Positions 1-60,474 of a DNA stretch of 60,474 nt are shown here, piece after piece. The notes under the pieces were generated by a model, which saw only the letters and a list, made by a program, of their open reading frames with translations, did no database searches and was not told where the DNA came from. Positions within the stretch are counted from its first letter, which is position 1; the number at the start of each line of letters is the position of its first letter. This DNA is from a virus. The translations under genes and the position numbers were made by a program. The stretch spans positions 1 to 60,474 of the IMG/VR virus record IMGVR_UViG_3300045988_152007; one strand, 5' to 3'.

Positions 1-910
1 AATTAAGAAGAACACCAGTCGGAACAGTATCAAATTCAAGCGTTTTGTAGGCCTCATTATCCCAAACAAATGCAGAGTCTAAACCAGGGTCACGTCCCGC
101 AACCTCACCAATAGTGCCATAGACTAAAACATAATTTACACCATTATTTGTAATACCAATTGACGTTGCTTTTTGATTATTCGTTGTAAAAGGAATATTG
201 GTTGTTATTAATGTCAGTGAAGCTTCATCAACTGGTGCATTATTTTTAATTTTCCATGTTTCTTTACCAATTAATGACATAGAAGTTATTGAGTCTATTG
301 AAGGAATTAGTCTAATTTTATTTTTCTTTTTGTATTTAAACTCATTACTTACTACTTTGAATTTAACGTTTGGATGTTCAGCCAAAGTAATATAAGTAAA
401 ATTACTATTTGCAGAATCTATTTCTACAGTTAAAATAGTCCCTTCAAAATTATGTAATGCAAACTATTTAGTAAAATTATTAATTTTATTATTTATTTTA
501 TAATTTAAATATATTTGTTCATCAACAGTTAATGGACTTATATATTTTGATGTAGTAGTTTCATCACCATTAGGGATAGAAATTGTAAGACCATTTTCAT
601 TGAAATGAGTTATCTTATTTTTTATTTGAGCTTCATTCTAAAATAAAATGCTCCATGTATTAAATTTTTTTTGTTCTTCAGTAAGAACTTCTTCATTATT
701 TATTAAAGCAATTAATGCTAATTTTTCTGCTTGAGTAAAATAATGTTGTTCTATTAAACTAGTTCGTACTGCTGCTTCATCTTTGGTTATTTCAGAGGTA
801 GGAGGAACTATAATACATACTTCTCCTTTAGAAGGAGTGTAATTAGCTCCAATAGTTTCCCAAACAGCAGAGTTTTTAGCTTTAGTATTTACAACAATAT
901 ATCTATTCAT
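1..910 (-). CDS. putative virion/host-interaction protein; N-terminus at 910, runs off window start; in-frame TAG at 638-640 and ~457-459
   Basis: ATG 908-910 with GGAGG upstream. ORF 638..910 ends in TAG and the same frame stays open to position 1 if TAG is sense. Confidence 0.55.
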
Positions 911-1047
911 ATATTCACTCCTCCGTTTTATCTTTTTATACTTCTTCTAATAATAAAAAGATGAGTAAGTTCATTATTAGAACTTACCCATCTTTTCCAA
1001 AGAAACACCAAACAAACAAAAGGAGGATGACAATATTAGAATCTTAG

Positions 1048-1121
1048 TGGACCAGGATAGGAGAATTGAACTCCCAACAGATGATTGGAAATCACCAGTT
1101 TTACCATTAAACTAATCCTGG
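1048..1121 (-). tRNA. tRNA-Gly(TCC)
   Basis: Cloverleaf by hand: acceptor CCAGGAT/ATCCTGG, D-loop AATGGTA, anticodon loop TTTCCAA, T-loop TTCAATT, CCA encoded. Confidence 0.8.
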
Positions 1122-1139
1122 ATATTATTTTATAATTCG

Positions 1140-1540
1140 CAGCATATCGGATGAGGCACTCGCCGTCCGAGTCTTCTACTAAGGGCATATGACCTCCTGT
1201 TCGATGTAATTTTTTTACCTATACTATATGCCACTAATACAATTGGTCCTTTTGTATTTTAATACCAGTGGCGGAATTTAAACCGCACATTAAGAATAAA
1301 CAATAGTATGGTAGCTATGACCCGGTTTCATGGTCGCTTTACAGGATGGCAGTCAAAAGTTGTTACCATTCGCCTAAAATCTCCATCCAAACCTCAAATG
1401 AGGAAAACATCTAAGCCGTATCATTCGGATTTCCCGACTCATTTCGACTTGCGGATTTGTTACCTACCGCCGTACTACCTGCTAACCTTTCTATGTTAGC
1501 CCCGACCCGTCTGTTCAACTGCCGTTAGCTACTATTGTTT
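1140..1540. ncRNA. unassigned GC-rich non-coding block with several hairpins (e.g. GCGG-AATTTAAA-CCGC); candidate structured RNA
   Basis: GC content far above flanking coding DNA; no credible ORF; lies between two tRNA genes. Confidence 0.2.
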
Positions 1541-1594
1541 AATGGTGCCGGTGGCGGGACTCGAACCCGCATGGTGTTGCCACCGAGGGATTTT

Positions 1595-2332
1595 CTTACT
1601 ACTCTATGTCACCATAGCCACATTTTTGTGTTGTAGTCTGGAATACGTCTTTATCATATGCACGACTTGCACTTAGATAGTTGGTATATACTCTCTACAC
1701 ATTTATTTGGAACAATTTTTTCCACGATAAGAAGATGTTTTTGCATGACAATTTGGGCATAATAATTGGAAATTATCTAATTCATTATTAAAATGATTTC
1801 CATCTTTATGATGAAGTTCTAAAGGAATTGGTTCTCCTAACCATTCGGTTAATCCACAACATTCACATTTGTACTCTTTATAACCTTCATCAAGAAGTTT
1901 TTTTCTTACTTTATTACTCTGTATATCAATACTTTTTTCTAAGTATTCTAACAAAGATAATTCATGTCCATTGGGTTTTGACAATCCTTTACAACCTTGA
2001 TTTCCAGCATATTCAAGACCAAGCTTTTTTAATACTGGATTAATTGTTTTAGGATTACAACCCAATTCTCTTGCCATTTGAGCTTTAGTTTTACCTTCAG
2101 TAATCCATTGCTCAATTTCTTCTTTGCGTTCTAAAATATCAGTTCTCATTTATATTACCTCTCTTTCATTATTACTTAAAAATTAAAAAAGGTATTTTAA
2201 TGAGTGTCGTCCAATTTTTTAGAATGTGTTCCAAAACTTAGCACGGCGTTCTCTTAGCCATTCACCGTTTTAGCCAACTTCTGCTCTAAGAGTTTCCTCT
2301 TAGGCACTCCATTTTAACGTTTGCTAAGTCAA
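1595..2332 (-). mobile_element. group I intron (738 nt) in tRNA-Leu anticodon loop, carrying an HNH homing endonuclease
   Basis: 5' exon ends in U and the intron ends in G; P7-like CAGACTA near the 3' end; ORF 1703..2149 lies inside. Confidence 0.65.
1703..2149 (-). CDS. HNH homing endonuclease (intron-encoded), N-terminal HTH
   Basis: ORF track 148 aa; motifs CECCG...ELHHKDGNHFNN...CPNCH. Confidence 0.8.
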   Translation of the reverse strand: MRTDILERKEEIEQWITEGKTKAQMARELGCNPKTINPVLKKLGLEYAGNQGCKGLSKPNGHELSLLEYLEKSIDIQSNKVRKKLLDEGYKEYKCECCGLTEWLGEPIPLELHHKDGNHFNNELDNFQLLCPNCHAKTSSYRGKNCSK

Positions 2333-2465
2333 AAGTCCCTTGTGTCTACCATTCCACCACACCGGCAAATAAACTATATTAATTAAATCAAGACTCAATT
2401 TTGAAAAATAGCAATTCATTTTAGGTGAACTTTCAAAAGTAAATTTGCTGCGTGAGCCTTACGCC

Positions 2466-2540
2466 TGGCACCGGCTCTCAGAGTCGAACTGAGACTTGCT
2501 GATTTAGAGTCAGCTGAGCTAACCGTTACCCAAAGCCGGA
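2466..2540 (-). tRNA. amber suppressor tRNA, anticodon CUA (reads UAG); U1:U72 mismatch and G73 resemble tRNA-Gln identity
   Basis: Acceptor TCCGGCT/AGCCGGT, D-stem with G-U pairs, anticodon stem GCTGA/TCAGC, loop CTCTAAA, T-arm CTCAG-TTCGACT-CTGAG, G73, CCA encoded. Confidence 0.7.
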
Positions 2541-2559
2541 ATATATATACAAGACAGTT

Positions 2560-4040
2560 TAATAAAGTATCTTCTTATGAACCAAAAACATATGATTATC
2601 TTTAATAAAAATTTGCTGAAACTGTCTTAGAGAAATTATCCTAACTTCTCTTTATCTTGTAAATATATTATACTAAATAATTTTTTTAAAATCAAATTAT
2701 TCAGTAGAATATATTTACAAAAATTAATATATCCAATAGGAATAAACTACACCATAGCCACTAACCATTTATAGGTCGCCTCTATGCCTGCCCACGCCAC
2801 TAAGTACTTCAGCTTACCTCATTCATTAGCTATTGGAATATATTAAATTTTTGACCTACCATTAAACTTATAATACCTACCAATAGGAAGTAGAATATAC
2901 AGTTTTTAATAATAGGATTTTCATTCTATAATCTAACACAATAAATAATAACTCTACCTATTATATGTCTTTTTCGTAGTCCATTACGTCTCATTTTCCA
3001 CGCCTTTATATGAGAGACTACCAAGGATCTTATTTCCGCACTTGGTAATGGCTTTTTGGTATGTGAGCCACAAACATCCCTATTCAGCTTATTTATAGTG
3101 GAGAGCTGGCTGGTTTAGCGTATTGTTCCACTACCTAATTAACCAAGATTAGGACGCTAATCAAATATCTGATACGTATCAGTACGGTTTCCAGATATAT
3201 CATTTCACCGGACAACAGGCGAGTCAACCTTATTTGATTAGATTATGTAAGAACCCTACAGCCATAGGAGCAGGTTCCGCAGAGGCCTCTAACGATGTGG
3301 GATTGGCTACCCAATGAGGTTAATGTGCAAGCCACCGCCTATATTAGCATCTACATAATTCATTTCAAATAAATCATTTAATGATTTATTTTTAACAGGA
3401 AAGGAAATCGTAAGTTATTAAATAATAACTTAATTACAATTATACTACGGACCTTCGCCCTACTGGTTAATAATCTTCATTTTATTAGGTAAGTAAGGAA
3501 ACAAGTCTGAGCTATGAATAGCGACTTCATAACTTCTTGCCCCGGCCTAAGCCAAATCTCACAGAGGACTGACTACCTCTATCTTTCACCGACCATTCAG
3601 AATAGTATTACCAATAATTTTTACTAAATTAATATCATACTGTCTTGGCAAATTTCGGCTACTTGACCCTTGACCTTCTCTTATAGTAGATTACGCCACA
3701 TCAATTGCCAACTTCCTTATTGGTATTTCCTTGGTTTGGCAAGGTTACCAGCCTTACCCTAACAAGGATTCGGCATTGCTGTTAACAATGCTGTCTATTA
3801 TGGAAGCGAGAAGAACAGGACCTTAAATGCGATTATCCCAGCACAATCTCCCCGTAGCCGCATCCTTCGATGCGTGAATCTAATGTATCACTACAAAAGA
3901 TTTAGAAATAATTTCAAAGTATCCTTTGAATATTCCATTCTACAATCTCCGCCAGAGTGGATCGATTTCTCAGCCTTATGGTGTTAAGTCTGCACTGAGT
4001 TGTACTATAACCGTAATTAAATTATTATTTAATTTTTAAA
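2560..4040. other. 1.5 kb ORF-free block, AT-rich to 2950 then ~40% GC, with degenerate tRNA-like hairpins; probably transcribed from the promoter at 4060..4088
   Basis: No ORF >=60 aa; anticodon-like hairpin GCATTG-CTGTTAA-CAATGC near 3755; perfect palindrome CTGATACGTATCAG. Confidence 0.25.
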
Positions 4041-4059
4041 GTTCATTTATTATATATAT

Positions 4060-4088
4060 ATTATATAATATTTTTTTTAAATTTTCAA
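4060..4088 (-). promoter_or_regulatory. sigma70-type promoter TTGAAA-N17-TATAAT (minus strand)
   Basis: -35 at 4083-4088 and -10 at 4060-4065 read on the minus strand; member of a conserved ~45-nt motif family. Confidence 0.6.
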
Positions 4089-4149
4089 ATTTTATTTTAA
4101 ATGGTAGGCCAGGTTGGACTTGAACCAACAACCGCATTAAGCACCTGAT

Positions 4150-4575
4150 TTATGGTGTTTGAAACGAGAATCGAACTCGAAATTTATAAGTCTAAAAGCC
4201 TTGATTATTGCTTGTTGGAGCTGTTCGTAAAGTAATCTATTTTGTATTTCCTGATTTTAAAATTTCTTTTAATGGAATTACATACATATTACCTTGAACA
4301 TCTATACAAAATAATAAATCAAGCTCAGAATGATTTAAAACATTATCATAAACAGTTCCTTTAGTACCACCGCAAGATCTTAACATTATAACATTATCCT
4401 AACTTCCAGTACATTTACATTGAACTGTCTAAAATTTACCATTTCGTTCTATAATTAAATCATACCACTGAGTATCATTTAAAGGAGTTGAGACTGTATA
4501 GCCTTTGTCAGTGAAATAGGCAATAGCCATAGCTAATCCAAAACGTCCTTTATCTTTGTTACTTTTTGACTACAA
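4150..4575 (-). CDS. PD-(D/E)XK-family putative homing endonuclease (I-Ssp6803I-like), TTG start, 3 in-frame TAG
   Basis: Paralog of ORFs 5108..5551 and 33991..34464 (shared motifs GKFxxIQCK and DxDxF); reading TAG as Q restores the homologous C-terminus. Confidence 0.55.
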
Positions 4576-4593
4576 AATGAACCTCCTTCAAAC
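4153..4593 (-). mobile_element. 441-nt intervening sequence in tRNA-Tyr, almost entirely occupied by a PD-(D/E)XK endonuclease ORF
   Basis: Flanked by complementary tRNA halves; the ORF stop codon TAA supplies anticodon-loop nucleotides of exon 2. Confidence 0.5.
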
Positions 4594-4633
4594 CAGTCAG
4601 GGGTGATACCAATTACACTGTACTGACCTATAT

Positions 4634-4708
4634 TGGCACTGGTGGCTGGATTTGAACCAACGAATACAGGAGTCAAAGTCCTGTGCCTTACCGCTTGGCG
4701 ACACCAGT
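4634..4708 (-). tRNA. tRNA-Gln(TTG)
   Basis: Acceptor ACTGGTG/CACCAGT, D-arm GCCAAGCGGTAAGGC as in E. coli tRNA-Gln, loop CTTTGAC, G73, CCA. Confidence 0.8.
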
Positions 4709-4749
4709 AAATTATAAGTAATTAATAATTTCTTATTGATTACTTATAT

Positions 4750-4778
4750 ATTATATAATATTTTTTTTTAAAATTCAA
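4750..4778 (-). promoter_or_regulatory. sigma70-type promoter TTGAAT-N17-TATAAT (minus strand)
   Basis: Motif family member; lies directly upstream of tRNA-Gln. Confidence 0.6.
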
Positions 4779-5096
4779 ATTTACAAGACACATTAAATAA
4801 ATTAACTATTATCCTACCCTTTGGATGAATTATCTTAACAGAGATAATATTGGACTTGAACCAATAACACATAGATTTTATCTAATATTTGCTGCGTGTG
4901 TCTTTACTGTTAGTTATTTAACCCCGACAACCTACTAACAAAAGGGATGGTTCAGGGGAGGTTATCTGTGTCATCTAGACCTCATTTTTTCATTCCAATA
5001 CAAATCTACTTAGGGAGATCAATCCTTTTCAATTATGTATCTTTAACAGAACCCTGATGGTCCGAGTGGCGAGACTTGAACTCACGGCCTCTTGAT

Positions 5097-5575
5097 CCAG
5101 GAAAATCTTAGATTGTCTTTAAGACCTCCTCAATTTTGTAATCATTAGCGATATGAATACCCTGTTTTTGACCAGATGAAGGATATTCATACCGCCATCT
5201 AAAAGTTGCACCAGTAGCTTCTTCAATGGAAACTAAATATCCTTGGCCTTCAAACCAAGTATAAAAATAATCAATATCATCTTTTGAATACTTATGACGA
5301 GTAGTAGATTTTGTATTAGTGGTAATACAACTTGTAGCAATTGCAAAAGCTACATTAGGTTCTTTTGTATCAGTAACCCAAGAAGATGTTTTACATTGAA
5401 TACGGATAAATTTACCCATCCCCATATCAGCTACTACATCATATTTAGAACTTTCATCAACAGATTTTAAACATCTATATCCAAGATTAGTTAAATCAAG
5501 AATACATCTTAACTCTGTTACAGTTCCTTTCTGTTGAGTAATATCTAACATATTTTTTAGACAAAAATCTCTTTT
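5097..5575 (-). mobile_element. 479-nt intervening sequence in tRNA-Pro carrying a PD-(D/E)XK endonuclease ORF
   Basis: Flanking halves complete the cloverleaf; the ORF fills 444 of 479 nt. Confidence 0.5.
5108..5551 (-). CDS. PD-(D/E)XK-family putative homing endonuclease (I-Ssp6803I-like)
   Basis: ORF track 147 aa; paralog of the 4150..4575 and 33991..34428 ORFs. Confidence 0.7.
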   Translation of the reverse strand: MLDITQQKGTVTELRCILDLTNLGYRCLKSVDESSKYDVVADMGMGKFIRIQCKTSSWVTDTKEPNVAFAIATSCITTNTKSTTRHKYSKDDIDYFYTWFEGQGYLVSIEEATGATFRWRYEYPSSGQKQGIHIANDYKIEEVLKTI

Positions 5576-5618
5576 CCCAAATCAAGCGTTCTACCAAACT
5601 GAACTACACCCGGATATA

Positions 5619-5638
5619 AAGGGTAATTAATTACCCTT
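5619..5638 (-). terminator. hairpin AAGGGTAATTAATTACCCTT downstream of gene 5644..6009
   Basis: Perfect 8-bp stem immediately after the stop codon. Confidence 0.4.
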
Positions 5639-5643
5639 ATTTA

Positions 5644-6009
5644 TTACATTTCCTTAGCGAGTCTTTCAACTACGCTATCATACATTTCCTTACCTCTTGC
5701 ACTATCATTGAAATACACAGTCATATCATCATAATACTTCTGTGCCTTCTCAAGTGCCTTAGCAGCTTCATCAAGCTTCTTAGTAGCACGCTTCAGACGC
5801 TGAGAACTGACCTTCGCCTGGCAACGTGCTGCGGCAAGCTGCTTACCCTTTTCAGTATCAAATGTATCCTTCGGATCACACTTGGCTACACCACGCACAG
5901 TCCTACCAGCATAAGTAGAAACTGCAACAACCTTATACGGCGTACCATCTGCCTTAGTGGGAATAAAATACTTGTACTTATCCAGAGAATATTCCATAAC
6001 TTTTAACAC
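5644..6009 (-). CDS. hypothetical protein (121 aa), GC-richer than neighbours
   Basis: ORF track; promoter motif directly upstream. Confidence 0.6.
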   Translation of the reverse strand: MLKVMEYSLDKYKYFIPTKADGTPYKVVAVSTYAGRTVRGVAKCDPKDTFDTEKGKQLAAARCQAKVSSQRLKRATKKLDEAAKALEKAQKYYDDMTVYFNDSARGKEMYDSVVERLAKEM

Positions 6010-6047
6010 CTTTTTCTCATTTATTTTTTTCTTTATTTTGTATATAT

Positions 6048-6076
6048 ATTATATACTATTTTTTTAATTTTTTCAA
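6048..6076 (-). promoter_or_regulatory. sigma70-type promoter TTGAAA-N17-TATAAT (minus strand)
   Basis: Motif family member. Confidence 0.6.
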
Positions 6077-6191
6077 ATAAAAGAAAATAGCCAAGATTAG
6101 AATTGCCAGCAGTTTTGAGTCCCGGCCATCTAGAATCTATTAACTAGAAACGGTTTTATTAACTATCCAATCTTGGCTAATGGTATAATAA

Positions 6192-6839
6192 TTAAGCATA
6201 TTTCCATTTAAACTTAGCAGCTGTATTTCGTTTACATTTGCATACTTCAGAAATATGTTGTTTTATAGTAGTCATTTTACAATTAGTTAATTTATTTTCT
6301 ACCATAAATTTAGCTGCTTCAGTTGTTGATGGAAAAGTCCTTAAATAATTATCATTTAAATCATACATATTAATTATTTTCCCATACTTATTTTGAACTA
6401 TTTTAGCATTAGGAATAATATCAATTTTATATAATTTTAAAATTTTAGAAACTGAATCTTCACTAATATTTAATTGTTTAGCAGTATCTACAATACATTG
6501 TAAATTCTTATATGTTTCGCATACTAAATCATAGTCAATATATTGTTTGCCATCTCCGCCAATTGTAGCGTTATATCCATATTTAAAAGAACCTAATTTT
6601 TCAATCCAATAAACTTCTTTATCATTAAGTTCTTCTAATGGACATTCCTCTAACTCTTTAATAGAAAAATTTTCTGAACCATATTTATTCATTGCGTCAT
6701 ATAAAGGACGTTTTTCACATCTAGGTTTTTTATAATCTTTAAGATGTTCTTTCCAACGTTCCTAAATATTATTTTTTACTGTTTTACCAACATAAATTTT
6801 TCCATTAATATTATTTGTTATCTAATAAATGTATGCCAT
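6192..6839 (-). CDS. GIY-YIG homing endonuclease (I-TevI-like) with two in-frame TAG
   Basis: N-terminus MAYIYQITNNINGKIYVGKT...ERW matches the I-TevI GIYQI...KVYVGS...KRW motif; a TAG sits at the conserved Q (6822-6824). Confidence 0.8.
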
Positions 6840-6918
6840 ATCTAAATGACTCCTTTAATAAATAATTGTGAAATTAGTTAAAACACTATCGCCACGAGAA
6901 GGCTTTCACATAATAGCG

Positions 6919-6991
6919 AGCCGGCAGACGGATTCGAACCCCCGACCTATTGATTACAAATCAATTGCACTACCAACTGTGCTATGCCGGC
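6919..6991 (-). tRNA. tRNA-Thr(TGT)
   Basis: Acceptor GCCGGCA/TGCCGGC, D-arm GCACAGTTGGTAGTGC, loop TTTGTAA, T-loop TTCGAAT; no CCA encoded. Confidence 0.7.
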
Positions 6992-7031
6992 ATTTAAGAG
7001 AGAATTTATTTTTCCCTCAATTTCTATATAT

Positions 7032-7060
7032 ATTATATAAAATTTTTTTTAAATTTTCAA
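7032..7060 (-). promoter_or_regulatory. sigma70-type promoter TTGAAA-N17-TATAAT (minus strand)
   Basis: Motif family member. Confidence 0.6.
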
Positions 7061-7932
7061 ATTATACAACATAAATAATGTGCTAATTCTAATTGATATT
7101 CTTGCTTAAAGAAAAAAGGAACTATTGAAAAAATTATAGTGAATACATCATTTCGACCGCTTAATTTAAAGCTGTTATAAAATAATGGTAAATATTTTTC
7201 ACATATTTCATTATAAGTAATTTGATCATTCTTATAATGAAAATTCTTTAAAGGATCATCACTTTTTAATGTTTTACATTTTAAAATATCTTTTGAAGTT
7301 ACTTCTTCATATAAAGTTATTTTAGCAAATCCATTATAATGTTTATATAAATATGGACAAATAATCGGGCAAGGGTCATTGCATAAAAGTTCAAATCTAT
7401 TTCTTACTTCTATTGGAATTGATTCTAAAAACTTAAAATCTTTTATTTGTCTTCGAGGTAAAACAATTTTATCATATTTATTTAAAAGAGACAAATAATC
7501 TGTATTTTTATTTGAAGCTATTATACTTCTTTTAATTTTAAATTTAGGATATTTATTTCTTATATATTCTTCTAAAATAGAGGAAGAAACTAAAATTGAA
7601 TTATTTTCATTTTCACATAAGGAAACGATTTTATTACAATATCTATCATACAAGTCTTCTTTTGTTAATAATGGATTTGTTAAGGTTAAAGCAATTTCTA
7701 TATTATTTCCATAATAAAAATCAATAATTTCTTTTATTTTTTCTAATGAAGGTTGATAGCCTTGATTGACAGTTCCTCCATTCCAAATCATATTTGGGAA
7801 TGTATCGAATATACTCTCTATAGCTACATTAAAATTGAAACATTCTGGAGCTGTCTATTGTAATTCTAAAAGAGTTTTATATATATTAAATCCAGTATAA
7901 AATCCTGGACAATTTAAATTTATTTTTTTCAT
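7057..7932 (-). CDS. hypothetical protein, paralog family A (NIWNGG / FYxG motif), one in-frame TAG
   Basis: ORF 7057..7791 extends upstream through a TAG to ATG ~7932 (MKKINLNCPGFYTGF...). Confidence 0.55.
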
Positions 7933-8269
7933 ATTTAAATTATATAATATTTTTTACTTTTTATCAAATATAAAATTTTGAATAATTTGTATTCTCCATT
8001 TTTTGAATTAACTAATTTTGATATTTTGTGTTAGTAGGAGCATTTAAATAAAAATTTTTTATTTCTGAAATTTTATTTAAAAGTTCATTTCTTTTTACTA
8101 TAAAATCAAAATTACTGTAATTATTAAAATTATTTTTTATATCTAAAATATATGGTTTATACATTCCTAGCTATAAACTTTGTTTATAACTTTTTGTTTT
8201 ATAATATTCAATTATTATTATTAGATCAATAAAAGATTTATAAATTAATTTATAATAATTTTTTAATTT

Positions 8270-8710
8270 ATAATAATTTTCTCGTAATCCAGTCTAAAAT
8301 AATCTATTACTTTCATTAATTAATTGAGAATAAATGACTGGTAAATTTTCTTTAACTATATCTTCATTAATTTTTTTTATTTCTAAAGTAAATTCATTAT
8401 CACTTAAATAATGATAAGGGAATAACCATCTATAATAACTATAGTTATTATTATAAAATAAATTATAAATAAAATGTTCTCCTGTATAAATCCGCCTTGA
8501 AGGATTCCAATTTATAATATTAAATTTTTTCATAAAATTATTAGACTATTCCTATGGAATTAAATTTAAATCAAAATTTGAAATTTTTTTTAATTCTTTT
8601 TCCATATTTATAAAAGAAGAATAGATTTCAATAATATCTATATCACTTGTGTTATTATTTATTCCATGCTGGTAAGAACCATCGATCAATCCATATAAAA
8701 AATAATCCAT
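8270..8710 (-). CDS. hypothetical protein (~146 aa) with in-frame TAGs
   Basis: Frame containing ORF 8294..8533 extends to ATG 8708-8710 (GAGGT upstream) and downstream to TAA 8270-8272. Confidence 0.5.
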
Positions 8711-8712
8711 AG

Positions 8713-9348
8713 TTACCTCAATAGTATAGTTAAATTTTTTGTATGTTCAATTAATTTTTTTATTTTAAATATTGTTAAATGAAAAGCCCATTTATCAGGA
8801 TAATGGTCAGTATCATGTTTATAATAAAATTTTGGTAAATGATAATATTTAGGATATAAGATATTAAATATTTCTTCATCTGTTTGAAAATTTATATAAA
8901 ACTATAATATTGATTTATATAAATTTTTATTTGGCTTTATTATAGCTATTCCGCCACTTAATCGTCCTTTAGATTCCTAGTTATCATATACTTCATAAAA
9001 ACTACCATCTGGATAATCAAAAATATTATCAATATTTTCAGCAATTAAAATATCAGCATCTATAAAACAAATTTTTTTGTACTAAGTTAAAGTATAAATA
9101 AAAAATTTATTAGCGGTATCTTTATAAAAATTAGAATCTCCACAAAAATAAATTGGCTATTCTATTATTTTATAATTTATATTATTTTTTTTTAAAATTT
9201 TAAAATAAATATCTGATACATTATTAGTAGTTAATAGTAAAAATGGATATTTACTATTAACTTTTTTTAATGAAAAATATAAGGCACAAGCACATTTAAT
9301 ATATTTATCAGTTGTTGCAAGTGTTACAAAGCAGTATTTGTCGTTCAT
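8713..9348 (-). CDS. family 8 glycosyltransferase-like protein, 4 in-frame TAG
   Basis: N-terminus CFVTLATTDKYIKCACALYFSLKK; downstream DADIL and GGxA motifs appear when TAG is read through. Confidence 0.55.
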
Positions 9349-10249
9349 CAGTGACTCCTAAAATATCTGTTACACAATGTTCAATAAAATCATATTGGTA
9401 TTCTGGTAATAATAAATATCGAGCATAAGTACATATATTATCAATATAATTTAAAGAACGTCCCTCTAATTTATACTATTCAATACCAAGAGGATAATAC
9501 AAATTATAAATATTATCTAATGTTACTGTATTCTTATAAGCAATAACTTCTGGGCTATTAACACTTTTAACTGCTTTACAATTTAATGTATAAGGTTTTC
9601 CATAAGATAAAGCATATTCACTATTGATTTTATAATGATTAATACGATTTGGACAATTAGGAATACAAATTGCATTACATAATAATTCAATTTTATTTTT
9701 TAAATTTAAAGGAATTTGTTTTAAAAAATCTATATTAGAATTTAAATCATAATCTAAACAAATAAATTTATATTGAGCTTTCTTAATTTCATTTAAACTT
9801 TGTTCTAAATTTGTAATTCTTTTAGTGGTTGAAGAAATAAAATTATACTTATTATATTTATTTCTAATATATTCTTCTAACCCTTCATTATTAATTACAA
9901 TTTCATTCAATCCATTATTTCCAATAGCTAAAATGAGATTTTCAAAACGATTATTATAATTTTCTTTAGTTAATAACTAATTTGTAAAAACTAATCTGAC
10001 CGCAATATTATAAGAATTATAAAAATTAAAAATTTCCTCAATATCTTTCTTTAAAGCCTAATGAGTTTTAAAATTAGTAAAAGTTCTGCCGCCTTCCCAA
10101 GAACAAAATTGGAAATTTCCATAACAAGCATGAATTGTAATATTTTTATTAAAAATTTCTGGCTATTTATTAAGTTGTTCAATTGTTAATTTATTTAATT
10201 GGTATGTTTCATACATACCTGGTAAATTAAAATTAATCATTACTTATAT
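9308..10249 (-). CDS. hypothetical protein, paralog family A, in-frame TAGs
   Basis: ATG 10247-10249 (MINFNLPGMYETY...); the frame includes ORF 9476..9910, which ends in TAG. Confidence 0.5.
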
Positions 10250-10250
10250 T

Positions 10251-11099
10251 TTATCTCCTTATAAATAATTCTTGAAAGGCATATTCTTTAAATTCTGGTT
10301 TAATAAAATAATTAATTAAAAATAGACCGTATTCATTTTCATTGTTAGAGAAATAATCTATTAAAAAATTAGTGATACCCATAGGGATATAAATATCTTT
10401 AATTTCTTTAATCGTTATATATTGTTTATTATTTATAGAATTTTTACAATTACAAAATGTAGGTTCAAATGTATAATTTAATATATTATTATTTTCTACT
10501 ATTGGACATTGAAAATAATTTTTACATTTTGGATTACAAAGATTATTAACTGGAATTATAATATTTTCTTTATTATTAATTTCATTTAAATATTGCTGTG
10601 AAGTTTTAAACTCGTTAGGGATTATTATATATAATGGATTTAAATTTTGATGAAAATTATTTATAATATCGGGAGTAAGAGGATATAAGATATTAGCATT
10701 TTTAGAAATAACATATTTCAAATTAGGAAATTTGTTATTTATATAATTTAATAAATCTAAATTACTAATTTCAAAAATGCAATTATTTGGTAATAATTTT
10801 AAAATTACATTACTCATTACATCATAGAAATCTGATTTTTCTAATAAAATATTAGAAAAATCTAACCACAAAGGTAAATTACTTTGCTTAATTATTAATT
10901 CTATATTAGGATACAATAAAGTATCACCAACCATGTTATTTAATCCTCCATTCCAAATATTATAAGGGAATGTCCCTCTAATATAGGAAAAAACTATGTT
11001 TTTATCAAGAAGCCAATTAGTATGGCTTCTTGATAAATTAATAAATTTATCATTTACAGTATGAAAATAGTAAAAATCAGGTAAGGTAAATTTAATCAA
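10251..11099 (-). CDS. hypothetical protein, paralog family A (282 aa)
   Basis: ORF track; FPYNIWNGG motif shared with 7057..7932. Confidence 0.65.
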   Translation of the reverse strand: MIKFTLPDFYYFHTVNDKFINLSRSHTNWLLDKNIVFSYIRGTFPYNIWNGGLNNMVGDTLLYPNIELIIKQSNLPLWLDFSNILLEKSDFYDVMSNVILKLLPNNCIFEISNLDLLNYINNKFPNLKYVISKNANILYPLTPDIINNFHQNLNPLYIIIPNEFKTSQQYLNEINNKENIIIPVNNLCNPKCKNYFQCPIVENNNILNYTFEPTFCNCKNSINNKQYITIKEIKDIYIPMGITNFLIDYFSNNENEYGLFLINYFIKPEFKEYAFQELFIRR

Positions 11100-11102
11100 T
11101 TT

Positions 11103-11360
11103 TATTCTCCTATAGAATATAGCTAATTTGTTAATTTATTTAATTCTTTTGAATAATCTATATTTAAATCTTTTAGTCGTAAATCCTAATTCTATAATAA
11201 ATTTGCTAAGGTATAAATTATTTTTTTATTGACTTCTGGATTTGGTTCTTCTAAAGTAACCATATTATTGTATATAACAAATAATAAATCCATATATCCC
11301 TTATTTTCTTTTATAATATTATTTGTAATTTCTTTTAAAATATTATCTAAATTATCCATT
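11103..11360 (-). CDS. small hypothetical protein (MDNLDNILKE...) with TAGs
   Basis: Hand translation; start overlaps the stop of the upstream gene. Confidence 0.3.
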
Positions 11361-12641
11361 TAAATCATACCCCAATTCTATAGCTATGTTTTCTATTACT
11401 TTTGGTAATATTTTTTGATCTTTCGCACTTTTCAAAACTCCAGTTTCAAAATATAATTTAAATAAATAATTATATTTTTCTTGAAATAAATTACAAACTG
11501 ATAAACAAGGGATAGAAAAATCACCATAAGTTTCTATCTAAGCTCCCAAACATCCTTTAATACAGACATCTCTACACCAGCATTCTAAACATCTTGGAGC
11601 ATAAACAGGGTTAAAAGATTTCATTCCTATATAAGCTGTGGCATTATCACTTATTAAATCAATTATCTCTGTTTTTTCATCATTTATTTTAAAATGTCCA
11701 CCAATTAAATGATTATAACAAGTACGATGACAAGGAACGATAGCTAAATCTCCAACCCTTATATGGACAGTAGACTACAATGCACAGCTTATTCGGTTAT
11801 GTCTGTCTTCTTTATCTGATAAATTCATTAATCGTATAGGATCTCCATTGTGCTCATTAAATGTAGGAGTATTATTAGCCCCATCCCCTTTAAACATTGC
11901 ATAAGCCATAGTATTAATATCATTATTGCAATCATTCAATCTATCTTCAAAGATATGTTTTAAGAATTTTTTATAATTCTCTATAGATTCTTGAGTCCAA
12001 TTATTATTTCGAACTTCTAACATATAAGGAGTTTTCTACCATGAATTGTATTCTTTTAATTTCTTTTTAAACCAATCATAAGTTTTAATGGCTTTATCAA
12101 CATTTTGGCTAGAAATCATAGGATGGAAGCCATCATTATTTTCTGTAGCAAATTCAAATAATTTATTAAAATATTCATCATTTAAATCTTTATGTTCTCT
12201 AAATTCAGTGCTATACGGCCCATCAGTAGAAAATGAAAAATGAATTTCTACATTTATATCTTTCATCTTTTGGATATATTTTTTTATTTTTATTACTTTT
12301 TCATTATCAGAAATAAAACTACCATTAGTAGGTATTACTAGTTTACCTTTTTCTTTTATTTTATAAGCAAATTCATACCATTTTTTTAAATACGGAAAAA
12401 ATACATCTAGTATTTCAAAAATTAATCCATCATAAAATAAGTCTCCGGCGAATAATGACCATTCTAAAGGTTTTATTTGTTTTTTATCAAAATAATCTAA
12501 TAATAATTTTAAATTATCTAATATCTAAGAATTAGAAAAATGTTCTGGATATAATTCTTTGCCATAATTAGTTATATAACAATAATCACATTTTTGATTA
12601 CAGTCTTGTCTTATAATTAATTCTAATATTTCATTTTCCAT
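11352..12641 (-). CDS. radical SAM / SPASM-domain protein (anSME-like peptide-modifying enzyme type), in-frame TAGs
   Basis: N-terminal CNQKCDYC and C-terminal Cys-rich CHRTC...CLECWCRDVCIKGC; merges ORFs 11775..12023 and 12036..12266. Confidence 0.55.
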
Positions 12642-12721
12642 CTTTTTTAATTCATGATTAAAAATAAAATTCTAAAATAGAATATTTTCTTCCTATTGGA
12701 AATCAATAGACGTTGTTATCA

Positions 12722-14155
12722 TTATTTTTCCTCCAAAACTTCTTCAATAATTCCATTACAATATCTTCTTAAAAATCCACTATCTCTAAAGAAATAAGAA
12801 CCAGTACTGATTAAACTGTTAAAAAAGCAAGAATGTATAGGTACTAATAATAATGCTGCTTTCATTAAAAATTTATCATCATTAAATTTTTGACTTATCT
12901 AATGCACTTCTCGTAAATTACATAATAAAGAAACAATCTAATTATATACATAAAAAAAACTAGATACAGATAAAGTTTCAAATAAAAAACAACAATTTTT
13001 TATATCTTCATCTTTATCTTTCAATGGATTTATATAATTATGATGATTTGCGGCAAATTGCTTAATAATCCCAATTTTATCATTAGTATTAATATATTCT
13101 GGATTAGTATCATAAAGAGAACTCTAACAATTTACTAATGTTCCATCATATAAAAGTTTTAAGCTTCCTGTTTTTTCTCCGCAATATAAGAATGGAGTTA
13201 AGTTTCTATTATAATTCTTTAATTCTTTATTAGAGAATGCTAAAACTTTATCAAGAGCTTCATCTAAATTAGAACATTCCAAATTTTTTAATAAAAATTT
13301 TTTTGCTTTTCGAGGTAAACACAATAATCCTTCAATAGAGTCTTTATCTGGATTATTAATTTCTGGATAATGTTCTCCAATTGATTTACAAATTTTTATA
13401 AAATTACTCCAATTAATACCATCAATGCTAGAAGTATTAATAGGTAATTCGCTAGAGAAATTTATAGTATTTTTGATAAAAACAGATTTATTTAGATTTA
13501 AATTAGTTAAATATTGAATTTTTTCATTAGCCTAAATAAAATACTATTCTATTTCTTTGTAATTATTATTAAAATGATTTATGAGTTCATTACTAATAAC
13601 TCCATGAGTATTAAGAGCAATAGTAATATTATTAAAACGAATTGTATTTAAAGTTTCTATTAAATATTTTAAATTATTATATACTACTTTAGAATTAGCT
13701 CTTCTTACATTATCAGTACTATAATCTCCATCATAAGAAAACTAAATACAAATAAATGAATGTTTTTTAGTTAAATTATCAAAAGTTTTTAAAAAATCAA
13801 TTATTTTATCAGTATTAGCCATACCATTAGTAGAAGTAAAAAATTCATTAATATTGGGACATAATTCAAAAAAATCTTTTAAATTTTTAGTAAAATGTTC
13901 TAATACTAATGTAGGTTCTTGACCCCAAAAACTTATTTTATGGATATTTAATGGATCAACTTCTAATTTTTTCATAACATTTTTAATATTCTATAAATAA
14001 CTTCCATCTTTAAGAGCCTTTATAGTCTATTCTTGTAACTATTTACTATATTCATTTACAGCCTAAGCTGAATGACAATATTTACAATTTAAATTACATC
14101 CACAAGCTCCAATAATAGATAATTCTTCTATTGAAAAATCCGATATATATTTCAT
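12722..14155 (-). CDS. radical SAM protein 2, in-frame TAGs
   Basis: GACGCNLNCKYCH cluster near the N-terminus; ISFWGQEPTL glycine-rich SAM motif; merges ORFs 13124..13324 and 13742..13975. Confidence 0.5.
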
Positions 14156-14175
14156 TCCTTTTTCTCCTTTAAATG

Positions 14176-14691
14176 TTAAGTGTGACTAGAACCGTAATGA
14201 CTAGAGCATCCATGAGATGTACACCAGGTTTGATTAACCCCTGACCAATAGGAAGAATGATAACCTGAACCATCATGAGAAGAATTATAAGAAGTATCCC
14301 ATCCTGCTCCATAATTAGAACTATCCCAACTACTATTATATCCACTACCTCTATGGCTAGCATTATAACTCGCATCATGAGCGCAAGTATCATTTATGCT
14401 TCTAATTGTAGTAGTAAATCTATTAAAAATAATAGGACTAATTAAATCTCCTGCCGAAGGAGGATTTTCACTAATATTTGCTCTTGAACCAACATAACTG
14501 CTACTGGAAAAAGATTCTATATACTTATTTAAATTCTGAGCTAATTGAGCCATAGCTTGTGTTGACTATCCTCCAGGAGTCGCTTGAAAATCACTCTAAC
14601 TAGGGAAAAATTTTTTTCTTGCGGTATTTAAATTAGTAAAAATAGTCTAAATATCACTCCAATTTATTTTAGAGTTTGAACTAATTGCCAT
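14176..14691 (-). CDS. Ser/Gly/Tyr/His-rich small protein with Cys-containing C-terminus (possible modified-peptide substrate)
   Basis: ORF 14176..14553 extends through TAGs to ATG 14689-14691 after GGAGG. Confidence 0.5.
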
Positions 14692-15745
14692 ATTTTTCCT
14701 CCTCGTATTTTATAAAATCAATATACTCTTTGTTAATAAATTGTTTAATTAGTTTATTATTATCAAGTATATGATTTCCTTTATTAAATAGACTATTTAA
14801 ATTAAATAATACAGTATTATTTAATTTAATAAAATCTTCTTTTTTTATTTTATTTAATAAATCTTTATAAAACAATGATAACTTATTAAACAAAATTTTA
14901 TCATTAATTAAAATTAAACAAATAAGACTTAAACAAATTGCTTCTTCTTGTTTTATATCTTTTAGATATTCTTTGTCTTTATCAGTTACTTCTTCTATTA
15001 TAGATAAATTTACAATAATTTTATTAAAAATATGTTCGAAAATAAAATGATTATTTTCATATTTTTTATTTGTTAAATATTGTCTATAAAAATAAGTAAA
15101 AACAATTAATTCATTTATTGTCATATATAAAAAATTAATATCTTTACCCATACTTTCATTATTTCTATTATATACGTAAATAGGCTATTCTAAGAAGGGA
15201 ATTGCACCATTATAAAAATCAAAAATCTATAATGATAAAAATCTATCTTCATTATAAATAAATTTGCCATAAGAAAAATTATTTTTTATAAAAAATTCTC
15301 TATTATATAAATAACTATGAGCGTCATGGATAAATTCATTTTTATCATAGGTCTATCCATTTACAATTCCATAATTATTATTTTCAGCATATATATATAA
15401 ATTTTCTAAAGCCTTATTATCATAAAAATAATCATCACTATCTAAACAGAAAAAATACTTATTGAAGCTATTATTAATTCCTAGAGTCCTAGCTGATGCA
15501 GGGCCTGATTTAGTTTTCTAAGTATCTAATAATATTATATTGTATATATTATTATAAGTTTTATAAAATTCATATACATATTTTTTATCTGGAGAATTAT
15601 CACTAATTAAATAGATTACACAATCATTAATAATACTTTGTTTAAAGACAGAATCTAAACATTTCTAAAAATATATTTTATTTATTGTATAAAAAGGAAT
15701 TATAATATCAATTTTTCCTTCGTTGCGCTTTCTAAATGTCCTCAT
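14681..15745 (-). CDS. family 2 glycosyltransferase-like protein; may be the C-terminal part of a fusion with the upstream radical SAM domain
   Basis: IIIPFY...DSDDYF (DXD) motifs; frame is continuous with 15746..16645 when TAG is sense. Confidence 0.45.
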
Positions 15746-16645
15746 TTTATCAGGAGCATACCAAGAATCAACGTTATTCCAAGATTTCTTTTTTGAAAAA
15801 TCCTAAAAATTAGAAAAATCAACAAATTTTTTATAATATTCATTATAATTTGTTAAGAATAATTCTTTTTCTGTTTTAGTATATTCATCATAAGTTTTAG
15901 TCGATTGATCCCAATCAACCACATCTCCTGGCCGACAATATTTACATATATTTTTTTCACATAATTTTAAATTCTATAAATCTTGTAAATTTGTTTTTTC
16001 TGTTAGTTTTATAAAATCTTTATTTTCTATTAATGGAATTTGTTTAAAAAAATAATTACAAAAATTATTTATGTGTGCCCCAAACTGACAAAAATATATT
16101 TTAAAATCTTTTAATGTAAAGCAAGGAATCCTATTTGGACAACTATATATACGAGTTTTATTATCTTGTTTACCTAAAGGGTCAACCAATGTCTAATCAA
16201 AGAAAAATCTATCATTTAAATATGAGATATTTTTATTATTGCTAAAATCTTTGTAGTCTTGATTAGGATATTTAGAAATACTTATATGTATATTTAATTC
16301 TTCTAATTTTTTTAATTTTTTTGTATCATAATTATTTAAAATTATACCATTAGTTAATATCTTTATTTCTATCTCTGGGAGAATATTTCTAGCTATCTAA
16401 CATAATTCTATTAAATTAGGATGTAAAAATGGTTCTCCCCCTAATAGCATTAAAACTTTAATAGAAGGCAAAGTTTTTTTTACTAATTTTAGCTAATTTT
16501 GAAAATCTTCGTAAGTAATAAAAAATGGAGAAGCCAAAGGAGAAAAATGATTACAATTATTACATTGTAAGTTGCAATGGTCTACTAAATGAATTTCTAA
16601 TTCAAATCCATCAAAAACTGTAGGCCAAAATGCTCTAGTAGGTCC
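15746..16645 (-). CDS. radical SAM domain protein 3, possible GTG start
   Basis: LVDHCNLQCNNCNHF and MLLGGEPFLHP motifs; same frame as ORF 15974..16189. Confidence 0.4.
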
Positions 16646-16746
16646 ATCTCTATACTAATTTATTTTATTCACCTTCTTTTTTTATTATTATATAAAAAAA
16701 ATGCTTGAAAAGCAAATTTTAAGAACAAGCTTTTCAAGCATTGATG

Positions 16747-17070
16747 TTAAACAAAATGAATAATTAAATTATTAATTTGGACTCCATTATCATTCATAAT
16801 AAAAATTTCATCTACTTTATTATAATTATTATATTCCCAAATTAGTTCTTCATTATCATTATAAACTTTTATATTTTCAATTTTATCTAATTCCATAAGC
16901 CATCCTAACATTTGTTTTATATTATAATTAGATGGCACATTTCCTCTAGCTGCTTCTAATAAAAACATTGTTTTTGGCTAATCATCAGAAGCAGGATGGT
17001 AAGCTCGTTCTGTAACAAAACTTAAATTATCAATAGGTTTATCAACTAAATTATTAATTATAATTTTCAT
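16747..17070 (-). CDS. hypothetical protein (~107 aa), one TAG
   Basis: ATG at 17070 after GGAGAAAG; includes ORF 16747..16968. Confidence 0.5.
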
Positions 17071-17103
17071 TTTTCTTTCTCCTTTTATTTTTTATTAGCC
17101 CCA

Positions 17104-17532
17104 AGCAACTGGGATAGGTTTCCATGAATCGCTTGATGATGTACGATATTTCAATACTCCATTACTAGAAATATCTACCCAAATAAGAGCAGATGAAGAA
17201 GAAGGAGCAGTAGTCCCAATATAAATCTAATTGTTTGACGTAAAACCAACAGTAGGAGTTATAGTTGGATTACTATTATCCACATAATTTTTAGTAGCTA
17301 TATCATTACCAGATATTGGGACATAGTTATTCGCCATCTAAATTTTACCATTGGCGCTCATTACATTTACTTCATCTTTATAAAGACGCTATTCAAAATC
17401 ATCGTCTATAATTACTAATGATTGTTCTTCATTTAACTAATTATCCTCTTTTAATTGTCTATATAAAGCTCTAGTAGGGATTTGATTGATAGAAAGAGTA
17501 TTTAAATTTGTACTAGTTTTTGAAGCCATTTG
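17104..17532 (-). CDS. small tail-associated protein sharing a C-terminal domain with 21898..22890
   Basis: ATG ~17532 after AGGAGG; shared IYIG..LIWVD..KYR..VAW motif. Confidence 0.45.
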
Positions 17533-17572
17533 TATACCTCCTTCTTACTTTTTCTTTCTTATATAAATAAAA

Positions 17573-17607
17573 AATAGGACATAATAATTTAATTATTATG
17601 TCCTATT
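17573..17607 (-). terminator. hairpin AATAGGACATAATAATT...AATTATTATGTCCTATT followed by a T-run on the minus strand
   Basis: 17-bp stem; sits downstream of the tail-fibre gene and between the promoter 17667..17695 and the next gene start. Confidence 0.5.
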
Positions 17608-17666
17608 CAAGAAAGGGGGTGAGTTAAATGCTGTAAATAAAAAATTTATTTCTTATTTACATTTAT

Positions 17667-17695
17667 ATTATATAAAATAATTTTTTAAAAATCAA
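17667..17695 (-). promoter_or_regulatory. sigma70-type promoter TTGATT-N17-TATAAT (minus strand)
   Basis: Motif family member. Confidence 0.45.
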
Positions 17696-17707
17696 ATTTT
17701 ATAATGC

Positions 17708-20428
17708 CTAACTCCATGTGTTTGCGGCAGTTTTTGCCCATATACCTTTTATTTTATGCCAGCCGGTCAAGGTAACAGCAGGTCCGCCAGTGAAGGTGCC
17801 TGTTCCGGCGTTTTTATAGAATACTTTATTTATTTTATCCCATAGACCATAAATATTAGTTGTAGTTTTAACTGGAATAAAATCGCGGACTAAAGTGTTT
17901 CCATCATAAATTTGACAAGAATATAATTTTGCACTTAAAAAGTATTTAGCGGTTCCAACATCATTTAATGCCAATAAAAACATATTAGTTGTAGCATTTA
18001 CTGTGCTAGAAGTATTGGTAATCATAATATTATTAAATGAACATATATTTTTATTTTTATCAATATTTGTTATTTGCATAACAGTAGGAGTTTCAGCAGT
18101 TAATGATGAACCAAAATAATCACTACGATATAATGTAGCGGCTGGAATTGCAGCATTATAAGCTTGAGAAGCAGTAGGAAAAGTAGCATTTCTTGTGCCA
18201 AAAAATGCACTCCAAGTACTCCAAGACATTGGTTCAGCTTTCATAATAGTGCGAGTTGTAGCTTTGGGAATAAAATTACTATCAATATACTATGTGCCAC
18301 TAGACTATATATATTCAATCGGTGTTCCTATTGCTGCAATAGCAGATTTTTCTGTGCCTGCTGTAAAATTGCCACCATTTTCATCAGTATAAAATTTAAG
18401 ATTAACTTTATCCCATAAGCCAGCTTTCCCATCAGATATCCTTCTAGCTGGGATGAAATCACGAACTAATGTACCATTATCATATATTTTACAAGAATAT
18501 AATTTCATTGAAGCTTTATTATAATTGCCACCATTATTTACACTAAATAAATATAAATTATTTCCATCCTTTGAGAAATCACTAGAATTTGGAGTAACAG
18601 TTATTTTGCTAGTGTCAATGCTCCATATATTATTAGTATTATTTGAAATATATTTTCTTTTCCCAGTTAATTCTGCAAGCGTTTTATTATTACTTCCATA
18701 ATAAGCATACATAGTCGTATTTTGTCTCCACCAAGAAAAATATGAACCACTAGTATAATCACCTAGTATCATAACCCATCCACTCGCAGCAGATACATCT
18801 ATATCAGCTTCAACCTTTAGGTTTTTTGAAGCTTTAATGCCAGTGTCAATATATTGTGTACCGGTACTTTCAATGTATTCTAATTCAACTAATCCACTAG
18901 AAATAGTAGTACTACTTCCAGTATTTACGAACATTTGTACTGGTTCTTTCCAATTATTCGAAGTAGTTTTCACTAAAGTATTTCCAGAACTAGCTTCTAT
19001 AACGGTAATACGTATATAGCCATTACCTGCATGGCCTGTTTCACTTGTACCTGTTGGAGAAATAAATGCAGCATTTCCTGCTAATATAGTAGCATTAGTT
19101 AAATAATAAGATGAATTCAATAAACAACCAGAAGGATAATAAGAGGCTGAGCTGGAAGTGTACATATAACCAGAACCACCACCTCCAACACCGATAGCAC
19201 CACCGCCGCCATACCAGCCGCCGCCCCCTCCTGAGCCATAATAAGTGTTTGAACCACTATTATAATTTCCACCTTGTCCGAAGCTTCCTGCAGTAGTATA
19301 ATTAGAATAACTAGTATTTGCTGCACCACCCTAGGTTTGGCTACCACCACCACCATACCAGCTGCTACCACTAGATGAGTCTTGATTATTATATGTCTTG
19401 CCTGATATTCCTCCACCAGCAAAACCAGCCAAACTAGTATAGCCACTAGAACCACTGCCACCACCAGCGACTAAAACTCTAGCATATAAAGAATCGACAG
19501 CAATGCGAATATCTGTGCCGCCGCCACCGCTTCCTCGACTATTAACTGAGGTAGCAGAACCGCCTCCATTGAATCCTCCAGCAGTGGTTGCTCCATTTGA
19601 ATTATAAGTAGTTCCATTAAGGCCCTATCCACCGGTATATAAATATAAATTAGTTTTCTTATTTAGAGTTATAATTCCTTTACTATAACCGCCTTTACCG
19701 CCAGGCTAGGAAGTATTATTAGTTCCATTGCCTCCCTAGGCGCCCCAGCATTCTAATTGATACTATCCTTTTGGAAGAATTACTGATTTCATAGACCCAC
19801 TATAAGGACAATTTAATATATCACCAGTCTATATTTTTGTAGGAGTTGTAACAGTTAAATCATATTTATTAGGAGCTTCATATTGAATTGTTTTATTACC
19901 AGCAAAATATTCAATATTAGTATTGCACCATTCCTGAGTAGGTTCATTACCTGTGCCGAATGCAGCAGTTAAATCAATAAGCATAGCATCATCAATATAT
20001 GCTACTGTATTTCCCACCATGCCTTCAAAATCAAATCTAAATTGAGCTGTCTAATTATCATTCCAGTTAGCACGTACATTATGCCAACTTAATCGCTGCC
20101 ATTGATTTAATTTAGTTTTATCTACTTTAGCAATACCTACTAATGGTTCTGCTATTGGCCAATAACATTGCATTTCAGAACATACATTAACAGTTTCATA
20201 AAAATAAACACTTATATAATATATATGATTTTTTCTGATAGCATATGTGTCAGAGGTTACAATTAATGATTTAGAACTTGAGGTAGATGTGACTTTTAAG
20301 CTATAAGAGCCGGAATGTTTAGGAGAGGTGGCGTAACTAACTGAGCAAGCTGAATTAGCAGTCCAACCTGTCTTTTCAAAACTTGGATTAGTTAATAAAT
20401 TAGTTAAAGTAATTGTTTGTTTTGCCAA
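17708..20428 (-). CDS. large tail fibre (907 aa): N-terminal CBM-like domain, Gly-rich region, two C-terminal repeats (LYSC.IYD.GTLVRDFIP...GLWDK.N..FY); many in-frame TAG
   Basis: 2721 nt, exactly in frame from ATG 20428 to the stop at 17708; joins ORFs 20051..20428, 19829..20020, 18305..19165 and 17708..18244. Confidence 0.6.
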
Positions 20429-20443
20429 TTAAATCAACTCCTT

Positions 20444-20882
20444 AATTTGTATCATATTGTATCCAAATATCGCCGATATTACCATCTGATGCTGTTGGTT
20501 CTGCAGTAGATATTAATATTGGGCGTAAATATTTTACTGATGCAGTAATTGGAGTAGTGCCATTCCAAGTCATTGGTGTAGTTATTCCTGTTGGCTATTC
20601 GATTGTTACTGACGGAGACCAAGTATTAGTAGAAGTTAAGGTTAGATATTTAGTATTCGTAGTAGAATAACCTCTATTACGGAAATCTCTATAATAAAAT
20701 TTTATAGTATTACTACCAGTAGGGATTTCAGTTAGCATATAAATATCTGAATTAAATACTACAATAATATCTTTACCACTGTCCCAAGCATCTTTAATTT
20801 CTTTATAAGTGGTAATATCTTTAGTTGCGATAAATACGCCACCTGCATTTTCAATCTATTCTATAAGTTTAGGTTTAGACAT
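20444..20882 (-). CDS. hypothetical structural protein (~145 aa)
   Basis: ATG 20882 after AGGAGG. Confidence 0.4.
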
Positions 20883-20895
20883 TTAAAAACCTCCT

Positions 20896-21882
20896 TTAAT
20901 TATTAAATTTAGGAATCGCTATATAATAATAAGTATAACCGTTATTATTGAATATACTAGTATAATAACTACTAGCAGCAGTAATAATAACTGATTTTGA
21001 ATTCCAAGTAAAGCTAACATAAGTGCCATTATTGTTAGGAAATGGGTATTTCATTCCTTGTATGCCACACATATAATTTTGAGCAGTACCAGCGTTAGTT
21101 TGCACCATAAATAGCATCAAATAAGCAGGTTCAAAATTAAAATTAAGAGTTTTTATTAAAGCATTATTTCCTATATAACTTCCAACATAAGCTCCTTTGA
21201 TACTTATATCGCCAGTCATTCCATTTACTGATCTAACCAAATGAGATGTAAGATATCCAGCATCATTAGTTAATTGACTTACTTTAGAAATTTTGTTATT
21301 CTATATCTACTAATCAACATATTTTTTATCGGTTAAGTCTCCAGTATTAGATGGTGTATAAGTACTATTCATAGTTATTTTGCCTGTTGTCATAATATTA
21401 TTTTTTGAGGTTAATAGCATTTCATTCATATCTTTTGGCAATTCATTTATTTTATTATCAATAGCCTAAATAGTATCATTTTTTATAATCTATAAGTCAT
21501 TTATCACATCTAATAAATAGTCTTCTGGTTCTATTCCTCGAATATTAAGAACAATAATACTATCATTAGCTGATGCCGCAAAATCTAATAACTTAATTTT
21601 ATTATCTTGAATTGTATAGTTTATATTTTTAGTCATTAATATACCATTAAAAAATATATTTAAATCTTCAGGATTTTCAACAGTAAAAGGAAAAGTAAAT
21701 GTTGTATCTCCTTCTTGTGCAATGAAAGAATATTTATAAGGAAGGTCATCTTCTTTATTTACAATGTATATTTCATCATTATTTACTTTTCCTTGTTTCA
21801 CCATTTGATTATAAATTTTCCTAGATGGAACTTTATTTATAACTAAAGAATCTAATAATTTTTCATTGTTTTTTATTTCCAT
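20896..21882 (-). CDS. tail protein (328 aa) joined across TAGs
   Basis: 987 nt in frame; joins ORFs 21490..21882 and 20896..21240. Confidence 0.55.
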
Positions 21883-21897
21883 CTATTATTCTCCTTA

Positions 21898-22890
21898 TTA
21901 ACTCCAAGCAACAGGTACGATAGTCCAAGTTCCAGTTTTAGATGTACGATATTTAAAAGTACCAGATGAAGATGTGTCAATCCATAATAAAGGTGCTGTG
22001 CCTGACGCGGGAGTAGATGAGCCAATATAGATTGGAAAAGTAGTAGCTGTACCAACTATTGAAGGTTTACTATCATCTACATATTTTTTTGTAGCAACAT
22101 CTCCGTTTGCTGAAGGAGTATAAGTACTATACATAGTAATCTTACTATCAGCAGCCATTGTGTTTGTTTTATTTAAAAACATAATATTGGAAGTATCCGA
22201 TGGTAATGTGGCAACTAAATCATTAATTTCTTTAAGAGTCTTTTCTTTCACAGTATTTATTTCATTAATTGATGAAGTTTTTATAGCTTGTATTTGTTTA
22301 ATTGCATCTTCTGCTTCTTTACCAAAATCAATTGCTGCAGCTCCTTCTATACCCATTACAGTAAGATAATCACCAGCTTCGGCTGTGAATCCAGCAAGTG
22401 TAATTACTTTACTAGATACTGTATAGTTATCTATCTCCCTCATCATTATACCATTATAATAAACAGTAAGTGCGCTACTGTCTTCAAAATCAAATGGAAT
22501 AGTAAATGTAGACTAACCTGCTGTTGCAGTAAATGTAAATCTATTTACTATATGGTCATTAGCGGCAACCTAGTCATCTACATATTTTTTATTTGCGGCT
22601 TCTGTATCGGCTGTTGGAGTTTTTAAATTAGTAATTGTTTTATTATTAATATTAATATTACCAGTCATAGTACCACCAGCAAGAGGTAAATATTTTCCAT
22701 TTATAGTATCTAAGTCATTAATAAAAACCAGATTTCCTACTTTAGTAGCTCCATCACCTATTTTTATTTTCTTTAAATCATCATATATAATAATTTCGCC
22801 TTTTAAGGGGACAAAATTAGTTGCTTTATCCCAATTAGCTTTTGTATCATGCTTCTAAATCATACGGCCTTGGAATGTATTATTTGCCAT
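21898..22890 (-). CDS. tail fibre protein with HylP-type N-terminal domain, 3 in-frame TAG
   Basis: 993 nt in frame; TAG codons at 22513, 22570 and 22855; GGAGGA precedes ATG 22888-22890. Confidence 0.65.
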
Positions 22891-23035
22891 TATATTTCCT
22901 CCTTAAACAAAAATATAGGGAAATAAATATTTTGAAAATAGTTCAAGATATTTATTTCCCTATATTAAATATCTTTCTCAATCATCTATTTTCAAAAGAG
23001 TAAAGATTATAATAAATAAGTTATCAATTTCAAAC

Positions 23036-24178
23036 TTATCCTGTCCATTTAGTCCAAACAGCTGAATTAGTATTTTTTACATAAATAAATCCATCACTAA
23101 TACCAATTGTACTATTATCTATTTTTACACCGCCAAGAGTAGAGGTTGAAGCAGTTGGTAATGTGTATTCAGATATGTCTGTTTTTAAAGCATATTTAGA
23201 TAAATCTGGTTTATTTAATAAATCAGCATAATTACCTGACTAGCTACTAGATGGTAAACTATTTATAATAGCTCGACACATCGCATCTTTGCTGATTGCT
23301 TCTAAAGTAGTAGGTTTTTCTACTATCTTAGACCATAAGATATTTGCATCAGCTATAATTTCTCCTGTTGCATATAATTTACCATTTTCATCAATACCGA
23401 TACCAGTTCCGCCGCCCATAACTACACCTAATGTATTTTCACTAGCTATTGGAGCATGATAATTATTCATGACATCATTTATATACGTTTTAGCCTTTTT
23501 TAAAGTTTCATTATCCTAATTATTTACATAATTAAATAATCCTTGAAATGTATTAGGTCCTTTAATTGTTCCATCTTCTTGTAACCATCTTAATAAATCA
23601 CCTGTTGGCTTTTCTTTGGTAAATTTAATTATATTATAAGCCTAATTTTCCCAAGATATTTCTTTATAATTAATAGCAGAATTATCTTGAGGACTATGAC
23701 CAACACAAGTGGTATCATAATATAACATATCTTCAAGAATAATACCATCTTTCTTGGGCTAAGTATTTTTTTTATATTCTATAGAAGAATAAGTTATTCC
23801 ATTAGAAACAAATTCAATATTACTTTTAAAATAGAAAGATGGGGCTTTATGAATAATCCAGGTTTCACTTAAATCATTTTCTTCATTACCATTAAATTTT
23901 GCTTCTAACATTTTAGTATGATTTTTTAAATCATCTAATGTTACACATTTTAGTTCTACAAATTTATTATTTACTTCTTCAGATAAATTTTTTTCTGTTA
24001 AAATCTTAGGTTTATCATTTAAATCATTGTAGCTTGTAACTATATCTTTCTAATAAGCTATTCCGCCATTAAGTCTAATATCAGATAATAAATTTTGTAA
24101 TTCTTCTACTGTTAATTTAACGACATATTTATCACTTATATTAGGAAACTATAATGATTTTAATTGTTTATCTGCCAA
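23036..24178 (-). CDS. hypothetical tail-associated protein (380 aa), TTG start, 5 in-frame TAG
   Basis: 1143 nt in frame; AGGAGG 8 nt before TTG; contains ORF 23240..23470. Confidence 0.5.
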
Positions 24179-24297
24179 TGAAAGTTCCTCCTTTCAATGT
24201 TTCTTATTCTAAAATTATATAAAAAATAAAAATATCAAATTATTTAAATTAGTCCAGATAAAAAAAAAATAAAGACTCCAAAATGGAGTCTTTATTA

Positions 24298-24639
24298 TTA
24301 TATATTTACAGTTGAAGAACCGCAATCAAAAATTACATAGTTGGCATCAGGGTTAGCGCCTATTTCATCAAGGGTATAGGATGGCTTTGTAGGTGCCTTA
24401 GCCCATGCCGGGACATCTGCTCCAAGCCCTGCTCCCCAAGGTAGTTTTTCCCATGTGGTCGTACCATCACCAACTTTAAATAATACAGTAGGAGCTGTGG
24501 TTGTTGTACCAGATGTAAGTGCTGGTACATAACAAAATCCCACTTCACCGGCAAGTAAAACTTTTGATTTGTTTGCAGTCCAATTAGCAAGTGTATCGTA
24601 TTTTGACTTAATACGAATATTTAAAGTTTTATCAGCCAT
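24298..24639 (-). CDS. small HylP-N-domain protein (113 aa)
   Basis: ORF track; motif DTLANW...GE.G... Confidence 0.6.
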   Translation of the reverse strand: MADKTLNIRIKSKYDTLANWTANKSKVLLAGEVGFCYVPALTSGTTTTAPTVLFKVGDGTTTWEKLPWGAGLGADVPAWAKAPTKPSYTLDEIGANPDANYVIFDCGSSTVNI

Positions 24640-24740
24640 TCCAATCCTCCTAATGGAAAGGGGAGATTTCTCTCCCCTTATAATTTATTAAATCAAAGCG
24701 TATTAGCGTTACCACCATCAAGGATAAGAGTATCAGCACC

Positions 24741-27326
24741 CTATTTAAGAAGATCAGTAGAAACTGCCTTCACGCTAAGAGTATGATTAGCATTATTCTC
24801 AATAGAAGTGCCATCACCCTTATAGCTTTCAAGAGCTATTGTCTTCTTAGTAGGAGTCTGTTCTGTACCATTAACTGTAATCTTTTCAATTACGTTAACT
24901 TGAGCGCCTTCTGCAATACCATCAAGTTTAGTAATCTTGGTATCAGCAATTAAGCTCTTACCAGTTTCTTTCTTGACAACATCAGCATCTTTTGCATACT
25001 GAGTAATATTAAGGGTATCAATAGCATCTTTAACAGTTTTCGCTACAGAACCTTCAACAGTGTCAGCGCCTTCAAGAGTAGTAAGACGAGTAGCTAAACC
25101 ACTTTCAATACCTGTCGCACGACTGGTTTCATCGGTAATTGCAGTATTAAGTTTTGTTTCTTCGGCCTTAGCACGAGCAGCTTCATCTTCAACTGCTTTC
25201 TTATTAGCTGCAATATCTTTAACCATTTGATCAGCAGCAGAGCCATGCGTGCTAATGTAAGTCTGAATTTCTTTTAAGGTATCAACAGCAGCATCGCCGA
25301 CTTCTGCAGCTGCAAGGAAGGTGTCAACACGAGATTTAACATCAGCAACTGCAGTAGCATTTGCTTGTTCTTTACCTTCTGCACGCTTCTGTTCAACAGC
25401 AACAGCATCCTTAACTGTCTTAGCCACAGAGCCTTCAACAGTATCAGCACCATTTAACTTAGTAATAGCATCAGCATTAGCTTTGATACTTGCCTTAACA
25501 GTGCTATCATCATAAGTAGCAGCCTTTTGAGCATCAGCAATCATCTAAACAATTGTCTTGTCTGCTGAAACAGTGCCAACTTTATCGCTTAATGCATTAA
25601 CAGAAGTCTGAGCCTCAGTGCCCGCTTTCTTTGCATCAGCAACAGCCGTATCAACTTCAGTCTTAACAGCATAGCCCTTAGCTTCGACTTCTTTCATTGT
25701 AGCCTTGGAAGCAGCAAGTTCATAAGCTTCTTTTACAGTGCCAGTATGTTCTTCACCAAGAATAGCAGTCTTAGCAGTTGCAATTTTAGTATCAGCATTA
25801 GTGCCTGCGGTATTAATAGCTTCGGTCTTAGCTGTATCAATTGCACCACTTACGCTATCAACATCAACCTTACCTTCAAGAGCGGCAACTTTTTTACCAA
25901 TGGCAGAAGTATCGCCAACTAAACCATCAGCATAAGTTTTAGCAGAAGCAAGAGTAGTCTTACCGACTTCATCTGCATACATCTTTGCGCCATGGATAGT
26001 ATTGCTATCCTTAGTATCAATATCAGTCTTACCATCTTTGCCGCCAAGAGTATGGATTAAATTATCAACAGCAGTATTAACAGTGCTTTCAGTAGCAACT
26101 TTGTTAGTGCCAGCATTATAAGTACCCTCAAATGTTAAATTATTCTGCTTAGCATCGAGAGCATCCTGAAGACCATCAATCTTGGAAATACCAAGAGTAG
26201 GAATGTCAGAAACAGCAAGATTCTCACCTTTAGTTACAAGACCTTTAGCATCATAAGTAACTTTAGTAGCAGTACCAGCGGTAATATCTTTATTGGCAAC
26301 GACAGCCGCATCAGCCGTTTTTTTCACAGCAGCAATAGCAGTTGCATTATCGCTATCAGCTTGATCAAGAGCTGTCATCTTAGTATCATAAGCAGATTGA
26401 TCAACAAAATTACCCGCATCTTGCTTTGCATTCCACTTAGCGATATCTTCAGCAGTAATACCAGCCGCAGGAAGATTTTCAACTACGCTAACACGTCCGG
26501 CGAGAGTAGTTAAATCAGCAGCCTTAGCATAATCGCCAATTTTGAGAGCCTTAATGGCGCCATCAATATAAGCCTTTACTTCAGGAGATTCGCCTTCAGC
26601 AGTACCAAATCCTTTAAGGATAGCTTTTAATTTATTAATATCACCAGTTAAACCATTAACAACTTCTGGATGCTTTGCGACCCAGTCAACTAATTCTTTG
26701 AAGGTATCAATAGTGCCATTATCAGTAGCCTTGGTAGCAAATGCATCAATAGCATCATTAACAGCCTTCGCGACTGAACCTTCACCAGTGCCTTTCAGAA
26801 CACCAATAGCATCTTCATTAGTCTTAATACGCTTACGAAGACCAGTAGTATCATCAGCACCAACAACAGTTTCAAGGGCATCTACATCAGCCTGTGCTGC
26901 AACAGCTTTATCATCAGCAGTCTTTGCATTAGTGACGCCTTTATCTGCTTGCTTTTGGGCAGCTTCAATTAATGCATATAAACCAGTTGCTGCGGTTTCG
27001 CCTTCCTTAGCTGCACCGACCTTCTCAATAAGAGAAGCAACTTTACCTTGTAATGTAGAGACATCAGAAGCAAGGTCACCAGAAGCAGTAGTAGAAGCAA
27101 GCTTAACAAGAGTGCCAGCTGCATTACTGATCATGTAAGCTTCGCACTTATTATCTACAACTAAAGTTAAAATCTGACCGACATAAGCTATAGCGCCAGA
27201 TTTAGCATAAGTTTCTAATTCTGTTTTATTATACCATACAGCGGTAGTATCAACAGGAGCAGGATTACCACGCTTAATAGACAGCGGGAAACCCATATAA
27301 GCAGCATTATTTAAAATAGTAGCCAT
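24741..27326 (-). CDS. Ala/Thr/Lys-rich repeat fibre protein (861 aa) with an in-frame TAG at 25545-25547
   Basis: ORFs 25545..27326 and 24741..25544 abut with no gap in the same frame; the GADTVEGSVAKTVKDA repeats occur on both sides of the TAG. Confidence 0.7.
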
Positions 27327-27349
27327 ATTATATTATTCCTCCTTCAAAA

Positions 27350-28570
27350 TTAACCAATCGTAACGCTATATGTTTCACCAGCGTCAATAGAAGCAGGTTG
27401 ATAGACATATACATCATAAGGAGCTGCAGCATAGCTTTCAGCACCTTCAACACTAACAGTAGTGCCTTGTTTAACAAATAGAGCTGTAACATCAGCATTA
27501 AGAGCACTTGGCATAAAAACCTTCGTAATCTTACGACCAGCAGGAACTGCAACGATAACTTTCTTTGCGCCAGCTCCAGCACCAAATGCGCCTAATGTAC
27601 CAGCGCCCTAAGCTTGTTTATGAGCAAGAGCACGAACATTAGCAGAGTTAAGTCCAGCATCAGAAGTCATAGGACCCCAGAACATATAACGAACACCCTG
27701 AAGAATATTACTATCCTTAGAAGCAGAGCCTGCTGCAATTTTACCCGCAGGATAAGGATTGCCCAAATTGGTTACTGGAATAGATCCTTCATTATAAGTT
27801 GCTTTAGCTGTAATCTTCTTAGCAGTAGCTTCAGCAACAACATTTTCAAAAGTACCTGTTGCAGTTGTTTTCTTTTCGGTTACACCAGTGCAACTAACTT
27901 CCCAAGTCTAAGCCGCAATACCAGTAGCTGGACCATAGGTATAACTACCAGTAGATAGAGCTGCTGTATATGTTAGATTCTTTTTAGTACCAATCTCAAA
28001 TGTACCAAAGCCGCCCTGTGCGCTGAAGCTAACAGCAGGATTGGACTTAGTGGGATTAGCCTCTTGAGCCATTAGGCTAGAAAGCACCTGTTCGACATTC
28101 TTACCTTTCGCCGCAAATTTAGCAGAACCCGAAGGCTTAGAAAGAGTACCAATAGCAACGGTATAAGTAATGTCATCATCAAAATAAACATTGTCAGCGC
28201 GATAATTGCCATCCATAGCTTTCCAAGTACCATCATATACATAAGCAGTATAAGAAATCTTATCGCCAGTAATAACACGCTTTACAATAGCAGTATCGCC
28301 ATTATGAAGTTCTGCAGAAGCTACAACACGAGTAATAGCCTGAACATCAGTTTCCTCACCTGCTGGAATAGCTTCGAAATTTTTAGCTTCATCACCGCCA
28401 ACAAAGGTTAAGTTTTCAAGAGTGGATTCACCATCACCAATCTTCATTTTATGAAGATCACTATCATAGACAATTTCACCACGAAGGGGAACTTTATCTT
28501 TCTTCGCCGCAAGATTGGCAGTAGTATCATTTAATACTTGAATACGAGTATTAAGAGTTTTATCAGCCAT
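27350..28570 (-). CDS. tail fibre with HylP-type N-terminal domain (406 aa), in-frame TAGs
   Basis: ORF 27908..28570 ends in TAG and the frame continues to TAA ~27350. Confidence 0.55.
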
Positions 28571-28742
28571 AAATCATTTTCCTCCTATAAAATTAATTAA
28601 GAGTATTTGCGTCACCGCCATTGAGGATATCATAACTATCTTCTCCATATTGAATAGGTACAAGATCATTATTTACATCTACAATATAAGGCAACCATTT
28701 ATTATTCTAAAAAATAGATACAATTTGACCAACACAATTATG

Positions 28743-29108
28743 CTAGGTAATATAGTTAATTGCATCTACTAAAGAATTGAAAGAATTTTGTGCTGGAGAG
28801 GAAGTTTCTGTAGTTGTCCATTTACCATCGTAAATATATAATTTACCATTATAAATACACATTTCTCCATCCTCAGCGGTAGCTGGAAGTGTATCAACTG
28901 TGCCTAAAAATTCCATTACATTATCAGGAAGATCAATTGTACCACTTTCGCCACCAATATATGGTAAATCATTCCATAAGGTTTTACCATCACCAATTTT
29001 CAGTTTATGAGTGTCTAATTCAAATCCAGGCTCGCCATCCTTAAGCAATAAGTTTTTTTCGCGCCATGTAATTGATCGACCTCTTTTGAACTTGATGATA
29101 TCAGCCAT
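28743..29108 (-). CDS. small HylP-N-domain protein (121 aa)
   Basis: ORF track; KRG...W...GE.G.ELDT..LKIGDG motif. Confidence 0.6.
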   Translation of the reverse strand: MADIIKFKRGRSITWREKNLLLKDGEPGFELDTHKLKIGDGKTLWNDLPYIGGESGTIDLPDNVMEFLGTVDTLPATAEDGEMCIYNGKLYIYDGKWTTTETSSPAQNSFNSLVDAINYIT

Positions 29109-29123
29109 AGATTATTCCTCCTT

Positions 29124-30185
29124 CTAGACAGTATAGAAGCCATTGACAAGTACTTGTCTATAGCCAGGAGCTAGATAAGAAGGATCTAATTCTCTATTAA
29201 AACGACCACCACTAATTTCAATACGAGGGTCGCCCTCAACCTTGAAATTCTTATCTTGTGCAGTAATAAATGTACCACCGCTAATATATGTATTTTGAGG
29301 ATTTAAATCTTCACTTAATTTACGAAGATAAAAATTATATTCGCCTTGACTTGGCTTACTATTTTCAAAATACCCATCAGTGATAGTTATTGACTTACCA
29401 TTAGCAAGAATAGTATTATAGAATGTGCCGCCATTAATATTTAAAACAGCATTATCATCATTTTTTATAGCATATAAGCCGCCAGCGAATGTACCATCAT
29501 TAATAGTTAATGTAGGCATTTCAGCATTTTGGCCTTGAACATAGCCATTAGTAGTATTACCAGCGTGATAATCCCAATAGCCATTTTCAATCATGCTAGA
29601 AAATTCGCCACCACTCATAAACATGCCGCCATTGATTGTCATAGTGCCATGATTAACAGCAGTATAATAACCATTACCTGCTACATCAGTAGTACGTTGT
29701 AATTTACCATTATTAATAGTAATATTACCATTATTAAAAACTGCGGCATTTTCATTCTTATTACATTCAATAGTACCTTGGCCCTTAATAGTTAAATCGC
29801 CGTTTGCTTTGATATCTATTGGCGTTTTTTCATTATTAATAATATCATTACCATTTAATTCAATAGTCAATGCTTTATCAATAGAAACACTGTTATCAAA
29901 GTTAGCATTAAGACGAATTGTACTTCCTGCTGGAGCTTTCATAAATGCCACATCAATAGATTGATAAGGCACACCATCTACAACCGCAGGATTATCAGTG
30001 TATTCTTGAACATTAACAACTTTAGTTCCGCCTACATAAGATAGTTCATTCCAAGGGGTTGAACCATCGCCGACTTTAATCTAATGTGTATCAAGTTCTA
30101 CGCCGATTTCACCAGCTGCAAGAATTATATTCTTTTTAGACCAGCTAGTTGATTTACCGCGTCTTAATTTAATAATTTCAGCCAT
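29124..30185 (-). CDS. tailspike with HylP-type N-terminus and beta-helix (pectate-lyase-like) repeats, one in-frame TAG
   Basis: 1062 nt in frame; NGG/ING repeat pattern; N-terminus MAEIIKLRRGKSTSW... Confidence 0.6.
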
Positions 30186-30197
30186 CTCGTGTTCTCC

Positions 30198-30311
30198 TTT
30201 CTTTAATCATCATCTATAGAGCCGCCATCCCAGCCGCCCGTTGACTTGGAAGTATCTTCTTTATCAATGTCGCCGCCATCTTTGCCGCCCTTATATGAAA
30301 GAATAAACATT
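30198..30311 (-). CDS. small Gly/Asp-rich peptide (37 aa)
   Basis: ATG after AAGGAGAAGGA; unusually GC-rich codons. Confidence 0.25.
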
Positions 30312-30473
30312 TTCATATTGTCCTTCTCCTTTCATATTTAAAATTATTTTATATTGCTCTATACCTGTTGGACCGAAAATTTCTTAAATGGAATTTTAAT
30401 TCAAGCATTCGGTTTTAATGGTCCAAGTCGGCCCGAACCCCTATAACCTACTGTCTTTAAAATATATAAAAAA

Positions 30474-30508
30474 AAAGATGGACTGATTAATCTAATCAGT
30501 CCATCTTT
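30474..30508. terminator. perfect 16-bp hairpin AAAGATGGACTGATTA-ATC-TAATCAGTCCATCTTT
   Basis: Seen directly in the sequence; lies between the structural module and the tRNA array. Confidence 0.5.
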
Positions 30509-30547
30509 ACAGAAAGGATGAAATGCAATGAACGAATTTGAAACGAG

Positions 30548-30636
30548 TGGCGCGGAACTGAGGTGTCGATCCCCATCCCTATCACAGGACCACTTGTTTT
30601 CAAGACAAGGCTTACCGCCGGGTAAGTTAATTCCGC
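30548..30636 (-). tRNA. unusual type II tRNA, anticodon UGA (Ser), with Sec-like/allo-tRNA-like architecture (8-bp acceptor possible, 6-bp D-stem with 4-nt loop)
   Basis: D-stem CTTACC/GGTAAG with loop CGGC; anticodon stem CTTGT/ACAAG; loop CTTGAAA; long V-arm; G73; CCA. Confidence 0.45.
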
Positions 30637-31039
30637 ATATCATAATTGGCTATAGACCCTTAACTATCTATGATTTAAATACGCCACAATTACCATGAAG
30701 CTTAGCGATACCAATTATTTTAAAAAACAAGACTCATTGAAAAGCCAAAATAAAAACGCGGAATTTAGCTTACTAAACCAGCTAAAAAGAAAAAACTTTT
30801 CAAAATATACTTTATTTTCTTTATTATACTTTTTCATCTATTATTTGATAAGTAAGTATTGTAGAGCCTTTGTAGGCAAAAGTTTGCTGAAAATGAGTCT
30901 TAATATATGAGGGGTGGAAAAGAATACCTTGTTGTCTTTGCCCTCGACAAGGTTTAACCGTATTATACGAAAGTAGGGTTATGTTAATGTAAGATTAGTT
31001 TAAACATCATCGCCACGGGAAGGCTCTTACTTGATGACG

Positions 31040-31124
31040 CATAGGAGCAAGGGATTCGAACCCTGGATGTGTAGCTACAATTAGTTTTGGAGACTAACCC
31101 AATCGACCACTCTGGCACTCCTAC
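31040..31124 (-). tRNA. unusual tRNA with anticodon CCA and a long (15-nt) variable arm
   Basis: Acceptor GTAGGAG/CTCCTAT, D-arm CCAG-AGTGGTCGA-TTGG, anticodon arm TTAGT-CTCCAAA-ACTAA, V-arm TTGTAGCTACACATC, T-loop TTCGAAT. Confidence 0.45.
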
Positions 31125-31139
31125 ATATAATTATGTAAA

Positions 31140-31748
31140 TTAAATATATTTCCAAAAATATCCTTTACAACTTTTTCTTGTACCTTTATATACATCAGCA
31201 ATATGGTGAGTATTTCCATTTTCTTTCTCAGCTTCTGTTATTGAAGGATAAATTTTTAATATTTTATTAGTTTTTATATCAACCATAGCAACTGGCTTAT
31301 ATAAAGTTTGAATTCTTCTAATATCTCGTTCTTGTGGAGTTACCCCATGATTATCTAATGCTACTTTAATAGTATGATCATCATAATGAGTAATTTCATG
31401 AATTTGTTTATAATTATTACCTTGATTATATAAAGAATATATTAAATCATAATCTGCATAACGTTTTCCATCTCCACCAATCGTAGCATTATATCCATAT
31501 TTAAAAGATCCTAATTTTTCAATCCAATATTTTTCTCTTTCTTCTGGATCATTAGTTTCTTCAATAAGTTTAATATGAAAATGTTCTATTCCATATTTTC
31601 TCATTGCTGCATACAAAGGACGTTTTTCATTTCTTTCTCGAAAAGCATCATTACAATGTTTTTTAAAACGATTTTCAATAGAAGATTCAGTTTTACCAAT
31701 ATAAATTTTTTCATTTATGTCATTTGTTATCTAATAAATGTATGCCAT
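31140..31748 (-). CDS. GIY-YIG homing endonuclease with an in-frame TAG
   Basis: MAYIYQITNDINEKIYIGKT N-terminus joined to ORF 31140..31616. Confidence 0.7.
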
Positions 31749-31838
31749 AATTAAATAGCTCCTTTTCATTATATTATAAGGATTAGTTTAAATAGTATCA
31801 CCACGAAAAGGTCCCTTATATGATACCGCGGAATCGCC

Positions 31839-31922
31839 GCGACTCGAACGCGGACTACCTAAGAGGTAGGATGGATTAGCAATCCATTGGAATACCATTA
31901 TCCCACGACTCCAAATATAAAA
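31839..31922 (-). tRNA. tRNA-Ser(GCT), type II
   Basis: Acceptor GGAGTCG/CGATTCC, 3-bp D-stem, loop TTGCTAA, 17-nt V-arm, T-arm CCGCG-TTCGAGT-CGCGG, G73. Confidence 0.65.
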
Positions 31923-32071
31923 AAATAGATAGTAAAAAACAAGCATTGCGCCAAGGCGTAAAAACTCTATCTATTGTATAGTTTTTGTTCCTTACATATT
32001 TAAATATATAAGAAAGGATTACCGGTAGCCTGCCGCCTAATGACAGGATTTCCTATAACCGGACTTTATAT

Positions 32072-32257
32072 TCACACCGTGGCCTCGGTGGAACGAACTT
32101 TTACAAAATGTTCAGCCTGATATTTTGACATCCAAATTAAAGTGCCATCATAAAATCTGAAAAGATAAGTCATAAAATTATCCTTATTATCAGCCTTGCG
32201 GCACTTACCCTTACCATATCTCTTGCACCAGACCTTGTCTCCTGGATTAAACTTCAT
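32072..32257 (-). CDS. small hypothetical protein (61 aa)
   Basis: ORF track. Confidence 0.4.
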   Translation of the reverse strand: MKFNPGDKVWCKRYGKGKCRKADNKDNFMTYLFRFYDGTLIWMSKYQAEHFVKVRSTEATV

Positions 32258-32384
32258 TATTTTCTCCTTAACAATTTTAACAAAGCCCTAAAATCATTTG
32301 CTGGATTTGAACCAACTCTAAAAAATTTTTGCAGAATTTCTTATTTATCCTATTAAAAGTTGCTGTATGGGCTTTTCATATAAA

Positions 32385-33035
32385 TCATATATATTTCCAG
32401 ATATAACCATATGCTGTTTTACGTTTTCCATTTGCACATTCAGCAATATGACTTCTAACTCCAGAATTATAATTTAGACATTTTTTATTTTCAAAACACC
32501 ATTGTCCAGCTTCTGCTACAGAATCAAAAGTATTAATTAATATTCCATTTTTATTATATTGCCTAATACTTTTGGATTTTTCTTTTTTCATCTATTCATT
32601 ACTTTGATTAATTATCTAAATTTGGTGTTCTTTAGCTATCTATTGAACTAAATCACAACTACAATTAAATAATTTAGCTATTTCAATTGGACGTGGATTT
32701 ATTCTTAATGCTTCTAAAATTTTTTGATGGTCATATTTTATCTTGCCATCTCCTCCTTTAGTAGCATTATATCCATATTTAAAAGAGTTTAATTTCTCAA
32801 TCCAATAAATTTCTTTTTCGCTAGCTTCTTCAGCAGAACATTCTTCTAATTCCTTAATAGAAAAATTTTCTGGACCATATTTATTTATTGCGTTATATAA
32901 AGGACGTTTTTCATATTTAGATTTTTTATAATCTCTTAAATATTCTTTCCAACGTTCCTAAATATTATTTTTTAATGTTTTACCAACATAAATTTTTCCA
33001 TTAATATTATTTGTTATCTAATAAATATAAGCCAT
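32385..33035 (-). CDS. GIY-YIG homing endonuclease (216 aa) with 5 in-frame TAG
   Basis: 651 nt in frame from ATG 33033-33035 to the stop of ORF 32385..32591; N-terminus MAYIYQITNNINGKIYVGKT. Confidence 0.7.
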
Positions 33036-33161
33036 AATTATTATCTCCTCCATAATATTATGGAAATTTTGGTTGCAAAATTAATTTTCCGCGACCAAAA
33101 ATTTTTTAATCAATTAGCATTACCCAAGATACGCCCCGTGGAGGCTTGATTAATGTATCTC

Positions 33162-33234
33162 TTGCGGGAGTGGGATTCGAACCCACGATAACCAGTTTAT
33201 GAGGCTGGTGTCTTAACCACTTGACGATCCCGCA
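33162..33234 (-). tRNA. tRNA-Met/Ile2(CAT)
   Basis: Acceptor TGCGGGA/TCCCGCA, D-arm GTCAAGTGGTTAAGAC, loop CTCATAA, T-loop TTCGAAT, A73. Confidence 0.7.
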
Positions 33235-33289
33235 ATATTAACAAGACAATTTTTATACGTTGCGCTACCAATTACGCTATATCTGATCT

Positions 33290-33440
33290 TCGACCAGACA
33301 GTAGGACTCGAACCTACAACACACGGCTCCCAAAGCAAATTTATAATTGCTGTATTGTCTTTCATAAATGGTGGAGCCAGAGGGAATCGCACCCTCGACT
33401 TTGAATTAAATTCAACGTTTTCCTACCATAAACTATGTCC
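33290..33440 (-). other. two tandem degenerate tRNA-like elements (T-arm plus acceptor 3' strand; one has anticodon-like loop ATTTAAT)
   Basis: T-loops TTCGAGT and TGCGATT with flanking stems but imperfect or absent 5' acceptor strands. Confidence 0.25.
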
Positions 33441-33542
33441 CCAAATATGATGGTTATAAAACTTAATCTAATGCAGGCATCAGATTAATAGAACGCTCTA
33501 TCAAGTTCTATGTTTCAAAATCGCTTATATCGGGAAAGCGAA

Positions 33543-33618
33543 TGGCGATGCTGATGGGTCCTGACCCCATGACCTCCAGCGTGACAGGCTGGCATTCTTC
33601 CAACTAAACTACAGCACC
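33543..33618 (-). tRNA. tRNA-Asp(GTC)
   Basis: Acceptor GGTGCTG/CAGCATC, loop CTGTCAC, G73, CCA; unusual T-loop GTCAGGA. Confidence 0.6.
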
Positions 33619-33623
33619 ATAAA

Positions 33624-33700
33624 TGGTCAGCGCAAGGGGGATCGAACCCCTACATTCTACCTTGAAAGGGTAGTGACTATACCTATTTGTCTATGCGCCG
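33624..33700 (-). tRNA. tRNA-Glu(TTC)
   Basis: Acceptor CGGCGCA/TGCGCTG, loop CTTTCAA, T-arm AGGGG-TTCGATC-CCCCT, A73, CCA. Confidence 0.65.
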
Positions 33701-33705
33701 ATTTA

Positions 33706-33870
33706 TTCATCAGAAATCATTTTTTCAGATTTCTCTTTTTCTTTCGCCCTATCATATTCCATACCCTTACCTTTCTTGGCAGGCACAATAGATCTACGAC
33801 GACGAAACAGAAGATACTCGTTCAACTCTGTATTATCCATTTTAATTGCAGGTTTTTTAGTAGTTGCCAT
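33706..33870 (-). CDS. small basic protein (~55 aa, MATTKKPAIK...)
   Basis: ATG ~33870 after AGGAGAT; sits between a promoter and tRNA-Glu. Confidence 0.35.
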
Positions 33871-33900
33871 TTCAAATATCTCCTTTATTATTATATATAT

Positions 33901-33929
33901 ATTATATAATATTTTTTTTAAATTTTCAA
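33901..33929 (-). promoter_or_regulatory. sigma70-type promoter TTGAAA-N17-TATAAT (minus strand)
   Basis: Motif family member. Confidence 0.6.
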
Positions 33930-33977
33930 ATTTATTGGTGCAGGATATTGGATTCGAACCAATGACCTCTTGGATTA

Positions 33978-34456
33978 CTTAGCAATGCTCTTACAATTTC
34001 TTCAACACCTCCTCCGCCAAATAATCTTGAGCGAAATTAATACCAATTCGTTGTCCATTTTTAGGGGGGGTATAACGAATAGATTTAGTAGCTCCGCTAC
34101 ATTCTTCAACAGGAATTAAATAAACTTTTCCTTGGTGATAAGTAGCGAAAAAATCAATATCATTTTTTGTGTATGGAGTTTTTTTATAACCAGTCGTATT
34201 ATGACTTTGCCATCTCGTAGCAAAAGAAAAATGTGTAATTTCTCCTAATGTATATTCATCTTTAGCATGTTTAACTTGAACTTTATAAAGTTTACCTTTA
34301 TAATCCATAATTAAATCATACTTTTGACTATTTCCAAAAGGAAATGAAATATCACATCCCAGTTCATAAAGACCAGTAATACATTGTAATTCTGCTAAAT
34401 TACCGACTTCTTTAGAATTTCGTGTCATAAAATAGAAATTAAAAGAGTTTGCCGAG
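33978..34456 (-). mobile_element. 479-nt intervening sequence in a tRNA gene carrying a PD-(D/E)XK endonuclease ORF
   Basis: Same organisation and length as the insertion at 5097..5575. Confidence 0.5.
33991..34428 (-). CDS. PD-(D/E)XK-family putative homing endonuclease (I-Ssp6803I-like)
   Basis: ORF 33991..34464; probable start at the internal Met (MTRNSKEV) because 34457+ is tRNA exon sequence. Confidence 0.65.
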   Translation of the reverse strand: MTRNSKEVGNLAELQCITGLYELGCDISFPFGNSQKYDLIMDYKGKLYKVQVKHAKDEYTLGEITHFSFATRWQSHNTTGYKKTPYTKNDIDFFATYHQGKVYLIPVEECSGATKSIRYTPPKNGQRIGINFAQDYLAEEVLKKL

Positions 34457-35035
34457 TAAACCAAACGCTCTAACCAGCTGAGCTAATCCCGCATATAGTC
34501 TACTTAATTAAACTGCCAAGAAAAATTAAATAGACTTTTATAAAAATTCCTCATTGGGTATGGAGGCTATATCAAACTGGCTTTTACAGTAGGCCCAGTA
34601 AAGTGGATCTGCTTGATTTCCACAAGTATGAGTTTAATTAAAACAATTTTAACTCTAATTAAAACCTTGTTGCCTAGACTTTGACTATACATAGCGTTTG
34701 GACAAGGTAACTCAAACCTCGGGTTTCACTGTTACGTCGCTCCCCTAAGAACCAACGGAATGTTTTTCGATTACATTCAACGCCTTCTTTTGCTGTCCAA
34801 ACATGGCAGGTATCCTTTCCATCTTTTATCTTGTTCAACACAAGATGTGCTACCTTTATTGGTATCTCATACGCACGGTCTCCCGCAATATGATCTTGCC
34901 ATTACTCTTTAAGATTCTCTAATAGGATGAACTACGAGAATTTTGCTATCTTATATTACTTACGCGTTTTCATATAAGTGCCATTTAACGTCAGCGATGC
35001 TTTATGAAATTTCTCAAACTTGACCTGGTGATGGT

Positions 35036-35110
35036 GGAGGGATTTGAACCCTCGGTACCCTGCTTAAAAGGCAGGTGCCTTACCACTAGGCCACACCATC
35101 ATTCAATTTT
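35036..35110 (-). tRNA. tRNA-Lys(TTT)
   Basis: Acceptor GATGGTG/CACCATC, D-arm GCCTAGTGGTAAGGC, loop CTTTTAA, T-loop TTCAAAT, A73, CCA. Confidence 0.8.
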
Positions 35111-35676
35111 ATAATGTTGTTCAGCATGACAATTAGCACATAATAACTAACATTTATCAACTTCTTTTAATAAATTTTCAAAAGAAAATTCACCTTCATT
35201 TAAATTTACTTGAGAAATTGTAAATTCTTTTTCTTGCGGATTTAAATGATGAAACTATAAAGCTCCTTCACATTTATCATAACCACAAATTTCACATTTT
35301 CCGCCTTTATATACTATTAATTTATGTTTAATAATTCTTTTGATATGTCTTAATCGGTCAGCTGCTGATATATTGTCTGGAGAACAATTAAAACAATATT
35401 TTCTTTTAGGATTATTAGTTATAAACTTTTCTCCACAAATTAAGCATTGCTTTTCTTTGCTAATATTAAAAAGATTATTTTCATTATGCTACCCGCAACT
35501 TGTAGTTCTACCATCTGTTAAATGACAAGTCTAAATAATTTTATGAGTTCCGCATAATAAACATTCACATTCCCAATAAGTCTTTTTATTTCTAGTAGGA
35601 GCTTTCTAAATACATTTTAAATTTCCAAATACTTTATTCGTTAAATCTAAGGCTTTTGGCAATTAATTACCTTCTT
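35109..35676 (-). CDS. HNH homing endonuclease (~189 aa), probable TTG start, 4 in-frame TAG; stop overlaps the first nt of tRNA-Lys
   Basis: Hand translation: CEICGYDKCEGALQFHHLNP...LLCANCHAEQH. Confidence 0.5.
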
Positions 35677-36270
35677 TCTATTTTATTCTATTATATTTAG
35701 GAAATAAAAGTAATTAATTAGCTCACTTCGTCCAAATTTATTTTTTTCGACTGAGCTACAACCGCATATCGCATTTCAGAGGTTCCGGACCCTCCTGAGC
35801 AGCGTCACTCAAATAAGATTTTGTCACCTAATTTTTAAAACCTTATCAAAAAACAAACCAGTTTTTTAGCTGAACCTTTAACTCCCTTTCCGTTTTTACT
35901 TATATGTCAAGAAACAACCAAAGAGAAAGTATAAAAAGATAACATATAGGCAGATCATTTATAGACGCACACTATAAACTCGTCTTGCGGTCATGTTATT
36001 TTATAATCAAGTAAGTAATAACTTCAACCGCATTTCTTTAACTTAAATAACCTTTAATAATAGTCCTATATTAAATAATTAGTTATGGGCGACTATTATT
36101 TCCCAGCTTTAATTAATCCTTCTATTGGAATTGAACCAATACCTCCGCCTCTTTCAGGCAGCATGCTTCCATTACACCAAGAAGTAATATACATATGGCT
36201 TATTTACATAACGATGGAGCCACCAACCACCGAGCCTTGATTATAGTGAGTATAGCTACTACTTCACTAT

Positions 36271-36346
36271 TGGTACCGGTGAAAGGACTCGAACCTTCAG
36301 ATTAATGATCCTAAATCATTCGCCTATGCCATTCGGCTACACCGGC
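36271..36346 (-). tRNA. type I tRNA with anticodon UAG (Leu CUN by anticodon, but short V-arm)
   Basis: Acceptor GCCGGTG/CACCGGT, anticodon stem AATGA/TCATT, loop TTTAGGA, T-arm GAAGG-TTCGAGT-CCTTT, A73, CCA. Confidence 0.5.
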
Positions 36347-36599
36347 ATATGGTGGAAAGAAGTATTTCACCTTTTATAGCGCGCTTCTCCCCGTTCCCGC
36401 GCTACCCCTCTCCCAATTAGCTTGATTACAAGAAGATTTTACTATGAAGTTCATCATAGCTAACTATAAAATTTCTTTATAGCTATATATATTAAAACCC
36501 GATTTCCCTTTGCCTCAGTTTATTTTTAATTGGTCTATTGCCAACGGTAGGTGACTAATCTACCTAGTTCAAATCGGAAACCCCATGTATAAGACCAAT

Positions 36600-36676
36600 T
36601 GGTGGGACAGAGAGGTATCGAACCTCCATCCTTTGGTTTTTCAGACCAATGCTCCGACCTCGTAAGCTACTGTCCC
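36600..36676 (-). tRNA. tRNA-Phe(GAA)
   Basis: Acceptor GGGACAG/CTGTCCC, loop CTGAAAA, T-arm GGAGG-TTCGATA-CCTCT, A73, CCA. Confidence 0.8.
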
Positions 36677-36716
36677 ATACAAATGAGAATTTATTTCTCA
36701 TTTATTTTGTATATAT

Positions 36717-36745
36717 ATTTTATAATATTTTTTTTAATTTTTCAA
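36717..36745 (-). promoter_or_regulatory. sigma70-type promoter TTGAAA-N17-TAAAAT (minus strand)
   Basis: Motif family member with a variant -10. Confidence 0.45.
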
Positions 36746-36985
36746 TTAAACTTCAGGATGACGAACAAAAAATTCAATAAACAAGCCTTCATCCTGCTTA
36801 CTATCACAGAAAAGTTCCAATTCATCACCATGCTGGCCGAGCAATGCACCAAGTGCAATATACTGTGAAAGTGCAGATTTCATATTATATCTATCACCCT
36901 GCGGACTAACCAGCCATACATTACTATGTGCCCGATTAACTGCTGCGATAAAATCTTCAACCTACTTAATATTTGTCAACTTCAT
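36746..36985 (-). CDS. small hypothetical protein (~80 aa), one TAG
   Basis: Hand translation MKLTNIKQVEDFIAAVNRAH...; GC-richer codons. Confidence 0.35.
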
Positions 36986-37011
36986 TATTTTGATTCCTTT
37001 CTATTGGAATA

Positions 37012-37159
37012 TGGTGGGGCCGGTTGGATTCGAACCAACGATTTGGCAATTTGGCCCAAAATGTTAGGTTTGAACTCACATCTTTCTTGCGCATAGACTA
37101 TTTTACCATTTAAACTAATCTTGGATAAGTTGCCGGCCTTACCGCTTGGCCACGACCCC
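37012..37159 (-). tRNA. tRNA with Gln-like D-arm split by a 73-nt anticodon-loop insertion (37055..37127); anticodon CCA under the U/G boundary rule, UCA or UAA under others
   Basis: Exon1 GGGGTCG-TG-GCC-AAGCGGTAA-GGC-C-GGCAA-CT; exon2 CCAAA-TTGCC-AAATC-GTTGG-TTCGAAT-CCAAC-CGGCCCC-A-CCA. Confidence 0.45.
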
Positions 37160-37190
37160 ATTTATTTAATTTCTTATTGATTACTTATAT

Positions 37191-37219
37191 ATTATATTAT
37201 ATTTTTTTAATTTTTTCAA
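37191..37219 (-). promoter_or_regulatory. sigma70-type promoter TTGAAA-N17-TATAAT (minus strand)
   Basis: Motif family member. Confidence 0.6.
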
Positions 37220-37250
37220 ATTAAGAAATTTACCCAAGACTTTTTATACT

Positions 37251-37325
37251 TGGCTCCAAGGAAGGAATTCGAATCCTTATTTTCAGAATTAACTCTGATG
37301 AATTATCCAGTTATTCGACCACGGA
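37251..37325 (-). tRNA. tRNA-like gene with an aberrant 6/8-nt anticodon loop (GTTAAT); anticodon unclear (UAA or AAU)
   Basis: Acceptor TCCGTGG/CCTTGGA with one mismatch, D-arm GAAT-AACTGGATA-ATTC, T-arm AAGGA-TTCGAAT-TCCTT, G73, CCA. Confidence 0.35.
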
Positions 37326-37370
37326 AAAAAGTTTAAGTTGCTGTAAAAGCCTTTCTCTTTTTATATAAAT

Positions 37371-37399
37371 ATTATATAATATTTTTTATTAAAAATCAA
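37371..37399 (-). promoter_or_regulatory. sigma70-type promoter TTGATT-N17-TATAAT (minus strand)
   Basis: Motif family member. Confidence 0.55.
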
Positions 37400-37411
37400 A
37401 TAATTATTTTA

Positions 37412-37540
37412 TTCAAACAAGACTTATTTGATTTGGTTCCGCTGGGTTTAACCGCTTCCCTACCTCCGCCATATAATGGTGGGGAGGGCAGGATTCGAAC
37501 CTGCGTAGCATTTGCGACGGATTTACTGTCCATTTTTTGC
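37412..37540 (-). other. non-matching tRNA halves in permuted order: a 3' half with CCA (37466..37540) followed by an unrelated 5' half (37412..37451)
   Basis: GCAGG-TTCGAAT-CCTGC-CCTCCCC-A-CCA, then TTATAT, then GGCGGAG-GT-AGGG-AAGCGGTTAAA-CCC-A-GCGGA. Confidence 0.25.
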
Positions 37541-37575
37541 TGTTAAAGTCTTTATTTTCTTTATTTTGTATATAT

Positions 37576-37604
37576 ATTATATATTAATTTTTATTAAATA
37601 TCAA
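37576..37604 (-). promoter_or_regulatory. sigma70-type promoter TTGATA-N17-TATAAT (minus strand)
   Basis: Motif family member. Confidence 0.5.
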
Positions 37605-38281
37605 ATTTATAAATTTTTTCTTGTGAATGATTATCAATAATTTCAATTAATTCATTAAGATAATTTTTATTTTCTGCAACTTTATCAATTTCAATAGCTA
37701 AATTTAAAGCTGTATAACTAAAAGAGAGCTATTCTTTAATTCCAGGAATTTTTTTTATTTCTTCAGTAAATTGCTATAAATTACTTTTATTCAAATAAAA
37801 ATTTCCCAACAATAAAAATAAATTAGTTTTACCATTAATTAAAAAATAAATCTAATCTAAAATTTTCCAAAATTGTTTATCTATTTTTTTAAAATTATTA
37901 AATAGCAATTTTAAACAATAATTTATATAACTAATATTTTGTTCAAAATTAAAATTATTAAAATCAGTATATATTAACTAATTATCAAAATTATAATTAT
38001 TATTAATAATCTACAATAATAATTTATATCTATTAATAAAAATTTTATCTTGAATTTCCATAATTTTATATAATTCTATACCTTTATATTGTTTTAATAT
38101 ATCCTTATGTAAAATATATTTTTGACATAAATATTCATAAACAGATAAAATCTAAATATCCATATTATATTTTTGAAAATTTATATTCTTATAATTACTT
38201 ATACAAAATAAAATATTATCTTGTATAAGATACATATAATATATCTTACAGTTATATGTATTTTCGATAAATATTTTTAAA

Positions 38282-38932
38282 TTATAATGGTTCATTTCTA
38301 CCTGTGCCACTACATGTGCCAGTACAGCTTTTACATAAACCTGAACAACTTCCTCCACACAATCCAGTACAATCGTTAGCACAATGTCTTGTACAGCTAC
38401 CACTGCATCCACTACATCCTGTATAGCATCCACCTGAGCAAGAACCACTACATCCGCTACAGCTACCACTACAACTGCTTCGACATCCGCCTCTGCAAGT
38501 GTTTTGACAACCTCCTTGGCAAGTATTCTTACAACTACCTAAACAAGTTCCCTAACATTGTACTCCACAACTTTCGCTACAACTGGTAGAACATAATCCA
38601 GTGCAATAAGCTGAACATCCAGTATTCGAATCAGTTAATCCCATAGCTTGATAAGCTGTAATTTTTGCCTCTAATGTACTTAAATCATCATCTTTAATAA
38701 CATTTATATTTTCATTCTGATTTTCAATATTTATTGCCGCCATAGGTTCTACCAGTTTTGTTATGTGTTCTTTTGAAATAACTTTTCCATTATCAGGCTA
38801 AGTAGTATAATCATAAGAAGTCCCTCCATATGAACTTACACTACCGGTATATTTACGACGTAAACATTCAGCCTTTATTTTTTTCTTTAATTCATTGAAT
38901 CTATCAGAAGTTATTGTCGTTCCTATTTTCAT
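38282..38932 (-). CDS. Cys-rich repetitive protein (216 aa; about 30 Cys in the C-terminal 110 aa with GCSGSCSG-type repeats), one TAG; candidate radical-SAM substrate
   Basis: 651 nt in frame; AAGGAGA before ATG; contains ORF 38552..38743, which ends in TAG. Confidence 0.55.
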
Positions 38933-40244
38933 TTGTCATTGTCTCCTTTATTATATTATATTCATCCTAAGAGATAATTTTTAATGCTTTTTCCCTATCT
39001 CCATTAAATTTAAATCGTTTATTCGAGTTTATTTTTTTTAAAATAGAATTTAAATAATATAAAGAAGCTAGAACTGTAGCATAATGCATATCACAAATAT
39101 AAGTAACTCTTTTATTAACATTACCTGTTTCTTGATAATTATAAGCTGTACACCAAGAGCATCCTCCAGAAATTTCACAATCTAAACATTCTTGAGGAGA
39201 TTGACTAATAACTGTTATTTCAGATAAATCTTTTAATCTATTGATGGTTAAATTATCTTGGCCTATTCCCTAATAAATATCTCCAATATAATATTCTGGC
39301 TGATTACTTATGCTATCTTCCATATAACGTAAACATGGATAATATTTACCTTTCCAATTTAAGGCTAACATACGACCATTCCCGCCACACCAATTATCAT
39401 TAGATAAATTTTTACTTCCATCATTAATATAAAAAATAGATAAATAAACTTTATCCCACAAATCATTATTTAATAAATAATCAGCAATTTTTTTTAACTA
39501 ATAATATAATGTAGTGGCATGGTTAAGTTCCCAACCTTTTTCATACACACAATTTAGATTGATTTGACTATAACCATTGTTTATCATTTCTAAAACAGCG
39601 TCATATAAATAATCTATATTAAATGGAGAGATAGTCATTTTACTCCCAATCCATTTATTATAATTATGACTATAATGTAATGCGGCAGACAATGCTTTAT
39701 CATAACTACCACTACCATCAGGGAAAACTCTACAAGCGTCATGTAATTTTTTATTTCCATCAATAGAAATTGATAAACTTAAATTTTCATTATTTTTTTT
39801 AATATACTCTTGTACTTTTTGTTCAAAATATAAAATACCATTAGAACTAATTGAAATTTTATATTTAGTAGCCCAAGGATGCCGCAATTCAATCATTTTA
39901 TTAATAAAATAATCAGTAATCTAATCAATTAATTCAATTTCTAAAAATGGCTCTCCACCTATAAATTCTATTATTACTCCTGGTATTTTATAAGAATCAA
40001 TATAACCAATAATTTTATTATCTCTGGTTAATATCTAATCAATCATCTGTTTAGCTGTTTCAAAAGATAATTTATGTTTACCTTTATGCCCTTGATAACA
40101 ATAAGTACAATTTAAACAACAATCATCTGTAACCTAAAATGTTAATGTAAATACAGACTAAGAATTTAAACAATCTTCAGGATATAAACGACCTATAAAA
40201 TCAGAAAATTCTTCAGGAATGTGGCTTATTTTAGGAAATAACAT
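38904..40244 (-). CDS. radical SAM / SPASM-domain maturase-like protein (446 aa), in-frame TAGs
   Basis: CLNCTYCY, GGEPFL and a C-terminal Cys cluster (CGGNG...CLDCE..GGCSWC); 1341 nt in frame; joins ORFs 39498..39896 and 39270..39461. Confidence 0.6.
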
Positions 40245-40512
40245 CAATAATTACCTCATTTGTATAAAAATCTAAATTCCAATTGCAAGTTTGATTCCCA
40301 ATTTCTGGTTTGATATAATTATTTTCTAATTCTAATTTAGCTAATTCATATTCAGCAAATAATTCTATATACTCATTATGATAATCATCAAAAGCTTTAT
40401 TTCTAATATTTTGTCTAATTAAAAATTGACATAAATTTTTTCTAGCTTCAATTTCATAATTTAATTTCTAAAGATAATTTACTTCTTCTTGAGGAATTAT
40501 AATCTTCTTCAT
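40231..40512 (-). CDS. small hypothetical protein (93 aa), one TAG
   Basis: ATG 40510-40512; ends 14 nt inside the radical SAM gene start. Confidence 0.35.
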
Positions 40513-40620
40513 ATTTTTTATTCCTTTCTTATATAAGAAATTTAATTATTTAATTAATATAATATACCCTATATAAATAATTATAACATAAAAATAAGAG
40601 AAAGTCAATTTGACTTTCTC

Positions 40621-40929
40621 TTATAAACCAAGCTTTTCAATTAAAGCTTTTAAATTTTCTTCTTCTTCTGGACTAATTTCTGTAGCCTTCTTTACAGACT
40701 GAATTGTTGCACCATCTTCAAAATTAAGTTCATTATTACCAAAATCCATAGAACCAAAATTTTCCACAGGAGTTTTCGGACAAGTTAAACTAATTGCAAT
40801 CTGAATATATTGTCCATTTTCTTTAGCTCGCACATAATACTTTTTATCATAAGATCCGAGGAAATCTTCACCAAATGCTTCTGCAATTTTTTCTACAACA
40901 GCATCTTTAGCAATACTACCTTTTGCCAT
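40621..40929 (-). CDS. hypothetical protein (102 aa)
   Basis: ORF track. Confidence 0.55.
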   Translation of the reverse strand: MAKGSIAKDAVVEKIAEAFGEDFLGSYDKKYYVRAKENGQYIQIAISLTCPKTPVENFGSMDFGNNELNFEDGATIQSVKKATEISPEEEENLKALIEKLGL

Positions 40930-42251
40930 TATTCATTCTCCCTATCAAATAAAATTTCATCATAACAAGCTTCACAATAGTAAGCATTGTTTTCTTCATC
41001 ATAAATTAAATCTTTTTTATCATAATACATATTACAATTATCACATATCTAATAATTGTCTCCGCAACTACGGCATACATAACCATCATCATCATCTAAT
41101 GATATTGCTTCAGGAATATAAATACGTCTACCGCACTCTCTACAGAAAGTAAAATCTTCTGTTTCTTCTGTACCATATTTAAGTTCGCAATCAATACAAA
41201 GCATTGTATCTGTTAAAACACAATCATTTTTACCACAAATACAGCATTTTACATCATGTCCTATATTAACTTTAGTAGTGGTACGAGTTCTTGGAAGAAT
41301 TAACTTATCTTGTGGAATACCTTCTTCATGCCAATAAGGTTCACTATAAGCAATACTAAACCAATAGTCATATACAGTAGAATGAAGAGGGTCATTGTAA
41401 TGCAAAGGATTTTTTGGGTCAACAATAACCTTAATATCTGGGGTCATTACGTATCCCGTAGGCAATAAACGAACTTCATTAGAAAAAATTTTATCATTTA
41501 TTGTAAATGTATTATATTTTTCATGACACCAATCAGTAAAACGGTATCCTTGCCCGAAAAATGTTTCATACAGTTCAAGAGCAAAATCTTGTAATCCTTT
41601 ACTTTCATAAGGATAATGCCGACCTGAAATAACCATAGTATCATCATCAGACACATGAAGAAGCATACGCCACTTCTTATCCACCCATGGCACATCATCT
41701 GGAAATCTAGGTAAAACTGCGTCATGTTCACTCTTAATATAACATATAATTGTACAATTATCTGCCATATAAGATAAATTACCAGCCCGATATTCTCCAT
41801 CAAGTGCATGGCATGACCGCCAGTTATGCGTATTTTCACTTAAACTAAGATAATCCAATGGATGAACTGACATACAAAAATATCCACTAATTTTTGTATT
41901 CTGAATGAGCATACTGGCTTTATCTTGTATTTCAGTAAGAATTTCCTTATCTTCTACAAAATATTTAAATGCTTTAATTATTTTCATTCCTTTTGGAATG
42001 ATAGTTCCATTATTCATTGGATAATCTTCGCTTAAAATATTATTATAAAAATCTTTTCTATTATTTTCAACAAAATCTCTTAATTCAAATAAGCCATAAC
42101 GCCAACGAATGTTGTCAATAAAACAATCTAATTCAGCTTTTTTATCATCTTCTGAAATAGACATTGTAATAGGTGCATGGCTTTGATAAATTAATTTATT
42201 ACCAGGAAGCCTGCTATAAAATTTGCATTTATTCTCTTCCCAATCATTCAT
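40929..42251 (-). CDS. paralog family B protein (HPLDY...W.SC core plus C-terminal CxxC zinc-ribbon repeats), 440 aa with one TAG
   Basis: ORF 41049..42251 ends in TAG and continues to TAA 40929-40931. Confidence 0.6.
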
Positions 42252-42331
42252 TAATTTATCAATATTTAAAAGGTTAATATCCAGCCCCTATGAATAGGCA
42301 ATAACCTTCTTTACTTGTTCTTTAATTTCAT

Positions 42332-43330
42332 TTAAATTACAACAGGGACTCGACATTTATTACATACTCTTTCTTTCATATTATTTGAATAAAATAAATT
42401 ATAACATCTTTCACATTGATGAATATTAGGATCAAGTGCTAAACATTCAGGACATACATGGACCTTTACTCCATCAATATCAAGAGGAAAATCTTCCCAC
42501 TCATAATATAACTGATTACAAAAACTACAATTAAGAAGTTTATCATCATCAAAATCATAAGGCATATGATATTTATTAGTTAATGTAATCCACTGAAGAT
42601 ATTCCTTGCTAGGAATAAATTTATATTTATCTGCATTTTCGATATCATCAAGCATTTTACATACTTTATTAATTGTATTATACAATGTTCTAATATGCAA
42701 ATCTTCATTTTGAGTATGTTCATGATGATAGCCAACTGATAAATTTACTCCGGCAATTTCCCATTCAGGCATAATAATACTAATATCTGTAAATGATCCA
42801 ATTGCTTGCTTAAAGCCGAAACTTTCAACATAATCCATGAACGTAAAATTTTCACACTCATAGAAGACACAATCTCTTTCACCAGCTCTATCAAGCTCAA
42901 TCATGTACTTAATATTTGGAGCTACTGGATGTTCTTCAACAAATATATGTGCCCCATAGCCACCCATTTCTTCATCTGTTGTAAAAAGAACATAAGGTCT
43001 ATACTTTTTGCGTAAAATCTGAATAATCGCAAAAACACCTGCTCTATCATCTGCTCCAAGACCTTCCTTGCCTTTATAAACAGCTCTTTTCTCATTATAA
43101 GTAAATTGACGAATTGGCTGTCTAAATACAGTATCTACATGTGCGATAAGCATAACAGGAATATTGCCTTCAGCATATACATAATCTTCTGTAATCTCTA
43201 CATTAGAATATTTATTAGATACAAAATCACCAAGAGCTTTCAAAAGACCTACTTCGCTAATCTTGAATAGTCCTTCCAAAAGCCCTCTACAATTTTCAGT
43301 AAACTCAGGAACTAAAACTTTTTTACCCAT
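42332..43330 (-). CDS. M20/M42-like metallopeptidase-domain protein with a C-terminal zinc ribbon
   Basis: ORF track 332 aa; motifs LIAHVDTV and GADDRAG; C-terminal CPEC...CERC...CNKC. Confidence 0.55.
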   Translation of the reverse strand: MGKKVLVPEFTENCRGLLEGLFKISEVGLLKALGDFVSNKYSNVEITEDYVYAEGNIPVMLIAHVDTVFRQPIRQFTYNEKRAVYKGKEGLGADDRAGVFAIIQILRKKYRPYVLFTTDEEMGGYGAHIFVEEHPVAPNIKYMIELDRAGERDCVFYECENFTFMDYVESFGFKQAIGSFTDISIIMPEWEIAGVNLSVGYHHEHTQNEDLHIRTLYNTINKVCKMLDDIENADKYKFIPSKEYLQWITLTNKYHMPYDFDDDKLLNCSFCNQLYYEWEDFPLDIDGVKVHVCPECLALDPNIHQCERCYNLFYSNNMKERVCNKCRVPVVI

Positions 43331-43359
43331 TTCTTATTCCCTTCTATTATTATATAAAT

Positions 43360-43388
43360 ATTATATAATAATTTTATTAAATAATCAA
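43360..43388 (-). promoter_or_regulatory. sigma70-type promoter TTGATT-N17-TATAAT (minus strand)
   Basis: Motif family member. Confidence 0.5.
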
Positions 43389-44212
43389 TTAGGGCTTATC
43401 TGTTCTTGGTCTTCTCCCTCATGCTCGGCAATATACTCCTTGGCCCATTGACGTCCAGCCCGTTCGAAATATAATACTTTATCACACATTTGACAATAGG
43501 GCTTAGGTGTTTCACATACTTGTTTACAATTAAGACGCATTTCATCAAGACCTTCATACACCAATCTATCATCAATATTAGTATTAAGTCCAAAAATCAA
43601 TGAATTCATGTCATTTGGCCAAGACTTATCTTCAAAATAAATGCGGTAGAAGGCTCGTTCTTGCGTAGGCCCATCATTTTCAAATTCACAAACATCAAAA
43701 TATGGTTCATAAATATCAAGTTTTTCTGGACGAACCCAAGTGCCATGTAAGCCACTCATTTGTGGAATATGCCCTTGGATATATGCCCGATTTGGTACAA
43801 TCCTTAACGGGATATCTATTTTTTTTACTTCATTTAAATCAAAGAAGATAGGAGCATCAATATAAGCATATGATACACCTAATTTTTTTAGATTATACAG
43901 CTCATAATATGTTTTTGCTGGTTCACTATAAAAAAATTTAAAATCGTATTTCTCCATCCAGCGTAATGTAAGCAAAGGATTTAGATCATGCAACCGAATA
44001 TAGAAGGTGTGGCCCTAATGTAGGCCGGCCTTACAAGTAGCTATACTTTTCCAATCCATTGGTTTGCCTTTTGGAGCATCTATGACAAAATCTTTATCAG
44101 GATATTTTTCTACTAAATCAAGAAGTTGGTCAATATATGCCCACTTAACCTCGACCTATTCTGCCTTTTGGAGATATTGTTCTTCTTGATTATGTCTTAA
44201 ACAAACTTTCAT
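43385..44212 (-). CDS. hypothetical protein (275 aa), two in-frame TAG
   Basis: ORF 43385..43993 extends in frame to ATG 44210-44212. Confidence 0.5.
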
Positions 44213-44352
44213 TTTTATCTACTCCTTTTTTATATTATTTTATCATATTATTAATATTTAGTCAAAAAAATTCTTAAACCACTTTTTAATTTGGATGTTC
44301 GGTATAGACGCTTGACCTTGGCCGGAGCAGCATCCTAAAAGGGCAAAACAAA

Positions 44353-44372
44353 AGGGTCGGTTTCCCGACCCT
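44353..44372 (-). terminator. rho-independent terminator GGGTCGGGAAACCGACCC plus T-run
   Basis: GC-rich hairpin then TTTTGTTTTG on the minus strand, right after gene 44380..44775. Confidence 0.6.
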
Positions 44373-44379
44373 TCATTTA

Positions 44380-44775
44380 TTAAGCCTTTGCATAGCACAT
44401 GGCATGACGTGCCTTCTCGCCCTCGCCGCCAGGAATCTTCATTTCCTGCTTCTTTACAAGACCATCGCGGACAAGACCTGCAAGACGATGACGAACCTTA
44501 CCCAGAGTAATATCTTCATCACCAATAAAATCATGAATTACATCAGCAGTACGGAACTGCTCGTCAAGTGCAGCAAATACCTTCTCGCGTGCAATATCAG
44601 GTTCAGCCTTCTTAGCTTCACGCTTCTCGCGATCCTTGGCATTACGCTGATCAATACGGTCAATTTCTGTCTGACAGAAATCAACCAGAGTCTGCGCATC
44701 AACTTCGACCTCTTCACCGCACAGCTTGCCAATCAGAGCATCATACAGCTCACGCTTCGTAAACTTCTTTTCCAT
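44380..44775 (-). CDS. hypothetical protein (131 aa), GC-richer
   Basis: ORF track. Confidence 0.6.
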   Translation of the reverse strand: MEKKFTKRELYDALIGKLCGEEVEVDAQTLVDFCQTEIDRIDQRNAKDREKREAKKAEPDIAREKVFAALDEQFRTADVIHDFIGDEDITLGKVRHRLAGLVRDGLVKKQEMKIPGGEGEKARHAMCYAKA

Positions 44776-44817
44776 AATTTAATGACTCCTTTTATTTTTC
44801 CTTTATTTTATGTATAT

Positions 44818-44846
44818 ATTATATTATTTTATTTTAAAAATTTCAA
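44818..44846 (-). promoter_or_regulatory. sigma70-type promoter TTGAAA-N17-TATAAT (minus strand)
   Basis: Motif family member. Confidence 0.6.
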
Positions 44847-46490
44847 TTAAATCGCGATTGACCTATTGTAACTATAAAAACGCTCAGGATAACGACGAAT
44901 AGCATAAGTATAATCAGTAATTATAGTAGAATAAGGATCATTAGAAATTATCTTTTTAGCCTCTACATTTAAATCATCTTCTTCAATTAAAAGAGCCACC
45001 ATACCATAATAAGGACCGCCATCCAATCGAATTGTTTCAGCTCTAATATCAGTATCTCCAAGATACTTTAAATATTCTTTATTAGCAAGACATTCACTAC
45101 AAATATAATGTTCATCATAATCAATATTAATAGTTTGATTTTCAATATGTCCAACAAATACAGTAGTGAAATCTTCATCAAAATGAGCATCCTCACAGCA
45201 TAAGCATCTATGCAAATCATGATAACAATCTTCGCAAACCAATTCACCATCTACTTCAATTGCATCATTTGCATTAACTCGTTCGCCACAGCAATAACAA
45301 TAAGTGGGTGGATCACAGTCTTCACAAACCACCATTTCAGTATCATCAGACCAATAAGCATCCTCGCCGCAGCACATACAAGTCATTAAACCAGAATAAT
45401 TAATTGTAAATGTACGATATTTATTGTTTGGTGAATTAATTGAAAAAATTCCATAATTCTCTGTATTACCAAAATCATTATACATTTCATTTGTTGCAAA
45501 ATCCAACAGAAAATGATTATTCTTATCTTCTTTATCTTGCCAAGCTCCAATATAAGAGCAACTTTCCAAACTCTCTTGTGGCTTTTTTCTGTTATAACGC
45601 CATTCAGTTTTTTCTTCAACCAAATCAACAAGCCAATTTACAAGAGCTTTATCAAATGCAATATTATAATAAGGATAAGATTTTACAGAACAAATAGCAT
45701 TCGGATGGACAATAATTAATTCTCTCCAGCTTTTAGAAGTCCATTCAATAGAAGTGTTTGCTGGATAATAAGGTTTAGTAGTAATATATGCTATAACAAC
45801 TAATGGACTATTCATCATCTCAATAGTACCAGCACGATAACTTCCTGGTCCTTGAGTCCAGTTCATACAACTTTCCCATCCATTTGCATTATCGCTCATA
45901 GTCATATAATCCAAAGGATGAATAGATAGAGTAAATTTGATTTTAGATTTGCGTACTTCGGTAATACGTGAAATATGATTGCGGAAAATTTCAAAATCAG
46001 GTAAATCAAATTCTTTAGCCATTTTTTGAAGAACTTTCATTACCTTGGCTCCTTCTGGAACTTTAACTGCCTTACCATCTTTATTATGATAAATAAATCC
46101 TTTAGCAACTCTATTAGTAAAAAGTTGATAAGCTTGAATTAAATTATATATTGCATGTTTTGTTGCATAACTATCGTCAAAATAAATATTATTAAGCTCA
46201 AATAACTTACGAAGATTCTTAATAAAATTAATACCAGGATTAAAACTATAGAGATATTCACTAACTTCTCTTATTTTTTTATTATCTCCATCTTCAACCT
46301 GGATTTCCTTCTCCAGCATTAACTTTTCACCAAAAATATCAAACAGAGTTTGCTTACTCTTATTCCATTCTCGAAGGATATAATCAAGAGGGGCTTTAAG
46401 TTTAACGGGGGAATTAATGCCACCCCATTTTTCAATATATTCAGTAATATATTTCTTATCTTGGGCCGTTAATGCTTCATAAGGTGTCAT
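44847..46490 (-). CDS. paralog family B protein (547 aa)
   Basis: ORF track; SIHPLDYMTMSDNANGWESCMNW motif plus C-terminal CxxC repeats. Confidence 0.7.
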   Translation of the reverse strand: MTPYEALTAQDKKYITEYIEKWGGINSPVKLKAPLDYILREWNKSKQTLFDIFGEKLMLEKEIQVEDGDNKKIREVSEYLYSFNPGINFIKNLRKLFELNNIYFDDSYATKHAIYNLIQAYQLFTNRVAKGFIYHNKDGKAVKVPEGAKVMKVLQKMAKEFDLPDFEIFRNHISRITEVRKSKIKFTLSIHPLDYMTMSDNANGWESCMNWTQGPGSYRAGTIEMMNSPLVVIAYITTKPYYPANTSIEWTSKSWRELIIVHPNAICSVKSYPYYNIAFDKALVNWLVDLVEEKTEWRYNRKKPQESLESCSYIGAWQDKEDKNNHFLLDFATNEMYNDFGNTENYGIFSINSPNNKYRTFTINYSGLMTCMCCGEDAYWSDDTEMVVCEDCDPPTYCYCCGERVNANDAIEVDGELVCEDCYHDLHRCLCCEDAHFDEDFTTVFVGHIENQTINIDYDEHYICSECLANKEYLKYLGDTDIRAETIRLDGGPYYGMVALLIEEDDLNVEAKKIISNDPYSTIITDYTYAIRRYPERFYSYNRSIAI

Positions 46491-46550
46491 GATTATTTAC
46501 TCCCTTTATTTTTTCTATAAATATTTTATAATATTTTTTTATAAAAATAA

Positions 46551-46586
46551 AAAAGGGATAAAGAATCAAATCTTTATCCCTTTTTT
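46551..46586 (-). terminator. hairpin AAAAGGGATAAAGA...TCTTTATCCCTTTTTT
   Basis: Stem plus T-run downstream of gene 46595..47095. Confidence 0.55.
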
Positions 46587-46594
46587 ATCTATGT

Positions 46595-47095
46595 TTAATT
46601 ATCTTTTGTCTGATTATATGTCACAATAGGTTCACAAACGAAGCAACACATAGCACAAGAAACTTTAACAGCTTCTTCTGAATCATGTCCAAGATGAAGG
46701 GCTGTCAAAGCATAAGGAGCACCAGCACCGATGGCATAATAATCTTTAATTTCTCTAACCAAATATCCACAAATCTGAAAAAGATGACCTCCAAAAGCCA
46801 TTAAATAACTATTCTTAATATCACGAGTATTAGCAATATCGCCTTTCCATTTACCAAATTCAGCAAAATAATTAAGAATTTCTCTCTCTGTAGCATTAAG
46901 CGGCTGATGATTTTCCATATATAGCCACATAAGGCTACATTCATCTGCATTACCAACACTACCAACAATCATATCATTTAAAGAAATAATTTTAGTAAAG
47001 TTAGTATTGGGGTCTTTTTCCCATCCATTAGTTAAAATACTATCTGCAGACATTTGAATATTATTATCATATACCTTCGCGGCAACTACGCTCAT
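46595..47095 (-). CDS. HslV/proteasome-beta-like Ntn-hydrolase family protein
   Basis: ORF track 166 aa; AIGAGAPYALTA and VGSVGNADE resemble the HslV motifs AIGSGGPYA and GFAGGTADA. Confidence 0.45.
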   Translation of the reverse strand: MSVVAAKVYDNNIQMSADSILTNGWEKDPNTNFTKIISLNDMIVGSVGNADECSLMWLYMENHQPLNATEREILNYFAEFGKWKGDIANTRDIKNSYLMAFGGHLFQICGYLVREIKDYYAIGAGAPYALTALHLGHDSEEAVKVSCAMCCFVCEPIVTYNQTKDN

Positions 47096-47120
47096 TTTAT
47101 ATTACCTCATTTAATATTAT

Positions 47121-47709
47121 TTTATTTATAAATTGTTCCCTTTAACAAATCGGGTAATTCATTATTAAGAACTTCTTTCCACCCAATTATATTACCTTCA
47201 AAACCTTCAAGGTCTTTGAAATTGCCAGTTGGGCAAGTTTGACTAATCTTACTATCTACAACAAGCTCAATTAATTCATCACAAATAATACCGTGAATTA
47301 AATCCCAGTTTTTTGTATGGCGGTCTTGCTTTTCATCAGCTTTAACGACCTTAATCTCTGAACCATCTTCACAAATAAAAATCCATTTTGAACCAATCTT
47401 ACCGAAATACCTTCCAAGAGCACAAGCAGTATAGCCATCATCAGTAGCTAATGTGCCGTTCTCCTAAATGGTTAAATAATTATGAATTAAATCCCATTGA
47501 GGACTATCAGTAGATGTAATATCAGTCCACCATTCAAAGGGTTTATTAGTATGGTCGATTCCGCAATTACAATATTCTGTAGGACCGTATTCGATTTCTG
47601 ACCTGCTTCCGCCATCAGCACTATAACTTTTTATGTTAAAAGCATTTACTGGCATCATCATTAAAGCAACCATAGCGATTACAAGAATGACATTTAAGAA
47701 TTTTCGCAT
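47121..47709 (-). CDS. secreted hypothetical protein (signal peptide), one TAG
   Basis: ORF 47464..47709 (MRKFLNVILVIAMVALMMMPVNA) ends in TAG and continues to TAA ~47121. Confidence 0.5.
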
Positions 47710-47802
47710 ATTAATTCTCCTTCAATATAAAATAAATAACTAGTAAATAATACTATATTTCATATGAAAAGTCAAATTTAATAGCTAAAAAGAATTGACC
47801 AC

Positions 47803-48582
47803 TCAAAAGCGGTCAATATTATTTACAGCATCATCCATTTTATCATGCCAGAGGAAAATATCTTCCAAAGGGTCGATACAATTAAAAAAGATAATATTAT
47901 GCTTATTAATAAATCTATCACAATGATAATGACCAAAGAGCCATACATCATATGTAATCATATTCTTAATTTCTTCAAGCCATTCTTCCATAGAAGTATC
48001 TACGGTAGATTGATCTACTATTGAAAGGAATTTATCAACTGGCCTAAGAGAATAAGGGCAGGTGTGTGATAGTACAAGATCAAAATGCTTATTAGTTTGT
48101 CGAATAAGCATTTCAGCATCAACTTTTTCTTTATTATTTAATTGTTCATCTTCCCACCAAAGCAAATTGTTTTTAAGACGATAATATTTATCAACAGAAT
48201 AAGCACCACCAATAACTAATGTACGATATTCTCTATCTTCGGTTTTAAGATAATAAATCCCGTAATTATCAAAATATCTAATCAGAGGGTGAGTCGGCTC
48301 ATACCATACATTAGCCTGAACATTGCTATCCCAAACACGCTCCATACCTTCAACGTTTTCAGGACGTACTTCATGATTGCCATGCACGCAATAAATAAAA
48401 TATCCAAACTGGCTTGCATATTCTTTCTTCATATTATCTCTGAATGCACTACCAGTATTAAAACCGCAGTCTCCAAGGATAATAATTGCGTAGTCTTTTG
48501 GATTTAAAATTCTAAACATTCTTGCATTAAGCCATGTGAAATCACCATGACAATCGCCTCTAATCAGATAGTCCTTGAACAT
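47803..48582 (-). CDS. calcineurin-like metallophosphoesterase
   Basis: ORF track 259 aa; motifs GDCHGD, GDCG, GNHE. Confidence 0.7.
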   Translation of the reverse strand: MFKDYLIRGDCHGDFTWLNARMFRILNPKDYAIIILGDCGFNTGSAFRDNMKKEYASQFGYFIYCVHGNHEVRPENVEGMERVWDSNVQANVWYEPTHPLIRYFDNYGIYYLKTEDREYRTLVIGGAYSVDKYYRLKNNLLWWEDEQLNNKEKVDAEMLIRQTNKHFDLVLSHTCPYSLRPVDKFLSIVDQSTVDTSMEEWLEEIKNMITYDVWLFGHYHCDRFINKHNIIFFNCIDPLEDIFLWHDKMDDAVNNIDRF

Positions 48583-48595
48583 TGAAGTTCCCTCC

Positions 48596-48787
48596 TTACG
48601 TATTTTCTTCTTTAGCCAGCTCTTCCTTTAATTTTTCTACTTTTTCTATAACTGCACTAAGCACAACAGCTTGAGCCCCAAATCTGGTAAAATGTTCAGT
48701 CAACCATTTACCAAGATCATCAAAATTGTTTTCAATTTCTTCAATATCTCGACTATCAATTTCAATAGTCATATTATCTTCAGACAT
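48596..48787 (-). CDS. small acidic hypothetical protein (63 aa)
   Basis: ORF track. Confidence 0.45.
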   Translation of the reverse strand: MSEDNMTIEIDSRDIEEIENNFDDLGKWLTEHFTRFGAQAVVLSAVIEKVEKLKEELAKEENT

Positions 48788-49595
48788 TTAACATTTCCTT
48801 TACAATTCTTTTTTTCATAATAAGATAAACAATCTTATTCATAAAATCTTCAAGTTCTTCATTACCTTCATCCTTGGTCTTAGAACAATAATCATCAGCT
48901 ACTCTTGTAATATTATTAATAGCAGTATTTGCTACAATTCGTGCAGTTTCAAGATCATAGTGATAATTTTTTACAGCAAGAAGATAATCACCCCTTGGTG
49001 CCTGAAGACAATCAGCATACTTAACCTCATCAATATAACGTCCAAGATACTGTTCGATACGAAGCAAATGCATAAGCTGCTTACTATCATAACCATATGT
49101 ATCAATCAGATGAGTTTTAGTAGGATATCTATGCTCCATTGCATGATATTTTTCCATAGCAATACCCTTCATTGTCTTAACTGCCTTGTAAGGATTATAA
49201 CGTGCAATAGCTTCACGCTCATTAAGCAGTGCCTGCCACTCATTCCAATACACGCTTGATGCCATTTTATAAGGTGTGAAGATACATTCAAGATATGCCA
49301 TATTCTGTTTCTTCAAACAATCAATGAACAAACGAATATCTTTAAAATCAATGTGTTCATCATTAGGAAGAATTTTGGTATAAGACACTGGCTTTTTATT
49401 CAATACAATATCTTCAAATGAAGGAAGAACAATAAGCCGGGTATCTACATCAGACAATTGAGTATCAAGACCATAGTTCTGGCTACCATAAGCCATTAAG
49501 CTAACCCAATTTTCTCCTCTGACATTAACTGCTTCTAAATGAGTTTCTACTTTATCCATAACCCATTTATCTAAATGGTAATTCATAATTATCAA
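48780..49595 (-). CDS. nucleotidyltransferase-fold protein (Pol-beta superfamily)
   Basis: ORF track 271 aa; GS...DVD motif (AYGSQNYGLDTQLSDVDTRLIV). Confidence 0.55.
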   Translation of the reverse strand: MIIMNYHLDKWVMDKVETHLEAVNVRGENWVSLMAYGSQNYGLDTQLSDVDTRLIVLPSFEDIVLNKKPVSYTKILPNDEHIDFKDIRLFIDCLKKQNMAYLECIFTPYKMASSVYWNEWQALLNEREAIARYNPYKAVKTMKGIAMEKYHAMEHRYPTKTHLIDTYGYDSKQLMHLLRIEQYLGRYIDEVKYADCLQAPRGDYLLAVKNYHYDLETARIVANTAINNITRVADDYCSKTKDEGNEELEDFMNKIVYLIMKKRIVKEMLNV

Positions 49596-49599
49596 CTCC

Positions 49600-49845
49600 T
49601 TAAATCATTGAAAACTGTTCATCTTCAAAAATTCCTTCATATACAAATCCAATAGTATCAGAATAAACATTATCAATGGCATCGTATTCTCGCACGTGTG
49701 AATAGCCCCAATAATATCTACTCTCTCCTGCGGCTTTGCGAATAATTTGATTGGCATGTTCAGCATCAAGGGCAGCAACTAGACTAAATCCATGCCACCC
49801 TACCTGTGGTTCAATCAGATACACCTTACATTTATATTCAGTCAT
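49600..49845 (-). CDS. hypothetical protein (81 aa)
   Basis: ORF track. Confidence 0.5.
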   Translation of the reverse strand: MTEYKCKVYLIEPQVGWHGFSLVAALDAEHANQIIRKAAGESRYYWGYSHVREYDAIDNVYSDTIGFVYEGIFEDEQFSMI

Positions 49846-49847
49846 AC

Positions 49848-50078
49848 TTATTCCTCTACAAAATGAATAATTAAATCATAACCTTCTTCCGTTTCAACCA
49901 TTTCATATGGATGATGAAGATCAATTTTATATCCATCTCGCTTTTGAATTTCAACACCTTGAGAACCAATAGCATCAGGGAAAATACGAATCCTATTAGA
50001 AGTATAATTCCAAGAGGAAATAAGAATCATTCCGGCAGCTATAATCAATAGGATTGTTATAACACACTTTTTAATCAT
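49848..50078 (-). CDS. small membrane protein (76 aa)
   Basis: ORF track; hydrophobic N-terminal segment. Confidence 0.5.
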   Translation of the reverse strand: MIKKCVITILLIIAAGMILISSWNYTSNRIRIFPDAIGSQGVEIQKRDGYKIDLHHPYEMVETEEGYDLIIHFVEE

Positions 50079-50316
50079 TTGCAGTCATATCCTTCCATGT
50101 ACAAGTATTAAGCCAGTATCGTGTCTGATTACTACCATCTTTAGAACTCGCCGCTAGCCCCTGACCGATGAGGCCACGCATAACACCTGAAACCCCTTGT
50201 GATGTAATATCAAAATCATACTTACGCTTTGCGAACGCTGAAATTTGCTTTGCAGTAAGAGTGCCGCTTTCTTTAAGAATTTTAATTACCATTTCTTTTT
50301 TTCCCATTACATCCAA
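50071..50316 (-). CDS. hypothetical protein (81 aa)
   Basis: ORF track. Confidence 0.5.
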   Translation of the reverse strand: MDVMGKKEMVIKILKESGTLTAKQISAFAKRKYDFDITSQGVSGVMRGLIGQGLAASSKDGSNQTRYWLNTCTWKDMTAND

Positions 50317-50762
50317 TCCTCGCTTACCCTTTCATTAACCGGTCTGACTACATTAAGTTCAATAGGTTCCCAATTGTAATCAGCCCAGTGAAGCCAATCA
50401 GTTGCTGTCCATTTATTATGTTCTTCAACTAACTTATCTATTTTCTTCATTTGGCAGTTACAATCAATGACAATACGTTCATATTTCTTATATTGTTTCT
50501 TGGCGTCTTTGTATTCAGGATTTTCCTTACCCACCTGAAGGATGGGAAGATATTTATTCATGTCCTGAATTGCTTCATGGCGTTTAGTTTCGTATCGAGC
50601 TTTTTCAGCTTTGAGAGTTTCAAAATGATTATGAATGCTACTTTGCATTAGAGTTGAATGAAACAACTCTTCAAGATAATCATTCAACTTATCTTCAGTA
50701 AGATAACCAAGCTTCTGCTCTTCATAATAAGGACCATATGTTAGTCTATAAATGCGTTCCAT
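50307..50762 (-). CDS. hypothetical protein (151 aa)
   Basis: ORF track. Confidence 0.55.
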   Translation of the reverse strand: MERIYRLTYGPYYEEQKLGYLTEDKLNDYLEELFHSTLMQSSIHNHFETLKAEKARYETKRHEAIQDMNKYLPILQVGKENPEYKDAKKQYKKYERIVIDCNCQMKKIDKLVEEHNKWTATDWLHWADYNWEPIELNVVRPVNERVSEDWM

Positions 50763-50841
50763 ATCTCTCCCATCCTTTCTATATATATTATATCAAATTT
50801 TTTATAAATTTTCGAGTATTCAATTTTGGCAAGAATTTAAA

Positions 50842-52506
50842 CTAAACATAATCATCAGGATAAGTCGCCTTTAGCCGCATCTTGGCATCAGCAATTCTTT
50901 CAAGGGACAGAAATGGCTCCCATACCTTTTTATCTGCCTTGTCAACATCAATATACTGAAAATCGCCCCACAAGTCTGGCTCCTTCGGTGCATCACCAAA
51001 ATCATAATCTTCATAACAATCATCACAGACATCAATGGGATTTCCAACATCACGACGATGCTTACCATTAGGAGTTTTTACTTCAAACATATAGGGAAGA
51101 GCCTGCTTCTTGAAATCATAATCAAGCCATTTAGTTTCTCCGCAACAGCTACAAGTCTGAGTGCGGCCATCTGCACACCAGCTACAATAAGTTGCACCGT
51201 CCCCTTCACAGAACCAAGCATCTTCACTATCAATCCAAGAGCCACAATCATCACACTGGACTTTGCCTTCACAGGTTGCACATACGACTTTATCACATTC
51301 TACAAATGCATCTACATTTCCACTCGGATCAGCTTCATAGCCTTTACCGCAGCACATACATTCAGCTACACCAGAATAGTAAACTTCTACTTCTTTTACT
51401 TCTGGATTGATATAAGCATAATGATTATCATAATAATCATTATACATAGCTCCAGTTCTCATGCGGATATAAACCTGACCAAAATCAGTATCATTGCTCT
51501 GATTCTGCCAAACCTCATACATCTTATCGTCGTAATGCCAGCCCATATTCTGTTCAGCTAACTGCTTAATTTTATTCAGCACATAATCACGCAGATAAAT
51601 ATTGTTATAAGGATACTGCTTAATTTCAGTGATAATATCCTTATTAACAATATAAAGACACCGCCAACGCTTATTACTCCAAGTTCTTTTGTCACGGTCA
51701 ATAGGACAATAAGGATGCTCGGATTCAACATATGCTTCAAGGATGACAGGAGAATTCATCATTTCAACAGTGCCAAGACGATAATCACCGCCCTGATACC
51801 AGTTCATACAACTCTCCCAATCACAAGCATTATCACTCATAGTAAGATAATCAAGCGGATGAATAGAGAGTACAATATCAGCATTAATCATACGATCATT
51901 CAAAACACGCGAATGAAGAATACGAAACTGCTCAAATGCTTCTTTATCCAGCTCAAACCAATCGACAATTTTAGCCATCATTCGCATCAGCTTCATATCA
52001 CTCTTCAACTCAAGCGGCTTCGAAGTATCTGCATGCGGACCACGGCGAATAACAACAGATTTGCGACCCCAATCAAACATATATACATTTTTATTGGCTA
52101 CGAGAGATTCACTATCAAGGCAATGGTCAATCATGCTACAACAATTAACACGTTCATCTTTATCAAGAGTGGTATCCATCCAAGAATAATAAATATTAGT
52201 AATTTGCTCGTAAGAATCAATGAATTTTTTGACGTTTGCTAATTCAGGATTATTATAAATTTCTTCATACATTTCACCGAATTTATCCATCAAATCATCT
52301 CCAGATGCCTGATAGGAAATATGGTCTTCGACCATCAAATTATTACCAAGCAACTCATACAGGTCAGGCTTTTCAGCAGCCCAAAACCGCAGAAGATGAT
52401 TAATTTCATCTACAGTGCAGTAATTATCAGAATGAAGGTACTCTTTAATATAATCATGCAGCAGATTCTTTTCTTCTTCTGGAATGAGTGTCCTCAAATC
52501 TGTCAT
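50842..52506 (-). CDS. paralog family B protein (554 aa)
   Basis: ORF track; SIHPLDYLTMSDNACDWESCMNW motif plus C-terminal CxxC repeats. Confidence 0.7.
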   Translation of the reverse strand: MTDLRTLIPEEEKNLLHDYIKEYLHSDNYCTVDEINHLLRFWAAEKPDLYELLGNNLMVEDHISYQASGDDLMDKFGEMYEEIYNNPELANVKKFIDSYEQITNIYYSWMDTTLDKDERVNCCSMIDHCLDSESLVANKNVYMFDWGRKSVVIRRGPHADTSKPLELKSDMKLMRMMAKIVDWFELDKEAFEQFRILHSRVLNDRMINADIVLSIHPLDYLTMSDNACDWESCMNWYQGGDYRLGTVEMMNSPVILEAYVESEHPYCPIDRDKRTWSNKRWRCLYIVNKDIITEIKQYPYNNIYLRDYVLNKIKQLAEQNMGWHYDDKMYEVWQNQSNDTDFGQVYIRMRTGAMYNDYYDNHYAYINPEVKEVEVYYSGVAECMCCGKGYEADPSGNVDAFVECDKVVCATCEGKVQCDDCGSWIDSEDAWFCEGDGATYCSWCADGRTQTCSCCGETKWLDYDFKKQALPYMFEVKTPNGKHRRDVGNPIDVCDDCYEDYDFGDAPKEPDLWGDFQYIDVDKADKKVWEPFLSLERIADAKMRLKATYPDDYV

Positions 52507-52571
52507 TTTAATTCACCTTTTCCCTTTAATTTATATATATATTTTATAATATTTTTTTATAAAAATAAAAT

Positions 52572-52593
52572 AAGGAGCCTTTAACAAGGCTCC
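52572..52593 (-). terminator. hairpin AGGAGCC-TTTAACAA-GGCTCCT
   Basis: Seen directly; downstream end of gene ..53504. Confidence 0.45.
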
Positions 52594-53504
52594 TATAAAA
52601 GTAAATCATCTATTGTTAAATCTTTATATTTCGTATATGGTATTCTAATTAATGGAATATTATTATCTCTACACCATTGAGTTTTTATATTGTCTCTATA
52701 TTGCATATCATCTATTGACTCTCCCCAATTTTTTGTAGGAGCATCTATAGAATGCTATATTCCATCATATTCAATTAAATATTTATTATCAATAAAAAAA
52801 TCAAATCTTAATTTTTTATTAGTTTTAGGATTAATACAATCATCAAAACTCTTTTCTCTTACATAAGGGATATGATATTCTTCTAATATCTATTGTATTT
52901 TTAATTCTCCATGAGATATTTTTAAACATCCACAAGATTGAGTGTCACCGCTACTTAAATGACTTCCTCTCACTGAAACTATATTACCACAATCACATTG
53001 ACAAATCCAATATTTAATTTTAGGAATTGATTTTTCTGTATCTAATTTTATAACAGTTAATAATCCAAACCTTTTACCTACTAAATTAACAGTAGATGTT
53101 TCAGAAGTTCTTTCTTTCTAATAGCATCCGCAAGATTTAGTATGACCTGTATTTAAATGATTTGTATTTACTATCACTTTATTACCACATTTACATTGAC
53201 ATTCCCATAAGGCACTATTAGGCATACGTCGTAAAACAGTTAAATATCCATAAACTTTTCCAGTTAAATCTTCAGATTGATTAGCCTCTCTTGTTTTTTC
53301 TCTTTGTAAACAACCACAAGACTATGTAGGTTTAGCTCTATTTAAAGAAGCACTTGATATATCAAGTTCATTACCGCAATCGCATTTACAATGCCATAGA
53401 ATACGATTATAACTATTTTTTTTACCCGTATCATATTCTACTAACAATCTACCAAATCTTTTTCCAGTTAAATCTTTCTTTGCTGGCATATAAAAATCCT
53501 CCAT
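52581..53504 (-). CDS. free-standing endonuclease-like protein: three W.C.C.CGN...SCGC zinc-binding modules plus a C-terminal Vsr/DUF559-like EYDG.QH domain; in-frame TAGs; 3' end uncertain
   Basis: ORF 53322..53504 ends in TAG and the frame continues; repeats were hand-translated. Confidence 0.45.
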
Positions 53505-53556
53505 AGTTAAAAAGTAAAATTATCTTCTACACTTTTTAACTATGGAGATAAATTAA

Positions 53557-55173
53557 TTAATTAGTCTTACCCGGAAAATTATTCATCATAAGCATCGGCA
53601 GAAGCCAATCTTTATCACCATCAGCCTTATCCGACATAAGATAGAGCATCATAGGATTAAAACCGGTCATACCATTTGCACCATTCATAAGCAGCATCAT
53701 AGGAAGAATATCTTTCATGGACTTATTATTGTCATCAAGAAGAGTAAACATCCACATATTGCCCAGAGGGTTGTCTTTAGAAGGAGGAGCCATCATATTA
53801 TCAAAAAGGCTTACAATTTTAGTAATAAAACTAAAATTACCAAAAGGAGACTTTGTAGGCATAATAGTCTTCTTTTCACCCATTGCAATATCAATTGCAA
53901 TTACATCACCCTGCTCGGAGAAACCAAAGACAAAACACGGACGTCTGTTGAAAATAATCACATCACCAGCTTCAATGGCGTCAATGCCAACAGGCATCTT
54001 GAAGAACATATTATCAGCCTTAAAGTTGAAAATATCAACATCCATAATCTCGCCATTCTTCTTATCATAAGCCTGATATGTGCCATTAACATTCTTAACC
54101 GCCAGACCATACGGCGACATACGAACAGCATCATTATCCTTAATCGGACCAAAATCAAAATTAAACATCTTCATATTATTTCCTTTACCTTTCACATCAT
54201 CATTGTTTGTTTCAAGTTTATTAATTCTTTCTTCCATTGTATCAATACGGCTAGTTAAACTATCACAGATTGAAACAGTAGCTGTAGTATATGGATTATA
54301 AGTAATACCAGAATCACCATTAACTTCAATAGTTTTCCCTATAACACTTTCGCCAGTAATAGAACTAGCTGTAGAAGCGGTTGGACGATATCCCCAATCT
54401 ATACTAACAGACGCAGTAGAAGCTGTTTCATCTTTAATATCCAATTTAGCTGGATCAATAGGGCTAACATTAATAGTTGCCGTATCAGAAAATGTGGTAT
54501 TTTTTACTTTATCTACATTTTCATATACTTTATTAAGCCATTCAGTATTTTCGTTAATTTTATTATAACAATTATTAAGAATCTCAGTAGTCTTATTAAA
54601 TTCGCAATTGAGCTTCTTTATATCTTTTTTTACATCATTAAAAATCGCTTGACCAGTTGTACCCTCCACCGCGGGATTAAGTGCCCAATTAATAGCACGC
54701 CAACCGATGCCGTCCTCTGAACTATAAGCTCCTAAATTAGTTAAGCCAAATAGCCTATAATCATCTACCTTTTCATCAGCTTCTACCCAATCAAAATAAT
54801 CATAGAACAACATATCGGCCAAATATGTACCAAATGAATAATCATCTTCAGAAGTATTATACTTCTTATCAGTACCTACCATTCTAAAATTATCTGAATC
54901 TTTTAAATACTTAAATTCCTGAATATGGACTATAGTAGGAGCAAGACAGGTATTATTAATCTCAAACCATACTACCTTATAGTCTCCATCCATTAAATGG
55001 AGAACTTTCCAATCAGTATAAAGCAGTTTATTATAAGCTCCGGCTTTAACATTTTTGTTAAAATCATCTAGTAACTTTTCCCAGGCTTCTTTATTATAAA
55101 CTTTGGCATCATAGACTGGACTATAAGTTCTTTTCTTGTCCATCGGCCATATGTCTTTTAAATAAGCTTTCAT
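53557..55173 (-). CDS. hypothetical protein (538 aa) with a Met-rich C-terminus
   Basis: ORF track. Confidence 0.65.
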   Translation of the reverse strand: MKAYLKDIWPMDKKRTYSPVYDAKVYNKEAWEKLLDDFNKNVKAGAYNKLLYTDWKVLHLMDGDYKVVWFEINNTCLAPTIVHIQEFKYLKDSDNFRMVGTDKKYNTSEDDYSFGTYLADMLFYDYFDWVEADEKVDDYRLFGLTNLGAYSSEDGIGWRAINWALNPAVEGTTGQAIFNDVKKDIKKLNCEFNKTTEILNNCYNKINENTEWLNKVYENVDKVKNTTFSDTATINVSPIDPAKLDIKDETASTASVSIDWGYRPTASTASSITGESVIGKTIEVNGDSGITYNPYTTATVSICDSLTSRIDTMEERINKLETNNDDVKGKGNNMKMFNFDFGPIKDNDAVRMSPYGLAVKNVNGTYQAYDKKNGEIMDVDIFNFKADNMFFKMPVGIDAIEAGDVIIFNRRPCFVFGFSEQGDVIAIDIAMGEKKTIMPTKSPFGNFSFITKIVSLFDNMMAPPSKDNPLGNMWMFTLLDDNNKSMKDILPMMLLMNGANGMTGFNPMMLYLMSDKADGDKDWLLPMLMMNNFPGKTN

Positions 55174-55394
55174 CCTCGACTATACATCTCCCATACCATA
55201 TCTTCTTCGGCAGGTGTGATATCCTCAATCCCGCACTCTTCACACATAATATTAAAATTTTCCTCAACATACCATCGAGGATTTTCTTGCATCTTACGTA
55301 CCAGAGTATTAATACATCCAGTACGAGTGTTTACCATTCCAGTACCCTCTGCTTCATTCATGAACAGAAAATAACTATCATCAAAACCAAACAT
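55170..55394 (-). CDS. hypothetical protein (74 aa)
   Basis: ORF track. Confidence 0.5.
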   Translation of the reverse strand: MFGFDDSYFLFMNEAEGTGMVNTRTGCINTLVRKMQENPRWYVEENFNIMCEECGIEDITPAEEDMVWEMYSRG

Positions 55395-55422
55395 ATTAAT
55401 TACTCCTTATCTTTATATATAA

Positions 55423-55451
55423 ATTATATAATATTTTTTTATTTTTTTCAA
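55423..55451 (-). promoter_or_regulatory. sigma70-type promoter TTGAAA-N17-TATAAT (minus strand)
   Basis: Motif family member. Confidence 0.6.
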
Positions 55452-55453
55452 AT

Positions 55454-56047
55454 TTACAAACAAGAAATAGAACCTTCCGGGGTAGTCAATTGTGCAGTTG
55501 CAGTATAATTATATTTAACAAGTTCAACAATACCATCCTCATTAACTACACACTTATAAATATGTTTAAGTTCAGCATCATTTTCAACCGTTTGCTTAAT
55601 AAGCTGGGCACTACTAATTGCCGCCTTACAAATTGCCTCTTGGCTTTCTTCTTTGAGTGTCTGACAATCTGCTTTCATAAGGTCACAAAATTCAAGACCC
55701 TTAAGCAGTTCTGCTTCCTGCATTGCTTTAGTTCTTTTATTTTCCCACCATTGGATAAATTTACGGTATTCCTTATAAGAACTAAAATACACATAAAATT
55801 TACTTTCACCAACAATATTTTTTTTACCAATTTTATAAGAAATGCTAGTATCACTAATACACCATTTATCAGGCTTAATAGCAGAGTATTTCATTACTTC
55901 ATCAAAGGTAAGCTCAACAGTTTTATCATGCCATCCAATGGCTTCCTTTTTAAAACGCTGATAATCTTCCCAATTCTTAAAATAGCTAAATACTATAAAA
56001 CAGATAATAGCAAATACAATAAAAATACCTAAAATAATTAAAAACAT
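55454..56047 (-). CDS. membrane-anchored hypothetical protein (197 aa)
   Basis: ORF track; N-terminal transmembrane helix. Confidence 0.6.
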   Translation of the reverse strand: MFLIILGIFIVFAIICFIVFSYFKNWEDYQRFKKEAIGWHDKTVELTFDEVMKYSAIKPDKWCISDTSISYKIGKKNIVGESKFYVYFSSYKEYRKFIQWWENKRTKAMQEAELLKGLEFCDLMKADCQTLKEESQEAICKAAISSAQLIKQTVENDAELKHIYKCVVNEDGIVELVKYNYTATAQLTTPEGSISCL

Positions 56048-56592
56048 TACTTATTATCCTCCTTCTTCTGTCGCAGATCATGGTCTTCGCCATCATAAAT
56101 TTCACGATATTTAGTAAACAGAGAGCCATCATTATAATAATATCTAATACTATTCCAACCATTATAATGATCAGTCAAATCAGGCCAATCTACAATACGT
56201 GCCTGCCGTTCAAGCTCCTGCTGCGGCACAACTCTATGTCTCTTGGAGTTCCATTCCTTTGAATTTTCTACACTAGCGATAATAACCATAAGCTGGTAGT
56301 TATCAAAATGAGGAAAACGGCTTCTGATTTCTTCTCTCTGTCCAAGAGTCAAACAATTAGTATCAATGATAATATCTGCCTTATCCATCTCTGCACAATG
56401 TACAATCTGATATAATGTCTGCCAAACTTCGAACTTATGACAGCGGTTGCATTCATCACCATTGAAGACAGCATACAATTCATCAGGGTTTACATACCGG
56501 ATGTGATTCATCTTTGCGAAGGATTTCGCGAATGTAGTCTTTCCATTTGCACTCAAGCCGCACATCATATATAGAGTCGCCATCAACTTCAT
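56047..56592 (-). CDS. P-loop NTPase, polynucleotide-kinase/zeta-toxin-like
   Basis: ORF track 181 aa; Walker A GLSANGKTT. Confidence 0.6.
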   Translation of the reverse strand: MKLMATLYMMCGLSANGKTTFAKSFAKMNHIRYVNPDELYAVFNGDECNRCHKFEVWQTLYQIVHCAEMDKADIIIDTNCLTLGQREEIRSRFPHFDNYQLMVIIASVENSKEWNSKRHRVVPQQELERQARIVDWPDLTDHYNGWNSIRYYYNDGSLFTKYREIYDGEDHDLRQKKEDNK

Positions 56593-56911
56593 CTCCTCTC
56601 AGTCTGCTTGCCAATATATATTCTATATAGATAGAATCTACTGTTGGATTTTCTATTTTTTCTATACTAATTACATCTTCTTCAGTAGTAATTACAATAT
56701 AAAAATCATCAAAGCATTTAATTAATGCTTTATACCATTTATGACCATGCCAACACCAATAGTCTTCAAGAATAACTTGACCTGATTTAAGCAGAACATG
56801 GTATTTATGTAATGTGTCTTCTTTTTTAATACGACCCATTAAATAATCCATTTGATTAAATACAAAAGGATTGCCTGGACCAGACATTACCTTGCTCATG
56901 TCAAATTCCAA
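56483..56911 (-). CDS. hypothetical protein (142 aa); 3' part overlaps the next gene by ~110 nt
   Basis: ORF track. Confidence 0.4.
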   Translation of the reverse strand: MEFDMSKVMSGPGNPFVFNQMDYLMGRIKKEDTLHKYHVLLKSGQVILEDYWCWHGHKWYKALIKCFDDFYIVITTEEDVISIEKIENPTVDSIYIEYILASRLRGDEVDGDSIYDVRLECKWKDYIREILRKDESHPVCKP

Positions 56912-57177
56912 TTACTCAATTCAATCCTCTCATTATAACTTTTCTTGTCAGAAATCGGCTCACAAAAAATAACTATTCCATTACGCATCCAATCTGCATA
57001 AACCATATCATCCCAAAGGATTATACGCAAACGATAATAATTCCCATTCTCTTCACTCTGTAAATCAATAGCAATCTTACCATATTTAAGAGCATTAGAA
57101 TGCTTTTCATTAACCATATGTTGATAAACTTCTTCAGCATATGCATCAAATATATCCATCCAATTATCCAACTTCAC
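56896..57177 (-). CDS. hypothetical protein (93 aa)
   Basis: ORF track. Confidence 0.5.
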   Translation of the reverse strand: MKLDNWMDIFDAYAEEVYQHMVNEKHSNALKYGKIAIDLQSEENGNYYRLRIILWDDMVYADWMRNGIVIFCEPISDKKSYNERIELSNWNLT

Positions 57178-57874
57178 TACACCTCGTCAAATAAGTAATT
57201 TTCTGCTTCTGGTAAGTTCCAAGAGACTTAATAGTTCCCTTAATAGTAAGTTCCTTACCAATTTCCCAATTCTTGGCGGCTGTACTCCAGCAGTACAGAT
57301 TCTCATTGGCATCAATAAACGTCATAATATGATTAACACCATAGTAATTTTCTGCTTCAATGTTTTTAATTACTTTTACATCACGTTCAATCTTATCGCC
57401 AACTTCACCCTGATAACGACTATTGCCTTCATCATAAATAAGATTTTCAACTACCTTATTAATAACAGCATTATCTTTCAGAGTGCCGTCGTCATTACCT
57501 ACGAGTTCCCAAGGCAGCTGCACGGGCGTAATACCTTCCGGCACATCGGCAGGAACTTCTTCGGTAGAAACAACATACCACTTGAACGTAGTGTGGAAAC
57601 GGGCATTAGAATGTTCAAACCATTCAAGATTTTCATAAGTATTACCTTTAAACAGGGTAATATATCCATTATCAAAACCAAGAATATGCTTACGATTACC
57701 AGGTTTAATAATTTTTACAGGAGGATAATAGCGGTCATACTCTGACTGGGTGTAGCTCTTGACCTTCTTGACCTTGCCATCCTTGGTCCGCACATCACAA
57801 TAACGCTTGCCATTTTCAATATAAGTATCACGGACAATTTCCAAATCCTGATAAGATTTAGCAACAAGAGCCAT
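57164..57874 (-). CDS. hypothetical protein (236 aa)
   Basis: ORF track. Confidence 0.6.
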   Translation of the reverse strand: MALVAKSYQDLEIVRDTYIENGKRYCDVRTKDGKVKKVKSYTQSEYDRYYPPVKIIKPGNRKHILGFDNGYITLFKGNTYENLEWFEHSNARFHTTFKWYVVSTEEVPADVPEGITPVQLPWELVGNDDGTLKDNAVINKVVENLIYDEGNSRYQGEVGDKIERDVKVIKNIEAENYYGVNHIMTFIDANENLYCWSTAAKNWEIGKELTIKGTIKSLGTYQKQKITYLTRCSEVG

Positions 57875-58068
57875 TATCTGTCACCCTCCTCAAAAAGCTG
57901 CTTATAAAGAATATCAAGAGCCATGTCAATTTCTTCCGCTTCAGCATTGTCAATATACTCATAATTACTTACACAGAGATCAACGACCTTATTATAAGCA
58001 TTGACAACTTCTTCGTTTCTAATCTTGTCCATAGTATCGTCTCCTTTAAAATTCTTTATATCTCTCAT
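57874..58068 (-). CDS. small acidic hypothetical protein (64 aa)
   Basis: ORF track. Confidence 0.45.
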   Translation of the reverse strand: MRDIKNFKGDDTMDKIRNEEVVNAYNKVVDLCVSNYEYIDNAEAEEIDMALDILYKQLFEEGDR

Positions 58069-58111
58069 TTCTTTATATATATATTTTATAATATTTTTTT
58101 ATAAAAATAAA

Positions 58112-58138
58112 AGAGGAGTCTCTTATCAAGACTCCTCT
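58112..58138 (-). terminator. hairpin AGAGGAGTC-TCTTATCAAG-ACTCCTCT
   Basis: Seen directly; overlaps the 3' end of gene 58126..58536. Confidence 0.45.
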
Positions 58139-58536
58139 GTATAATCAATCAATTCAATTTCTGACCAAAATGGCTGCTCATACCAACTTGTCCAAGGATT
58201 ACTCCTATAGAACTGATGAATACGCACTTTTTCATTGAATTCTTTTACTTGAGTATAATACAATTCATTTACACCAACTCTTGAAGTTTCAAGGAAACTA
58301 TCATGGTGTTCTATCTGATAAACAATAACATCTCGTTCGGCTTCTACATTAGCACGGTCAATAGATGCAGTTGCTCTGTGGCATATAAAAGCAATTGTAC
58401 TAAATAATACTACAAGAGCAAGTATAAAGCCAATAGTAAATGGAAGAGCAGCCCAATCACTAAAATTATCACTCAAACATTTTGCAATGATAAAACAAAT
58501 TACGCCGATAACAATAGCCAACAAATACAATAACAT
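58126..58536 (-). CDS. membrane protein (136 aa)
   Basis: ORF track; two hydrophobic helices. Confidence 0.55.
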   Translation of the reverse strand: MLLYLLAIVIGVICFIIAKCLSDNFSDWAALPFTIGFILALVVLFSTIAFICHRATASIDRANVEAERDVIVYQIEHHDSFLETSRVGVNELYYTQVKEFNEKVRIHQFYRSNPWTSWYEQPFWSEIELIDYTEES

Positions 58537-58538
58537 AA

Positions 58539-58841
58539 TTATTCCTCCATTGTTCTGTAACCTTCAACATCTACATCAGCCATATCACTAATGTCGAAAT
58601 CATCATCATCTTCTGAAACATTATAGTCTGCCTTGGCGGCATCAATAAAATCTCCAATAGATGCACCATACCAATCCCAATTGTCAACGCCACCACAGTC
58701 TAATGCTTGAAGTCGCAAACTATCATAGAGCAAATCTTTTAGTTCATCTTTTGGAACAAGGCAATAAATCATATTAATACTTGGTTCCTTTCTTATAGTT
58801 ATAGAAATACAATCCACCAAGGACGACAATAGCAATAACAA
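58539..58841 (-). CDS. acidic hypothetical protein (100 aa)
   Basis: ORF track. Confidence 0.5.
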   Translation of the reverse strand: MLLLLSSLVDCISITIRKEPSINMIYCLVPKDELKDLLYDSLRLQALDCGGVDNWDWYGASIGDFIDAAKADYNVSEDDDDFDISDMADVDVEGYRTMEE

Positions 58842-58861
58842 GAATAATTACGGGGTCCATA

Positions 58862-60019
58862 TTAGTTCTCCTTTTTAAAATCAAAAATTGTTTTTAATTC
58901 TTCTACTTTATCAAGCTGTTCCCAAGGGCTATTACATTCAATACGACCAAAATGACCGAAGCAAGCATAGGGTAAATAGCGAGTATGTTTTAAATCAAAT
59001 TTATGAATAATACTACGCGGTGCAAAATCAAATGTCTGATTAACTGCTTCAAGAATTTCAGCGATAGGTTTCTTTTCTGTACCAAAACAATTAATATTAA
59101 TAGATACAGGTTCTGTCTGCCCAATAATATAAGCAACTTGAATCATACATTTATTACAAACACCAGAAGCTACAAGATTTTTAGCTACATAACGTGCCAT
59201 ATAAGCACCAGACCTATCTACTTTACAGGGCGACTTCCCTGAAAAACATCCCCCACCATGTGGAGCATAACCACCATATGTATCTACGACGATTTTACGT
59301 CCGGTTAATCCAATGTCAGCCGCAGGTCCACCAATTACGAATCTGCCTGTTGGGTTAATATAAAATTTACAATCTTTCTTAATGGCATAACCTTGAAGGG
59401 CAATATTACAAATGTTTGTAATATCGGGTGTTATTTCCTTAATACTATATTTGTCTTTGTGTTGGGCCGATACGACAATTGTATCTACCCCTTCAAAGTT
59501 GCCATCATCATCGTATTGGACAGTTATCTGACATTTGCCGTCAGGTAATGCCCAAGGTAGCAAATCATTTTTATACTTACTAAACATAATGACCGAGATA
59601 TTGTTAGCAAGTTGCTGGGCAATAGGCATATAATTTTCTGTTTCGTTAGTTGCATAACCAAACATCATGCCTTGATCTCCAGCACCATCCCTATCGACAC
59701 CCGCAGCGATGTCAGGGGATTGATTTACTACATTAATAATATATGAACAAGTGTCGCAGTTAAATCCTGCTTCATCATTGTCATAACCAATAAATCTTAA
59801 AGTCTCTCTTGCAATTTCCTGATAAGGAATAGATTGTTCTGTTTTAGCTGTAATCTCTCCCATGATGTGGAAAAGACCTGGACTAATAGTACATTCACAA
59901 GCTACTCGTGCATCAGGGTCAAGCTGGAGGACATAATCCAGAATAGCATCACTTACCTAATCACAAACCTTATCAGGGTGACCGGCAAAAACGCTCTCAC
60001 TGGTAAATAAATAACTCAT
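58862..60019 (-). CDS. metK: S-adenosylmethionine synthetase (MetK), 385 aa, with an in-frame TAG at 59957-59959 at the conserved Gln
   Basis: ORF 58862..59863 carries GAGDQGMMFGYA, GGPAADIGLTGRKIVVDTYGG and GGGCFSGK.P.KVDRSGAY; the upstream frame through the TAG gives [28 protein letters not shown], the MetK N-terminus; GGAGG precedes ATG 60017-60019. Confidence 0.8.
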
Positions 60020-60047
60020 ATAATATTTCCTCCTTTATTATATAAAT

Positions 60048-60076
60048 ATTATATAATATTATTTTTTATTTTTCAA
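60048..60076 (-). promoter_or_regulatory. sigma70-type promoter TTGAAA-N17-TATAAT (minus strand) upstream of metK
   Basis: Motif family member. Confidence 0.6.
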
Positions 60077-60446
60077 TTTTTTCTGCCGATACTAAATAAC
60101 AATATTTATCAACATACTCTTGCTCACTCATATCTGATGGTTTATGAATAAATGCTAAATAATGTTTCAGCCGATCAATAGCTTTATCTACATTAAAATC
60201 TTCAGTAGCAAGATAACTTTCTGTTTCAGTATTACCTTGATAGTCGGCAACGATAATATTCCAGTATTCTTTTTTTCTGTTTTGATTTACTTTTTCTTTA
60301 GTATAATAGCAATGCTCTAAATAATTAACCATTGCCGCAGAATTATCATACTTATGTCCAAAAAAATTTTCAGCAATATCCAATAGAATACGATTAATAA
60401 ATGATTGAGTTATGGTATCTTTATCTATAAAAACTTCTTTTACCAT
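60066..60446 (-). CDS. hypothetical protein (126 aa)
   Basis: ORF track. Confidence 0.55.
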   Translation of the reverse strand: MVKEVFIDKDTITQSFINRILLDIAENFFGHKYDNSAAMVNYLEHCYYTKEKVNQNRKKEYWNIIVADYQGNTETESYLATEDFNVDKAIDRLKHYLAFIHKPSDMSEQEYVDKYCYLVSAEKIEK

Positions 60447-60474
60447 TTCATCTTTTGGTGTATAGAAGTTTAAA

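Follow-up and report, generated by a model that had tools for sequence, protein, structure and literature searches.

An endonuclease-carrying insert without a detectable ribozyme in a phage tRNA-Val(UAC) gene, a candidate for a protein-spliced mobile tRNA intron

The virus record IMGVR_UViG_3300045988_152007 (IMG/VR; positions 1 to 60,474, called the window here) carries a tRNA gene that is split within its anticodon loop, and this locus raises the question of which anticodon its product would bear and by what means the intervening sequence could be removed. According to the original prediction, a junction chosen by the group I rule (exon ending in U, intron ending in G) would give the anticodon UUA, able to read the UAA stop codon, and a junction one or two nucleotides away would give UAC (Val), so that a second suppressor might exist in a genome that already reassigns TAG. 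The reassignment itself is confirmed by a tRNA(CUA) at 2466-2540 and by 133 in-frame TAG per 15,450 codons in ORFs of at least 100 aa. The split gene is likewise real, consisting of two exons on the minus strand around a 480-nt insert, and it splices in silico to tRNA-Val(UAC) (Table 1). As to its extent, given as 33936-34491, the 3' limit is right (A76 at 33936), and G1 lies one base beyond the other end, at 34492.

Table 1. Coordinates of the interrupted tRNA-Val(UAC) gene and of the parts of its insert in the window.
Feature	Position	Strand	Description
tRNA-Val(UAC) exon 1	34456..34492	(-)	nt 1-36, GCGGGATTAGCTCAGCTGGTTAGAGCGTTTGG-TTTAC: acceptor 5' strand GCGGGAT, D arm, anticodon stem 5' strand TTTGG, loop TTTAC
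Intervening sequence, 480 nt, between C36 and A37	33976..34455	(-)	5' arm + endonuclease ORF + 3' arm
5' arm of insert, +1..+13	34443..34455	(-)	TCGGCAAACTCTT; pairing counts over 45 loci
145-aa ORF, I-Ssp6803I-type PD-(D/E)XK homing endonuclease	33991..34428	(-)	PF11645; 2OST match
3' arm of insert, -17..-1	33976..33992	(-)	AAGAGCATTGCTAAGTA; final GTA complementary to anticodon UAC
tRNA-Val(UAC) exon 2	33936..33975	(-)	AT-CCAAGAGGTCATTGGTTCGAATCCAATATCCTGCACCA: A37, U38, anticodon stem 3' strand CCAAG, variable loop, T arm, acceptor 3' strand ATCCTGC, A73, encoded CCA

The interrupted gene itself is called neither by ARAGORN nor by Rfam. When the last base of exon 1, the anticodon base C36 (34456), was joined in silico to A37 (33975), giving the junction GGTTTACATCCAAG, ARAGORN called a tRNA-Val(tac) of 77 nt, a cloverleaf with the anticodon UAC and with the A73 that had also been noted. 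In two relatives (L001 and L002) the gene is uninterrupted at the same locus and between the same flanks, and reads GGTTTACACCCAAG, with the loop TTTACAC. Against the Rfam tRNA model the uninterrupted orthologue reaches 72.3 bits, and the window gene spliced in silico is identical to the copy in L001 at 75 of 77 positions; with only two differences from such a gene, the split tRNA is not a chance resemblance. Furthermore, two intron-containing alleles whose endonuclease is 99% identical to that of the window (L009 and L010) have an exon 2 beginning with AC, which again gives the loop TTTACAC. The uninterrupted sister-phage copy and these two alleles place the junction at C36|A37, so that its position, and UAC as the product of precise excision, are established. 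The loop arithmetic behind the original prediction was correct for both junctions (TTT and TAAT give UUUUAAU, with UUA; TTTAC and AT give UUUACAU, with UAC), and of the two anticodons the uninterrupted orthologues bear out UAC. Upon precise excision the mature anticodon would almost certainly be UAC (Val) and not UUA, and the gene, if matured at all, would encode an ordinary tRNA-Val(UAC). There is no second tRNA-Val within the 60 kb, where GTA accounts for 274 of 757 Val codons (36%). The acceptor stem holds a G3:U70 pair, which is otherwise present only in tRNA-Ala hosts of the insert; G3:U70 is the alanine identity pair.

The insert is nearly all ORF, with just 27 and 17 nt outside it, and the stop codon TAA of the ORF (33993-33991) falls within the 3' arm. 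The encoded protein is an I-Ssp6803I-type endonuclease, as established by its match to Pfam PF11645 PDDEXK_5 (E 8e-26; 91.1 bits against a cut-off of 26.1), which covers aa 4-137 of 145, and by its match to PDB 2OST (E 5.5e-8), in which the YD...KVQVK region is aligned. More than 200 homologues were found, and K36, Y37, D38, Q51 and K53 are invariant across 29 of the endonuclease homologues. A single endonuclease protein query against viral contigs returned no related loci, nor did GenBank phages yield a megablast match to 10 kb of the window; an alignment of the endonucleases used as query recovered two viral and five MAG loci, and a metagenome scan 44 loci. A constrained ARAGORN splicing screen placed the insert at 36|37 in 58 of 69 endonuclease loci, each time in a tRNA (Val, Ala(UGC), Thr(UGU/AGU)) whose exons fold once joined in silico. 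The same arrangement is present in the tRNA-Pro(UGG) of the window, and the cultured Enterococcus phage EFP01 (KY549443) carries a homologous insert in tRNA-Asn(GUU), between exons at 105243-105277 and 105741-105776, a gene that is intact in 33 relatives; iF6 is one of the insert-free phages, and the EFP01 exons, if joined, would give the loop CUGUUAA. This widespread family, with 45 distinct loci besides the tRNA-Pro and tRNA-Asn cases, thus occupies one fixed tRNA position, with arms fitted to the anticodon of the host tRNA. In close relatives, insert-plus and insert-minus alleles share one locus, and we propose that the endonuclease would move the cassette, as DNA, into tRNA genes that lack it.

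Another tRNA of the same phage contains a 73-nt insert devoid of an ORF (37124-37052; exon 2 at 37051-37012). Since this insert, folded alone, has a minimum-energy structure that is not a cloverleaf (z = -0.2), its likeness to a tRNA consists solely of a 7-bp terminal stem, a GCCA and D- and T-loop-like motifs. An exact scan with exon 2 of this second interrupted tRNA gave no match, and an exact 15-mer scan of viral contigs with the commonest exon-intron junction of the family, CTTACTCGACAAACT, gave 39 matches, all of them chance occurrences inside unrelated genes, so that no ORF-less versions were revealed by it. The exon bases that adjoin another insert are co-conserved between different tRNA bodies.

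The two ends of the insert form a conserved, covarying helix, in which +1 to +7 pair with -4 to -10, and +9 to +13 with -13 to -17, leaving unpaired A+8, which faces A-11, and also C-12. With the arms paired to one another and the anticodon paired to the three final bases of the intron, the anticodon stem is extended as one long helix, which is centred on the pair 35:-2 and in which the two junctions lie on opposite strands with a stagger of 3 bp. Over 45 distinct inserts of the family, hosted by tRNA-Val, -Ala and -Thr, on which the helix and junction counts are based, 92.9% of cells are paired, against 31-45% with a slid partner; compensatory changes occur in 18 of 21 helix pairs, and the observed values were reached by none of 500 shuffles. 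A mini-construct folds as the predicted helix (-23.7 kcal/mol, z = -4.1). G.U outnumbers A.C (84 vs 33), which points to selection on the sense RNA. A target-site duplication or terminal inverted repeats acting at the DNA level were considered and rejected, given that the repeat is inverted, that G.T is tolerated far above A.C and that the covariation is RNA-like.

Moreover, the final three bases of the intron follow the anticodon, being GUA with UAC and UGC, ACA or AUA with UGU, AUU with AGU, CUG with UGG (tRNA-Pro) and AGC with GUU (EFP01), six anticodon contexts in all. The intron half of the helix also mirrors the tRNA half: on each side of the centre there is a C.A or wobble pair at +/-3, then five pairs, a purine.purine mismatch at +/-9 and a helix of 4-5 bp. 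Thus, 32.38 is C.A in 37 of 45 inserts and +2.-5 is C.A or U.G in 31 of 45; the mismatch is purine.purine at 26.44 in 45 of 45, and A+8.A-11 in 43 of 45.

Does such an insert contain a ribozyme? Rfam group I and group II models had no match at E<=10 in the region, at gathering score across the window, or at E<=0.5 in eight homologous loci, and RNAalifold applied to 37 full introns recovered the terminal helix alone, with nothing conserved within the ORF (proteins 42-100% identical); a ribozyme is hence undetectable here. The last exon base is C36 in tRNA-Val and -Ala, U36 in tRNA-Thr and -Asn and G36 in tRNA-Pro, and it pairs with -3 at the intron's 3' terminus; a P1-type pairing of an exon-end U to a 5'-proximal guide G was not found. 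The final intron base is A in 44 of 45 inserts and U in one, invariably complementary to nt 34, and never a conserved G. Judged by its sequence, then, the insert is not a group I intron, as it shows neither the core, nor P1, nor the omega-G.

The stop-reading product supposes precisely such an intron, cut after U34 and after G-3, so that the loop UUUUAAU of a UAA-reading suppressor would arise. The bases of the window permit this (exon 1 ...TTT; insert ...G|TAAT), and TAG is already reassigned in this genome, but we consider it extremely improbable. Besides the absence of the core, no internal guide sequence pairs U34 to a G; G-3 is not conserved, its place being taken by A, C or U in 14 of the 45 inserts, and several, including L014 and L049, have no G at all in their last 7 nt; and the same rule applied to the tRNA-Thr, -Pro and -Asn hosts gives no coherent product. 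The insert-free alleles, together with L009 and L010, give UAC, and TAA is the normal stop in the window, where it ends 42 of 53 ORFs and is often followed by a back-up stop within 0-10 codons, with no sign of read-through. The answer to the original question is thus a deflationary one: there is no second suppressor here. It is also highly improbable, albeit somewhat less so, that an unrecognised ribozyme, overlapping the ORF or placed in the arms, self-splices at C36|A37 and yields tRNA-Val(UAC) with no help from proteins. The junctions are indeed precise and conserved, as is the terminal helix, and related endonucleases, such as I-Ssp6803I, classically live in self-splicing introns (PMC3384342). 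Against this, no Rfam ribozyme family matches, the 37 introns share no structure in the ORF, and only A+8, A-11 and C-12 are conserved in the arms beyond the pairs. With so few invariant unpaired bases, no known small ribozyme fits the arms, and a small self-cleaving ribozyme was rejected on this ground.

On balance, we favour a ribozyme-free mobile tRNA intron that would be removed, and its exons rejoined, by proteins; actual excision and ligation, as well as the enzymes responsible, are what we infer from the structure of the locus. In this model, the cassette would comprise the I-Ssp6803I-type endonuclease gene and two short arms, placed between C36 and A37. In the precursor RNA the arms would pair mutually and the last three intron bases would pair with the anticodon, a protein endonuclease of the host or the phage would cut both strands at symmetric positions, and an RNA ligase would rejoin the exons in the anticodon loop, possibly assisted by the polynucleotide-kinase-like, phosphoesterase and RlaP repair genes of the phage. 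The product would be a normal tRNA-Val with the loop UUUACAU. The repair genes in the window encode an AAA_33 kinase, a metallophosphoesterase and an RlaP nucleotidyltransferase, and in phages RlaP is reportedly found together with RNA ligases (PMC7824862). Among ~40 ORFs scanned in the window, which is less than half of a genome of ~140 kb, Pfam, PHROGs and NCBIfam gave no match to a splicing endonuclease (EndA/Sen), RtcB, Rnl or a Trl1-type ligase, and the same three databases assigned no function to three paralogous window proteins of 475-572 aa. RNase III cuts with a stagger of 2 nt; it was rejected as the sole nuclease, as the stagger here is 3 nt and an 8-nt loop would be left. We know of no bacterial RNase for which duplex cleavage with a 3-nt 3' stagger has been documented. 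The cutter could be an activity with RNase P-like recognition of two back-to-back 7+5-bp minihelices, a dimeric dsRNA nuclease, or the endonuclease of the intron itself. More tentatively, and at somewhat less than an even chance, the family may represent a new class of mobile phage-tRNA intron, a bare endonuclease gene whose arms mimic the anticodon/D-arm helix, so that proteins would cut the symmetric duplex at both borders and religate the exons.

The main rival to protein splicing is a tolerated disruption, in which the cassette stays for good in a tRNA gene that the phage can do without, the locus yielding no functional tRNA-Val and the paired arms serving the message of the endonuclease instead, either by releasing it from a polycistronic tRNA transcript or by stabilising it as a 5'-3' panhandle. 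Dispensability is common among phage tRNA genes, no ribozyme was detected, and no recognisable splicing enzymes were found among the ~40 ORFs scanned. The insert is present in only one of 35 related Enterococcus phages (EFP01), as expected of a recent and possibly merely tolerated invasion, and this counts against splicing. Phage My1 and Kuttervirus phages have free-standing homologues of the endonuclease between their tRNA genes, and in two loci (L042 and L043) the cassette lies amid degraded tRNA fragments. A panhandle, however, need not enter the exon, whereas here six anticodons are matched by the three bases that end the intron; moreover, the helix begins exactly at both junctions and mirrors the anticodon/D-arm geometry of the tRNA. 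The exons also stay perfect cloverleaves in 58 of 69 loci, despite endonuclease identity down to 42%, and in the window the interrupted gene is the sole tRNA-Val(UAC) for a codon as frequent as GTA. We therefore regard simple disruption as unlikely, although it deserves serious consideration.

Within protein-dependent splicing, it is improbable that the intron-encoded PD-(D/E)XK protein is itself the cutter, acting on the RNA helix with the same 3-nt 3' stagger as on DNA before a ligase rejoins the exons. I-Ssp6803I cuts its DNA target leaving 3-nt 3' overhangs, the junctions in the RNA flank nt 35 symmetrically and have a 3-nt 3' stagger, and some PD-(D/E)XK nucleases cleave RNA. The pseudo-symmetric RNA helix might thus be recognised like the pseudo-palindromic DNA of the anticodon stem-loop, and I-Ssp6803I indeed binds a 23-bp pseudo-palindrome as a tetramer (PMC3384342). 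Nevertheless, the intron half of the RNA helix neither copies the sequence of the DNA half-site nor covaries with the anticodon stem, A-form RNA is unlike B-form DNA, and the 73-nt insert devoid of an ORF would require the enzyme in trans. To our knowledge, no RNA activity is known for the I-Ssp6803I-type family.

The prevailing view is that introns of bacteria and phages splice themselves (group I or II), and that the removal of tRNA introns by proteins is characteristic of archaea and eukaryotes. If the insert is spliced by proteins as we propose, infected bacterial cells would be able to cut and rejoin tRNA, the first tRNA splicing in such cells that depends on proteins. Such splicing would also be relevant to the long-standing proposal that group I introns, by losing their ribozyme, gave rise to archaeal introns. 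In addition, since standard tRNA finders miss interrupted genes, the tRNA sets of recoded gut phages, and the genetic codes predicted for them, are called incompletely.

The insert fits no intron type described in bacteria, and our literature searches found no description of such a ribozyme-free, endonuclease-carrying phage tRNA intron; with the exception of the tRNA introns of Lak phages, a protein-spliced, ribozyme-free mobile tRNA intron is unreported in bacteria or phages. The Synechocystis tRNA-fMet group I intron with I-Ssp6803I resembles it in being an anticodon-loop insert, in its homologous PD-(D/E)XK endonuclease and in the coexistence of intron-plus and intron-minus alleles. In contrast to that intron, the phage insert lacks a P3-P9 core, a terminal G and a U.G pair at the 5' junction, and is nearly all ORF. 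It lies at 36/37 (in tRNA-Val, -Ala, -Thr, -Pro and -Asn), whereas the position reported for the tRNA-fMet intron is 33/34 (PMC13011429). In a 2014 review, every phage intron then known sat in protein-coding genes (PMC3984707).

Archaeal bulge-helix-bulge and eukaryotic pre-tRNA introns are similar in having no ribozyme, a pseudo-two-fold-symmetric exon-intron pairing, junctions on opposite strands and an anticodon paired to the intron, and this pseudo-two-fold symmetry with anticodon-intron pairing is found in the phage inserts as well (centre 35:-2). Archaeal introns, in rRNA or tRNA, may likewise house a homing endonuclease, of the LAGLIDADG type, and are removed by a protein endonuclease and an RNA ligase, as is proposed here. 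Unlike the bulge-helix-bulge, the phage insert has neither 3-nt bulges nor a 4-bp central helix, and its junctions, 3 bp apart, fall within an unbroken helix; its position is 36/37 instead of the 37/38 of archaeal and eukaryotic tRNA introns. A canonical 3-4-3 bulge-helix-bulge was accordingly rejected, the required 4-bp helix (31-34 with -6 to -3) not being complementary. Free-standing endonucleases in phage tRNA clusters are comparable in that their genes belong to tRNA arrays; here the gene is inside a tRNA gene and not between genes. Some phages encode enzymes that repair broken tRNA anticodon loops by healing and sealing, T4 Pnkp/Rnl1 being an example; the kinase, phosphoesterase and RlaP genes of the window recall this repair system, which differs in that no RNA ligase gene was identified in the window.

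Finally, the 'enigmatic' tRNA introns of Lak megaphages are also non-group-I inserts in the anticodon loop, carried by TAG-recoded gut phages (PMC6784885). Their junction was described as one base off the canonical eukaryotic/archaeal prediction, and one of these introns is itself tRNA-like (Devoto et al. 2019, PMC6784885), a description that the 73-nt insert of the window matches. The Lak introns are short, with no reported endonuclease gene, structure or mechanism, whereas the insert in tRNA-Val(UAC) is an endonuclease cassette with a covarying helix; if it is spliced, the family would supply these introns with a defined structure and with a model in culture (EFP01 on Enterococcus faecium).

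The anticodon of the split tRNA-Val gene is UAC, as judged from comparison with its uninterrupted relatives. Exon 2, used as an exact query, retrieved two sister-phage contigs (L001 and L002), both of which have an uninterrupted tRNA at this locus, flanked on either side as in the window; the sequence of its anticodon arm is GTTTGG-TTTACAC-CCAAG, and the orthologue scores 72.3 bits against the Rfam tRNA model. The interrupted gene itself was called by neither ARAGORN nor Rfam. Joined in silico at C36|A37, it matches the uninterrupted copy at all but 2 of its 77 positions, the exceptions being C38U and one base of the D loop, and is identified by ARAGORN as tRNA-Val(UAC). Since no alternative pair of cut-points regenerates the uninterrupted sequence, this junction is unambiguous. 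Moreover, in two metagenome contigs (L009 and L010), with endonucleases 99% identical, exon 2 starts with AC, and precise excision restores TTTACAC exactly. The original prediction had weighed valine against a UAA-reading anticodon, UUA, obtained under the group I rule. Its arithmetic on the candidate junction products was correct, and its span fits the split tRNA except for the end coordinate (34491), one base short of G1; the comparison refutes the suppressor reading, as the uninterrupted alleles carry UAC and none of them corresponds to the UUA product (TTT+TAAT).

Coordinates of the features discussed
Feature	Position	Strand	Detail
tRNA-Val exon 1, G1-C36	34492-34456	minus	GCGGGAT-TA-GCTC-AGCTGGTTA-GAGC-G-TTTGG-TTTAC
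tRNA-Val exon 2, A37-A76	33975-33936	minus	AT-CCAAG-AGGTC-ATTGG-TTCGAAT-CCAAT-ATCCTGC-A-CCA
ORF in tRNA-Val insert	34428-33991		145 codons
tRNA-Pro(UGG)	5613-5058	minus	exon 1 5613-5577, insert 479 nt, exon 2 5097-5058
PF11645 endonuclease ORF in tRNA-Pro insert	5551-5108	minus
Third case, class-II tRNA	~4629-4102	minus	long variable arm, A73; PF11645 ORF in insert
tRNA with 73-nt ORF-less insert	37159-37012	minus	insert 37124-37052; counterpart L002:5619-5764
Conserved stretch upstream of split tRNA	34540-34800	minus	sister counterparts L001:2030-2270 and 2350-2560
tRNA-like gene	33442-33369	minus	counterpart L002:12246-12316
tRNA(CUA)	2466-2540	minus	labelled 'Pyl' by ARAGORN
ROOL RNA	3430-4023	minus	full-length, 323 bits
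RAGATH-33 RNA	1417-1529	minus	139 bits
Polynucleotide-kinase-like P-loop protein (AAA_33)	56592-56047	minus
Metallophosphoesterase, calcineurin-type	48582-47803	minus
RlaP (RNA-ligase-associated Pol-beta) nucleotidyltransferase	49586-48780	minus
Three paralogous ORFs between tRNA genes	6192-6839, 31140-31769, 32385-33053	minus	start MAYIYQITNNINGKIYVGK; GIY-YIG-like N-terminus
HNH-type endonuclease ORFs	52581-53504 and 1703-2149
Three paralogous proteins, 475-572 aa	40929-42356, 44847-46490, 50788-52506	minus

The acceptor stem of the split tRNA (34492-34486 with 33946-33940, minus strand) combines G3:U70 with A73, the major AlaRS identity element. Among the 45 host tRNAs, G3:U70 is confined to L022 and L024, which are two of three tRNA-Ala hosts, and to the tRNA-Val of this phage lineage, its uninterrupted orthologues (L001 copy 2 and L002) among them; from these sequences, alanine mischarging of a GUA-reading tRNA is conceivable. 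Upstream of the gene, about 250 nt without a long ORF are conserved in the sister phages, with motifs such as ...ACTGGGCCTACTGTAAAAGCCAGTTT...CCTCCATACCCAATGAGGAATTTTT..., and may encode a structured non-coding RNA or act as a processing signal. In the same region, L001 holds an additional tRNA-Val copy and a tRNA 3'-half fragment.

The 480-nt insert leaves only 27 nt 5' and 17 nt 3' (stop codon counted in) of its ORF as non-coding sequence. Matches to Pfam PF11645 (E 8e-26) and to PDB 2OST (E 5.5e-8), the latter aligning the catalytic YD...KVQVK region, a motif invariant across 29 homologues, identify the product by homology as a PD-(D/E)XK homing endonuclease of the I-Ssp6803I family. As I-Ssp6803I comes from a cyanobacterial group I intron lodged in tRNA-fMet (PMC3384342), the group I assumption behind the UUA reading was reasonable; it failed every test. 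Group I/II models gave no match in the region at E<=10, in the window at gathering score, or in eight homologous loci at E<=0.5. RNAalifold, applied to 37 complete inserts (endonuclease identity 42-100%), returned only a terminal helix, and the boundary bases are wrong for group I, with the exon ending in C and the intron in A.

More than 200 endonuclease homologues were found, and DNA was recovered for 69 loci. In 58 of these (45 distinct junction sequences) the endonuclease gene lies at 36|37 of a tRNA that folds normally after insert removal; hosts are in the majority tRNA-Val(UAC), with tRNA-Ala(UGC) (n=3) and tRNA-Thr (n=3; UGU, UGU, AGU). Inserts measure 461-491 nt and consist essentially of the ORF in every case. 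A second case in the window interrupts tRNA-Pro(UGG) at 36|37 or, equally, 37|38 (repeated G), and its insert end, CUG, pairs with the anticodon through G.U pairs. A third has an ORF with the Shine-Dalgarno sequence AAGGAGG, a TTG start and four to five in-frame TAG codons; its junction is ambiguous among Tyr GUA (34|35), Ser GGA (35|36) and Thr GGU (36|37), all ARAGORN-valid, and its insert arms do not follow the Val-type register. Furthermore, a 42% identical endonuclease interrupts tRNA-Asn(GUU) at 36|37 in a cultured phage of E. faecium, Enterococcus phage EFP01 (Schiekvirus), whose record leaves this arrangement unannotated; spliced in silico, this tRNA aligns in one piece, at 97-98% identity, with the gene annotated as tRNA-Asn in 33 related Enterococcus phages. 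Phage My1 and Kuttervirus phages encode more remote homologues, which stand free between their tRNA genes. Two further phages with a Val-type insert also show tRNA matches with ~50-nt insertions (L003:2456-2576 and L017:512-636), which resemble a tRNA with a CUA/UAG anticodon and a tRNA-Phe(GAA).

In the insert arms, pairing is conserved and sequence is not. Counting insert positions from the 5' (+) and 3' (-) ends, the helix comprises U33 paired to A37, the anticodon (34-36) to the final three bases of the intron, +1 to +7 to -4 to -10 and, after a mismatch (A+8 opposite A-11, C-12 extra), +9 to +13 to -13 to -17, taking in part of the stop codon. In the 45-sequence alignment, standard pairs fill 92.9% of cells, against 31-45% with partners slid by 1-3 columns; compensatory double changes occur in 18 of 21 pairs, and none of 500 shuffles reached the observed values. 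The excess of G.U over A.C (84 vs 33, 20 of the latter at one position) argues for selection on the sense-strand RNA and against DNA inverted repeats. The intron end varies with the host anticodon: GUA with UAC and UGC, ACA or AUA with UGU, AUU with AGU, CUG with UGG, and AGC with GUU. Mini-precursors with a short loop in place of the ORF folded into exactly this helix for both Val (-23.7 kcal/mol, z = -4.1) and Pro (-23.9 kcal/mol, z = -4.2), the latter as one continuous helix.

Centred at 35:-2, the tRNA and intron sides of the helix mirror each other. At distance 3, tRNA 32.38 (C.A in 37/45) corresponds to intron +2.-5 (C.A 20, U.G 11, U-A 9); at distances 4-8, the five anticodon-stem pairs correspond to +3:-6 to +7:-10; at distance 9, 26.44 (purine.purine in 45/45) corresponds to A+8.A-11 (43/45), and beyond it the D stem to a 5-bp helix. 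The junctions are likewise symmetric, falling on one strand between +1 and +2 from the centre and on the other between -1 and -2, a 3-nt 3' stagger, and each coincides with the 5' edge of a 7-bp helix, which stacks on another helix of 4-5 bp. By analogy, the helix is the substrate logic for a two-fold-symmetric enzyme, like the archaeal bulge-helix-bulge (BHB), with a different geometry.

Protein-dependent excision and religation, yielding tRNA-Val(UAC), is the explanation towards which we lean slightly. The analysis establishes the junction, the precise-excision product, the endonuclease family, an insert without detectable ribozyme, and a covarying helix that has its start precisely at the two junctions and is fitted to the anticodon in each case; cleavage and ligation, and the enzymes behind them, we infer. 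The nuclease could be RNase P, if it treats the helix as a pair of minihelix mimics set back to back (its cuts would leave 3'-OH and 5'-P ends ready for ligation), a dimeric dsRNA nuclease, or the insert's own endonuclease. RNase III as the lone nuclease was rejected because the stagger it leaves is 2 nt. The kinase-like, phosphoesterase and RlaP genes form an RNA-repair-like set. In phage genomes RlaP is reported to accompany RNA ligases (PMC7824862); no RNA ligase was found in the 60 kb window, where about 40 ORFs were scanned.

The main rival, that the insert is never removed and its arms serve the endonuclease message, we consider rather improbable. It draws support from the occurrence of the EFP01 insert in only 1 of 35 phages and from the dispensability of phage tRNAs. 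It is weakened by pairing that extends into the exon and matches the anticodon, and by the split gene being the window's only tRNA-Val(UAC), although 36% of the Val codons there are GTA.

The premise that this genome uses TAG as sense was borne out by the tRNA(CUA) and 133 in-frame TAG among 15,450 codons. These cluster in the structural-gene block (ORFs 7057-30185), where a single ORF can have as many as 12, and hardly occur in the 44-60 kb block, matching the early/late TAG-recoding pattern described for gut phages. The ROOL and RAGATH-33 RNAs adjoin the tRNA array and this suppressor tRNA. A tRNA-like gene missed by ARAGORN (Rfam 48.5 bits) has an anticodon arm of only 15 nt (UUGAA-UUUAA-UUCAA) that, with a 4-bp stem, presents the loop AUUUAAU with U33, A37 and the UAA-reading anticodon UUA; it also shows the alanine identity set (G3:U70 and A73) and a mismatch at A5xG68, and its T loop, UGCGAUU, is unusual. 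Should the window encode any ochre suppressor, this gene, not the split tRNA, would be the candidate; TAA terminates 42 of 53 ORFs and is frequently backed up by another stop, which counts against ochre suppression. The three GIY-YIG-like paralogues are probably free-standing homing endonucleases. The 475-572-aa paralogues share the motif (S/I)HPLDY(L/M)(T/S)(M/L)S(D/E)N...W(E/R)SC and a Cys-rich C-terminus; they had no match in Pfam or NCBIfam, and one matches a PHROG of unknown function.

All phage introns known by 2014 were in protein-coding genes (review, PMC3984707). 'Enigmatic' tRNA introns were described in the TAG-recoded Lak megaphages, one lying one base off the canonical prediction and possibly itself encoding a tRNA (PMC6784885). 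The 73-nt insert of a fourth tRNA in the window fits that description: it follows CTTAT (a 36|37 junction would make the host tRNA Ile UAU), opens with a 7-bp stem (CCAAGAT/ATTTTGG), contains D- and T-loop-like motifs, ends in G-CCA exactly at the 3' junction, and recurs almost identically in L002, where the tRNA body around it differs and the anticodon stem is compensated. Our literature search found no paper on endonuclease-only tRNA introns or on the helix. In contrast to archaeal BHB introns, the split tRNA-Val helix allows no 3-4-3 motif, because the required central helix is not complementary, and the insert qualifies as neither group I nor BHB. These inserts sit in phages of bacteria, and EFP01, a cultured phage with the same arrangement, offers a straightforward system for RNA study. 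We class the element as a mobile tRNA intron that carries a homing endonuclease and would work like an archaeal protein-spliced intron.

Follow-up and report, generated by a model that had tools for sequence, protein, structure and literature searches.

The tRNA introns closest to the one described here are those of the Lak megaphages, which were called "enigmatic" and for which no mechanism was proposed (Devoto et al. 2019, Nat Microbiol, PMC6784885). Beyond that paper, in which the intron of the Lak Thr(TGT) gene was noted to "itself encode a tRNA", we found no description of tRNA-shaped introns in the literature (PMC6784885). As in the present case, Lak introns interrupt the anticodon loops of tRNA genes in TAG-recoded gut phages, and are almost invariant between genomes while being polymorphic for presence or absence. 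From our reading of Table S6 of the same work (PMC6784885), 4/4 Lak introns end in an acceptor/T-arm module, and this 3'-terminal tRNA-like module is common to the Lak introns and to our own. Lak introns, however, measure 79-114 nt and carry an extra 5' module of 26-31 nt (a hairpin and an A-rich linker) ahead of the tRNA-like part, with a 3' junction 1-2 nt after the discriminator, whereas the intron reported here lacks a 5' module and consists of a tRNA mimic and a 3-nt tail only, such that both junctions coincide with the mimic ends and the 3' junction lies 3 nt after the discriminator. The interrupted tRNAs (Ile-UAU and Lys-UUU here) also differ from those of Lak, as do the phage lineages, a Bacillota-like phage of ~188 kb as opposed to 540-kb Prevotella phages.

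To our knowledge, the only established tRNA introns of bacteria are self-splicing group I introns, found in genes for tRNA-Leu (UAA), fMet, Ile and Arg, and in Patescibacteria for Asn and Asp. Their site is likewise the anticodon loop, and they are mobile elements that often come with homing endonucleases, but they span at least 200 nt and possess a conserved catalytic core (P3-P9) and a terminal G, none of which our insert has. Archaeal and eukaryal introns removed at a bulge-helix-bulge (BHB) need protein enzymes and a ligase, as proposed here, and in eukaryotes the tRNA-Ile(UAU) genes contain an intron on which anticodon modification depends, a notable parallel involving the same anticodon as at our locus. 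The locus departs from BHB introns in having no BHB and no splicing endonuclease detected among the proteins scanned, in an insertion position other than 37/38, and in an intron that folds as a tRNA. Non-decoding tRNA mimics embedded in longer transcripts are likewise known from MALAT1/mascRNA and plant mitochondrial t-elements, where RNase P and RNase Z cut the ends of the mimic and the flanking RNA is the functional product; these mimics end or separate transcripts whose flanks are not re-joined, whereas here the flanks are two tRNA halves needing ligation. Joining of 3'-OH and 5'-phosphate ends in broken RNA by an ATP-dependent ligase is performed by T4 Pnkp with Rnl1, in the latter case within a tRNA anticodon loop, and by the Rnl5 ligases DraRnl and NgrRnl (PMC4408790, PMC7261155). 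Such systems repair damage by host nucleases, and a role in scheduled intron removal is not described for them.

Within the window (the whole stretch of DNA analysed, 60,474 nt), a phage tRNA gene carries a 73-nt tRNA mimic in its anticodon loop, inserted between nt 36 and nt 37. The original prediction of a tRNA with a 73-nt insertion inside its anticodon loop is borne out by Rfam and by ARAGORN with introns allowed, as are its coordinates; the gene lies on the minus strand, reading from 37159 to 37012. The outer tRNA matched RF00005 (gathering score 29 bits) end to end at 37015..37159, with 46.6 bits over model positions 1-71 and all four arms, leaving a 76-nt unaligned gap in the anticodon loop. 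ARAGORN in its default mode did not call the split tRNA gene, and with introns allowed (-i) reported a 75-nt tRNA with a 73-nt intron. All of the elements listed previously were recovered, namely the acceptor strands GGGGUCG/CGGCCCC, the D arm GCCAAGCGGUAAGGC, the anticodon stem GGCAA/UUGCC, the T arm, A73 and CCA. The accompanying label of Gln-like suits the D arm, but not the discriminator A73 or the G1-C72 pair. The features of the locus are as follows:

37012..37159, minus strand: whole interrupted tRNA gene, giving a pre-tRNA of 148 nt (35 + 73 + 40); RF00005 46.6 bits, ARAGORN -i.
37125..37159, minus strand: 5' exon, with acceptor GGGGUCG, U8 G9, D arm GCCA-AGCGGUAA-GGC, C26, anticodon stem GGCAA and loop nt 32-36 CUUAU (anticodon UAU); from the sequence, and from the in silico spliced product called as tRNA-Ile(tat).
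37052..37124, minus strand: intron, a 73-nt tRNA-like element ending in G-CCA; RF00005 match of 31.8 bits on its own (model 1-71), conserved at 90-99% in 15 loci.
37012..37051, minus strand: 3' exon, with A37 A38, anticodon stem UUGCC, variable AAAUC, T arm GUUGG-UUCGAAU-CCAAC, acceptor CGGCCCC, A73 and CCA; from the sequence, Rfam and the spliced call.
37191..37219, minus strand: promoter-like site TTGAAA-17-TATAAT, ~30 nt upstream of the tRNA, with 11/12 consensus matches; such sites are no more numerous in this A+T-rich stretch than shuffling predicts.
35026..35100, minus strand: intronless tRNA-Lys(UUU), loop CUUUUAA, the positional orthologue of an intron-bearing Lys gene in relatives and a natural control for the junctions; from comparison with contig L001.

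Also present, 345 nt upstream of the split gene, is a second, permuted tRNA-like RNA.

The anticodons first suggested for this gene (CCA, UCA and UAA) are products of a sliding junction; the best reading is UAU (Ile), from CUUAU|...CCA|AA. In silico deletion of mimic positions +1 to 76 yields a canonical 75-nt tRNA with the loop CUUAUAA (C32 U33 U34 A35 U36 A37 A38), which ARAGORN calls as tRNA-Ile(tat). Intronless phage tRNA-Ile(UAU) genes (L211-L216) have their D arm, anticodon arm (GGCGA-CUUAUAA-UCGCC) and variable AGAUG in common with the intron-bearing genes of type B described below. Furthermore, the Lys gene of L001 (14471-14603) reads CUUU|58-nt tRNA-like + CCA|UAA and has the same downstream flank as the Lys gene of the window, whose loop CUUUUAA is reproduced only by the junction CUUU|insert-CCA|UAA. 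Junction readings giving Trp (CCA), UCA or UAA were ruled out by the intronless homologues and this Lys orthologue, although ARAGORN -i labels the window gene Trp(CCA) and the same gene in L004 SeC(UCA). Since deletion of the exact mimic leaves CUUAUAA, the product is predicted to be tRNA-Ile(UAU), and not tRNA-Trp, an opal suppressor or tRNA-Leu. The earlier notion of UCA as a UGA reader also fails on the genetic code, an opal suppressor being useless here because TAG, and not TGA, is the recoded codon. The predicted spliced junction is contained in ...GGCAACUUAUAAUUGCC... and reads GGCCGGCAACTTATAATTGCCAAATCG (type B form GAGCCGGCGACTTATAATCGCCAGATG), as distinct from the unspliced junctions CAACTTATCCAAGATTAG and TTTTGGGCCAAATTGCC. 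The identity elements of E. coli IleRS (A73, C4-G69, U12-A23, C29-G41) occur 4/4 in type B bodies (L001-L004, L081, L151 and others) and in L073, whereas the type A body of the window has only A73 and C29-G41.

The isolated insert matches RF00005 over its full length with a score above the gathering threshold (31.8 versus 29 bits). Its features are an acceptor stem of 7 bp, U8, a D arm containing G18G19, a T arm whose loop reads TTCAAAC, a discriminator and CCA. The stem CCAAGAU/AUUUUGG, previously seen as an imperfect stem of the insertion's own, is real, with 3 of its 7 pairs covarying across 8 distinct homologues; what had been missed is that it forms the acceptor stem of a complete tRNA-like fold. 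Changes on both sides of these pairs (CG/UA, GC/AU/GU, UA/CG) preserve pairing in every cell of the comparison. Conversely, the anticodon arm is degenerate, with a stem of at most 3 bp, a loop AUGCGCA and a region 2-3 nt too short, in place of the 5-bp stem and 7-nt loop with U33 of a functional arm. Because a functional anticodon arm is missing, the inner element is a mimic and not a decoding tRNA. Its parts, in transcript order, are:

37118..37124, minus strand: inner acceptor 5' strand CCAAGAU, pairing with 37056-37062; predicted RNase P site immediately 5' (U36|C).
37100..37115, minus strand: inner D arm GUUU-AAAUGGUA-AAAU, preceded by U8 A9, with equivalents of A14, G18G19 and A21; from the Rfam alignment, stem invariant.
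37080..37099, minus strand: inner central region AGUCUAUGCGCAAGAAAGAU, replacing the anticodon arm and variable loop, with a stem of at most 3 bp and no canonical 7-nt U33 loop; 11 nt versus 13 in the Rfam model, nearly invariant.
37063..37079, minus strand: inner T arm GUGAG-UUCAAAC-CUAAC, with one G.A mismatch; from the Rfam alignment and homologue comparison.
37052..37062, minus strand: inner acceptor 3' strand AUUUUGG, discriminator G and CCA; predicted 3' cut directly after CCA, the boundary being placed from the Lys orthologue and the intronless Ile homologues.

An alternative fold of the insert into two hairpins is supported by 2 double-sided changes, as against 3 for the cloverleaf, and has a slightly lower nearest-neighbour energy; covariation among these 8 sequences did not separate the two folds.

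These features bear on two classes of intron known from other tRNAs. Removal as a self-splicing or self-cleaving ribozyme, i.e. a minimal group I-like intron or a pair of small nucleolytic ribozymes, would follow the one precedent that we know of for bacterial tRNA introns, but appears very improbable. The inserts identified here (58-81 nt) fall far under the size of any group I core, in keeping with the original statement that 73 nt is far too short; the intron ends in A rather than G; neither Intron_gpI nor any other Rfam ribozyme or intron family matched even at E <= 10; and the four inserts described below have only tRNA features in common. We give scarcely any credence to an archaeal/eukaryal-type intron cut by a splicing endonuclease at a BHB, even though the location in the anticodon loop and a length typical of archaeal introns would suit it. 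A BHB-like motif at the junctions had been put forward as a check, and none is present: instead of 3-nt bulges 4 bp apart, the predicted as well as the consensus folds have a single internal loop that separates the outer anticodon stem from the insert's terminal helix, with the two junctions facing one another across it. Moreover, the insertion position is 36/37 (34/35 or 35/36 in sister families) and not 37/38, the context is that of a bacterial phage (a ROOL RNA, CCA ends that are part of the genes, and a ligase whose nearest counterparts are in Bacillus phages), and Pfam and PHROG scans of 30 window proteins revealed no EndA/TSEN-type splicing endonuclease.

The same split gene was identified as 10 distinct sequences in 15 loci on viral, metagenome and MAG contigs, and is therefore not a chance arrangement. 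These homologues were reached via the neighbouring radical SAM protein and an 18-mer from the intron, most matches to the latter being chance hits that were removed by BLAST. Among GenBank phages neither the region nor the pre-tRNA found a match, and an exact-pattern search of IMG/VR with the window's own 5' and 3' halves returned none, the type A outer body being absent there. Intron identity is 90-99% across the 15 loci, even where a neighbouring protein is only 66% identical. The outer bodies are of two types (A, that of the window, and B), which differ by 7 double-sided, pair-preserving changes, indicating that the outer tRNA has been kept foldable. Given that the insert is conserved along with intact, compensating outer stems, the split gene does not obviously appear to be a pseudogene.

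In total, four insert families were found in gut phage contigs, each with insert ends at inner mimic positions +1 and 76. The three sister inserts are unrelated, and comprise a 58-nt insert in tRNA-Lys(UUU) (RF00005 30.4 bits, anticodon arm absent), an 81-nt insert in an Ile-like tRNA of L073/L074 (43.0 bits) and a 65-nt insert in tRNA-Thr(UGU) of L215 (37.1 bits); in each, the acceptor, D and T arms are retained and the anticodon arm is shortened, deleted or non-canonical. While the position within the outer loop varies (34/35, 35/36 or 36/37), the boundaries relative to the inner element are constant. A scan of 2.7 Mb for nested tRNAs, with the 5' boundary fixed at inner +1 and tails of 0-3 nt allowed, detected 30 cases, all with a 3-nt tail, compared with 0 in a reversed-sequence control. 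In silico splicing gave products called as canonical tRNAs in all four families. Certain larger "introns" reported by ARAGORN -i in L001-L004 and L073/L074 (71 and 125-297 nt; Pro, Cys, Stop, Phe, Pyl) were rejected as adjacent tRNAs joined spuriously.

It is conceivable that no splicing takes place, the tRNA gene having been inactivated by a tRNA-derived insertion, or serving as a carrier transcript that is useful for its inner tRNA-like RNA, its tRNA halves, or both. The very strong conservation of the inner element beside a divergent protein, its own CCA, as in a stable RNA, and the permuted tRNA-like RNA upstream, indicating that the phage may make non-decoding tRNA mimics, all accord with this view. 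We nevertheless consider it improbable, as two different outer bodies keep perfect cloverleaves through compensatory changes, what remains of the loop in 4/4 families adds up to the canonical 7 nt, with U33 and a purine at position 37, relatives have intronless tRNAs equal to the predicted products, and the tRNA would be needed by AUA-rich genes.

The Lys intron is polymorphic: L001, L002 and L004 have it, and the window lacks it. For the Ile gene, the window exons are closest to those of L170 (1 difference in 75 nt), whereas its intron is closest to that of L151 (1/73) as against 7/73 to the L170 intron (Fisher p = 0.03). We infer from this mixed match that the intron probably behaves as a unit that tRNA genes exchange with one another, in a region where homing endonuclease genes abound; within this tRNA array lies, for example, a gene for a PD-(D/E)XK endonuclease of family PF11645, which presumably includes I-Ssp6803I of the cyanobacterial tRNA-fMet intron.

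How might such an intron be removed? The insert has all of the substrate features of RNase P and RNase Z that can be read from its sequence and Rfam alignment, i.e. a 7-bp acceptor stem stacked on a 5-bp T stem, a T loop/D loop elbow, a single-stranded leader (CUUAU) and a trailer (AAUUGCC), and its cleavage by both enzymes is thus predicted. Our preferred reading, to which we assign a little under an even chance, is that the mimic is released by RNase P together with an RNase Z-type cut, and that a phage RNA ligase with an OB fold and an Rnl2-superfamily domain seals the loop. The mimic appears to retain just what the universal tRNA end-processing enzymes read (the acceptor/T-arm stack, the elbow and a 3' tail), so RNase P would be expected to cut at its 5' end (U36|C1), so that exon 1 ends in a 3'-OH. 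Cleavage directly after the mimic CCA by an RNase Z-type endonuclease would follow, giving exon 2 a 5'-phosphate. With the exon halves held together by the outer cloverleaf, the nick in the anticodon loop could be sealed by the ATP-dependent phage ligase, and the released mimic may be a by-product or have a function of its own. Counting against this route, CCA strongly inhibits RNase Z of the B. subtilis type. In 2/4 families, moreover, the insert tail is CUA or CAA, and RNase Z would not be expected to cut such inserts after position 76. RNase Z, including the B. subtilis enzyme, cuts CCA-containing precursors mainly directly after CCA and needs a matured 5' end, and the archaeal enzyme tolerates loss of the D, T or anticodon arm (PMC7479834).

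No RNA ligase was detected inside the window by Pfam and PHROG scans of 30 proteins. However, window positions 47164-60474 are 100.000% identical to the 188-kb contig L219, which encodes a 456-aa putative ligase (L219:457-1827) ~7 kb beyond the window end. This protein matches RNA_ligase PF09414 with 31.2 bits (cut-off 27), contains the motif EKVHGTS (a KxHG motif), and has an N-terminal OB fold (PHA02142, PF21189) scoring 26 bits, just under the cut-off of 27. Its combination of an adenylyltransferase and an N-terminal OB fold is that of the Rnl2-superfamily/Rnl5-like RNA ligases, a membership of the Rnl family at the Pfam level only, and ligase activity is predicted. The substrates on which Rnl5-type ligases have been characterised are nicked duplexes rather than nicks in an anticodon loop. 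Annotated Bacillus phage RNA ligases share 43% identity with the L219 protein, which has no PDB relative by sequence. In a pattern-based search, of a kind that would overlook divergent copies, 4/4 IMG/VR contigs carrying the intron also had a ligase homologue, a co-occurrence that is not specific, because the family is widespread in phages (364 GenBank records). Ligases of the Rnl5 type seal 3'-OH/5'-PO4 nicks (PMC4408790, PMC7261155), the ends that RNase P and RNase Z would leave. Together with the ligase, the phage encodes a kinase, a phosphoesterase and an RlaP-family nucleotidyltransferase, here recognized by their sequences:

56047..56592, minus strand: P-loop kinase (AAA_33; PHROG polynucleotide kinase-like), candidate RNA end-healing enzyme; Pfam 47.9 bits, phrog_505.
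47803..48582, minus strand: calcineurin-like metallophosphoesterase, candidate RNA end-healing enzyme; Pfam 46 bits, phrog_1649.
48780..49586, minus strand: RlaP-family nucleotidyltransferase ("RNA repair pathway DNA polymerase beta family"); PF10127 26.6 bits (cut-off 23), phrog_388.

The kinase and phosphoesterase would be superfluous for the products of RNase P and RNase Z, and hint at a pathway through 5'-OH and 2',3'-cyclic phosphate ends.

The same architecture and product would result if a dedicated endonuclease of phage or host origin read the L-shaped mimic and cut on both sides of it to leave a 2',3'-cyclic phosphate and a 5'-OH, which the kinase and phosphoesterase would heal and the ligase seal, as with T4 Pnkp/Rnl1. 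This we regard as rather unlikely. The phage encodes the AAA_33 kinase-like protein, the metallophosphoesterase and the RlaP nucleotidyltransferase in addition to the ligase, and a tail that is always 3 nt long, be it CCA, CUA or CAA, speaks for a ruler more than for an enzyme that reads CCA. Furthermore, RNase P alone cannot define the Lak 5' splice site because of the extra 5' module, and Lak introns would thus require a 5' cut that it cannot make. On the other hand, Pfam/PHROG scans revealed no candidate endonuclease within 60 kb, the heal-and-seal set is equally explained as a defence against host anticodon nucleases, and what the mimic has kept is precisely what RNase P and RNase Z recognise.

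Extending the preferred reading, phages might use a protein-dependent tRNA splicing pathway not known from Bacteria, in which the mimic recruits either RNase P and RNase Z or a ruler-type nuclease for cuts at +1 and 76, and the exons are joined by a phage RNA ligase hitherto credited only with repair. Maturation of Ile-UAU, Lys-UUU and Thr-UGU tRNAs would then depend on phage gene expression, and the unit would move between tRNA genes helped by the homing endonucleases that crowd tRNA arrays. We offer this wider proposal as possible but rather doubtful. If true, it would account, in a concrete and testable way, for phage tRNA introns that have stood unexplained since 2019. It would also be the first case of protein-dependent tRNA splicing known from the bacterial world, made of universal enzymes, and would give widespread phage and bacterial RNA ligases of largely uncharted function a physiological substrate. 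A self-excising, tRNA-shaped cassette would also be of interest for RNA engineering. With respect to annotation, standard tRNA finders miss such split genes and their intron options place the junction wrongly; in stop-codon-recoded phages, calls with a misplaced junction could pass for suppressor tRNAs.

Once spliced, tRNA-Ile(UAU) may supply AUA decoding for the A+T-rich, TAG-recoded genes of the phage. AUA use tracks TAG use across genes, which suggests that phage-supplied tRNAs beyond the suppressor gate the expression of recoded genes. The AUA fraction of Ile codons is 0.30 in TAG-containing genes versus 0.11 in TAG-free genes (p = 6e-4), and the association is still present after G+C content is removed.

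The interrupted gene lies on the minus strand (37159..37012), not on the strand implied by the original prediction, and comprises a 35-nt 5′ half from 37159 (GGGGUCG UG GCCA-AGCGGUAA-GGC C GGCAA CUUAU), a 73-nt insert, and a 40-nt 3′ half ending at 37012 (AA UUGCC AAAUC GUUGG-UUCGAAU-CCAAC CGGCCCC A CCA). The arrangement of halves and insert was otherwise as predicted: the whole gene scored 46.6 bits end to end against the Rfam tRNA model (gathering score 29), the insert falling in the anticodon loop, and was detected by ARAGORN only with its intron option. Location of the intron inside this loop is further supported by intronless homologues, and the earlier exclusion of a group I intron agrees with a lack of Rfam matches to any ribozyme or intron family, for either gene or insert, even at E <= 10. 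The terminal helix of the insert, CCAAGAU/AUUUUGG, corresponds to the acceptor stem of a tRNA-like fold. Its 5′ strand is followed by UA (U8-A9) and a D arm (GUUU-AAAUGGUA-AAAU) with A14, G18G19 and A21, while a T arm with a canonical T loop (GUGAG-UUCAAAC-CUAAC) directly precedes AUUUUGG, a discriminator G and CCA. Searched alone, the insert scored 31.8 bits across the full tRNA model, with the anticodon arm alone truncated. Folding did not recover a bulge-helix-bulge motif of the kind proposed earlier; instead, both junctions lie opposite each other in one internal loop.

Homologue searches that started from the radical SAM gene next door and from an insert-derived 18-mer yielded the interrupted gene in 10 distinct forms at 15 loci (in IMG/VR, in metagenomes, and on one MAG contig binned as Clostridium), with insert identities of 90-99% across all homologous loci. 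Two outer bodies occur, type A (the window and contigs L130, L133 and L170) and type B (GCUCUCG UAGCUCAAUUGGUCAGAGC ... CGGGAGC), which differ by seven double changes, all pair-preserving, indicating that the outer cloverleaf is under selection. Within the insert, three of the seven acceptor-stem pairs covary (C-G/U-A, G-C/A-U/G.U, U-A/C-G), and every combination observed can pair. A rival fold of the insert into two hairpins accommodates two double-sided changes and has a slightly lower nearest-neighbour energy than the cloverleaf; the sequences would be compatible with this fold, or with a switch between both.

Sliding the junction yields four possible anticodons (CCA, UCA, UAA and UAU), the first three of which had been proposed originally. 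Two natural controls bear on this choice. First, a tRNA-Lys gene on three related contigs (L001, L002 and L004) is interrupted between CCUGC-CUUU and UAA-GCAGG by a 58-nt insert (GUGGGAU...AUUCCGC-A-CCA) that lacks any anticodon arm and scores 30.4 bits as a tRNA in Rfam, while at the orthologous position of the window, with the same flank downstream, tRNA-Lys has no intron and its loop reads CUUUUAA. This loop is recovered solely when the intron runs from its own first nucleotide (inner +1) to its own CCA. Second, other gut-phage contigs carry tRNA-Ile(UAU) genes without an intron, and these agree with the interrupted type B genes in the D arm, at C26, across GGCGA-CUUAUAA-UCGCC and in the variable loop (AGAUG). 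The gene is therefore a tRNA-Ile(UAU) with the intron between nucleotides 36 and 37, and the Trp (CCA), UCA and UAA readings are rejected. Together, a tRNA-shaped intron and a tRNA-Ile(UAU) product are well supported.

To survey this architecture, 2.7 Mb were scanned for an acceptor-plus-T-arm module nested between outer anticodon-stem strands, with the 5′ boundary fixed at inner +1 and a tail of 0-3 nt permitted past the discriminator. The scan returned 30 hits, many of them redundant; the tail measured 3 nt in every one, and reversed sequence gave no hit. They represent four mutually unrelated insert families.

Families of tRNA-shaped introns (outer tRNA; location; insert length; tail; loop position; Rfam tRNA score of the insert alone)
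Ile(UAU); studied gene, 37159..37012, minus strand; 73 nt; CCA; 36/37; 31.8 bits
Lys(UUU); contig L001 14471-14603, also L002, L004 and L115; 58 nt; CCA; 35/36; 30.4 bits
Ile(UAU); contigs L073/L074 11707-11864; 81 nt; CUA; 34/35; 43.0 bits
Thr(UGU); contig L215 3640-3790; 65 nt; CAA; 35/36; 37.1 bits

Insert boundaries are constant relative to the inner mimic and variable in outer-loop position, and the in-silico spliced products of all four families were called as canonical tRNAs. With introns permitted, ARAGORN assigns wrong identities to two of these genes, Ile(AAT) to the Ile(UAU) gene with the 81-nt insert and Met(CAT) to the Lys(UUU) gene, and calls the copy of the studied gene on L004 SeC(TCA); the Thr(UGU) gene was detected by our scanner only.

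“Enigmatic” tRNA introns have been reported in Lak megaphages (Devoto et al. 2019, PMC6784885), where the Thr(TGT) intron was suggested possibly to encode a tRNA itself and no mechanism was proposed. Reanalysis of the introns in Table S6 of that study revealed an acceptor/T-arm module at the 3′ end of 4/4, preceded by a module of 26-31 nt composed of a hairpin and an A-rich part, with the 3′ junction 1-2 nt past the discriminator. The class described here is, by contrast, a minimal variant whose intron consists of mimic and 3-nt tail only, and both the phage lineage and the interrupted tRNAs differ. A literature search retrieved no later paper on the subject, and the sequence was not found among GenBank phage records.

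From their sequences, we infer that the mimics retain the features recognised by RNase P and RNase Z (acceptor/T stack, elbow, and tail) and drop the anticodon arm, a part that both enzymes would ignore. This points to a specific and testable pathway of excision. RNase P would cut at inner +1, leaving exon 1 with a 3′-OH, and RNase Z would cut directly past the inner CCA, giving exon 2 a 5′-phosphate, the end that RNase Z cleavage leaves on its downstream product. On CCA-containing precursors, RNase Z of T. maritima and archaea cleaves chiefly directly after CCA, and that of B. subtilis does so more slowly; a matured 5′ end is required, and the D, T or anticodon arm is dispensable (PMC7479834). 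The resulting ends would be a substrate for classic ATP-dependent RNA ligases, and a phage-encoded enzyme of this type would join the exons. A candidate 456-aa RNA ligase (PF09414, 31.2 bits; N-terminal PHA02142 OB fold; motif EKVHGTS) is encoded ~7 kb past the window end on L219, a 188,411-bp human-gut contig 100.000% identical to window positions 47164-60474. It shares 43% identity with annotated RNA ligases of Bacillus phages, matches the OB fold plus adenylyltransferase architecture of Rnl5 nick-sealing ligases (PMC4408790, PMC7261155), and has homologues on 4/4 intron-carrying IMG/VR contigs. This ligase family is common in phages, which is a weak point of the mechanism, as are the CUA and CAA tails, unexpected as RNase Z signals, and the additional 5′ cut needed by Lak introns. 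The main rival is a heal-and-seal pathway with a different nuclease, whose cuts would leave 5′-OH and cyclic phosphate ends; a polynucleotide-kinase-like P-loop protein, a metallophosphoesterase, and an RlaP nucleotidyltransferase encoded in the window would fit such a route.

The minus strand carries all long ORFs of the window, a segment of phage DNA, and their total rises from 34 kb to 54 kb when TAG is read as sense, with next to no gain for TGA. Among the 13-15 tRNA genes of the window is a CUA suppressor, found in the first tRNA cluster beside two structured RNAs.

2466-2540: CUA suppressor tRNA
3430-4023, minus strand: ROOL RNA (323 bits)
1417-1529, minus strand: RAGATH-33 RNA (139 bits)

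AUA accounts for 0.30 of Ile codons where genes contain TAG and for 0.11 where they do not (p = 6e-4), and across minus-strand ORFs of the window AUA correlates with in-frame TAG per gene (Spearman 0.59; partial 0.52 with G+C content removed). AUA is nearly absent from the TAG-free genes at 42-60 kb, apparently early genes. This enrichment indicates that tRNA-Ile(UAU) serves the gene set of the amber suppressor; should splicing depend on the phage ligase, we speculate that timing control would be added.

Sequence comparisons suggest that the intron behaves as an exchangeable unit. Exons of the window and L170 differ at 1 of 75 nt; the window intron differs from that of contig L151 at 1 of 73 nt and from that of L170 at 7 of 73 (Fisher p = 0.03). 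The 4.5 kb around the gene are 97.8% identical to L001, a type B phage. Six free-standing homing-endonuclease-like genes lie among the tRNA genes.

1703-2149, 6192-6839, 31140-31769 and 32385-33053: one HNH and three GIY-YIG genes, by sequence motif
33991-34494: PD-(D/E)XK gene (PF11645, 90.5 bits)
5108-5551: PD-(D/E)XK gene, assigned by eye, resembling the 33991-34494 product

These endonucleases may drive the swapping of tRNA bodies and introns as cassettes, and homing would be plausible.

Further tRNA-like elements were observed. One of them, circularly permuted, is located ~345 nt upstream of the interrupted gene (37410-37545, minus strand). It runs from a T arm (GCAGG-UUCGAAU-CCUGC) through the 3′ strand of the acceptor stem, A-CCA and a linker of 6 nt (UUAUAU) to the 5′ acceptor strand, U8A9 and a D arm; UCCGU/GCGGA takes the place of the anticodon stem, and the helix AAGACUU/AAGUCUU closes the structure. 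The element has a promoter-like site of its own, close to consensus (37604..37576), matches Rfam weakly (tmRNA_permuted 15.9 bits, tmRNA 13.4 bits), and is kept in relatives with one compensatory C-G to U-A change in the T stem and G.U to A-U in the counterpart of the anticodon stem. It could represent either a tRNA mimic of the Y-RNA/YrlA kind or a tRNA-like RNA made of two pieces. A full cloverleaf with a G-CCA end (37252-37335, minus strand; UCCGUGG ... AAGGA-UUCGAAU-UCCUU CCUUGGA G CCA; promoter-like site 37399..37371) was detected by neither ARAGORN nor Rfam, and has an anticodon loop of 6 nt (GUUAAU), or 8 nt with the last stem pair open. At 31039-31124 (minus strand), ARAGORN called as Trp(CCA) a class-II-like tRNA of 86 nt that has a long variable arm; Rfam did not report it at gathering score. 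On L002, a putative tRNA-like gene (~19715-19787) has the loop AUUUAAU, whose anticodon UUA would read the ochre codon; an ARAGORN intron call around it was discarded as spurious.

Elsewhere in the window, three large paralogues (40929-42356, 475 aa; 44847-46490, 547 aa; 50788-52506, 572 aa) share the motif S(I/V)HPLDY(L/M)..S(D/E)N..W.SC and C-terminally clustered CxxC pairs; none of the three matched Pfam, nor did the 547-aa protein, the one scanned there, match PHROGs. A very A+T-rich island (7057-16450, 19-24% G+C), in whose minus-strand ORFs in-frame TAG and AUA codons are abundant, encodes several products with radical SAM/SPASM-like CxxxCxxC motifs, plus glycosyltransferase-like proteins. 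A Cys/Ser/Gly-rich protein of 216 aa (38282-38932) adjoins another radical SAM gene (38904-40244), an arrangement that may represent a module for peptide modification.

Follow-up and report, generated by a model that had tools for sequence, protein, structure and literature searches.

A three-gene CXXX-repeat cassette encoding a radical-SAM/SPASM enzyme and a cysteine-rich protein in a phage genome

Organization of the cassette

The window, i.e. the whole stretch of DNA analysed here (60,474 nt; IMG/VR record IMGVR_UViG_3300045988_152007, positions 1 to 60,474), comes from a gut phage with a genome of probably about 185-190 kb. Three genes are arranged on its minus strand, in the 5' to 3' order accessory protein (93 aa, 40512..40231), radical-SAM/SPASM enzyme (446 codons, 40244..38904) and Cys-rich protein (216 codons, 38932..38282). 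The accessory and enzyme genes overlap by 14 nt, and the enzyme and Cys-rich genes by 29 nt. A preliminary description of this DNA had placed the Cys-rich gene immediately upstream of, and overlapping, the maturase gene; the overlap is confirmed, but the Cys-rich gene lies downstream in the direction of transcription. The same description had taken the two genes for a precursor-maturase pair, which is right in that a radical-SAM/SPASM maturase adjoins a putative Cys-rich substrate, but which misses the third conserved component at 40512..40231.

A promoter-like site is present just upstream of the cassette (40580..40608, minus strand; TTGACT, 17 nt, TG-n-TATAAT; 11/12 matches); it is a consensus match only, and such sites are not more numerous in the region than expected from shuffled sequences. 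The upstream boundary of the cassette is a terminator-like hairpin of the preceding gene (40594..40624, minus strand), which has a 14-bp stem followed by a T run; the region contains two terminator-like sites, against 0.7 expected from shuffles. The promoter-like site immediately follows this terminator, which suggests that the cassette is a transcription unit of its own.

The tail-fibre module of the window (17.1-30.2 kb) comes after the cassette and is separated from it by an island of 7 kb with tRNAs and homing endonucleases. The cassette in the window is not directly beside a fibre gene, and its upstream neighbours are not recognisably structural. Three further radical-SAM ORFs are found at 11.3-16.7 kb, making four in total. 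No other Cys-rich ORF was found among the window ORFs of at least 20 aa, and a second Cys-rich substrate for these three genes was rejected for this reason; the earlier statement that the pair is a second, independent instance in the window was likewise not reproduced.

TAG recoding

The Cys-rich and enzyme ORFs are present at the positions previously described, on the minus strand and only when TAG is read as sense; under the standard code both appear as fragments. In-frame TAG occurs twice in the Cys-rich ORF (codons 45 and 127), seven times in the enzyme ORF (codons 29, 37, 70, 108, 249, 325 and 426) and once in the accessory ORF (codon 15). Opening TAG increases the sequence of the window contained in ORFs of at least 100 aa from 34 kb to 57 kb, and a suppressor tRNA with anticodon CTA was predicted by ARAGORN at 2466..2540 on the minus strand (Rfam tRNA, 49 bits). 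Among 57 homologues of the enzyme that use the standard code, Q is found at the position of TAG codon 37 in 52, of codon 249 in 38, and of codon 108 in 26. In addition, the TAG codon 127 of the Cys-rich gene is replaced by CAG in a near-identical strain. The gain in ORF length, the CTA tRNA, the Q residues of the homologues and the CAG of the near-identical strain exclude an artefact of reading through stops, and together show that the phage reads TAG as glutamine. Recoding of UAG to Gln through suppressor tRNAs is reported in gut phages (PMC10879173). Translation of all three cassette genes requires the CTA suppressor tRNA; most ORFs at 44-60 kb have no in-frame TAG. The cassette genes escape gene callers that use the standard code. 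The protein collection has two entries for the same Cys-rich gene, one a 44-aa fragment and the other the 216-aa protein.

The radical-SAM enzyme and the accessory protein

The 446-aa enzyme (38904..40244, minus strand) belongs to the CXXX-repeat-target maturase family. It scores 431.3 bits (E 3.7e-129, model positions 3-359 of 359) with NCBIfam TIGR04115, "radical SAM peptide maturase, CXXX-repeat target family", whose curated cut-off is 350 bits. The next-best families are PapB (NF047865, second-best; 161.9 bits, cut-off 340), the SCIFF maturase (TIGR03974; 108.4 bits, cut-off 425), CcpM (101 bits) and QhpD (84 bits, cut-off 453), all of which are formers of Cys thioethers. An anaerobic sulfatase-maturing enzyme, which the preliminary description had offered as an alternative, is excluded by a score of 64.7 bits with TIGR03942 (cut-off 349.45), and no sulfatase-like gene was noted among the annotated neighbouring ORFs of the window. 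The enzyme also matches phrog_1802 (E 1e-63) and passes the Pfam cut-offs for Radical_SAM (29.7 bits, cut-off 29.5) and Fer4_12 (24.7 bits); Pfam SPASM gives 16 bits, under its cut-off of 21.5. The motifs read from the sequence earlier were all confirmed: the cluster motif is C42-x3-C46-x2-C49, GGEPFL begins at residue 96, and seven C-terminal Cys (286, 304, 353, 356, 362, 365 and 384) include Cx2Cx5Cx2C. The CX3CX2C and the seven-Cys motif for two auxiliary clusters identify a radical-SAM/SPASM enzyme. Among solved structures the enzyme is closest to the thioether synthase CteB (5WGG, E 5.8e-21), to which it aligns from CteB residue 94 onwards, beyond the N-terminal ~93 residues that we take to be the recognition (RRE) domain.

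The accessory protein (40231..40512, minus strand) gave no direct match to NCBIfam, Pfam or PHROG, being too divergent for TIGR04116 itself. However, a profile seeded with it found a relative directly upstream of the radical-SAM gene, or fused to the N-terminus of the enzyme as in several lineages, at 83 of 87 loci. One of its matches is a bacterial protein (profile-search E 5e-17) that scores 104.6 bits on TIGR04116. Against a large protein database the profile collected 6447 proteins, many from gut Bacteroidales, and several of these are named 'CXXX repeat (peptide) modification system protein' at source. We therefore place the accessory protein, by profile linkage rather than by a curated model, as a divergent member among the TIGR04116-type proteins named 'CXXX repeat peptide modification system protein'. 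Its AF2 model is confident (pLDDT 94.6) and has the order strand, helix, helix, strand, strand. This is not the order of a PqqD-like winged helix (three strands, then three helices), so the protein was rejected as a RiPP recognition element of that type; a fold search gave generic helical hairpins as the sole matches.

The Cys-rich protein

The Cys-rich protein consists of a conserved, helical N-terminal domain (residues 1-105; 38618..38932), a CXXX-repeat region (residues 106-207; 38312..38617) and a C-terminal tail, SGTGRNEPL, with a TAA stop (38282..38311), all on the minus strand. The N-domain carries the motif F..LK..VKAEC.RRKY.GSV..YGG..YDY...P, in which E22, R25, R26 and P63 are invariant in two alignments (A1 and A2). 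Its AF2 model has block-mean pLDDT values of 72-92 over residues 11-100, with helices at 9-25, 54-67, 69-73 and 81-96. Fold searches revealed no PDB relative (the best match had E 3.2), and all BFVD matches were to members of the family; no structural similarity to known fibre or adaptor domains was detectable. Tryptic peptides of the N-domain include AECLR and YTGSVSSYGGTSYDYTTQPDNGK.

The repeat region begins with the conserved junction C.AxCTGLCSTSC and holds 27 of the 28 Cys of the protein, close to the "about 30" previously counted in the C-terminal 110 residues. The Cys are spaced by four residues 23 times and by three residues three times, with the consensus C-[S/T]-G-[S/G/T]. Thus 26% of the region is Cys, against an average of 2.2% in the other long ORFs of the window (binomial tail for 27 Cys of 102 residues, ~2e-21), and it contains a single Asp. 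The protein matches TIGR04114 marginally (20.6 bits, cut-off 20; three stretches) and phrog_6085 (E 1.4e-7), and its homologues bear the precomputed Pfam assignment PF27846, tSAM_targ_Cxxx_rpt. AF2 confidence is low in the repeat region (pLDDT 32-46, no confident fold). A short-peptide substrate of about 46-100 aa, as in TIGR04117/04118, was rejected, because the protein has 216 aa and a confidently modelled N-domain of ~100 aa.

In 237 family proteins, 84% of the Cys-Cys spacings are four and 14% are three. Cys periodicity alone is conserved in the repeats; no acceptor side chain is conserved, and S, G and T make up the X positions, which are of low complexity. Among the relatives, which range from 151 to 442 aa (fusions up to 1582 aa), the number of repeat Cys varies eight-fold, from 11 to 86, on a constant N-domain. 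Relatives of the L072/L075 type are those with 11 Cys. Tandem Repeats Finder detected just two short, weak DNA repeats; the CXXX repeat is a conserved feature of the protein sequence and did not arise by recent expansion of the DNA.

Conservation and genomic context of related loci

At 80 of 84 related loci, a radical-SAM gene is found on the same strand at a distance of no more than about 1.5 kb. After dereplication at 70% identity, 31 lineages remained, and the enzyme is present in 28 of them (two of the three exceptions are cut contigs) and the accessory protein, separate or enzyme-fused, in 29. The protein encoded directly upstream of the cassette ends in a Phage_tail_C-type motif in 19 of the 31 lineages, and another four have a tail-fibre or virion structural gene there, giving at least 23 together. 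Portal, capsid, collagen-like fibre and endolysin genes are also found near the cassette in related loci. The preliminary description had considered, against its own proposal, a structural virion protein with homologues that lack radical-SAM neighbours. Its first half agrees with the virion- or tail-fibre-like context, but the radical-SAM neighbour is retained as described; it is therefore likely that "structural protein" and "maturase substrate" each apply.

Fusions were found in several relatives. The N-terminal domain of a 909-aa fibre-like protein that the window itself encodes recurs in P0334 (32% identity, E 3e-16), whose locus keeps the accessory and radical-SAM genes downstream. In P0260 and P0361 the repeat module is joined to very large or Ig-like-repeat proteins, and in P0392 an extra domain is inserted within the N-domain. 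An ORF of ~170-200 aa always follows the Cys-rich gene; it was left out as a fourth cassette gene because it falls into three subfamilies which neither HMM iteration nor hhalign (probability <1%) could link.

At 50% identity (E <= 1e-30) the phage branch falls into 175 clusters, and at 90% identity into more than 570. A scan of 185,579 bacterial species genomes returned five matches, all on small MAG contigs (Ruminococcus, Clostridium, Clostridia and Mollicutes), which indicates that the family is essentially phage-borne; gut Clostridia are candidate hosts of phages with the cassette. A tblastn search of GenBank phages with the whole Cys-rich protein and with the N-domain found no match, and hence no cultured phage that has the N-domain, probably owing to the low-complexity filter and divergence, since MT835573 holds a family member.

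Proposed function and alternative explanations

Taking these observations together, we put at about even the chance that this translationally coupled three-gene CXXX-repeat cassette makes a late protein that is associated with the virion and carries covalent cross-links in its repeats; by analogy with the related enzymes, the cross-links would probably be thioethers. In this scheme, the suppressor tRNA would allow TAG to be read as Gln late in infection, and the accessory protein, the enzyme and the 216-aa substrate would be made together. The enzyme and its accessory helper would then work along the C-terminal 27-Cys array, the helper filling the position of the substrate-recognition domain of related maturases, to which place it is fused in some phages. 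Cleavage of SAM would yield a 5'-deoxyadenosyl radical that abstracts hydrogen from the peptide, and Cys sulfurs would be joined to carbons close by. This would most likely produce thioether cross-links, giving a covalently stapled, redox-insensitive rod or knot, which the ~100-aa helical N-domain might anchor or oligomerise on the virion, most likely on or beside the tail fibre.

Thioether chemistry is suggested by the next-best families of the enzyme, all of them Cys-thioether formers, by CteB as the closest structure, and by the conservation of Cys periodicity alone. In the literature searched, we found no paper on the CXXX-repeat system, including TIGR04115, and no experiment on any member, so the reaction is deduced entirely from relatives; searches for phage-encoded RiPPs, SPASM with tail fiber, and radical SAM with recoding returned nothing relevant. 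The fibre or structural genes upstream, the fusions with fibre domains and the variable repeat length on a constant N-domain all point to a structural role. Late timing is consistent with the need of all three genes for TAG suppression, while most ORFs at 44-60 kb are TAG-free. However, the slot between tail-fibre and lysis genes also houses non-structural accessory genes of phages, which makes the neighbourhood by itself a weak argument for a role in the virion. The separation of the window cassette from any fibre gene, the missing fold match of the N-domain to fibre or adaptor domains and the low AF2 confidence in the repeats also speak against such a role.

Alternatively, the protein might be a RiPP-like precursor, in which the N-domain is an unusually long leader that the accessory protein and the enzyme recognise, and the modified Cys-rich part is freed at lysis, with or without cleavage. 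It could then affect other bacteria or the host, for instance in the role of a bacteriocin, a signal or a metal chelator. The relatives of the enzyme are indeed RiPP maturases, NCBIfam calls small members of the substrate family RiPPs (TIGR04118), and the layout of leader and core with a conserved junction recalls the long leaders of the Nif11 and NHLP types. However, neither a protease nor an exporter gene was noted beside the cassette in the inspected loci, and the bacterial version functions without an N-domain. Furthermore, eight-fold variation in repeat number and low-complexity X positions are unlike a target-specific bioactive peptide, and the large multi-domain fusions and tight linkage to fibre genes point elsewhere. 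We regard a released product as unlikely, though the best placed of the alternatives.

Slightly less likely still is an intracellular late function, the protein being an anti-defence or host-takeover factor, or a fibre assembly chaperone that stays outside the virion. Genes directly after tail-fibre genes often encode fibre assembly chaperones, and the non-structural upstream neighbours of the window cassette would agree with such a function. On the other hand, no chaperone is known to require dozens of modified Cys, the module is fused to the ends of large fibre-like or Ig-repeat proteins, and the bacterial relative is exported.

It is improbable that the protein is a metallothionein-like binder of metal or Fe-S clusters, whose Cys stay thiolates while the radical-SAM enzyme does not cross-link, or that it serves as a cluster or sulfur donor. 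The high Cys content of the repeat region would suit such a binder, as would the lack of a fold in the ligand-free AF2 model, the Tat export of the bacterial counterpart, a route typical of cofactor-containing proteins, and the presence in the window of four radical-SAM genes, all requiring Fe-S clusters. Yet the pairing with a peptide-maturase-type SPASM enzyme and an accessory protein is almost obligate, no metallothionein or Fe-S scaffold family was matched, and to our knowledge the known metal-binding Cys motifs do not have a strict four-residue period.

A SCIFF/ranthipeptide pair in the strict sense, as first proposed for this locus, shares the overall logic and has PapB and the SCIFF maturase as next-best families, but is very improbable given enzyme scores far under both curated cut-offs, a 216-aa substrate with 28 Cys that has no match to the SCIFF precursor (TIGR03973) at E <= 1, and a repeat region without a conserved acceptor, in which the single Asp means that PapB-type Cys-Asp links cannot be general.

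Returning to the cross-linked, virion-associated protein, its most specific form, a poly-thioether 'ladder' made by a radical-SAM enzyme and built into the tail-fibre apparatus of many uncultured gut phages, is possible, though we think it rather doubtful. If true, it would be the first enzymatically radical-cross-linked virion component, and phages of strict anaerobes would gain a disulfide-like rigidity that survives both a reducing cytoplasm and an oxidising outside. A cross-linked fibre component would also amount to a genetically encoded repeat scaffold of a new kind, held by redox-proof cross-links, and help to explain the abundance of radical-SAM genes in phages of anaerobes. Apart from this, the CXXX-repeat system is widespread, judging from the 6447 accessory-family proteins, yet unstudied in the literature searched, and in its large phage branch the unit is compact, with three genes, a substrate of protein size and a clear biological context.

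Comparison with known systems

The cassette type is already known in bacteria. The bacterial CXXX-repeat system was defined by comparative genomics and comprises the maturase TIGR04115, the substrates TIGR04114/04117/04118, the accessory protein TIGR04116, and PF27846; we know of no biochemical characterisation of it. Like the bacterial system, the phage cassette has all three components, co-directional and overlapping, with an enzyme above the curated cut-off, and the bacterial example L086 shares the repeat with Cys at every fourth position and the junction motif C..SC.GLC..TC. In contrast, the phage substrate has neither a signal peptide nor a short leader but a folded N-domain of ~100 aa, whereas the bacterial counterpart carries a Tat signal in place of the N-domain and adjoins tatA and tatC. 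The Tat signal and the lack of an N-domain are in line with folding or cross-linking before export, and the latter also with an N-domain that is not the recognition element of the maturase. In addition, the phage version lies in tail-fibre modules in related phages and here requires TAG suppression, its accessory protein is too divergent for a direct TIGR04116 match, and the enzymes are ~35-37% identical to the bacterial type.

CteB/SCIFF and PapB/freyrasin resemble the phage system in combining a radical-SAM core and a SPASM domain with two auxiliary clusters, and in acting on Cys-rich substrates. The phage substrate differs from theirs in being a protein, with 27 repeat Cys and no conserved acceptor side chain, and the place of the N-terminal region of CteB is taken by a separate 93-aa protein of another predicted fold. 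QhpD, a SPASM radical-SAM enzyme that forms thioether cross-links at Cys within QhpC, the small subunit of quinohemoprotein amine dehydrogenase, works on a protein subunit and not on a secreted peptide, which makes it the precedent for a structural protein as substrate. However, the phage enzyme is far under the QhpD cut-off and has no dehydrogenase context, and QhpC contains a small number of defined Cys-Asp/Glu links in place of a periodic array. The capsid 'chainmail' of phage HK97 consists of autocatalytic Lys-Asn isopeptide cross-links between capsid subunits. If our favoured explanation holds, the two would be alike, by analogy only, in that a covalent post-translational cross-link hardens a virion component, and radical-SAM chemistry would join the viral routes of particle hardening; in contrast to HK97, a dedicated radical enzyme would here act on a fibre-associated Cys-repeat protein.

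Recoding of TAG across the cassette

The radical-SAM and Cys-rich ORFs lie on the minus strand and are fragmented under the standard code, their internal stops, seven in the former and two in the latter (codons 45 and 127), being all TAG. Both were confirmed where the preliminary description had placed them (40244..38904, 446 aa; 38932..38282, 216 aa) with TAG open, and the reading of each depends on recoding. When TAG is treated as open, ORFs of at least 100 aa add up to 57 kb, against 34 kb under the standard code, and a tRNA with anticodon CTA is encoded at 2466..2540. Among 57 homologous enzymes from standard-code phages, glutamine is aligned to TAG codon 37 in 52, to codon 249 in 38 and to codon 108 in 26; codon 127 of the Cys-rich gene is TAG in the window and CAG in the near-identical strain L006. 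These observations show that TAG is a sense codon in this genome. UAG-to-Gln recoding via suppressor tRNAs has been described in gut phages (PMC10879173, PMC11210395). TAG is present in all three cassette genes and absent from most ORFs at 44-60 kb, a distribution that fits cassette expression in a late, suppressor-dependent phase.

The suppressor tRNA gene lies in the tRNA-rich window end between a full-length ROOL RNA (Rfam RF03087, 323 bits; 3430-4023, minus strand) and a RAGATH-33 RNA (139 bits; 1417-1529, minus strand). An Rfam tRNA match of 145 nt (37015-37159, minus strand) without an ARAGORN call lies where the tRNA island borders the cassette and probably represents a tRNA gene interrupted by an intron or in some other way.

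A three-component CXXX-repeat system

As first described, the enzyme carries the radical-SAM motif (C42-x3-C46-x2-C49), GGEPFL and a C-terminal multi-Cys region, with seven cysteines including Cx2Cx5Cx2C. Pfam identifies Radical_SAM and Fer4_12, with SPASM sub-threshold, and the PHROGs match is phrog_1802. The enzyme scores 431.3 bits (cut-off 350) against NCBIfam TIGR04115, 'radical SAM peptide maturase, CXXX-repeat target family', and is well under the cut-offs for PapB (162/340 bits), the SCIFF maturase (108/425) and the anaerobic sulfatase maturase (65/349), the last of which had been named as a check; it is also far under those of the CcpM and QhpD models. The SCIFF/ranthipeptide-type pair proposed earlier is, in its strict form, highly improbable. 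The nearest solved structure is CteB (5WGG, E 5.8e-21), in an alignment starting at CteB residue 94, before which lies what we take to be its N-terminal recognition domain.

What had been taken for a two-gene pair includes a third gene, a 93-aa accessory ORF (40512..40231) with one TAG, directly upstream of the enzyme and overlapping its start by 14 nt. With a profile seeded on this accessory, 83 of 87 related loci yielded a relative, which invariably precedes the enzyme gene directly or is fused to the enzyme N-terminus (fusions in L001-3, L009, L015, L017/18, L031-34 and L076). The relative from a bacterial-type locus (L086) scores 104.6 bits (cut-off 50) against TIGR04116, 'CXXX repeat peptide modification system protein', and a family-profile search of the large database returned 6447 proteins, several bearing that name. 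The Cys-rich protein passes TIGR04114, the substrate model, narrowly (20.6 bits, cut-off 20). Judged from these matches of enzyme, substrate and accessory, the window holds a full three-component CXXX-repeat system, a family assignment that we regard as very probable. The Cys-rich gene, previously placed upstream of the maturase, lies downstream of it as transcribed and overlaps it by 29 nt. Ahead of the cassette, also on the minus strand, are a terminator-like hairpin (40624..40594) and a promoter-like site (40608..40580).

In some related phages, intein-like insertions interrupt the radical-SAM gene exactly at catalytic cysteines: the third Cys of CX3CX2C in L073 (7155-8903) and L038 (9418-11808), with boundaries …CSY/CLTGDT…VHN/CYQGHKG…, and the first SPASM Cys in L075 (9788-12127), with boundaries NWC/…SSN/CGGTGAML. 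In L038 and L075 the insert has room for a homing-endonuclease-like part.

The Cys-rich substrate

With TAG read, the 216-aa protein contains 28 cysteines, and the richness reported earlier is borne out, 27 lying within residues 106-207 (2.2% Cys in other long window ORFs; binomial tail ~2e-21). Spacings in this repeat region are four residues 23 times and three residues three times; across 237 family proteins they are four in 84% and three in 14%, while the three X positions are mainly S/T, G and S/G/T and none of them holds a conserved acceptor residue. Residues 1-105 form a conserved N-domain with invariant E22, R25, R26 and P63, which AlphaFold2 modelled confidently as a small helical domain (pLDDT block means 72-92, residues 11-100); pLDDT in the repeat region is only 32-46. 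Foldseek with the N-domain gave no PDB relative, and its BFVD matches were family members only. Among relatives the N-domain is constant and the repeats vary from 11 Cys (L072, L075, L079) to 86 (L048). The substrate is a protein rather than a peptide. It matches phrog_6085 and has 574 database homologues, most with the precomputed Pfam PF27846 (tSAM_targ_Cxxx_rpt).

The junction motif and repeats of the phage protein recur in the bacterial L086 substrate, where a twin-arginine signal peptide takes the place of the N-domain; the L086 locus adjoins tatA and tatC, which shows that the bacterial form exports its product through Tat. That system lacks an N-domain although it has the same accessory and enzyme, so the maturase is unlikely to use the N-domain for recognition; a better candidate is the conserved junction C..SC.GLC..TC. 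L086 (MT837480.1, 2222-6270) was deposited as 'Bacteriophage sp.' and looks bacterial, in the order Tat-signal CXXX-repeat protein, maturase, 321-aa 12-Cys protein, TIGR04116 accessory, tatA, tatC.

Distribution of the cassette

The 79 IMG/VR loci, five metagenomic loci and two GenBank contigs compared were dereplicated at 70% identity to 31 lineages. The enzyme gene is on the same strand within ~1.5 kb in 80 of 84 loci. Enzyme and accessory occur in 28 and 29 of the 31 lineages, respectively; two of the three enzyme-less lineages are truncated at contig ends, which leaves L043 as the only one with full flanks and no enzyme. The order accessory-enzyme-substrate, that of the window, occurs in 10 lineages, and substrate, ~170-200-aa ORF, accessory, enzyme in 18. 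The analysis shows accessory, SPASM radical-SAM enzyme and Cys-repeat protein to form a conserved triad with translational coupling. Bacterial and archaeal genomes almost entirely lack the family: 185,579 species genomes gave five matches, all on small MAG contigs, with assignments to Clostridia, Ruminococcus and Mollicutes. A GenBank search with the Cys-rich protein and N-domain matched no cultured phage. Contigs of 185-190 kb carry close relatives of the window's protein, and the phage genome to which the window belongs is probably of this size.

Whichever the gene order, the Cys-rich gene is always followed by an ORF of ~170-200 aa (window copy 37594-38163, minus strand; also noted in L001, L003, L004, L010, L016, L063 and L085). 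It falls into three subfamilies that show no detectable mutual homology (hhalign probability <1%) and no family match, and may be either a rapidly evolving fourth partner or coincidental.

Tail-fibre context and other window genes

In 19 of 31 lineages the gene directly upstream of the cassette ends in LLWIDT..G.LKYY....W..V, a motif annotated as Phage_tail_C by Pfam in two loci; in four further lineages PHROGs places it among tail-fibre or virion structural proteins. Genes for portal, capsid, collagen-like fibre and endolysin proteins are close by in related loci. Fusions emerged when 1.84 billion representative proteins were scanned in full with HMMER. In P0334 the N-domain and repeats are combined with the N-terminal domain of the 909-aa fibre-like protein of the window (17699..20428; 32% identity, E 3e-16), and accessory and enzyme are retained downstream; P0392 has an additional domain inserted within the N-domain, and in P0260 (1582 aa) and in P0361, which has Ig-like repeats, the repeat module is part of a large multi-domain protein. 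Downstream of the cassette in the window come a 189-aa ORF, a tRNA island of 7 kb that also holds HNH and GIY-YIG endonucleases, and then the tail-fibre module (17.1-30.2 kb), two proteins of which end in the LLWIDT-type motif described above.

The preliminary description counted another such pair in the window; no Cys-rich ORF lies near the other three radical-SAM ORFs (11352-12722, 12722-14224 and 14669-16672, all minus strand), which are below every NCBIfam cut-off, and that other instance was not reproduced as a Cys-rich pair. They lie inside a 7-17 kb island (19-26% GC) that also has three ORFs of 282-310 aa, paralogous-looking by eye; residues 308-446 of the 14669-16672 product match glycosyltransferase families (NodC, TuaG) under their cut-offs. 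A putative phage-encoded S-adenosylmethionine synthetase (58862-60019, minus strand; phrog_1569, E 6.7e-117), whose N-terminal sequence looks MetK-like, could plausibly supply SAM for the window's four radical-SAM enzymes. Upstream of the cassette, adjoining an M28-type peptidase-like ORF (42332..43330), are three paralogous-looking ORFs of 475-572 aa (40929-42356, 44847-46490 and 50788-52506, minus strand), each with C-terminal, zinc-ribbon-like Cys-x2-Cys clusters; the one searched (40929..42356) matches phrog_18912, of unknown function. A TAG-free 102-aa ORF just upstream of the cassette (40621-40929, minus strand) has no family match, and its counterpart also adjoins the cassette upstream in the TAG-recoded large phage L066 (5523-5831).

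Proposed function and comparison with known systems

PapB, CteB/SCIFF, CcpM and QhpD enzymes form Cys thioethers. By analogy with these nearest characterised families, thioether chemistry is slightly favoured here: using SAM-derived radicals and working along the repeats, the enzyme would bond cysteine sulfurs to carbons close by. Conservation is limited to the cysteine period, which makes carbons of the backbone or of neighbouring repeats more plausible partners than any particular side chain. In the role that we favour, the N-domain would attach a cross-linked, redox-insensitive structural element to the tail-fibre apparatus; such a virion role is tentative, a little short of an even call. 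A released RiPP-like product is unlikely, an intracellular late function or chaperone quite unlikely, and a metal-binding protein improbable. The combined reading, a CXXX-repeat system with thioether cross-linking and a virion, tail-fibre-associated role, is evenly poised.

The CXXX-repeat system is a known, curated family, and the NCBI annotation pipeline with the right genetic code would give the enzyme its correct name; our literature search on the system found no publication. The phage branch seems to be new in its protein-sized substrate with a novel N-domain, in the occurrence of the cassette within tail-fibre modules in at least 31 lineages, in the fusions to fibre-like domains and, in the window, in the dependence of the system on TAG recoding.

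What the first reader, a model, noticed from the sequence alone, without database searches (positions are those of the whole stretch)
58862..60019. Phage-encoded S-adenosylmethionine synthetase (metK)
Full-length MetK with all signature motifs, its own consensus promoter (60048..60076), and an in-frame TAG at the conserved Gln. A phage-borne SAM synthetase could feed the five radical-SAM enzymes in this window. It could also counter SAM-depleting or SAM-dependent host defences.
Basis: partly seen in the sequence, partly recalled or inferred. Interest (0 to 1): 0.65.

Follow-up and report, generated by a model that had tools for sequence, protein, structure and literature searches.

The report
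Amber-recoded phage SAM synthetase gene
A gut-type bacteriophage that reads the TAG stop codon as glutamine carries its own complete, selectively maintained gene for the enzyme that makes S-adenosylmethionine; this is a real gene, but phage copies of it are already known.

Summary
Window 58862..60019 (-) encodes a full-length 385-aa MetK: three Pfam domains, and TIGR01034 at 476 bits against a cut-off of 309. It is 51% identical to E. coli MetK, and all catalytic and ligand residues I checked are present. Codon 21 is TAG. It aligns with Gln in E. coli and in 40 of 45 homologues, and 70%-identical relatives have CAA or CAG there.

The window is a TAG-to-Gln recoded phage. Coding density rises from 55% to about 85% under that code, and a tRNA-CUA lies at 2466..2540. 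The promoter at 60076..60048 belongs to a 10-copy family (0.18 copies expected by chance). dN/dS against relatives is 0.08-0.14.

Some claims need correcting:
- I find four canonical radical-SAM genes, not five.
- One 99%-conserved Asp (D263) is Ser in this allele.
- Raising SAM would not counter SAM-dependent defences.

Phage metK is already known. It occurs in 138 GenBank phage records and 490 IMG/VR stretches, it has a PHROG family, and it is described in the literature on phage auxiliary metabolic genes.

The function here is inferred: SAM supply for phage SAM-using enzymes, with translation dependent on amber suppression.

Side finding: close relatives carry a homing-endonuclease intein in the GGGxFSGK motif of this gene. 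The window allele lacks the intein and has a unique cluster of substitutions at that site.

The parts
60048..60076 (-). Sigma-70/sigma-A-type promoter of the metK operon (TTGAAA, 17-nt A-rich spacer, TATAAT)
   Evidence: It matches 11 of 12 consensus positions. The exact pattern occurs 10 times in the window, all on the coding strand, against 0.18 expected. Eight copies share the spacer and the 'atatata' tail and precede genes, tRNAs or the ROOL RNA. The 63 nt upstream of the ATG are 100% identical in L001-L004 and L084, even where the upstream gene differs. No transcription start has been mapped.
60029..60034 (-). Shine-Dalgarno sequence AGGAGG, 9 nt before the ATG
   Evidence: Read directly from the sequence.
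58862..60019 (-). metK coding sequence, 385 codons plus TAA (methionine adenosyltransferase)
   Evidence: Family, structure and residue checks are. It matches phrog_1569 at 392 bits. dN/dS is 0.08-0.14 against L001, L002, L084 and the L003 exteins.
59957..59959 (-). In-frame TAG, codon 21, read as Gln
   Evidence: It aligns with Gln21 of E. coli MetK. The codon is CAA in L081 and CAG in L082/L083 (70%-identical relatives), and TAG in L001-L004 and L084. The 20 codons before it include catalytic His14, Asp16 and Lys17 and are unchanged at the protein level in all the close (93-97% nt) relatives L001-L004 and L084, and nearly so (17-18 of 20) in the 70% relatives.
59231..59248 (-). Equivalent of the intein insertion site (between 59249 and 59248), followed by a patch of substitutions private to the window allele (GGG|CFSGKSPC)
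   Evidence: L003 and L004 carry a 322-aa intein exactly here. Eight of the 23 positions where the window differs from all five relatives fall within 18 nt 3' of the insertion point (p about 1.5e-6). The patch includes D263S and S265C.
58774..58860 (-). 28-codon ORF for a small hydrophobic peptide; its ATG lies 1 nt after the metK stop
   Evidence: Read from the sequence. It has no family hit. Whether it is expressed is unknown.
58539..58772 (-). T7 Gp5.9-like RecBCD-inhibitor homologue (77 aa), co-oriented downstream of metK
   Evidence: PF25708 at 39.9 bits against a cut-off of 24.5. phrog_6234 'host RecBCD nuclease inhibitor', E = 1.6e-10. The same gene follows metK in L001-L004, L084 and the 70% relative L081.
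58126..58536 (-). 136-aa predicted membrane protein, last gene before the terminator
   Evidence: ORF. It has no significant family hit.
58112..58138 (-). Intrinsic-terminator-like hairpin (11-bp stem followed by a T-run) that would end the metK operon
2466..2540 (-). Suppressor tRNA with anticodon CUA, needed in trans to read codon 21
   Evidence: Found by ARAGORN and by Rfam tRNA at 49.2 bits. It is preceded by TTGATT-17-TATAAT at about 2700..2672. Its G73 discriminator and 3' end match those of the window's tRNA-Gln(UUG).
38904..40244 (-). Candidate SAM consumer: radical SAM/SPASM peptide maturase of the CXXX-repeat target family. Its Cys-rich target protein is at 38282..38932
   Evidence: TIGR04115 at 431 bits against a cut-off of 350. 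The target matches TIGR04114. Pfam Radical_SAM scores 29.7 bits. The gene has 7 in-frame TAGs.
11352..16681 (-). Candidate SAM consumers: three further CX3CX2C radical-SAM genes at 11352..12722, 12722..14209 and 14669..16681. The last is fused to a GT2 glycosyltransferase. All lie in a 17-25% GC, TAG-rich cassette

Best explanation
The gene encodes a working methionine adenosyltransferase carried by a TAG-to-Gln recoded, tRNA-rich phage. Relatives have genomes of about 105-145 kb. The host is probably a Bacillota gut bacterium.

The gene is transcribed from its own sigma-A-type phage promoter. It is the first gene of a short operon: metK, a 28-codon ORF, a Gp5.9-like RecBCD inhibitor, a membrane protein, then a terminator.

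Codon 21 is UAG. A full-length enzyme can therefore be made only once the phage's own tRNA-CUA inserts Gln. Without suppression the product is a 20-residue peptide.

The enzyme makes SAM from methionine and ATP in the infected cell. This keeps or raises the supply for the phage's SAM-using enzymes. Those are four radical-SAM enzymes in TAG-rich late modules of this window and, in the lineage, an Eco57I-family N6-adenine DNA methyltransferase.

Shown:
- gene identity and intact catalytic residues;
- purifying selection;
- the recoded genetic code;
- membership of a recurrent promoter family;
- conserved synteny.

Inferred:
- enzymatic activity of this allele;
- timing of expression;
- which enzymes use the SAM.
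For: Identity:
- Family models, solved structures and residue checks all agree.

Selection:
- dN/dS is 0.08-0.14 against five relatives.
- The N-terminal 20 codons before the TAG are conserved.

Genetic code:
- Non-overlapping ORF coverage is 55% under code 11 and 83% with TAG read through.
- A tRNA-CUA is present.
- TAG in this lineage corresponds to CAA or CAG at codon 21 in 70% relatives.
- TAG makes up 37% of Gln-type codons in the 7-40.5 kb block and 8.7% in the 40.5-60.5 kb block (Fisher p = 3e-11).
- TAG read as Gln has been validated by proteomics in other gut phages (PMC9523058).

Promoter:
- 10 exact copies against 0.18 expected, all on the coding strand.
- The upstream block is conserved in relatives.

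Phage origin:
- Four IMG/VR contigs of 30-145 kb carry the same gene order.
- The window has tail-fibre and homing-endonuclease PHROG hits.

SAM users:
- Four radical-SAM genes lie in the window.
- A close relative has an Eco57I-family methyltransferase (PF07669, 76.8 bits) 6.7 kb beyond the window start.

Precedent:
- 138 GenBank phage records match, as do 490 IMG/VR stretches.
- Viral metK has been described as an auxiliary metabolic gene under purifying selection (bioRxiv 10.1101/2021.01.05.425418).
- A prophage metK with phenotypic effects is reported in PMC8223999.
Against: - No activity data exist.
- This allele has Ser in place of an Asp next to catalytic Lys262. That Asp is conserved in 75 of 76 other viral MetKs. 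It also has Cys258 and Cys265, inside a patch of private substitutions.
- Several residues conserved at 90% or more in the cellular-type homologues compared (41 sequences, mostly unnamed metagenomic ones) differ throughout this phage clade: E12A, R149Y, R158L, P346T and Y354F.
- The radical-SAM genes are 19-48 kb away. No MetK-to-radical-SAM linkage is seen in 76 other viral loci, although that test is insensitive.
- The suppressor tRNA has a similar promoter type, so any delay imposed by the TAG may be short.
- Conservation of the TAG among alleles only 4-7% divergent is not evidence of selection for it.
Confidence: 0.6

Rival explanations
1. The main client is DNA methylation. The phage MetK keeps SAM high so that a phage (or host) methyltransferase can fully methylate replicating phage DNA and protect it from restriction.
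For: - In Streptococcus phage Javan630, metK is directly followed by an adenine-specific methyltransferase.
- Nine of 76 other MetK-bearing IMG/VR loci have a homologue of that methyltransferase within 10 kb of metK; in those I checked (L033, L077) it lies 0.1-1.3 kb upstream.
- Kieft et al. note phages that carry both metK and dcm (10.1101/2021.01.05.425418).
- A close relative of this phage encodes an Eco57I-family N6A methyltransferase.
Against: - No methyltransferase motif is found in the 60-kb window.
- In the relative, the methyltransferase lies about 65 kb from metK, in a different module.
- This explanation does not exclude radical-SAM clients.
Confidence: 0.2
2. metK is part of an early host-takeover or anti-defence operon. 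Its role would be to replace or bypass host SAM synthesis, or to manipulate a SAM-sensing host process, rather than to serve phage enzymes.
For: - It shares a promoter-to-terminator unit with a Gp5.9-like RecBCD inhibitor.
- That pairing is kept in a 70%-identical relative.
- The gene lies in the TAG-poor block of small ORFs typical of early regions.
Against: - No mechanism is known by which more SAM defeats a defence.
- SAM is a cofactor of Type I R-M and BREX, and T3 counters them by removing SAM (10.1101/2023.02.27.530186).
- Early phage operons are mosaics, so adjacency is weak evidence.
- The TAG at codon 21 argues against immediate-early translation.
Confidence: 0.12
3. The gene is inactive or decaying in this genome. 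The TAG would be a genuine stop, or the D263S patch would kill activity, and the locus would persist mainly as a landing site for a selfish intein.
For: - The internal TAG is present.
- An Asp conserved in 75 of 76 other viral MetKs is replaced.
- A cluster of private substitutions lies beside an intein homing site.
Against: - dN/dS is 0.08-0.14 over the whole gene, including the codons before the TAG.
- The genome-wide evidence for TAG read as Gln is strong.
- All catalytic residues are kept.
- Position 263 is Cys in a few other MetKs, so it is not strictly essential.
- Inteins typically persist in functionally important host proteins (established knowledge of inteins).
Confidence: 0.06
4. 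The gene is a bacterial gene that reached the contig by misassembly or belongs to host DNA, and is not a phage gene.
For: Short ENA contigs encode chimeric proteins whose first 127 residues are identical to this MetK and whose remainder resembles cellular-type MetKs (P0005-P0007). This shows that assemblers can join metK genes at the conserved GAGDQG..NET region.
Against: - The same gene, promoter and neighbours occur on four independent IMG/VR contigs of 30-145 kb and on one ENA contig.
- The best cellular homologues are only 51-53% identical.
- The gene uses the phage's TAG codon.
Confidence: 0.02

Closest known systems
Bacterial MetK / methionine adenosyltransferase (E. coli MetK, PDB 1FUG, 7LL3, 7OCK; TIGR01034)
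   Same: - It has the same three-domain fold family and aligns full-length at 51% identity.
- All the catalytic, metal-binding and substrate-binding residues I checked are kept.
- The GHPDK and GAGDQG motifs are intact.
   Different: - It is encoded by a phage and needs amber suppression at codon 21.
- It has a 5-residue deletion in the loop after DR (E. coli ADPLE).
- Its clade-specific replacements at otherwise conserved sites are E12A, R149Y, R158L, P346T and Y354F.
- The second signature motif reads GGGCFSGKS in this allele.
Phage and prophage metK genes already on record (Streptococcus Javan and 12/111phiA prophages, Faecalibacterium phage FP_Brigit, Erysipelothrix phi1605; phrog_1569; 'viral metK' auxiliary metabolic genes of Kieft et al.)
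   Same: - It is a virus-borne, full-length MetK under purifying selection.
- It sits outside the structural module (10.1101/2021.01.05.425418; PMC8223999).
   Different: - It is only 41-50% identical to those proteins.
- The host genome here is a large recoded phage; those are 35-60 kb phages that I take to use the standard code (not checked here).
- None of the 76 other viral MetK loci examined has an in-frame stop.
- The neighbour is a Gp5.9-like gene rather than a DNA methyltransferase or replication genes.
TAG-to-Gln (code 15) recoded gut phages: crAss-like phages, Lak, phAss-1 and the Borges et al. clades
   Same: - It has a suppressor tRNA-CUA.
- TAG is concentrated in structural and late genes and rare in the presumed early block.
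- A homing endonuclease gene inside the TAG-poor block is itself TAG-rich (10.1101/2021.08.26.457843; PMC10607447; PMC9523058).
   Different: - No nucleotide match exists to any GenBank phage record.
- The lineage is seen only in IMG/VR, ENA and Logan assemblies.
- A recoded metK was not mentioned in the two of those papers whose text I searched (PMC10607447 for metK/adenosylmethionine; the Borges preprint only for other terms).
Phage T3 SAM lyase (SAMase)
   Same: It is a phage gene that acts on the host SAM pool.
   Different: The direction is opposite. T3 destroys SAM and inhibits MetK to disarm Type I R-M and BREX (10.1101/2023.02.27.530186; PDB 8BB1 appears). This gene makes SAM.
Homing-endonuclease inteins (PI-SceI, TliVMA and PhoVMA inteins, PI-PfuI). 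Relevant to the alleles in L003 and L004, not to the window gene itself
   Same: - The relatives' 322-aa insert starts with Cys and ends with Asn, and is followed by Cys.
- It has a LAGLIDADG-like block.
- In an AlphaFold model of a homologue, it superposes on solved inteins with E-values from 6e-14 to 3e-8.
   Different: - The host protein is MetK. I found no paper that links inteins with MetK.
- The insertion is in the P-loop-like GGGxFSGK motif.
- Sequence relatives of the intein sit in P-loop motifs (GxxG|..|SGKS) of other, unannotated proteins that I take to be terminase-like.
- It gives no Pfam hit.

Membership tests
MetK / methionine adenosyltransferase (EC 2.5.1.6) | Three-domain architecture (S-AdoMet_synt_N, _M, _C), each domain covered end to end | tested here: met
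   PF00438 covers residues 3-102, PF02772 residues 111-227 and PF02773 residues 229-368. All score far above their gathering cut-offs.
MetK / methionine adenosyltransferase (EC 2.5.1.6) | Score above the curated equivalog threshold | tested here: met
   TIGR01034 scores 475.8 bits against a cut-off of 309.4, matching profile positions 1-376 of 377.
MetK / methionine adenosyltransferase (EC 2.5.1.6) | Catalytic, metal-binding and substrate-binding residues. The E. coli numbering (His14, Asp16, Lys17, Glu42, Glu55, Gln98, Asp118, Lys165, Phe230, Asp238, Arg244, Lys245, Lys265, Lys269, Asp271) and the list itself come from my knowledge of the E. coli structural and mutagenesis literature | tested here: met
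   All are identical in a global alignment to E. coli MetK. They are invariant in a 45-sequence alignment. H14, D16, K262, K266 and D268 are identical to all 76 other viral MetKs.
MetK / methionine adenosyltransferase (EC 2.5.1.6) | The two classical signature motifs: GAGDQGxxxGY and G-G-G-[ASC]-F-S-x-K-[DE]. The patterns are quoted from memory of PROSITE | tested here: inconclusive
   The first motif is intact (GAGDQGMMFGY). The second reads GGGCFSGKS. Cys at position 258 occurs in 13 of 45 homologues. The final Asp is Ser here only; it is D in 41 of 45 homologues and in 75 of 76 other viral MetKs.
MetK / methionine adenosyltransferase (EC 2.5.1.6) | Makes SAM from methionine and ATP; forms a dimer or tetramer with the active site at the subunit interface | not testable with these tools
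   This needs an enzyme assay or complementation.
TAG-to-Gln (code 15) recoded phage | Reading TAG as sense restores long ORFs across the genome | tested here: met
   Non-overlapping ORF coverage is 55% under code 11, 56% with TGA read through and 83% with TAG read through. The longest ORF grows from 593 to 877 aa.
TAG-to-Gln (code 15) recoded phage | A phage-encoded suppressor tRNA with anticodon CUA | tested here: met
   Found at 2466..2540 (-) by ARAGORN and by the Rfam tRNA model.
TAG-to-Gln (code 15) recoded phage | TAG positions correspond to Gln in homologues | tested here: met
   Tested for metK only. The position is Gln in E. coli and in 40 of 45 homologues, and the codon is CAA or CAG in 70% relatives. 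Other genes were not examined.
TAG-to-Gln (code 15) recoded phage | Recoded codons are concentrated in late or structural genes | tested here: met
   There are 12.1 TAG per 1000 codons in the 7-40.5 kb block (tail fibres, radical-SAM and glycosyltransferase cassette). The 40.5-60.5 kb block has 2.3 per 1000.
Sigma-70/sigma-A-type promoter | -35 and -10 hexamers with 17-nt spacing, in an intergenic position, upstream of a Shine-Dalgarno sequence and ATG | tested here: met
   TTGAAA-17-TATAAT matches 11 of 12 positions. The -10 hexamer ends 13 nt before the AGGAGG.
Sigma-70/sigma-A-type promoter | More than chance: recurrence or conservation | tested here: met
   The loose scan alone is at chance level (57 sites against 53.5 expected). 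The exact pattern occurs 10 times against 0.18 expected, all on the coding strand. The element is identical in five relatives.
Sigma-70/sigma-A-type promoter | A mapped transcription start, or polymerase binding | not testable with these tools
   This needs 5' RNA-seq or in vitro transcription.
Intein-bearing metK allele | An in-frame insertion in the GGGxFSGK motif with Cys1, a terminal Asn, a +1 Cys and a HINT plus LAGLIDADG fold | tested here: not met
   The window gene is uninterrupted. The feature is met by the alleles in L003 and L004 and by homologues P0122-P0126.

The most novel reading that the evidence does not exclude
The single UAG at codon 21 acts as a timing gate. MetK would be made only after the phage's tRNA-CUA has switched the infected cell to the recoded code. 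The extra SAM would then arrive together with the TAG-rich late genes that consume it: four radical-SAM enzymes and the glycosyltransferase cassette.

Support:
- In the TAG-poor block, four of the 13 TAGs sit within the first 7% of their genes: metK codon 21, and codons 5, 19 and 23 in three other genes. The probability is 0.01 including the homing-endonuclease gene and 0.001 excluding it, but the test is post hoc.

Limits:
- It extends the regulatory model of Borges et al. from lysis and structural genes to a metabolic gene.
- Nothing here measures timing.
Probability: 0.2. Interest if true: 0.55.

Novelty: new member of a known kind. Interest (0 to 1): 0.3.

Why it matters
On its own the finding matters only modestly.
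- It adds a well-supported example of a phage carrying SAM synthesis.
- It is a clean, checkable case of TAG read as Gln in a universally conserved enzyme. That makes it useful for annotation pipelines that still truncate such genes.

If the SAM supply is really tied to the phage's radical-SAM peptide maturases and glycosyltransferase cassette, it would show a phage provisioning a cofactor for its own post-translational chemistry.

Two by-products may be worth more than the gene itself:
- a family of homing-endonuclease inteins that target the P-loop-like motif of MetK, with an apparently resistant intein-free allele in this window;
- a 10-copy promoter family that also drives tRNAs and a ROOL RNA.

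Tried and rejected
- Megablast of window 40000..60474 against 50,697 GenBank phage records gave no match, so no annotated relative could be used.
- tblastn with the CXXX-repeat maturase found only distant radical-SAM genes (35% identity or less), in jumbo phages and in unannotated human-faecal 'Bacteriophage sp.' contigs. It found no relative of this phage.
- The scan of 185,579 species genomes found nothing closer than 53%. So there is no prophage copy and no host assignment. The best hits are Bacillota MAGs, which only hints at the host.
- Pfam on the intein insert gave no family. The PDB sequence search gave one weak hit (E = 0.79) to an archaeal cell-division-control protein construct that I take to be a CDC21 intein. 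The fold search was needed to settle the question.
- tblastn of the four radical-SAM proteins against 76 other MetK-bearing viral loci gave no hit. This is an insensitive test, so absence is weak evidence.
- Three paralogous Cys-rich proteins (7057..7932, 9308..10240, 10251..10934; CX3CX3C in two of them) were considered as the missing 'fifth radical SAM'. They have no CX3CX2C and no Pfam or NCBIfam hit, so they were not counted.
- I first read Cys258 as a relic of intein loss. I weakened that reading because Cys is a natural variant there, seen in 13 of 45 homologues. Within the close clade, however, it occurs only in the intein-bearing alleles and the window.
- Conservation of the TAG in the close relatives was rejected as evidence of selection, because their divergence is too low (dS 0.15-0.31).
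- Two literature searches for an intein in MetK or SAM synthetase found nothing relevant.
[quoted passage not shown] contradict that statement.
Full report
**Observation**

The minus strand of window 58862..60019 holds a 386-codon frame. It runs from ATG (60019..60017) to TAA (58864..58862) and has one internal stop, TAG at codon 21 (59959..59957). With that codon read as Gln:
- The 385-aa protein matches all three MetK Pfam domains end to end.
- It matches the NCBIfam equivalog TIGR01034 at 475.8 bits against a cut-off of 309.4.
- It matches E. coli MetK structures at E = 4e-115 over residues 3-378.

A global alignment to E. coli MetK gives 51% identity. The residues I know to be involved in catalysis, metal binding and substrate binding are all identical. 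These are His14, Asp16, Lys17, Glu42, Glu55, Gln98, Asp118, Lys165, Phe230, Asp238, Arg244, Lys245, Lys265, Lys269 and Asp271.

There is one caveat. The second signature motif reads GGGCFSGKS. The final Asp is D in 41 of 45 homologues and in 75 of 76 other viral MetKs, and this allele alone has Ser.

**Is the TAG really Gln?**

Reading TAG as sense raises non-overlapping ORF coverage of the window from 55% to 83%. Reading TGA through does nothing.

A tRNA with anticodon CUA lies at 2466..2540. It has the same G73 discriminator and 3' end as the window's tRNA-Gln(UUG).

For metK itself:
- The TAG aligns with Gln21 of E. coli (DQISD), and with Gln in 40 of 45 homologues.
- Two independent relatives at 70% protein identity have CAA (L081) and CAG (L082, L083) at exactly that codon.
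- The close relatives (L001-L004, L084; 93-96% nucleotide identity for the uninterrupted alleles L001 and L002) keep TAG.
- The 20 codons before the TAG contain the GHPDK motif. They are unchanged at protein level in all the close relatives L001-L004 and L084, and nearly so (17-18 of 20) in the 70% relatives. That makes sense only if translation continues through the TAG.
- dN/dS between the window gene and five relatives is 0.08-0.14.

**Promoter**

The stated site (60076..60048) is TTGAAA-17-TATAAT. It is followed by AGGAGG, and the ATG lies 9 nt after that.

A loose consensus scan of this AT-rich region is at chance level (57 sites against 53.5 expected). The exact pattern, however, occurs 10 times in the window against 0.18 expected, always on the coding strand. 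Eight copies share an A-rich spacer and an 'atatata' tail. They sit just upstream of genes, tRNA genes or the ROOL RNA.

The 63 nt upstream of the metK ATG are identical in five relatives. This includes three relatives in which the gene further upstream is different. So the claim that metK has its own promoter is well supported as sequence evidence. No transcription start has been mapped.

**Context**

All genes run on the minus strand. After metK come:
- a 28-codon hydrophobic ORF;
- a 77-aa homologue of the T7 Gp5.9 RecBCD inhibitor (PF25708 at 39.9 bits; phrog_6234);
- a 136-aa membrane protein;
- a strong terminator-like hairpin at 58138..58112.

The metK-Gp5.9 pair is kept even in the 70% relative L081.

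Upstream of the window, as seen in relatives, lies a run of small TAG-free ORFs and an RNA ligase. This looks like a typical early region.

TAG makes up 8.7% of Gln-type codons in the 40.5-60.5 kb block. In the 7-40.5 kb block, which holds tail-fibre genes and the radical-SAM and glycosyltransferase cassette, it makes up 37%.

Near-identical genes with the same gene order sit on IMG/VR contigs of 30-145 kb. The best cellular MetKs are only 51-53% identical and come from Bacillota MAGs. The gene is therefore phage-borne and has long been separate from cellular copies.

**SAM users**

I find four ORFs with CX3CX2C and radical-SAM family hits, not five:
- 38904..40244. This is a TIGR04115 CXXX-repeat peptide maturase (431 bits), next to its Cys-rich target at 38282..38932.
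- 11352..12722.
- 12722..14209.
- 14669..16681, which is fused to a GT2 glycosyltransferase.

The window holds no DNA methyltransferase motif. A close relative, however, encodes an Eco57I-family N6-adenine methyltransferase 6.7 kb beyond the window start.

Across 76 other MetK-bearing viral loci, none has a homologue of these radical-SAM genes nearby. Nine have an adenine methyltransferase homologue within 10 kb of metK, as annotated in Streptococcus phage Javan630.

**Mechanism**

The best-supported account is as follows.
- The gene encodes a functional auxiliary MetK.
- It is transcribed from a phage sigma-A-type promoter.
- It can be translated in full only when the phage tRNA-CUA is available.
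- It sustains SAM for the phage's SAM-dependent enzymes.

Which enzymes are the real clients is inferred, not shown. The candidates are the radical-SAM maturases and glycosyl-modifying enzymes, the methyltransferase, or both.

It runs opposite to the T3 precedent, in which the phage removes SAM to disable Type I R-M and BREX (10.1101/2023.02.27.530186). Its only support is the shared operon with a RecBCD-inhibitor homologue.

**Comparison with what is known**

Phage metK is established:
- 138 GenBank phage records match.
- 490 IMG/VR stretches match.
- A PHROG family (phrog_1569) matches at 392 bits.
- Viral metK has been described as an auxiliary metabolic gene with conserved motifs, under purifying selection (10.1101/2021.01.05.425418).
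- A prophage metK has been studied experimentally (PMC8223999).

Code-15 phages with suppressor tRNAs are also established (10.1101/2021.08.26.457843, PMC9523058, PMC10607447).

What is particular here is the combination. None of the 76 other viral MetK loci I examined has an in-frame stop, and this lineage has no GenBank relative. I therefore class it as a new member of a known kind, of modest interest.

**Side finding followed up: an intein in relatives' metK**

In L003 and L004 the orthologous metK is interrupted by a 322-codon in-frame insert, placed exactly between GGG and CFSGK.
- The insert begins with Cys, ends with Asn and is followed by Cys.
- It has a LAGLIDADG-like block (RLQVAFCADGT).
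- Homologues (30-57% identical) occur in other MetKs at two registers: GGG|CFSGK and GGGAM|CGKD.
- Homologues also occur in P-loop motifs (GAAG|..|SGKS) of other, unannotated proteins that I take to be terminase-like.
- An AlphaFold model of one homologue (mean pLDDT 80, about 90 over the insert) matches solved homing-endonuclease inteins at E-values from 6e-14 to 3e-8. These are the TliVMA intein, the PhoVMA intein, PI-SceI and PI-PfuI. The flanks of the model match MetK.

The window allele has no intein, but it shows two related features.
- Cys258 is otherwise seen in this clade only in the intein-bearing alleles.
- Eight of its 23 private substitutions fall within 18 nt 3' of the insertion point (p about 1.5e-6). 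These include D263S and S265C.

That pattern is what a homing-site variant resistant to the intein endonuclease would look like, but cleavage has not been tested. I found no paper linking inteins with MetK.

**Verdict**

The novelty is low to moderate.

Noticed in passing
L003 10772..11737 and L004 10772..11737 (relatives of the window gene); equivalent site in the window between 59249 and 59248: A 322-aa homing-endonuclease intein is inserted in the GGG|CFSGK motif of metK in two close relatives. Homologous inteins occur in other MetKs at two registers, and in P-loop motifs of other, unannotated proteins that I take to be terminase-like. The fold search confirms a HINT plus LAGLIDADG intein. 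I found no literature on a MetK intein.
   Followed up: yes
window 59231..59248 (-): The window's intein-free allele has a dense patch of private substitutions immediately 3' of the intein insertion point (8 of 23; p about 1.5e-6). The patch includes D263S at a position that is Asp in 75 of 76 other viral MetKs. It may be a homing-endonuclease-resistant target site.
   Followed up: partly
window 3430..4023 (-): A full-length ROOL RNA (Rfam RF03087, 323 bits against a gathering score of 99). It lies directly downstream of a copy of the phage promoter family (4088..4060).
   Followed up: no
window 1417..1529 (-): A RAGATH-33 RNA (RF03102, 139 bits against a gathering score of 120).
   Followed up: no
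window 4060..4088, 6048..6076, 7032..7060, 33901..33929, 37191..37219, 44818..44846, 55423..55451, 60048..60076 (all -): A family of near-identical promoters (TTGAAA, A-rich 17-nt spacer, TATAAT, then atatata). They precede protein genes, tRNA genes and the ROOL RNA. There are 10 exact pattern matches against 0.18 expected.
   Followed up: partly
window 37015..37159 (-) and 33372..33442 (-): Two tRNA matches found by Rfam but not by ARAGORN. The first spans 145 nt, so it carries an insertion of about 70 nt (a possible intron). It lies just downstream of a promoter copy.
   Followed up: no
window 38282..40244 (-): A radical SAM/SPASM maturase of the CXXX-repeat target family (TIGR04115, 431 bits), paired with a 216-aa protein whose C-terminal half consists of Cys-x3 repeats (TIGR04114). 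Both are phage-encoded and TAG-recoded.
   Followed up: partly
window 7057..16681 (-): A very low-GC (17-25%), TAG-rich cassette downstream of the tail-fibre genes. It holds three radical-SAM genes (one fused to GT2), a GT8-like glycosyltransferase, and three paralogous Cys-rich proteins (CX3CX3C in two of them) with no family assignment.
   Followed up: partly
window 58539..58772 (-): A homologue of the T7 Gp5.9 RecBCD inhibitor lies immediately downstream of metK. The pairing is conserved in relatives down to 70% MetK identity.
   Followed up: partly
window genes 53557..55194, 43385..44212, 40929..42356, 40231..40512 and metK: In the TAG-poor block, the first or only TAG sits very near the 5' end of several genes (codons 5, 19, 23, 15 and 21). 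Four of the 13 TAGs fall within the first 7% of gene length (p = 0.01, post hoc).
   Followed up: partly
window 52581..53504 (-), 6192..6839, 31140..31769, 32385..33053 (-): Homing-endonuclease genes (HNH type and GIY-YIG type) are scattered through the window. The one inside the TAG-poor block has 5 TAGs. This echoes the observation of Borges et al. that endonuclease genes in early regions are recoded.
   Followed up: no
window 40929..42356, 44847..46490, 50788..52506 (-): Three large paralogous proteins share an HPLDY(L/M)(S/T)(L/M)S(D/E)N core (the latter two continue ..W.SCMNW) and C-terminal Cys-rich zinc-ribbon-like repeats. They give no Pfam hit; the one tested against PHROGs (44847..46490) also gave none.
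   Followed up: no
proteins P0005, P0006, P0007 (short ENA contigs): These are chimeric MetKs. Their first 127 residues are identical to the phage protein, and the remainder resembles cellular-type MetKs. The junction is at the conserved GAGDQG..NET region. They may be assembly chimeras or the result of recombination.
   Followed up: no
L167 16100..17882 (contig IMGVR_UViG_3300045988_164919, about 6-8 kb beyond the window start): An Eco57I-family N6-adenine DNA methyltransferase (PF07669, 76.8 bits). It is preceded by an overlapping 203-aa ORF of unknown family, which may be a phage-borne restriction-modification pair or an orphan methylase.
   Followed up: partly
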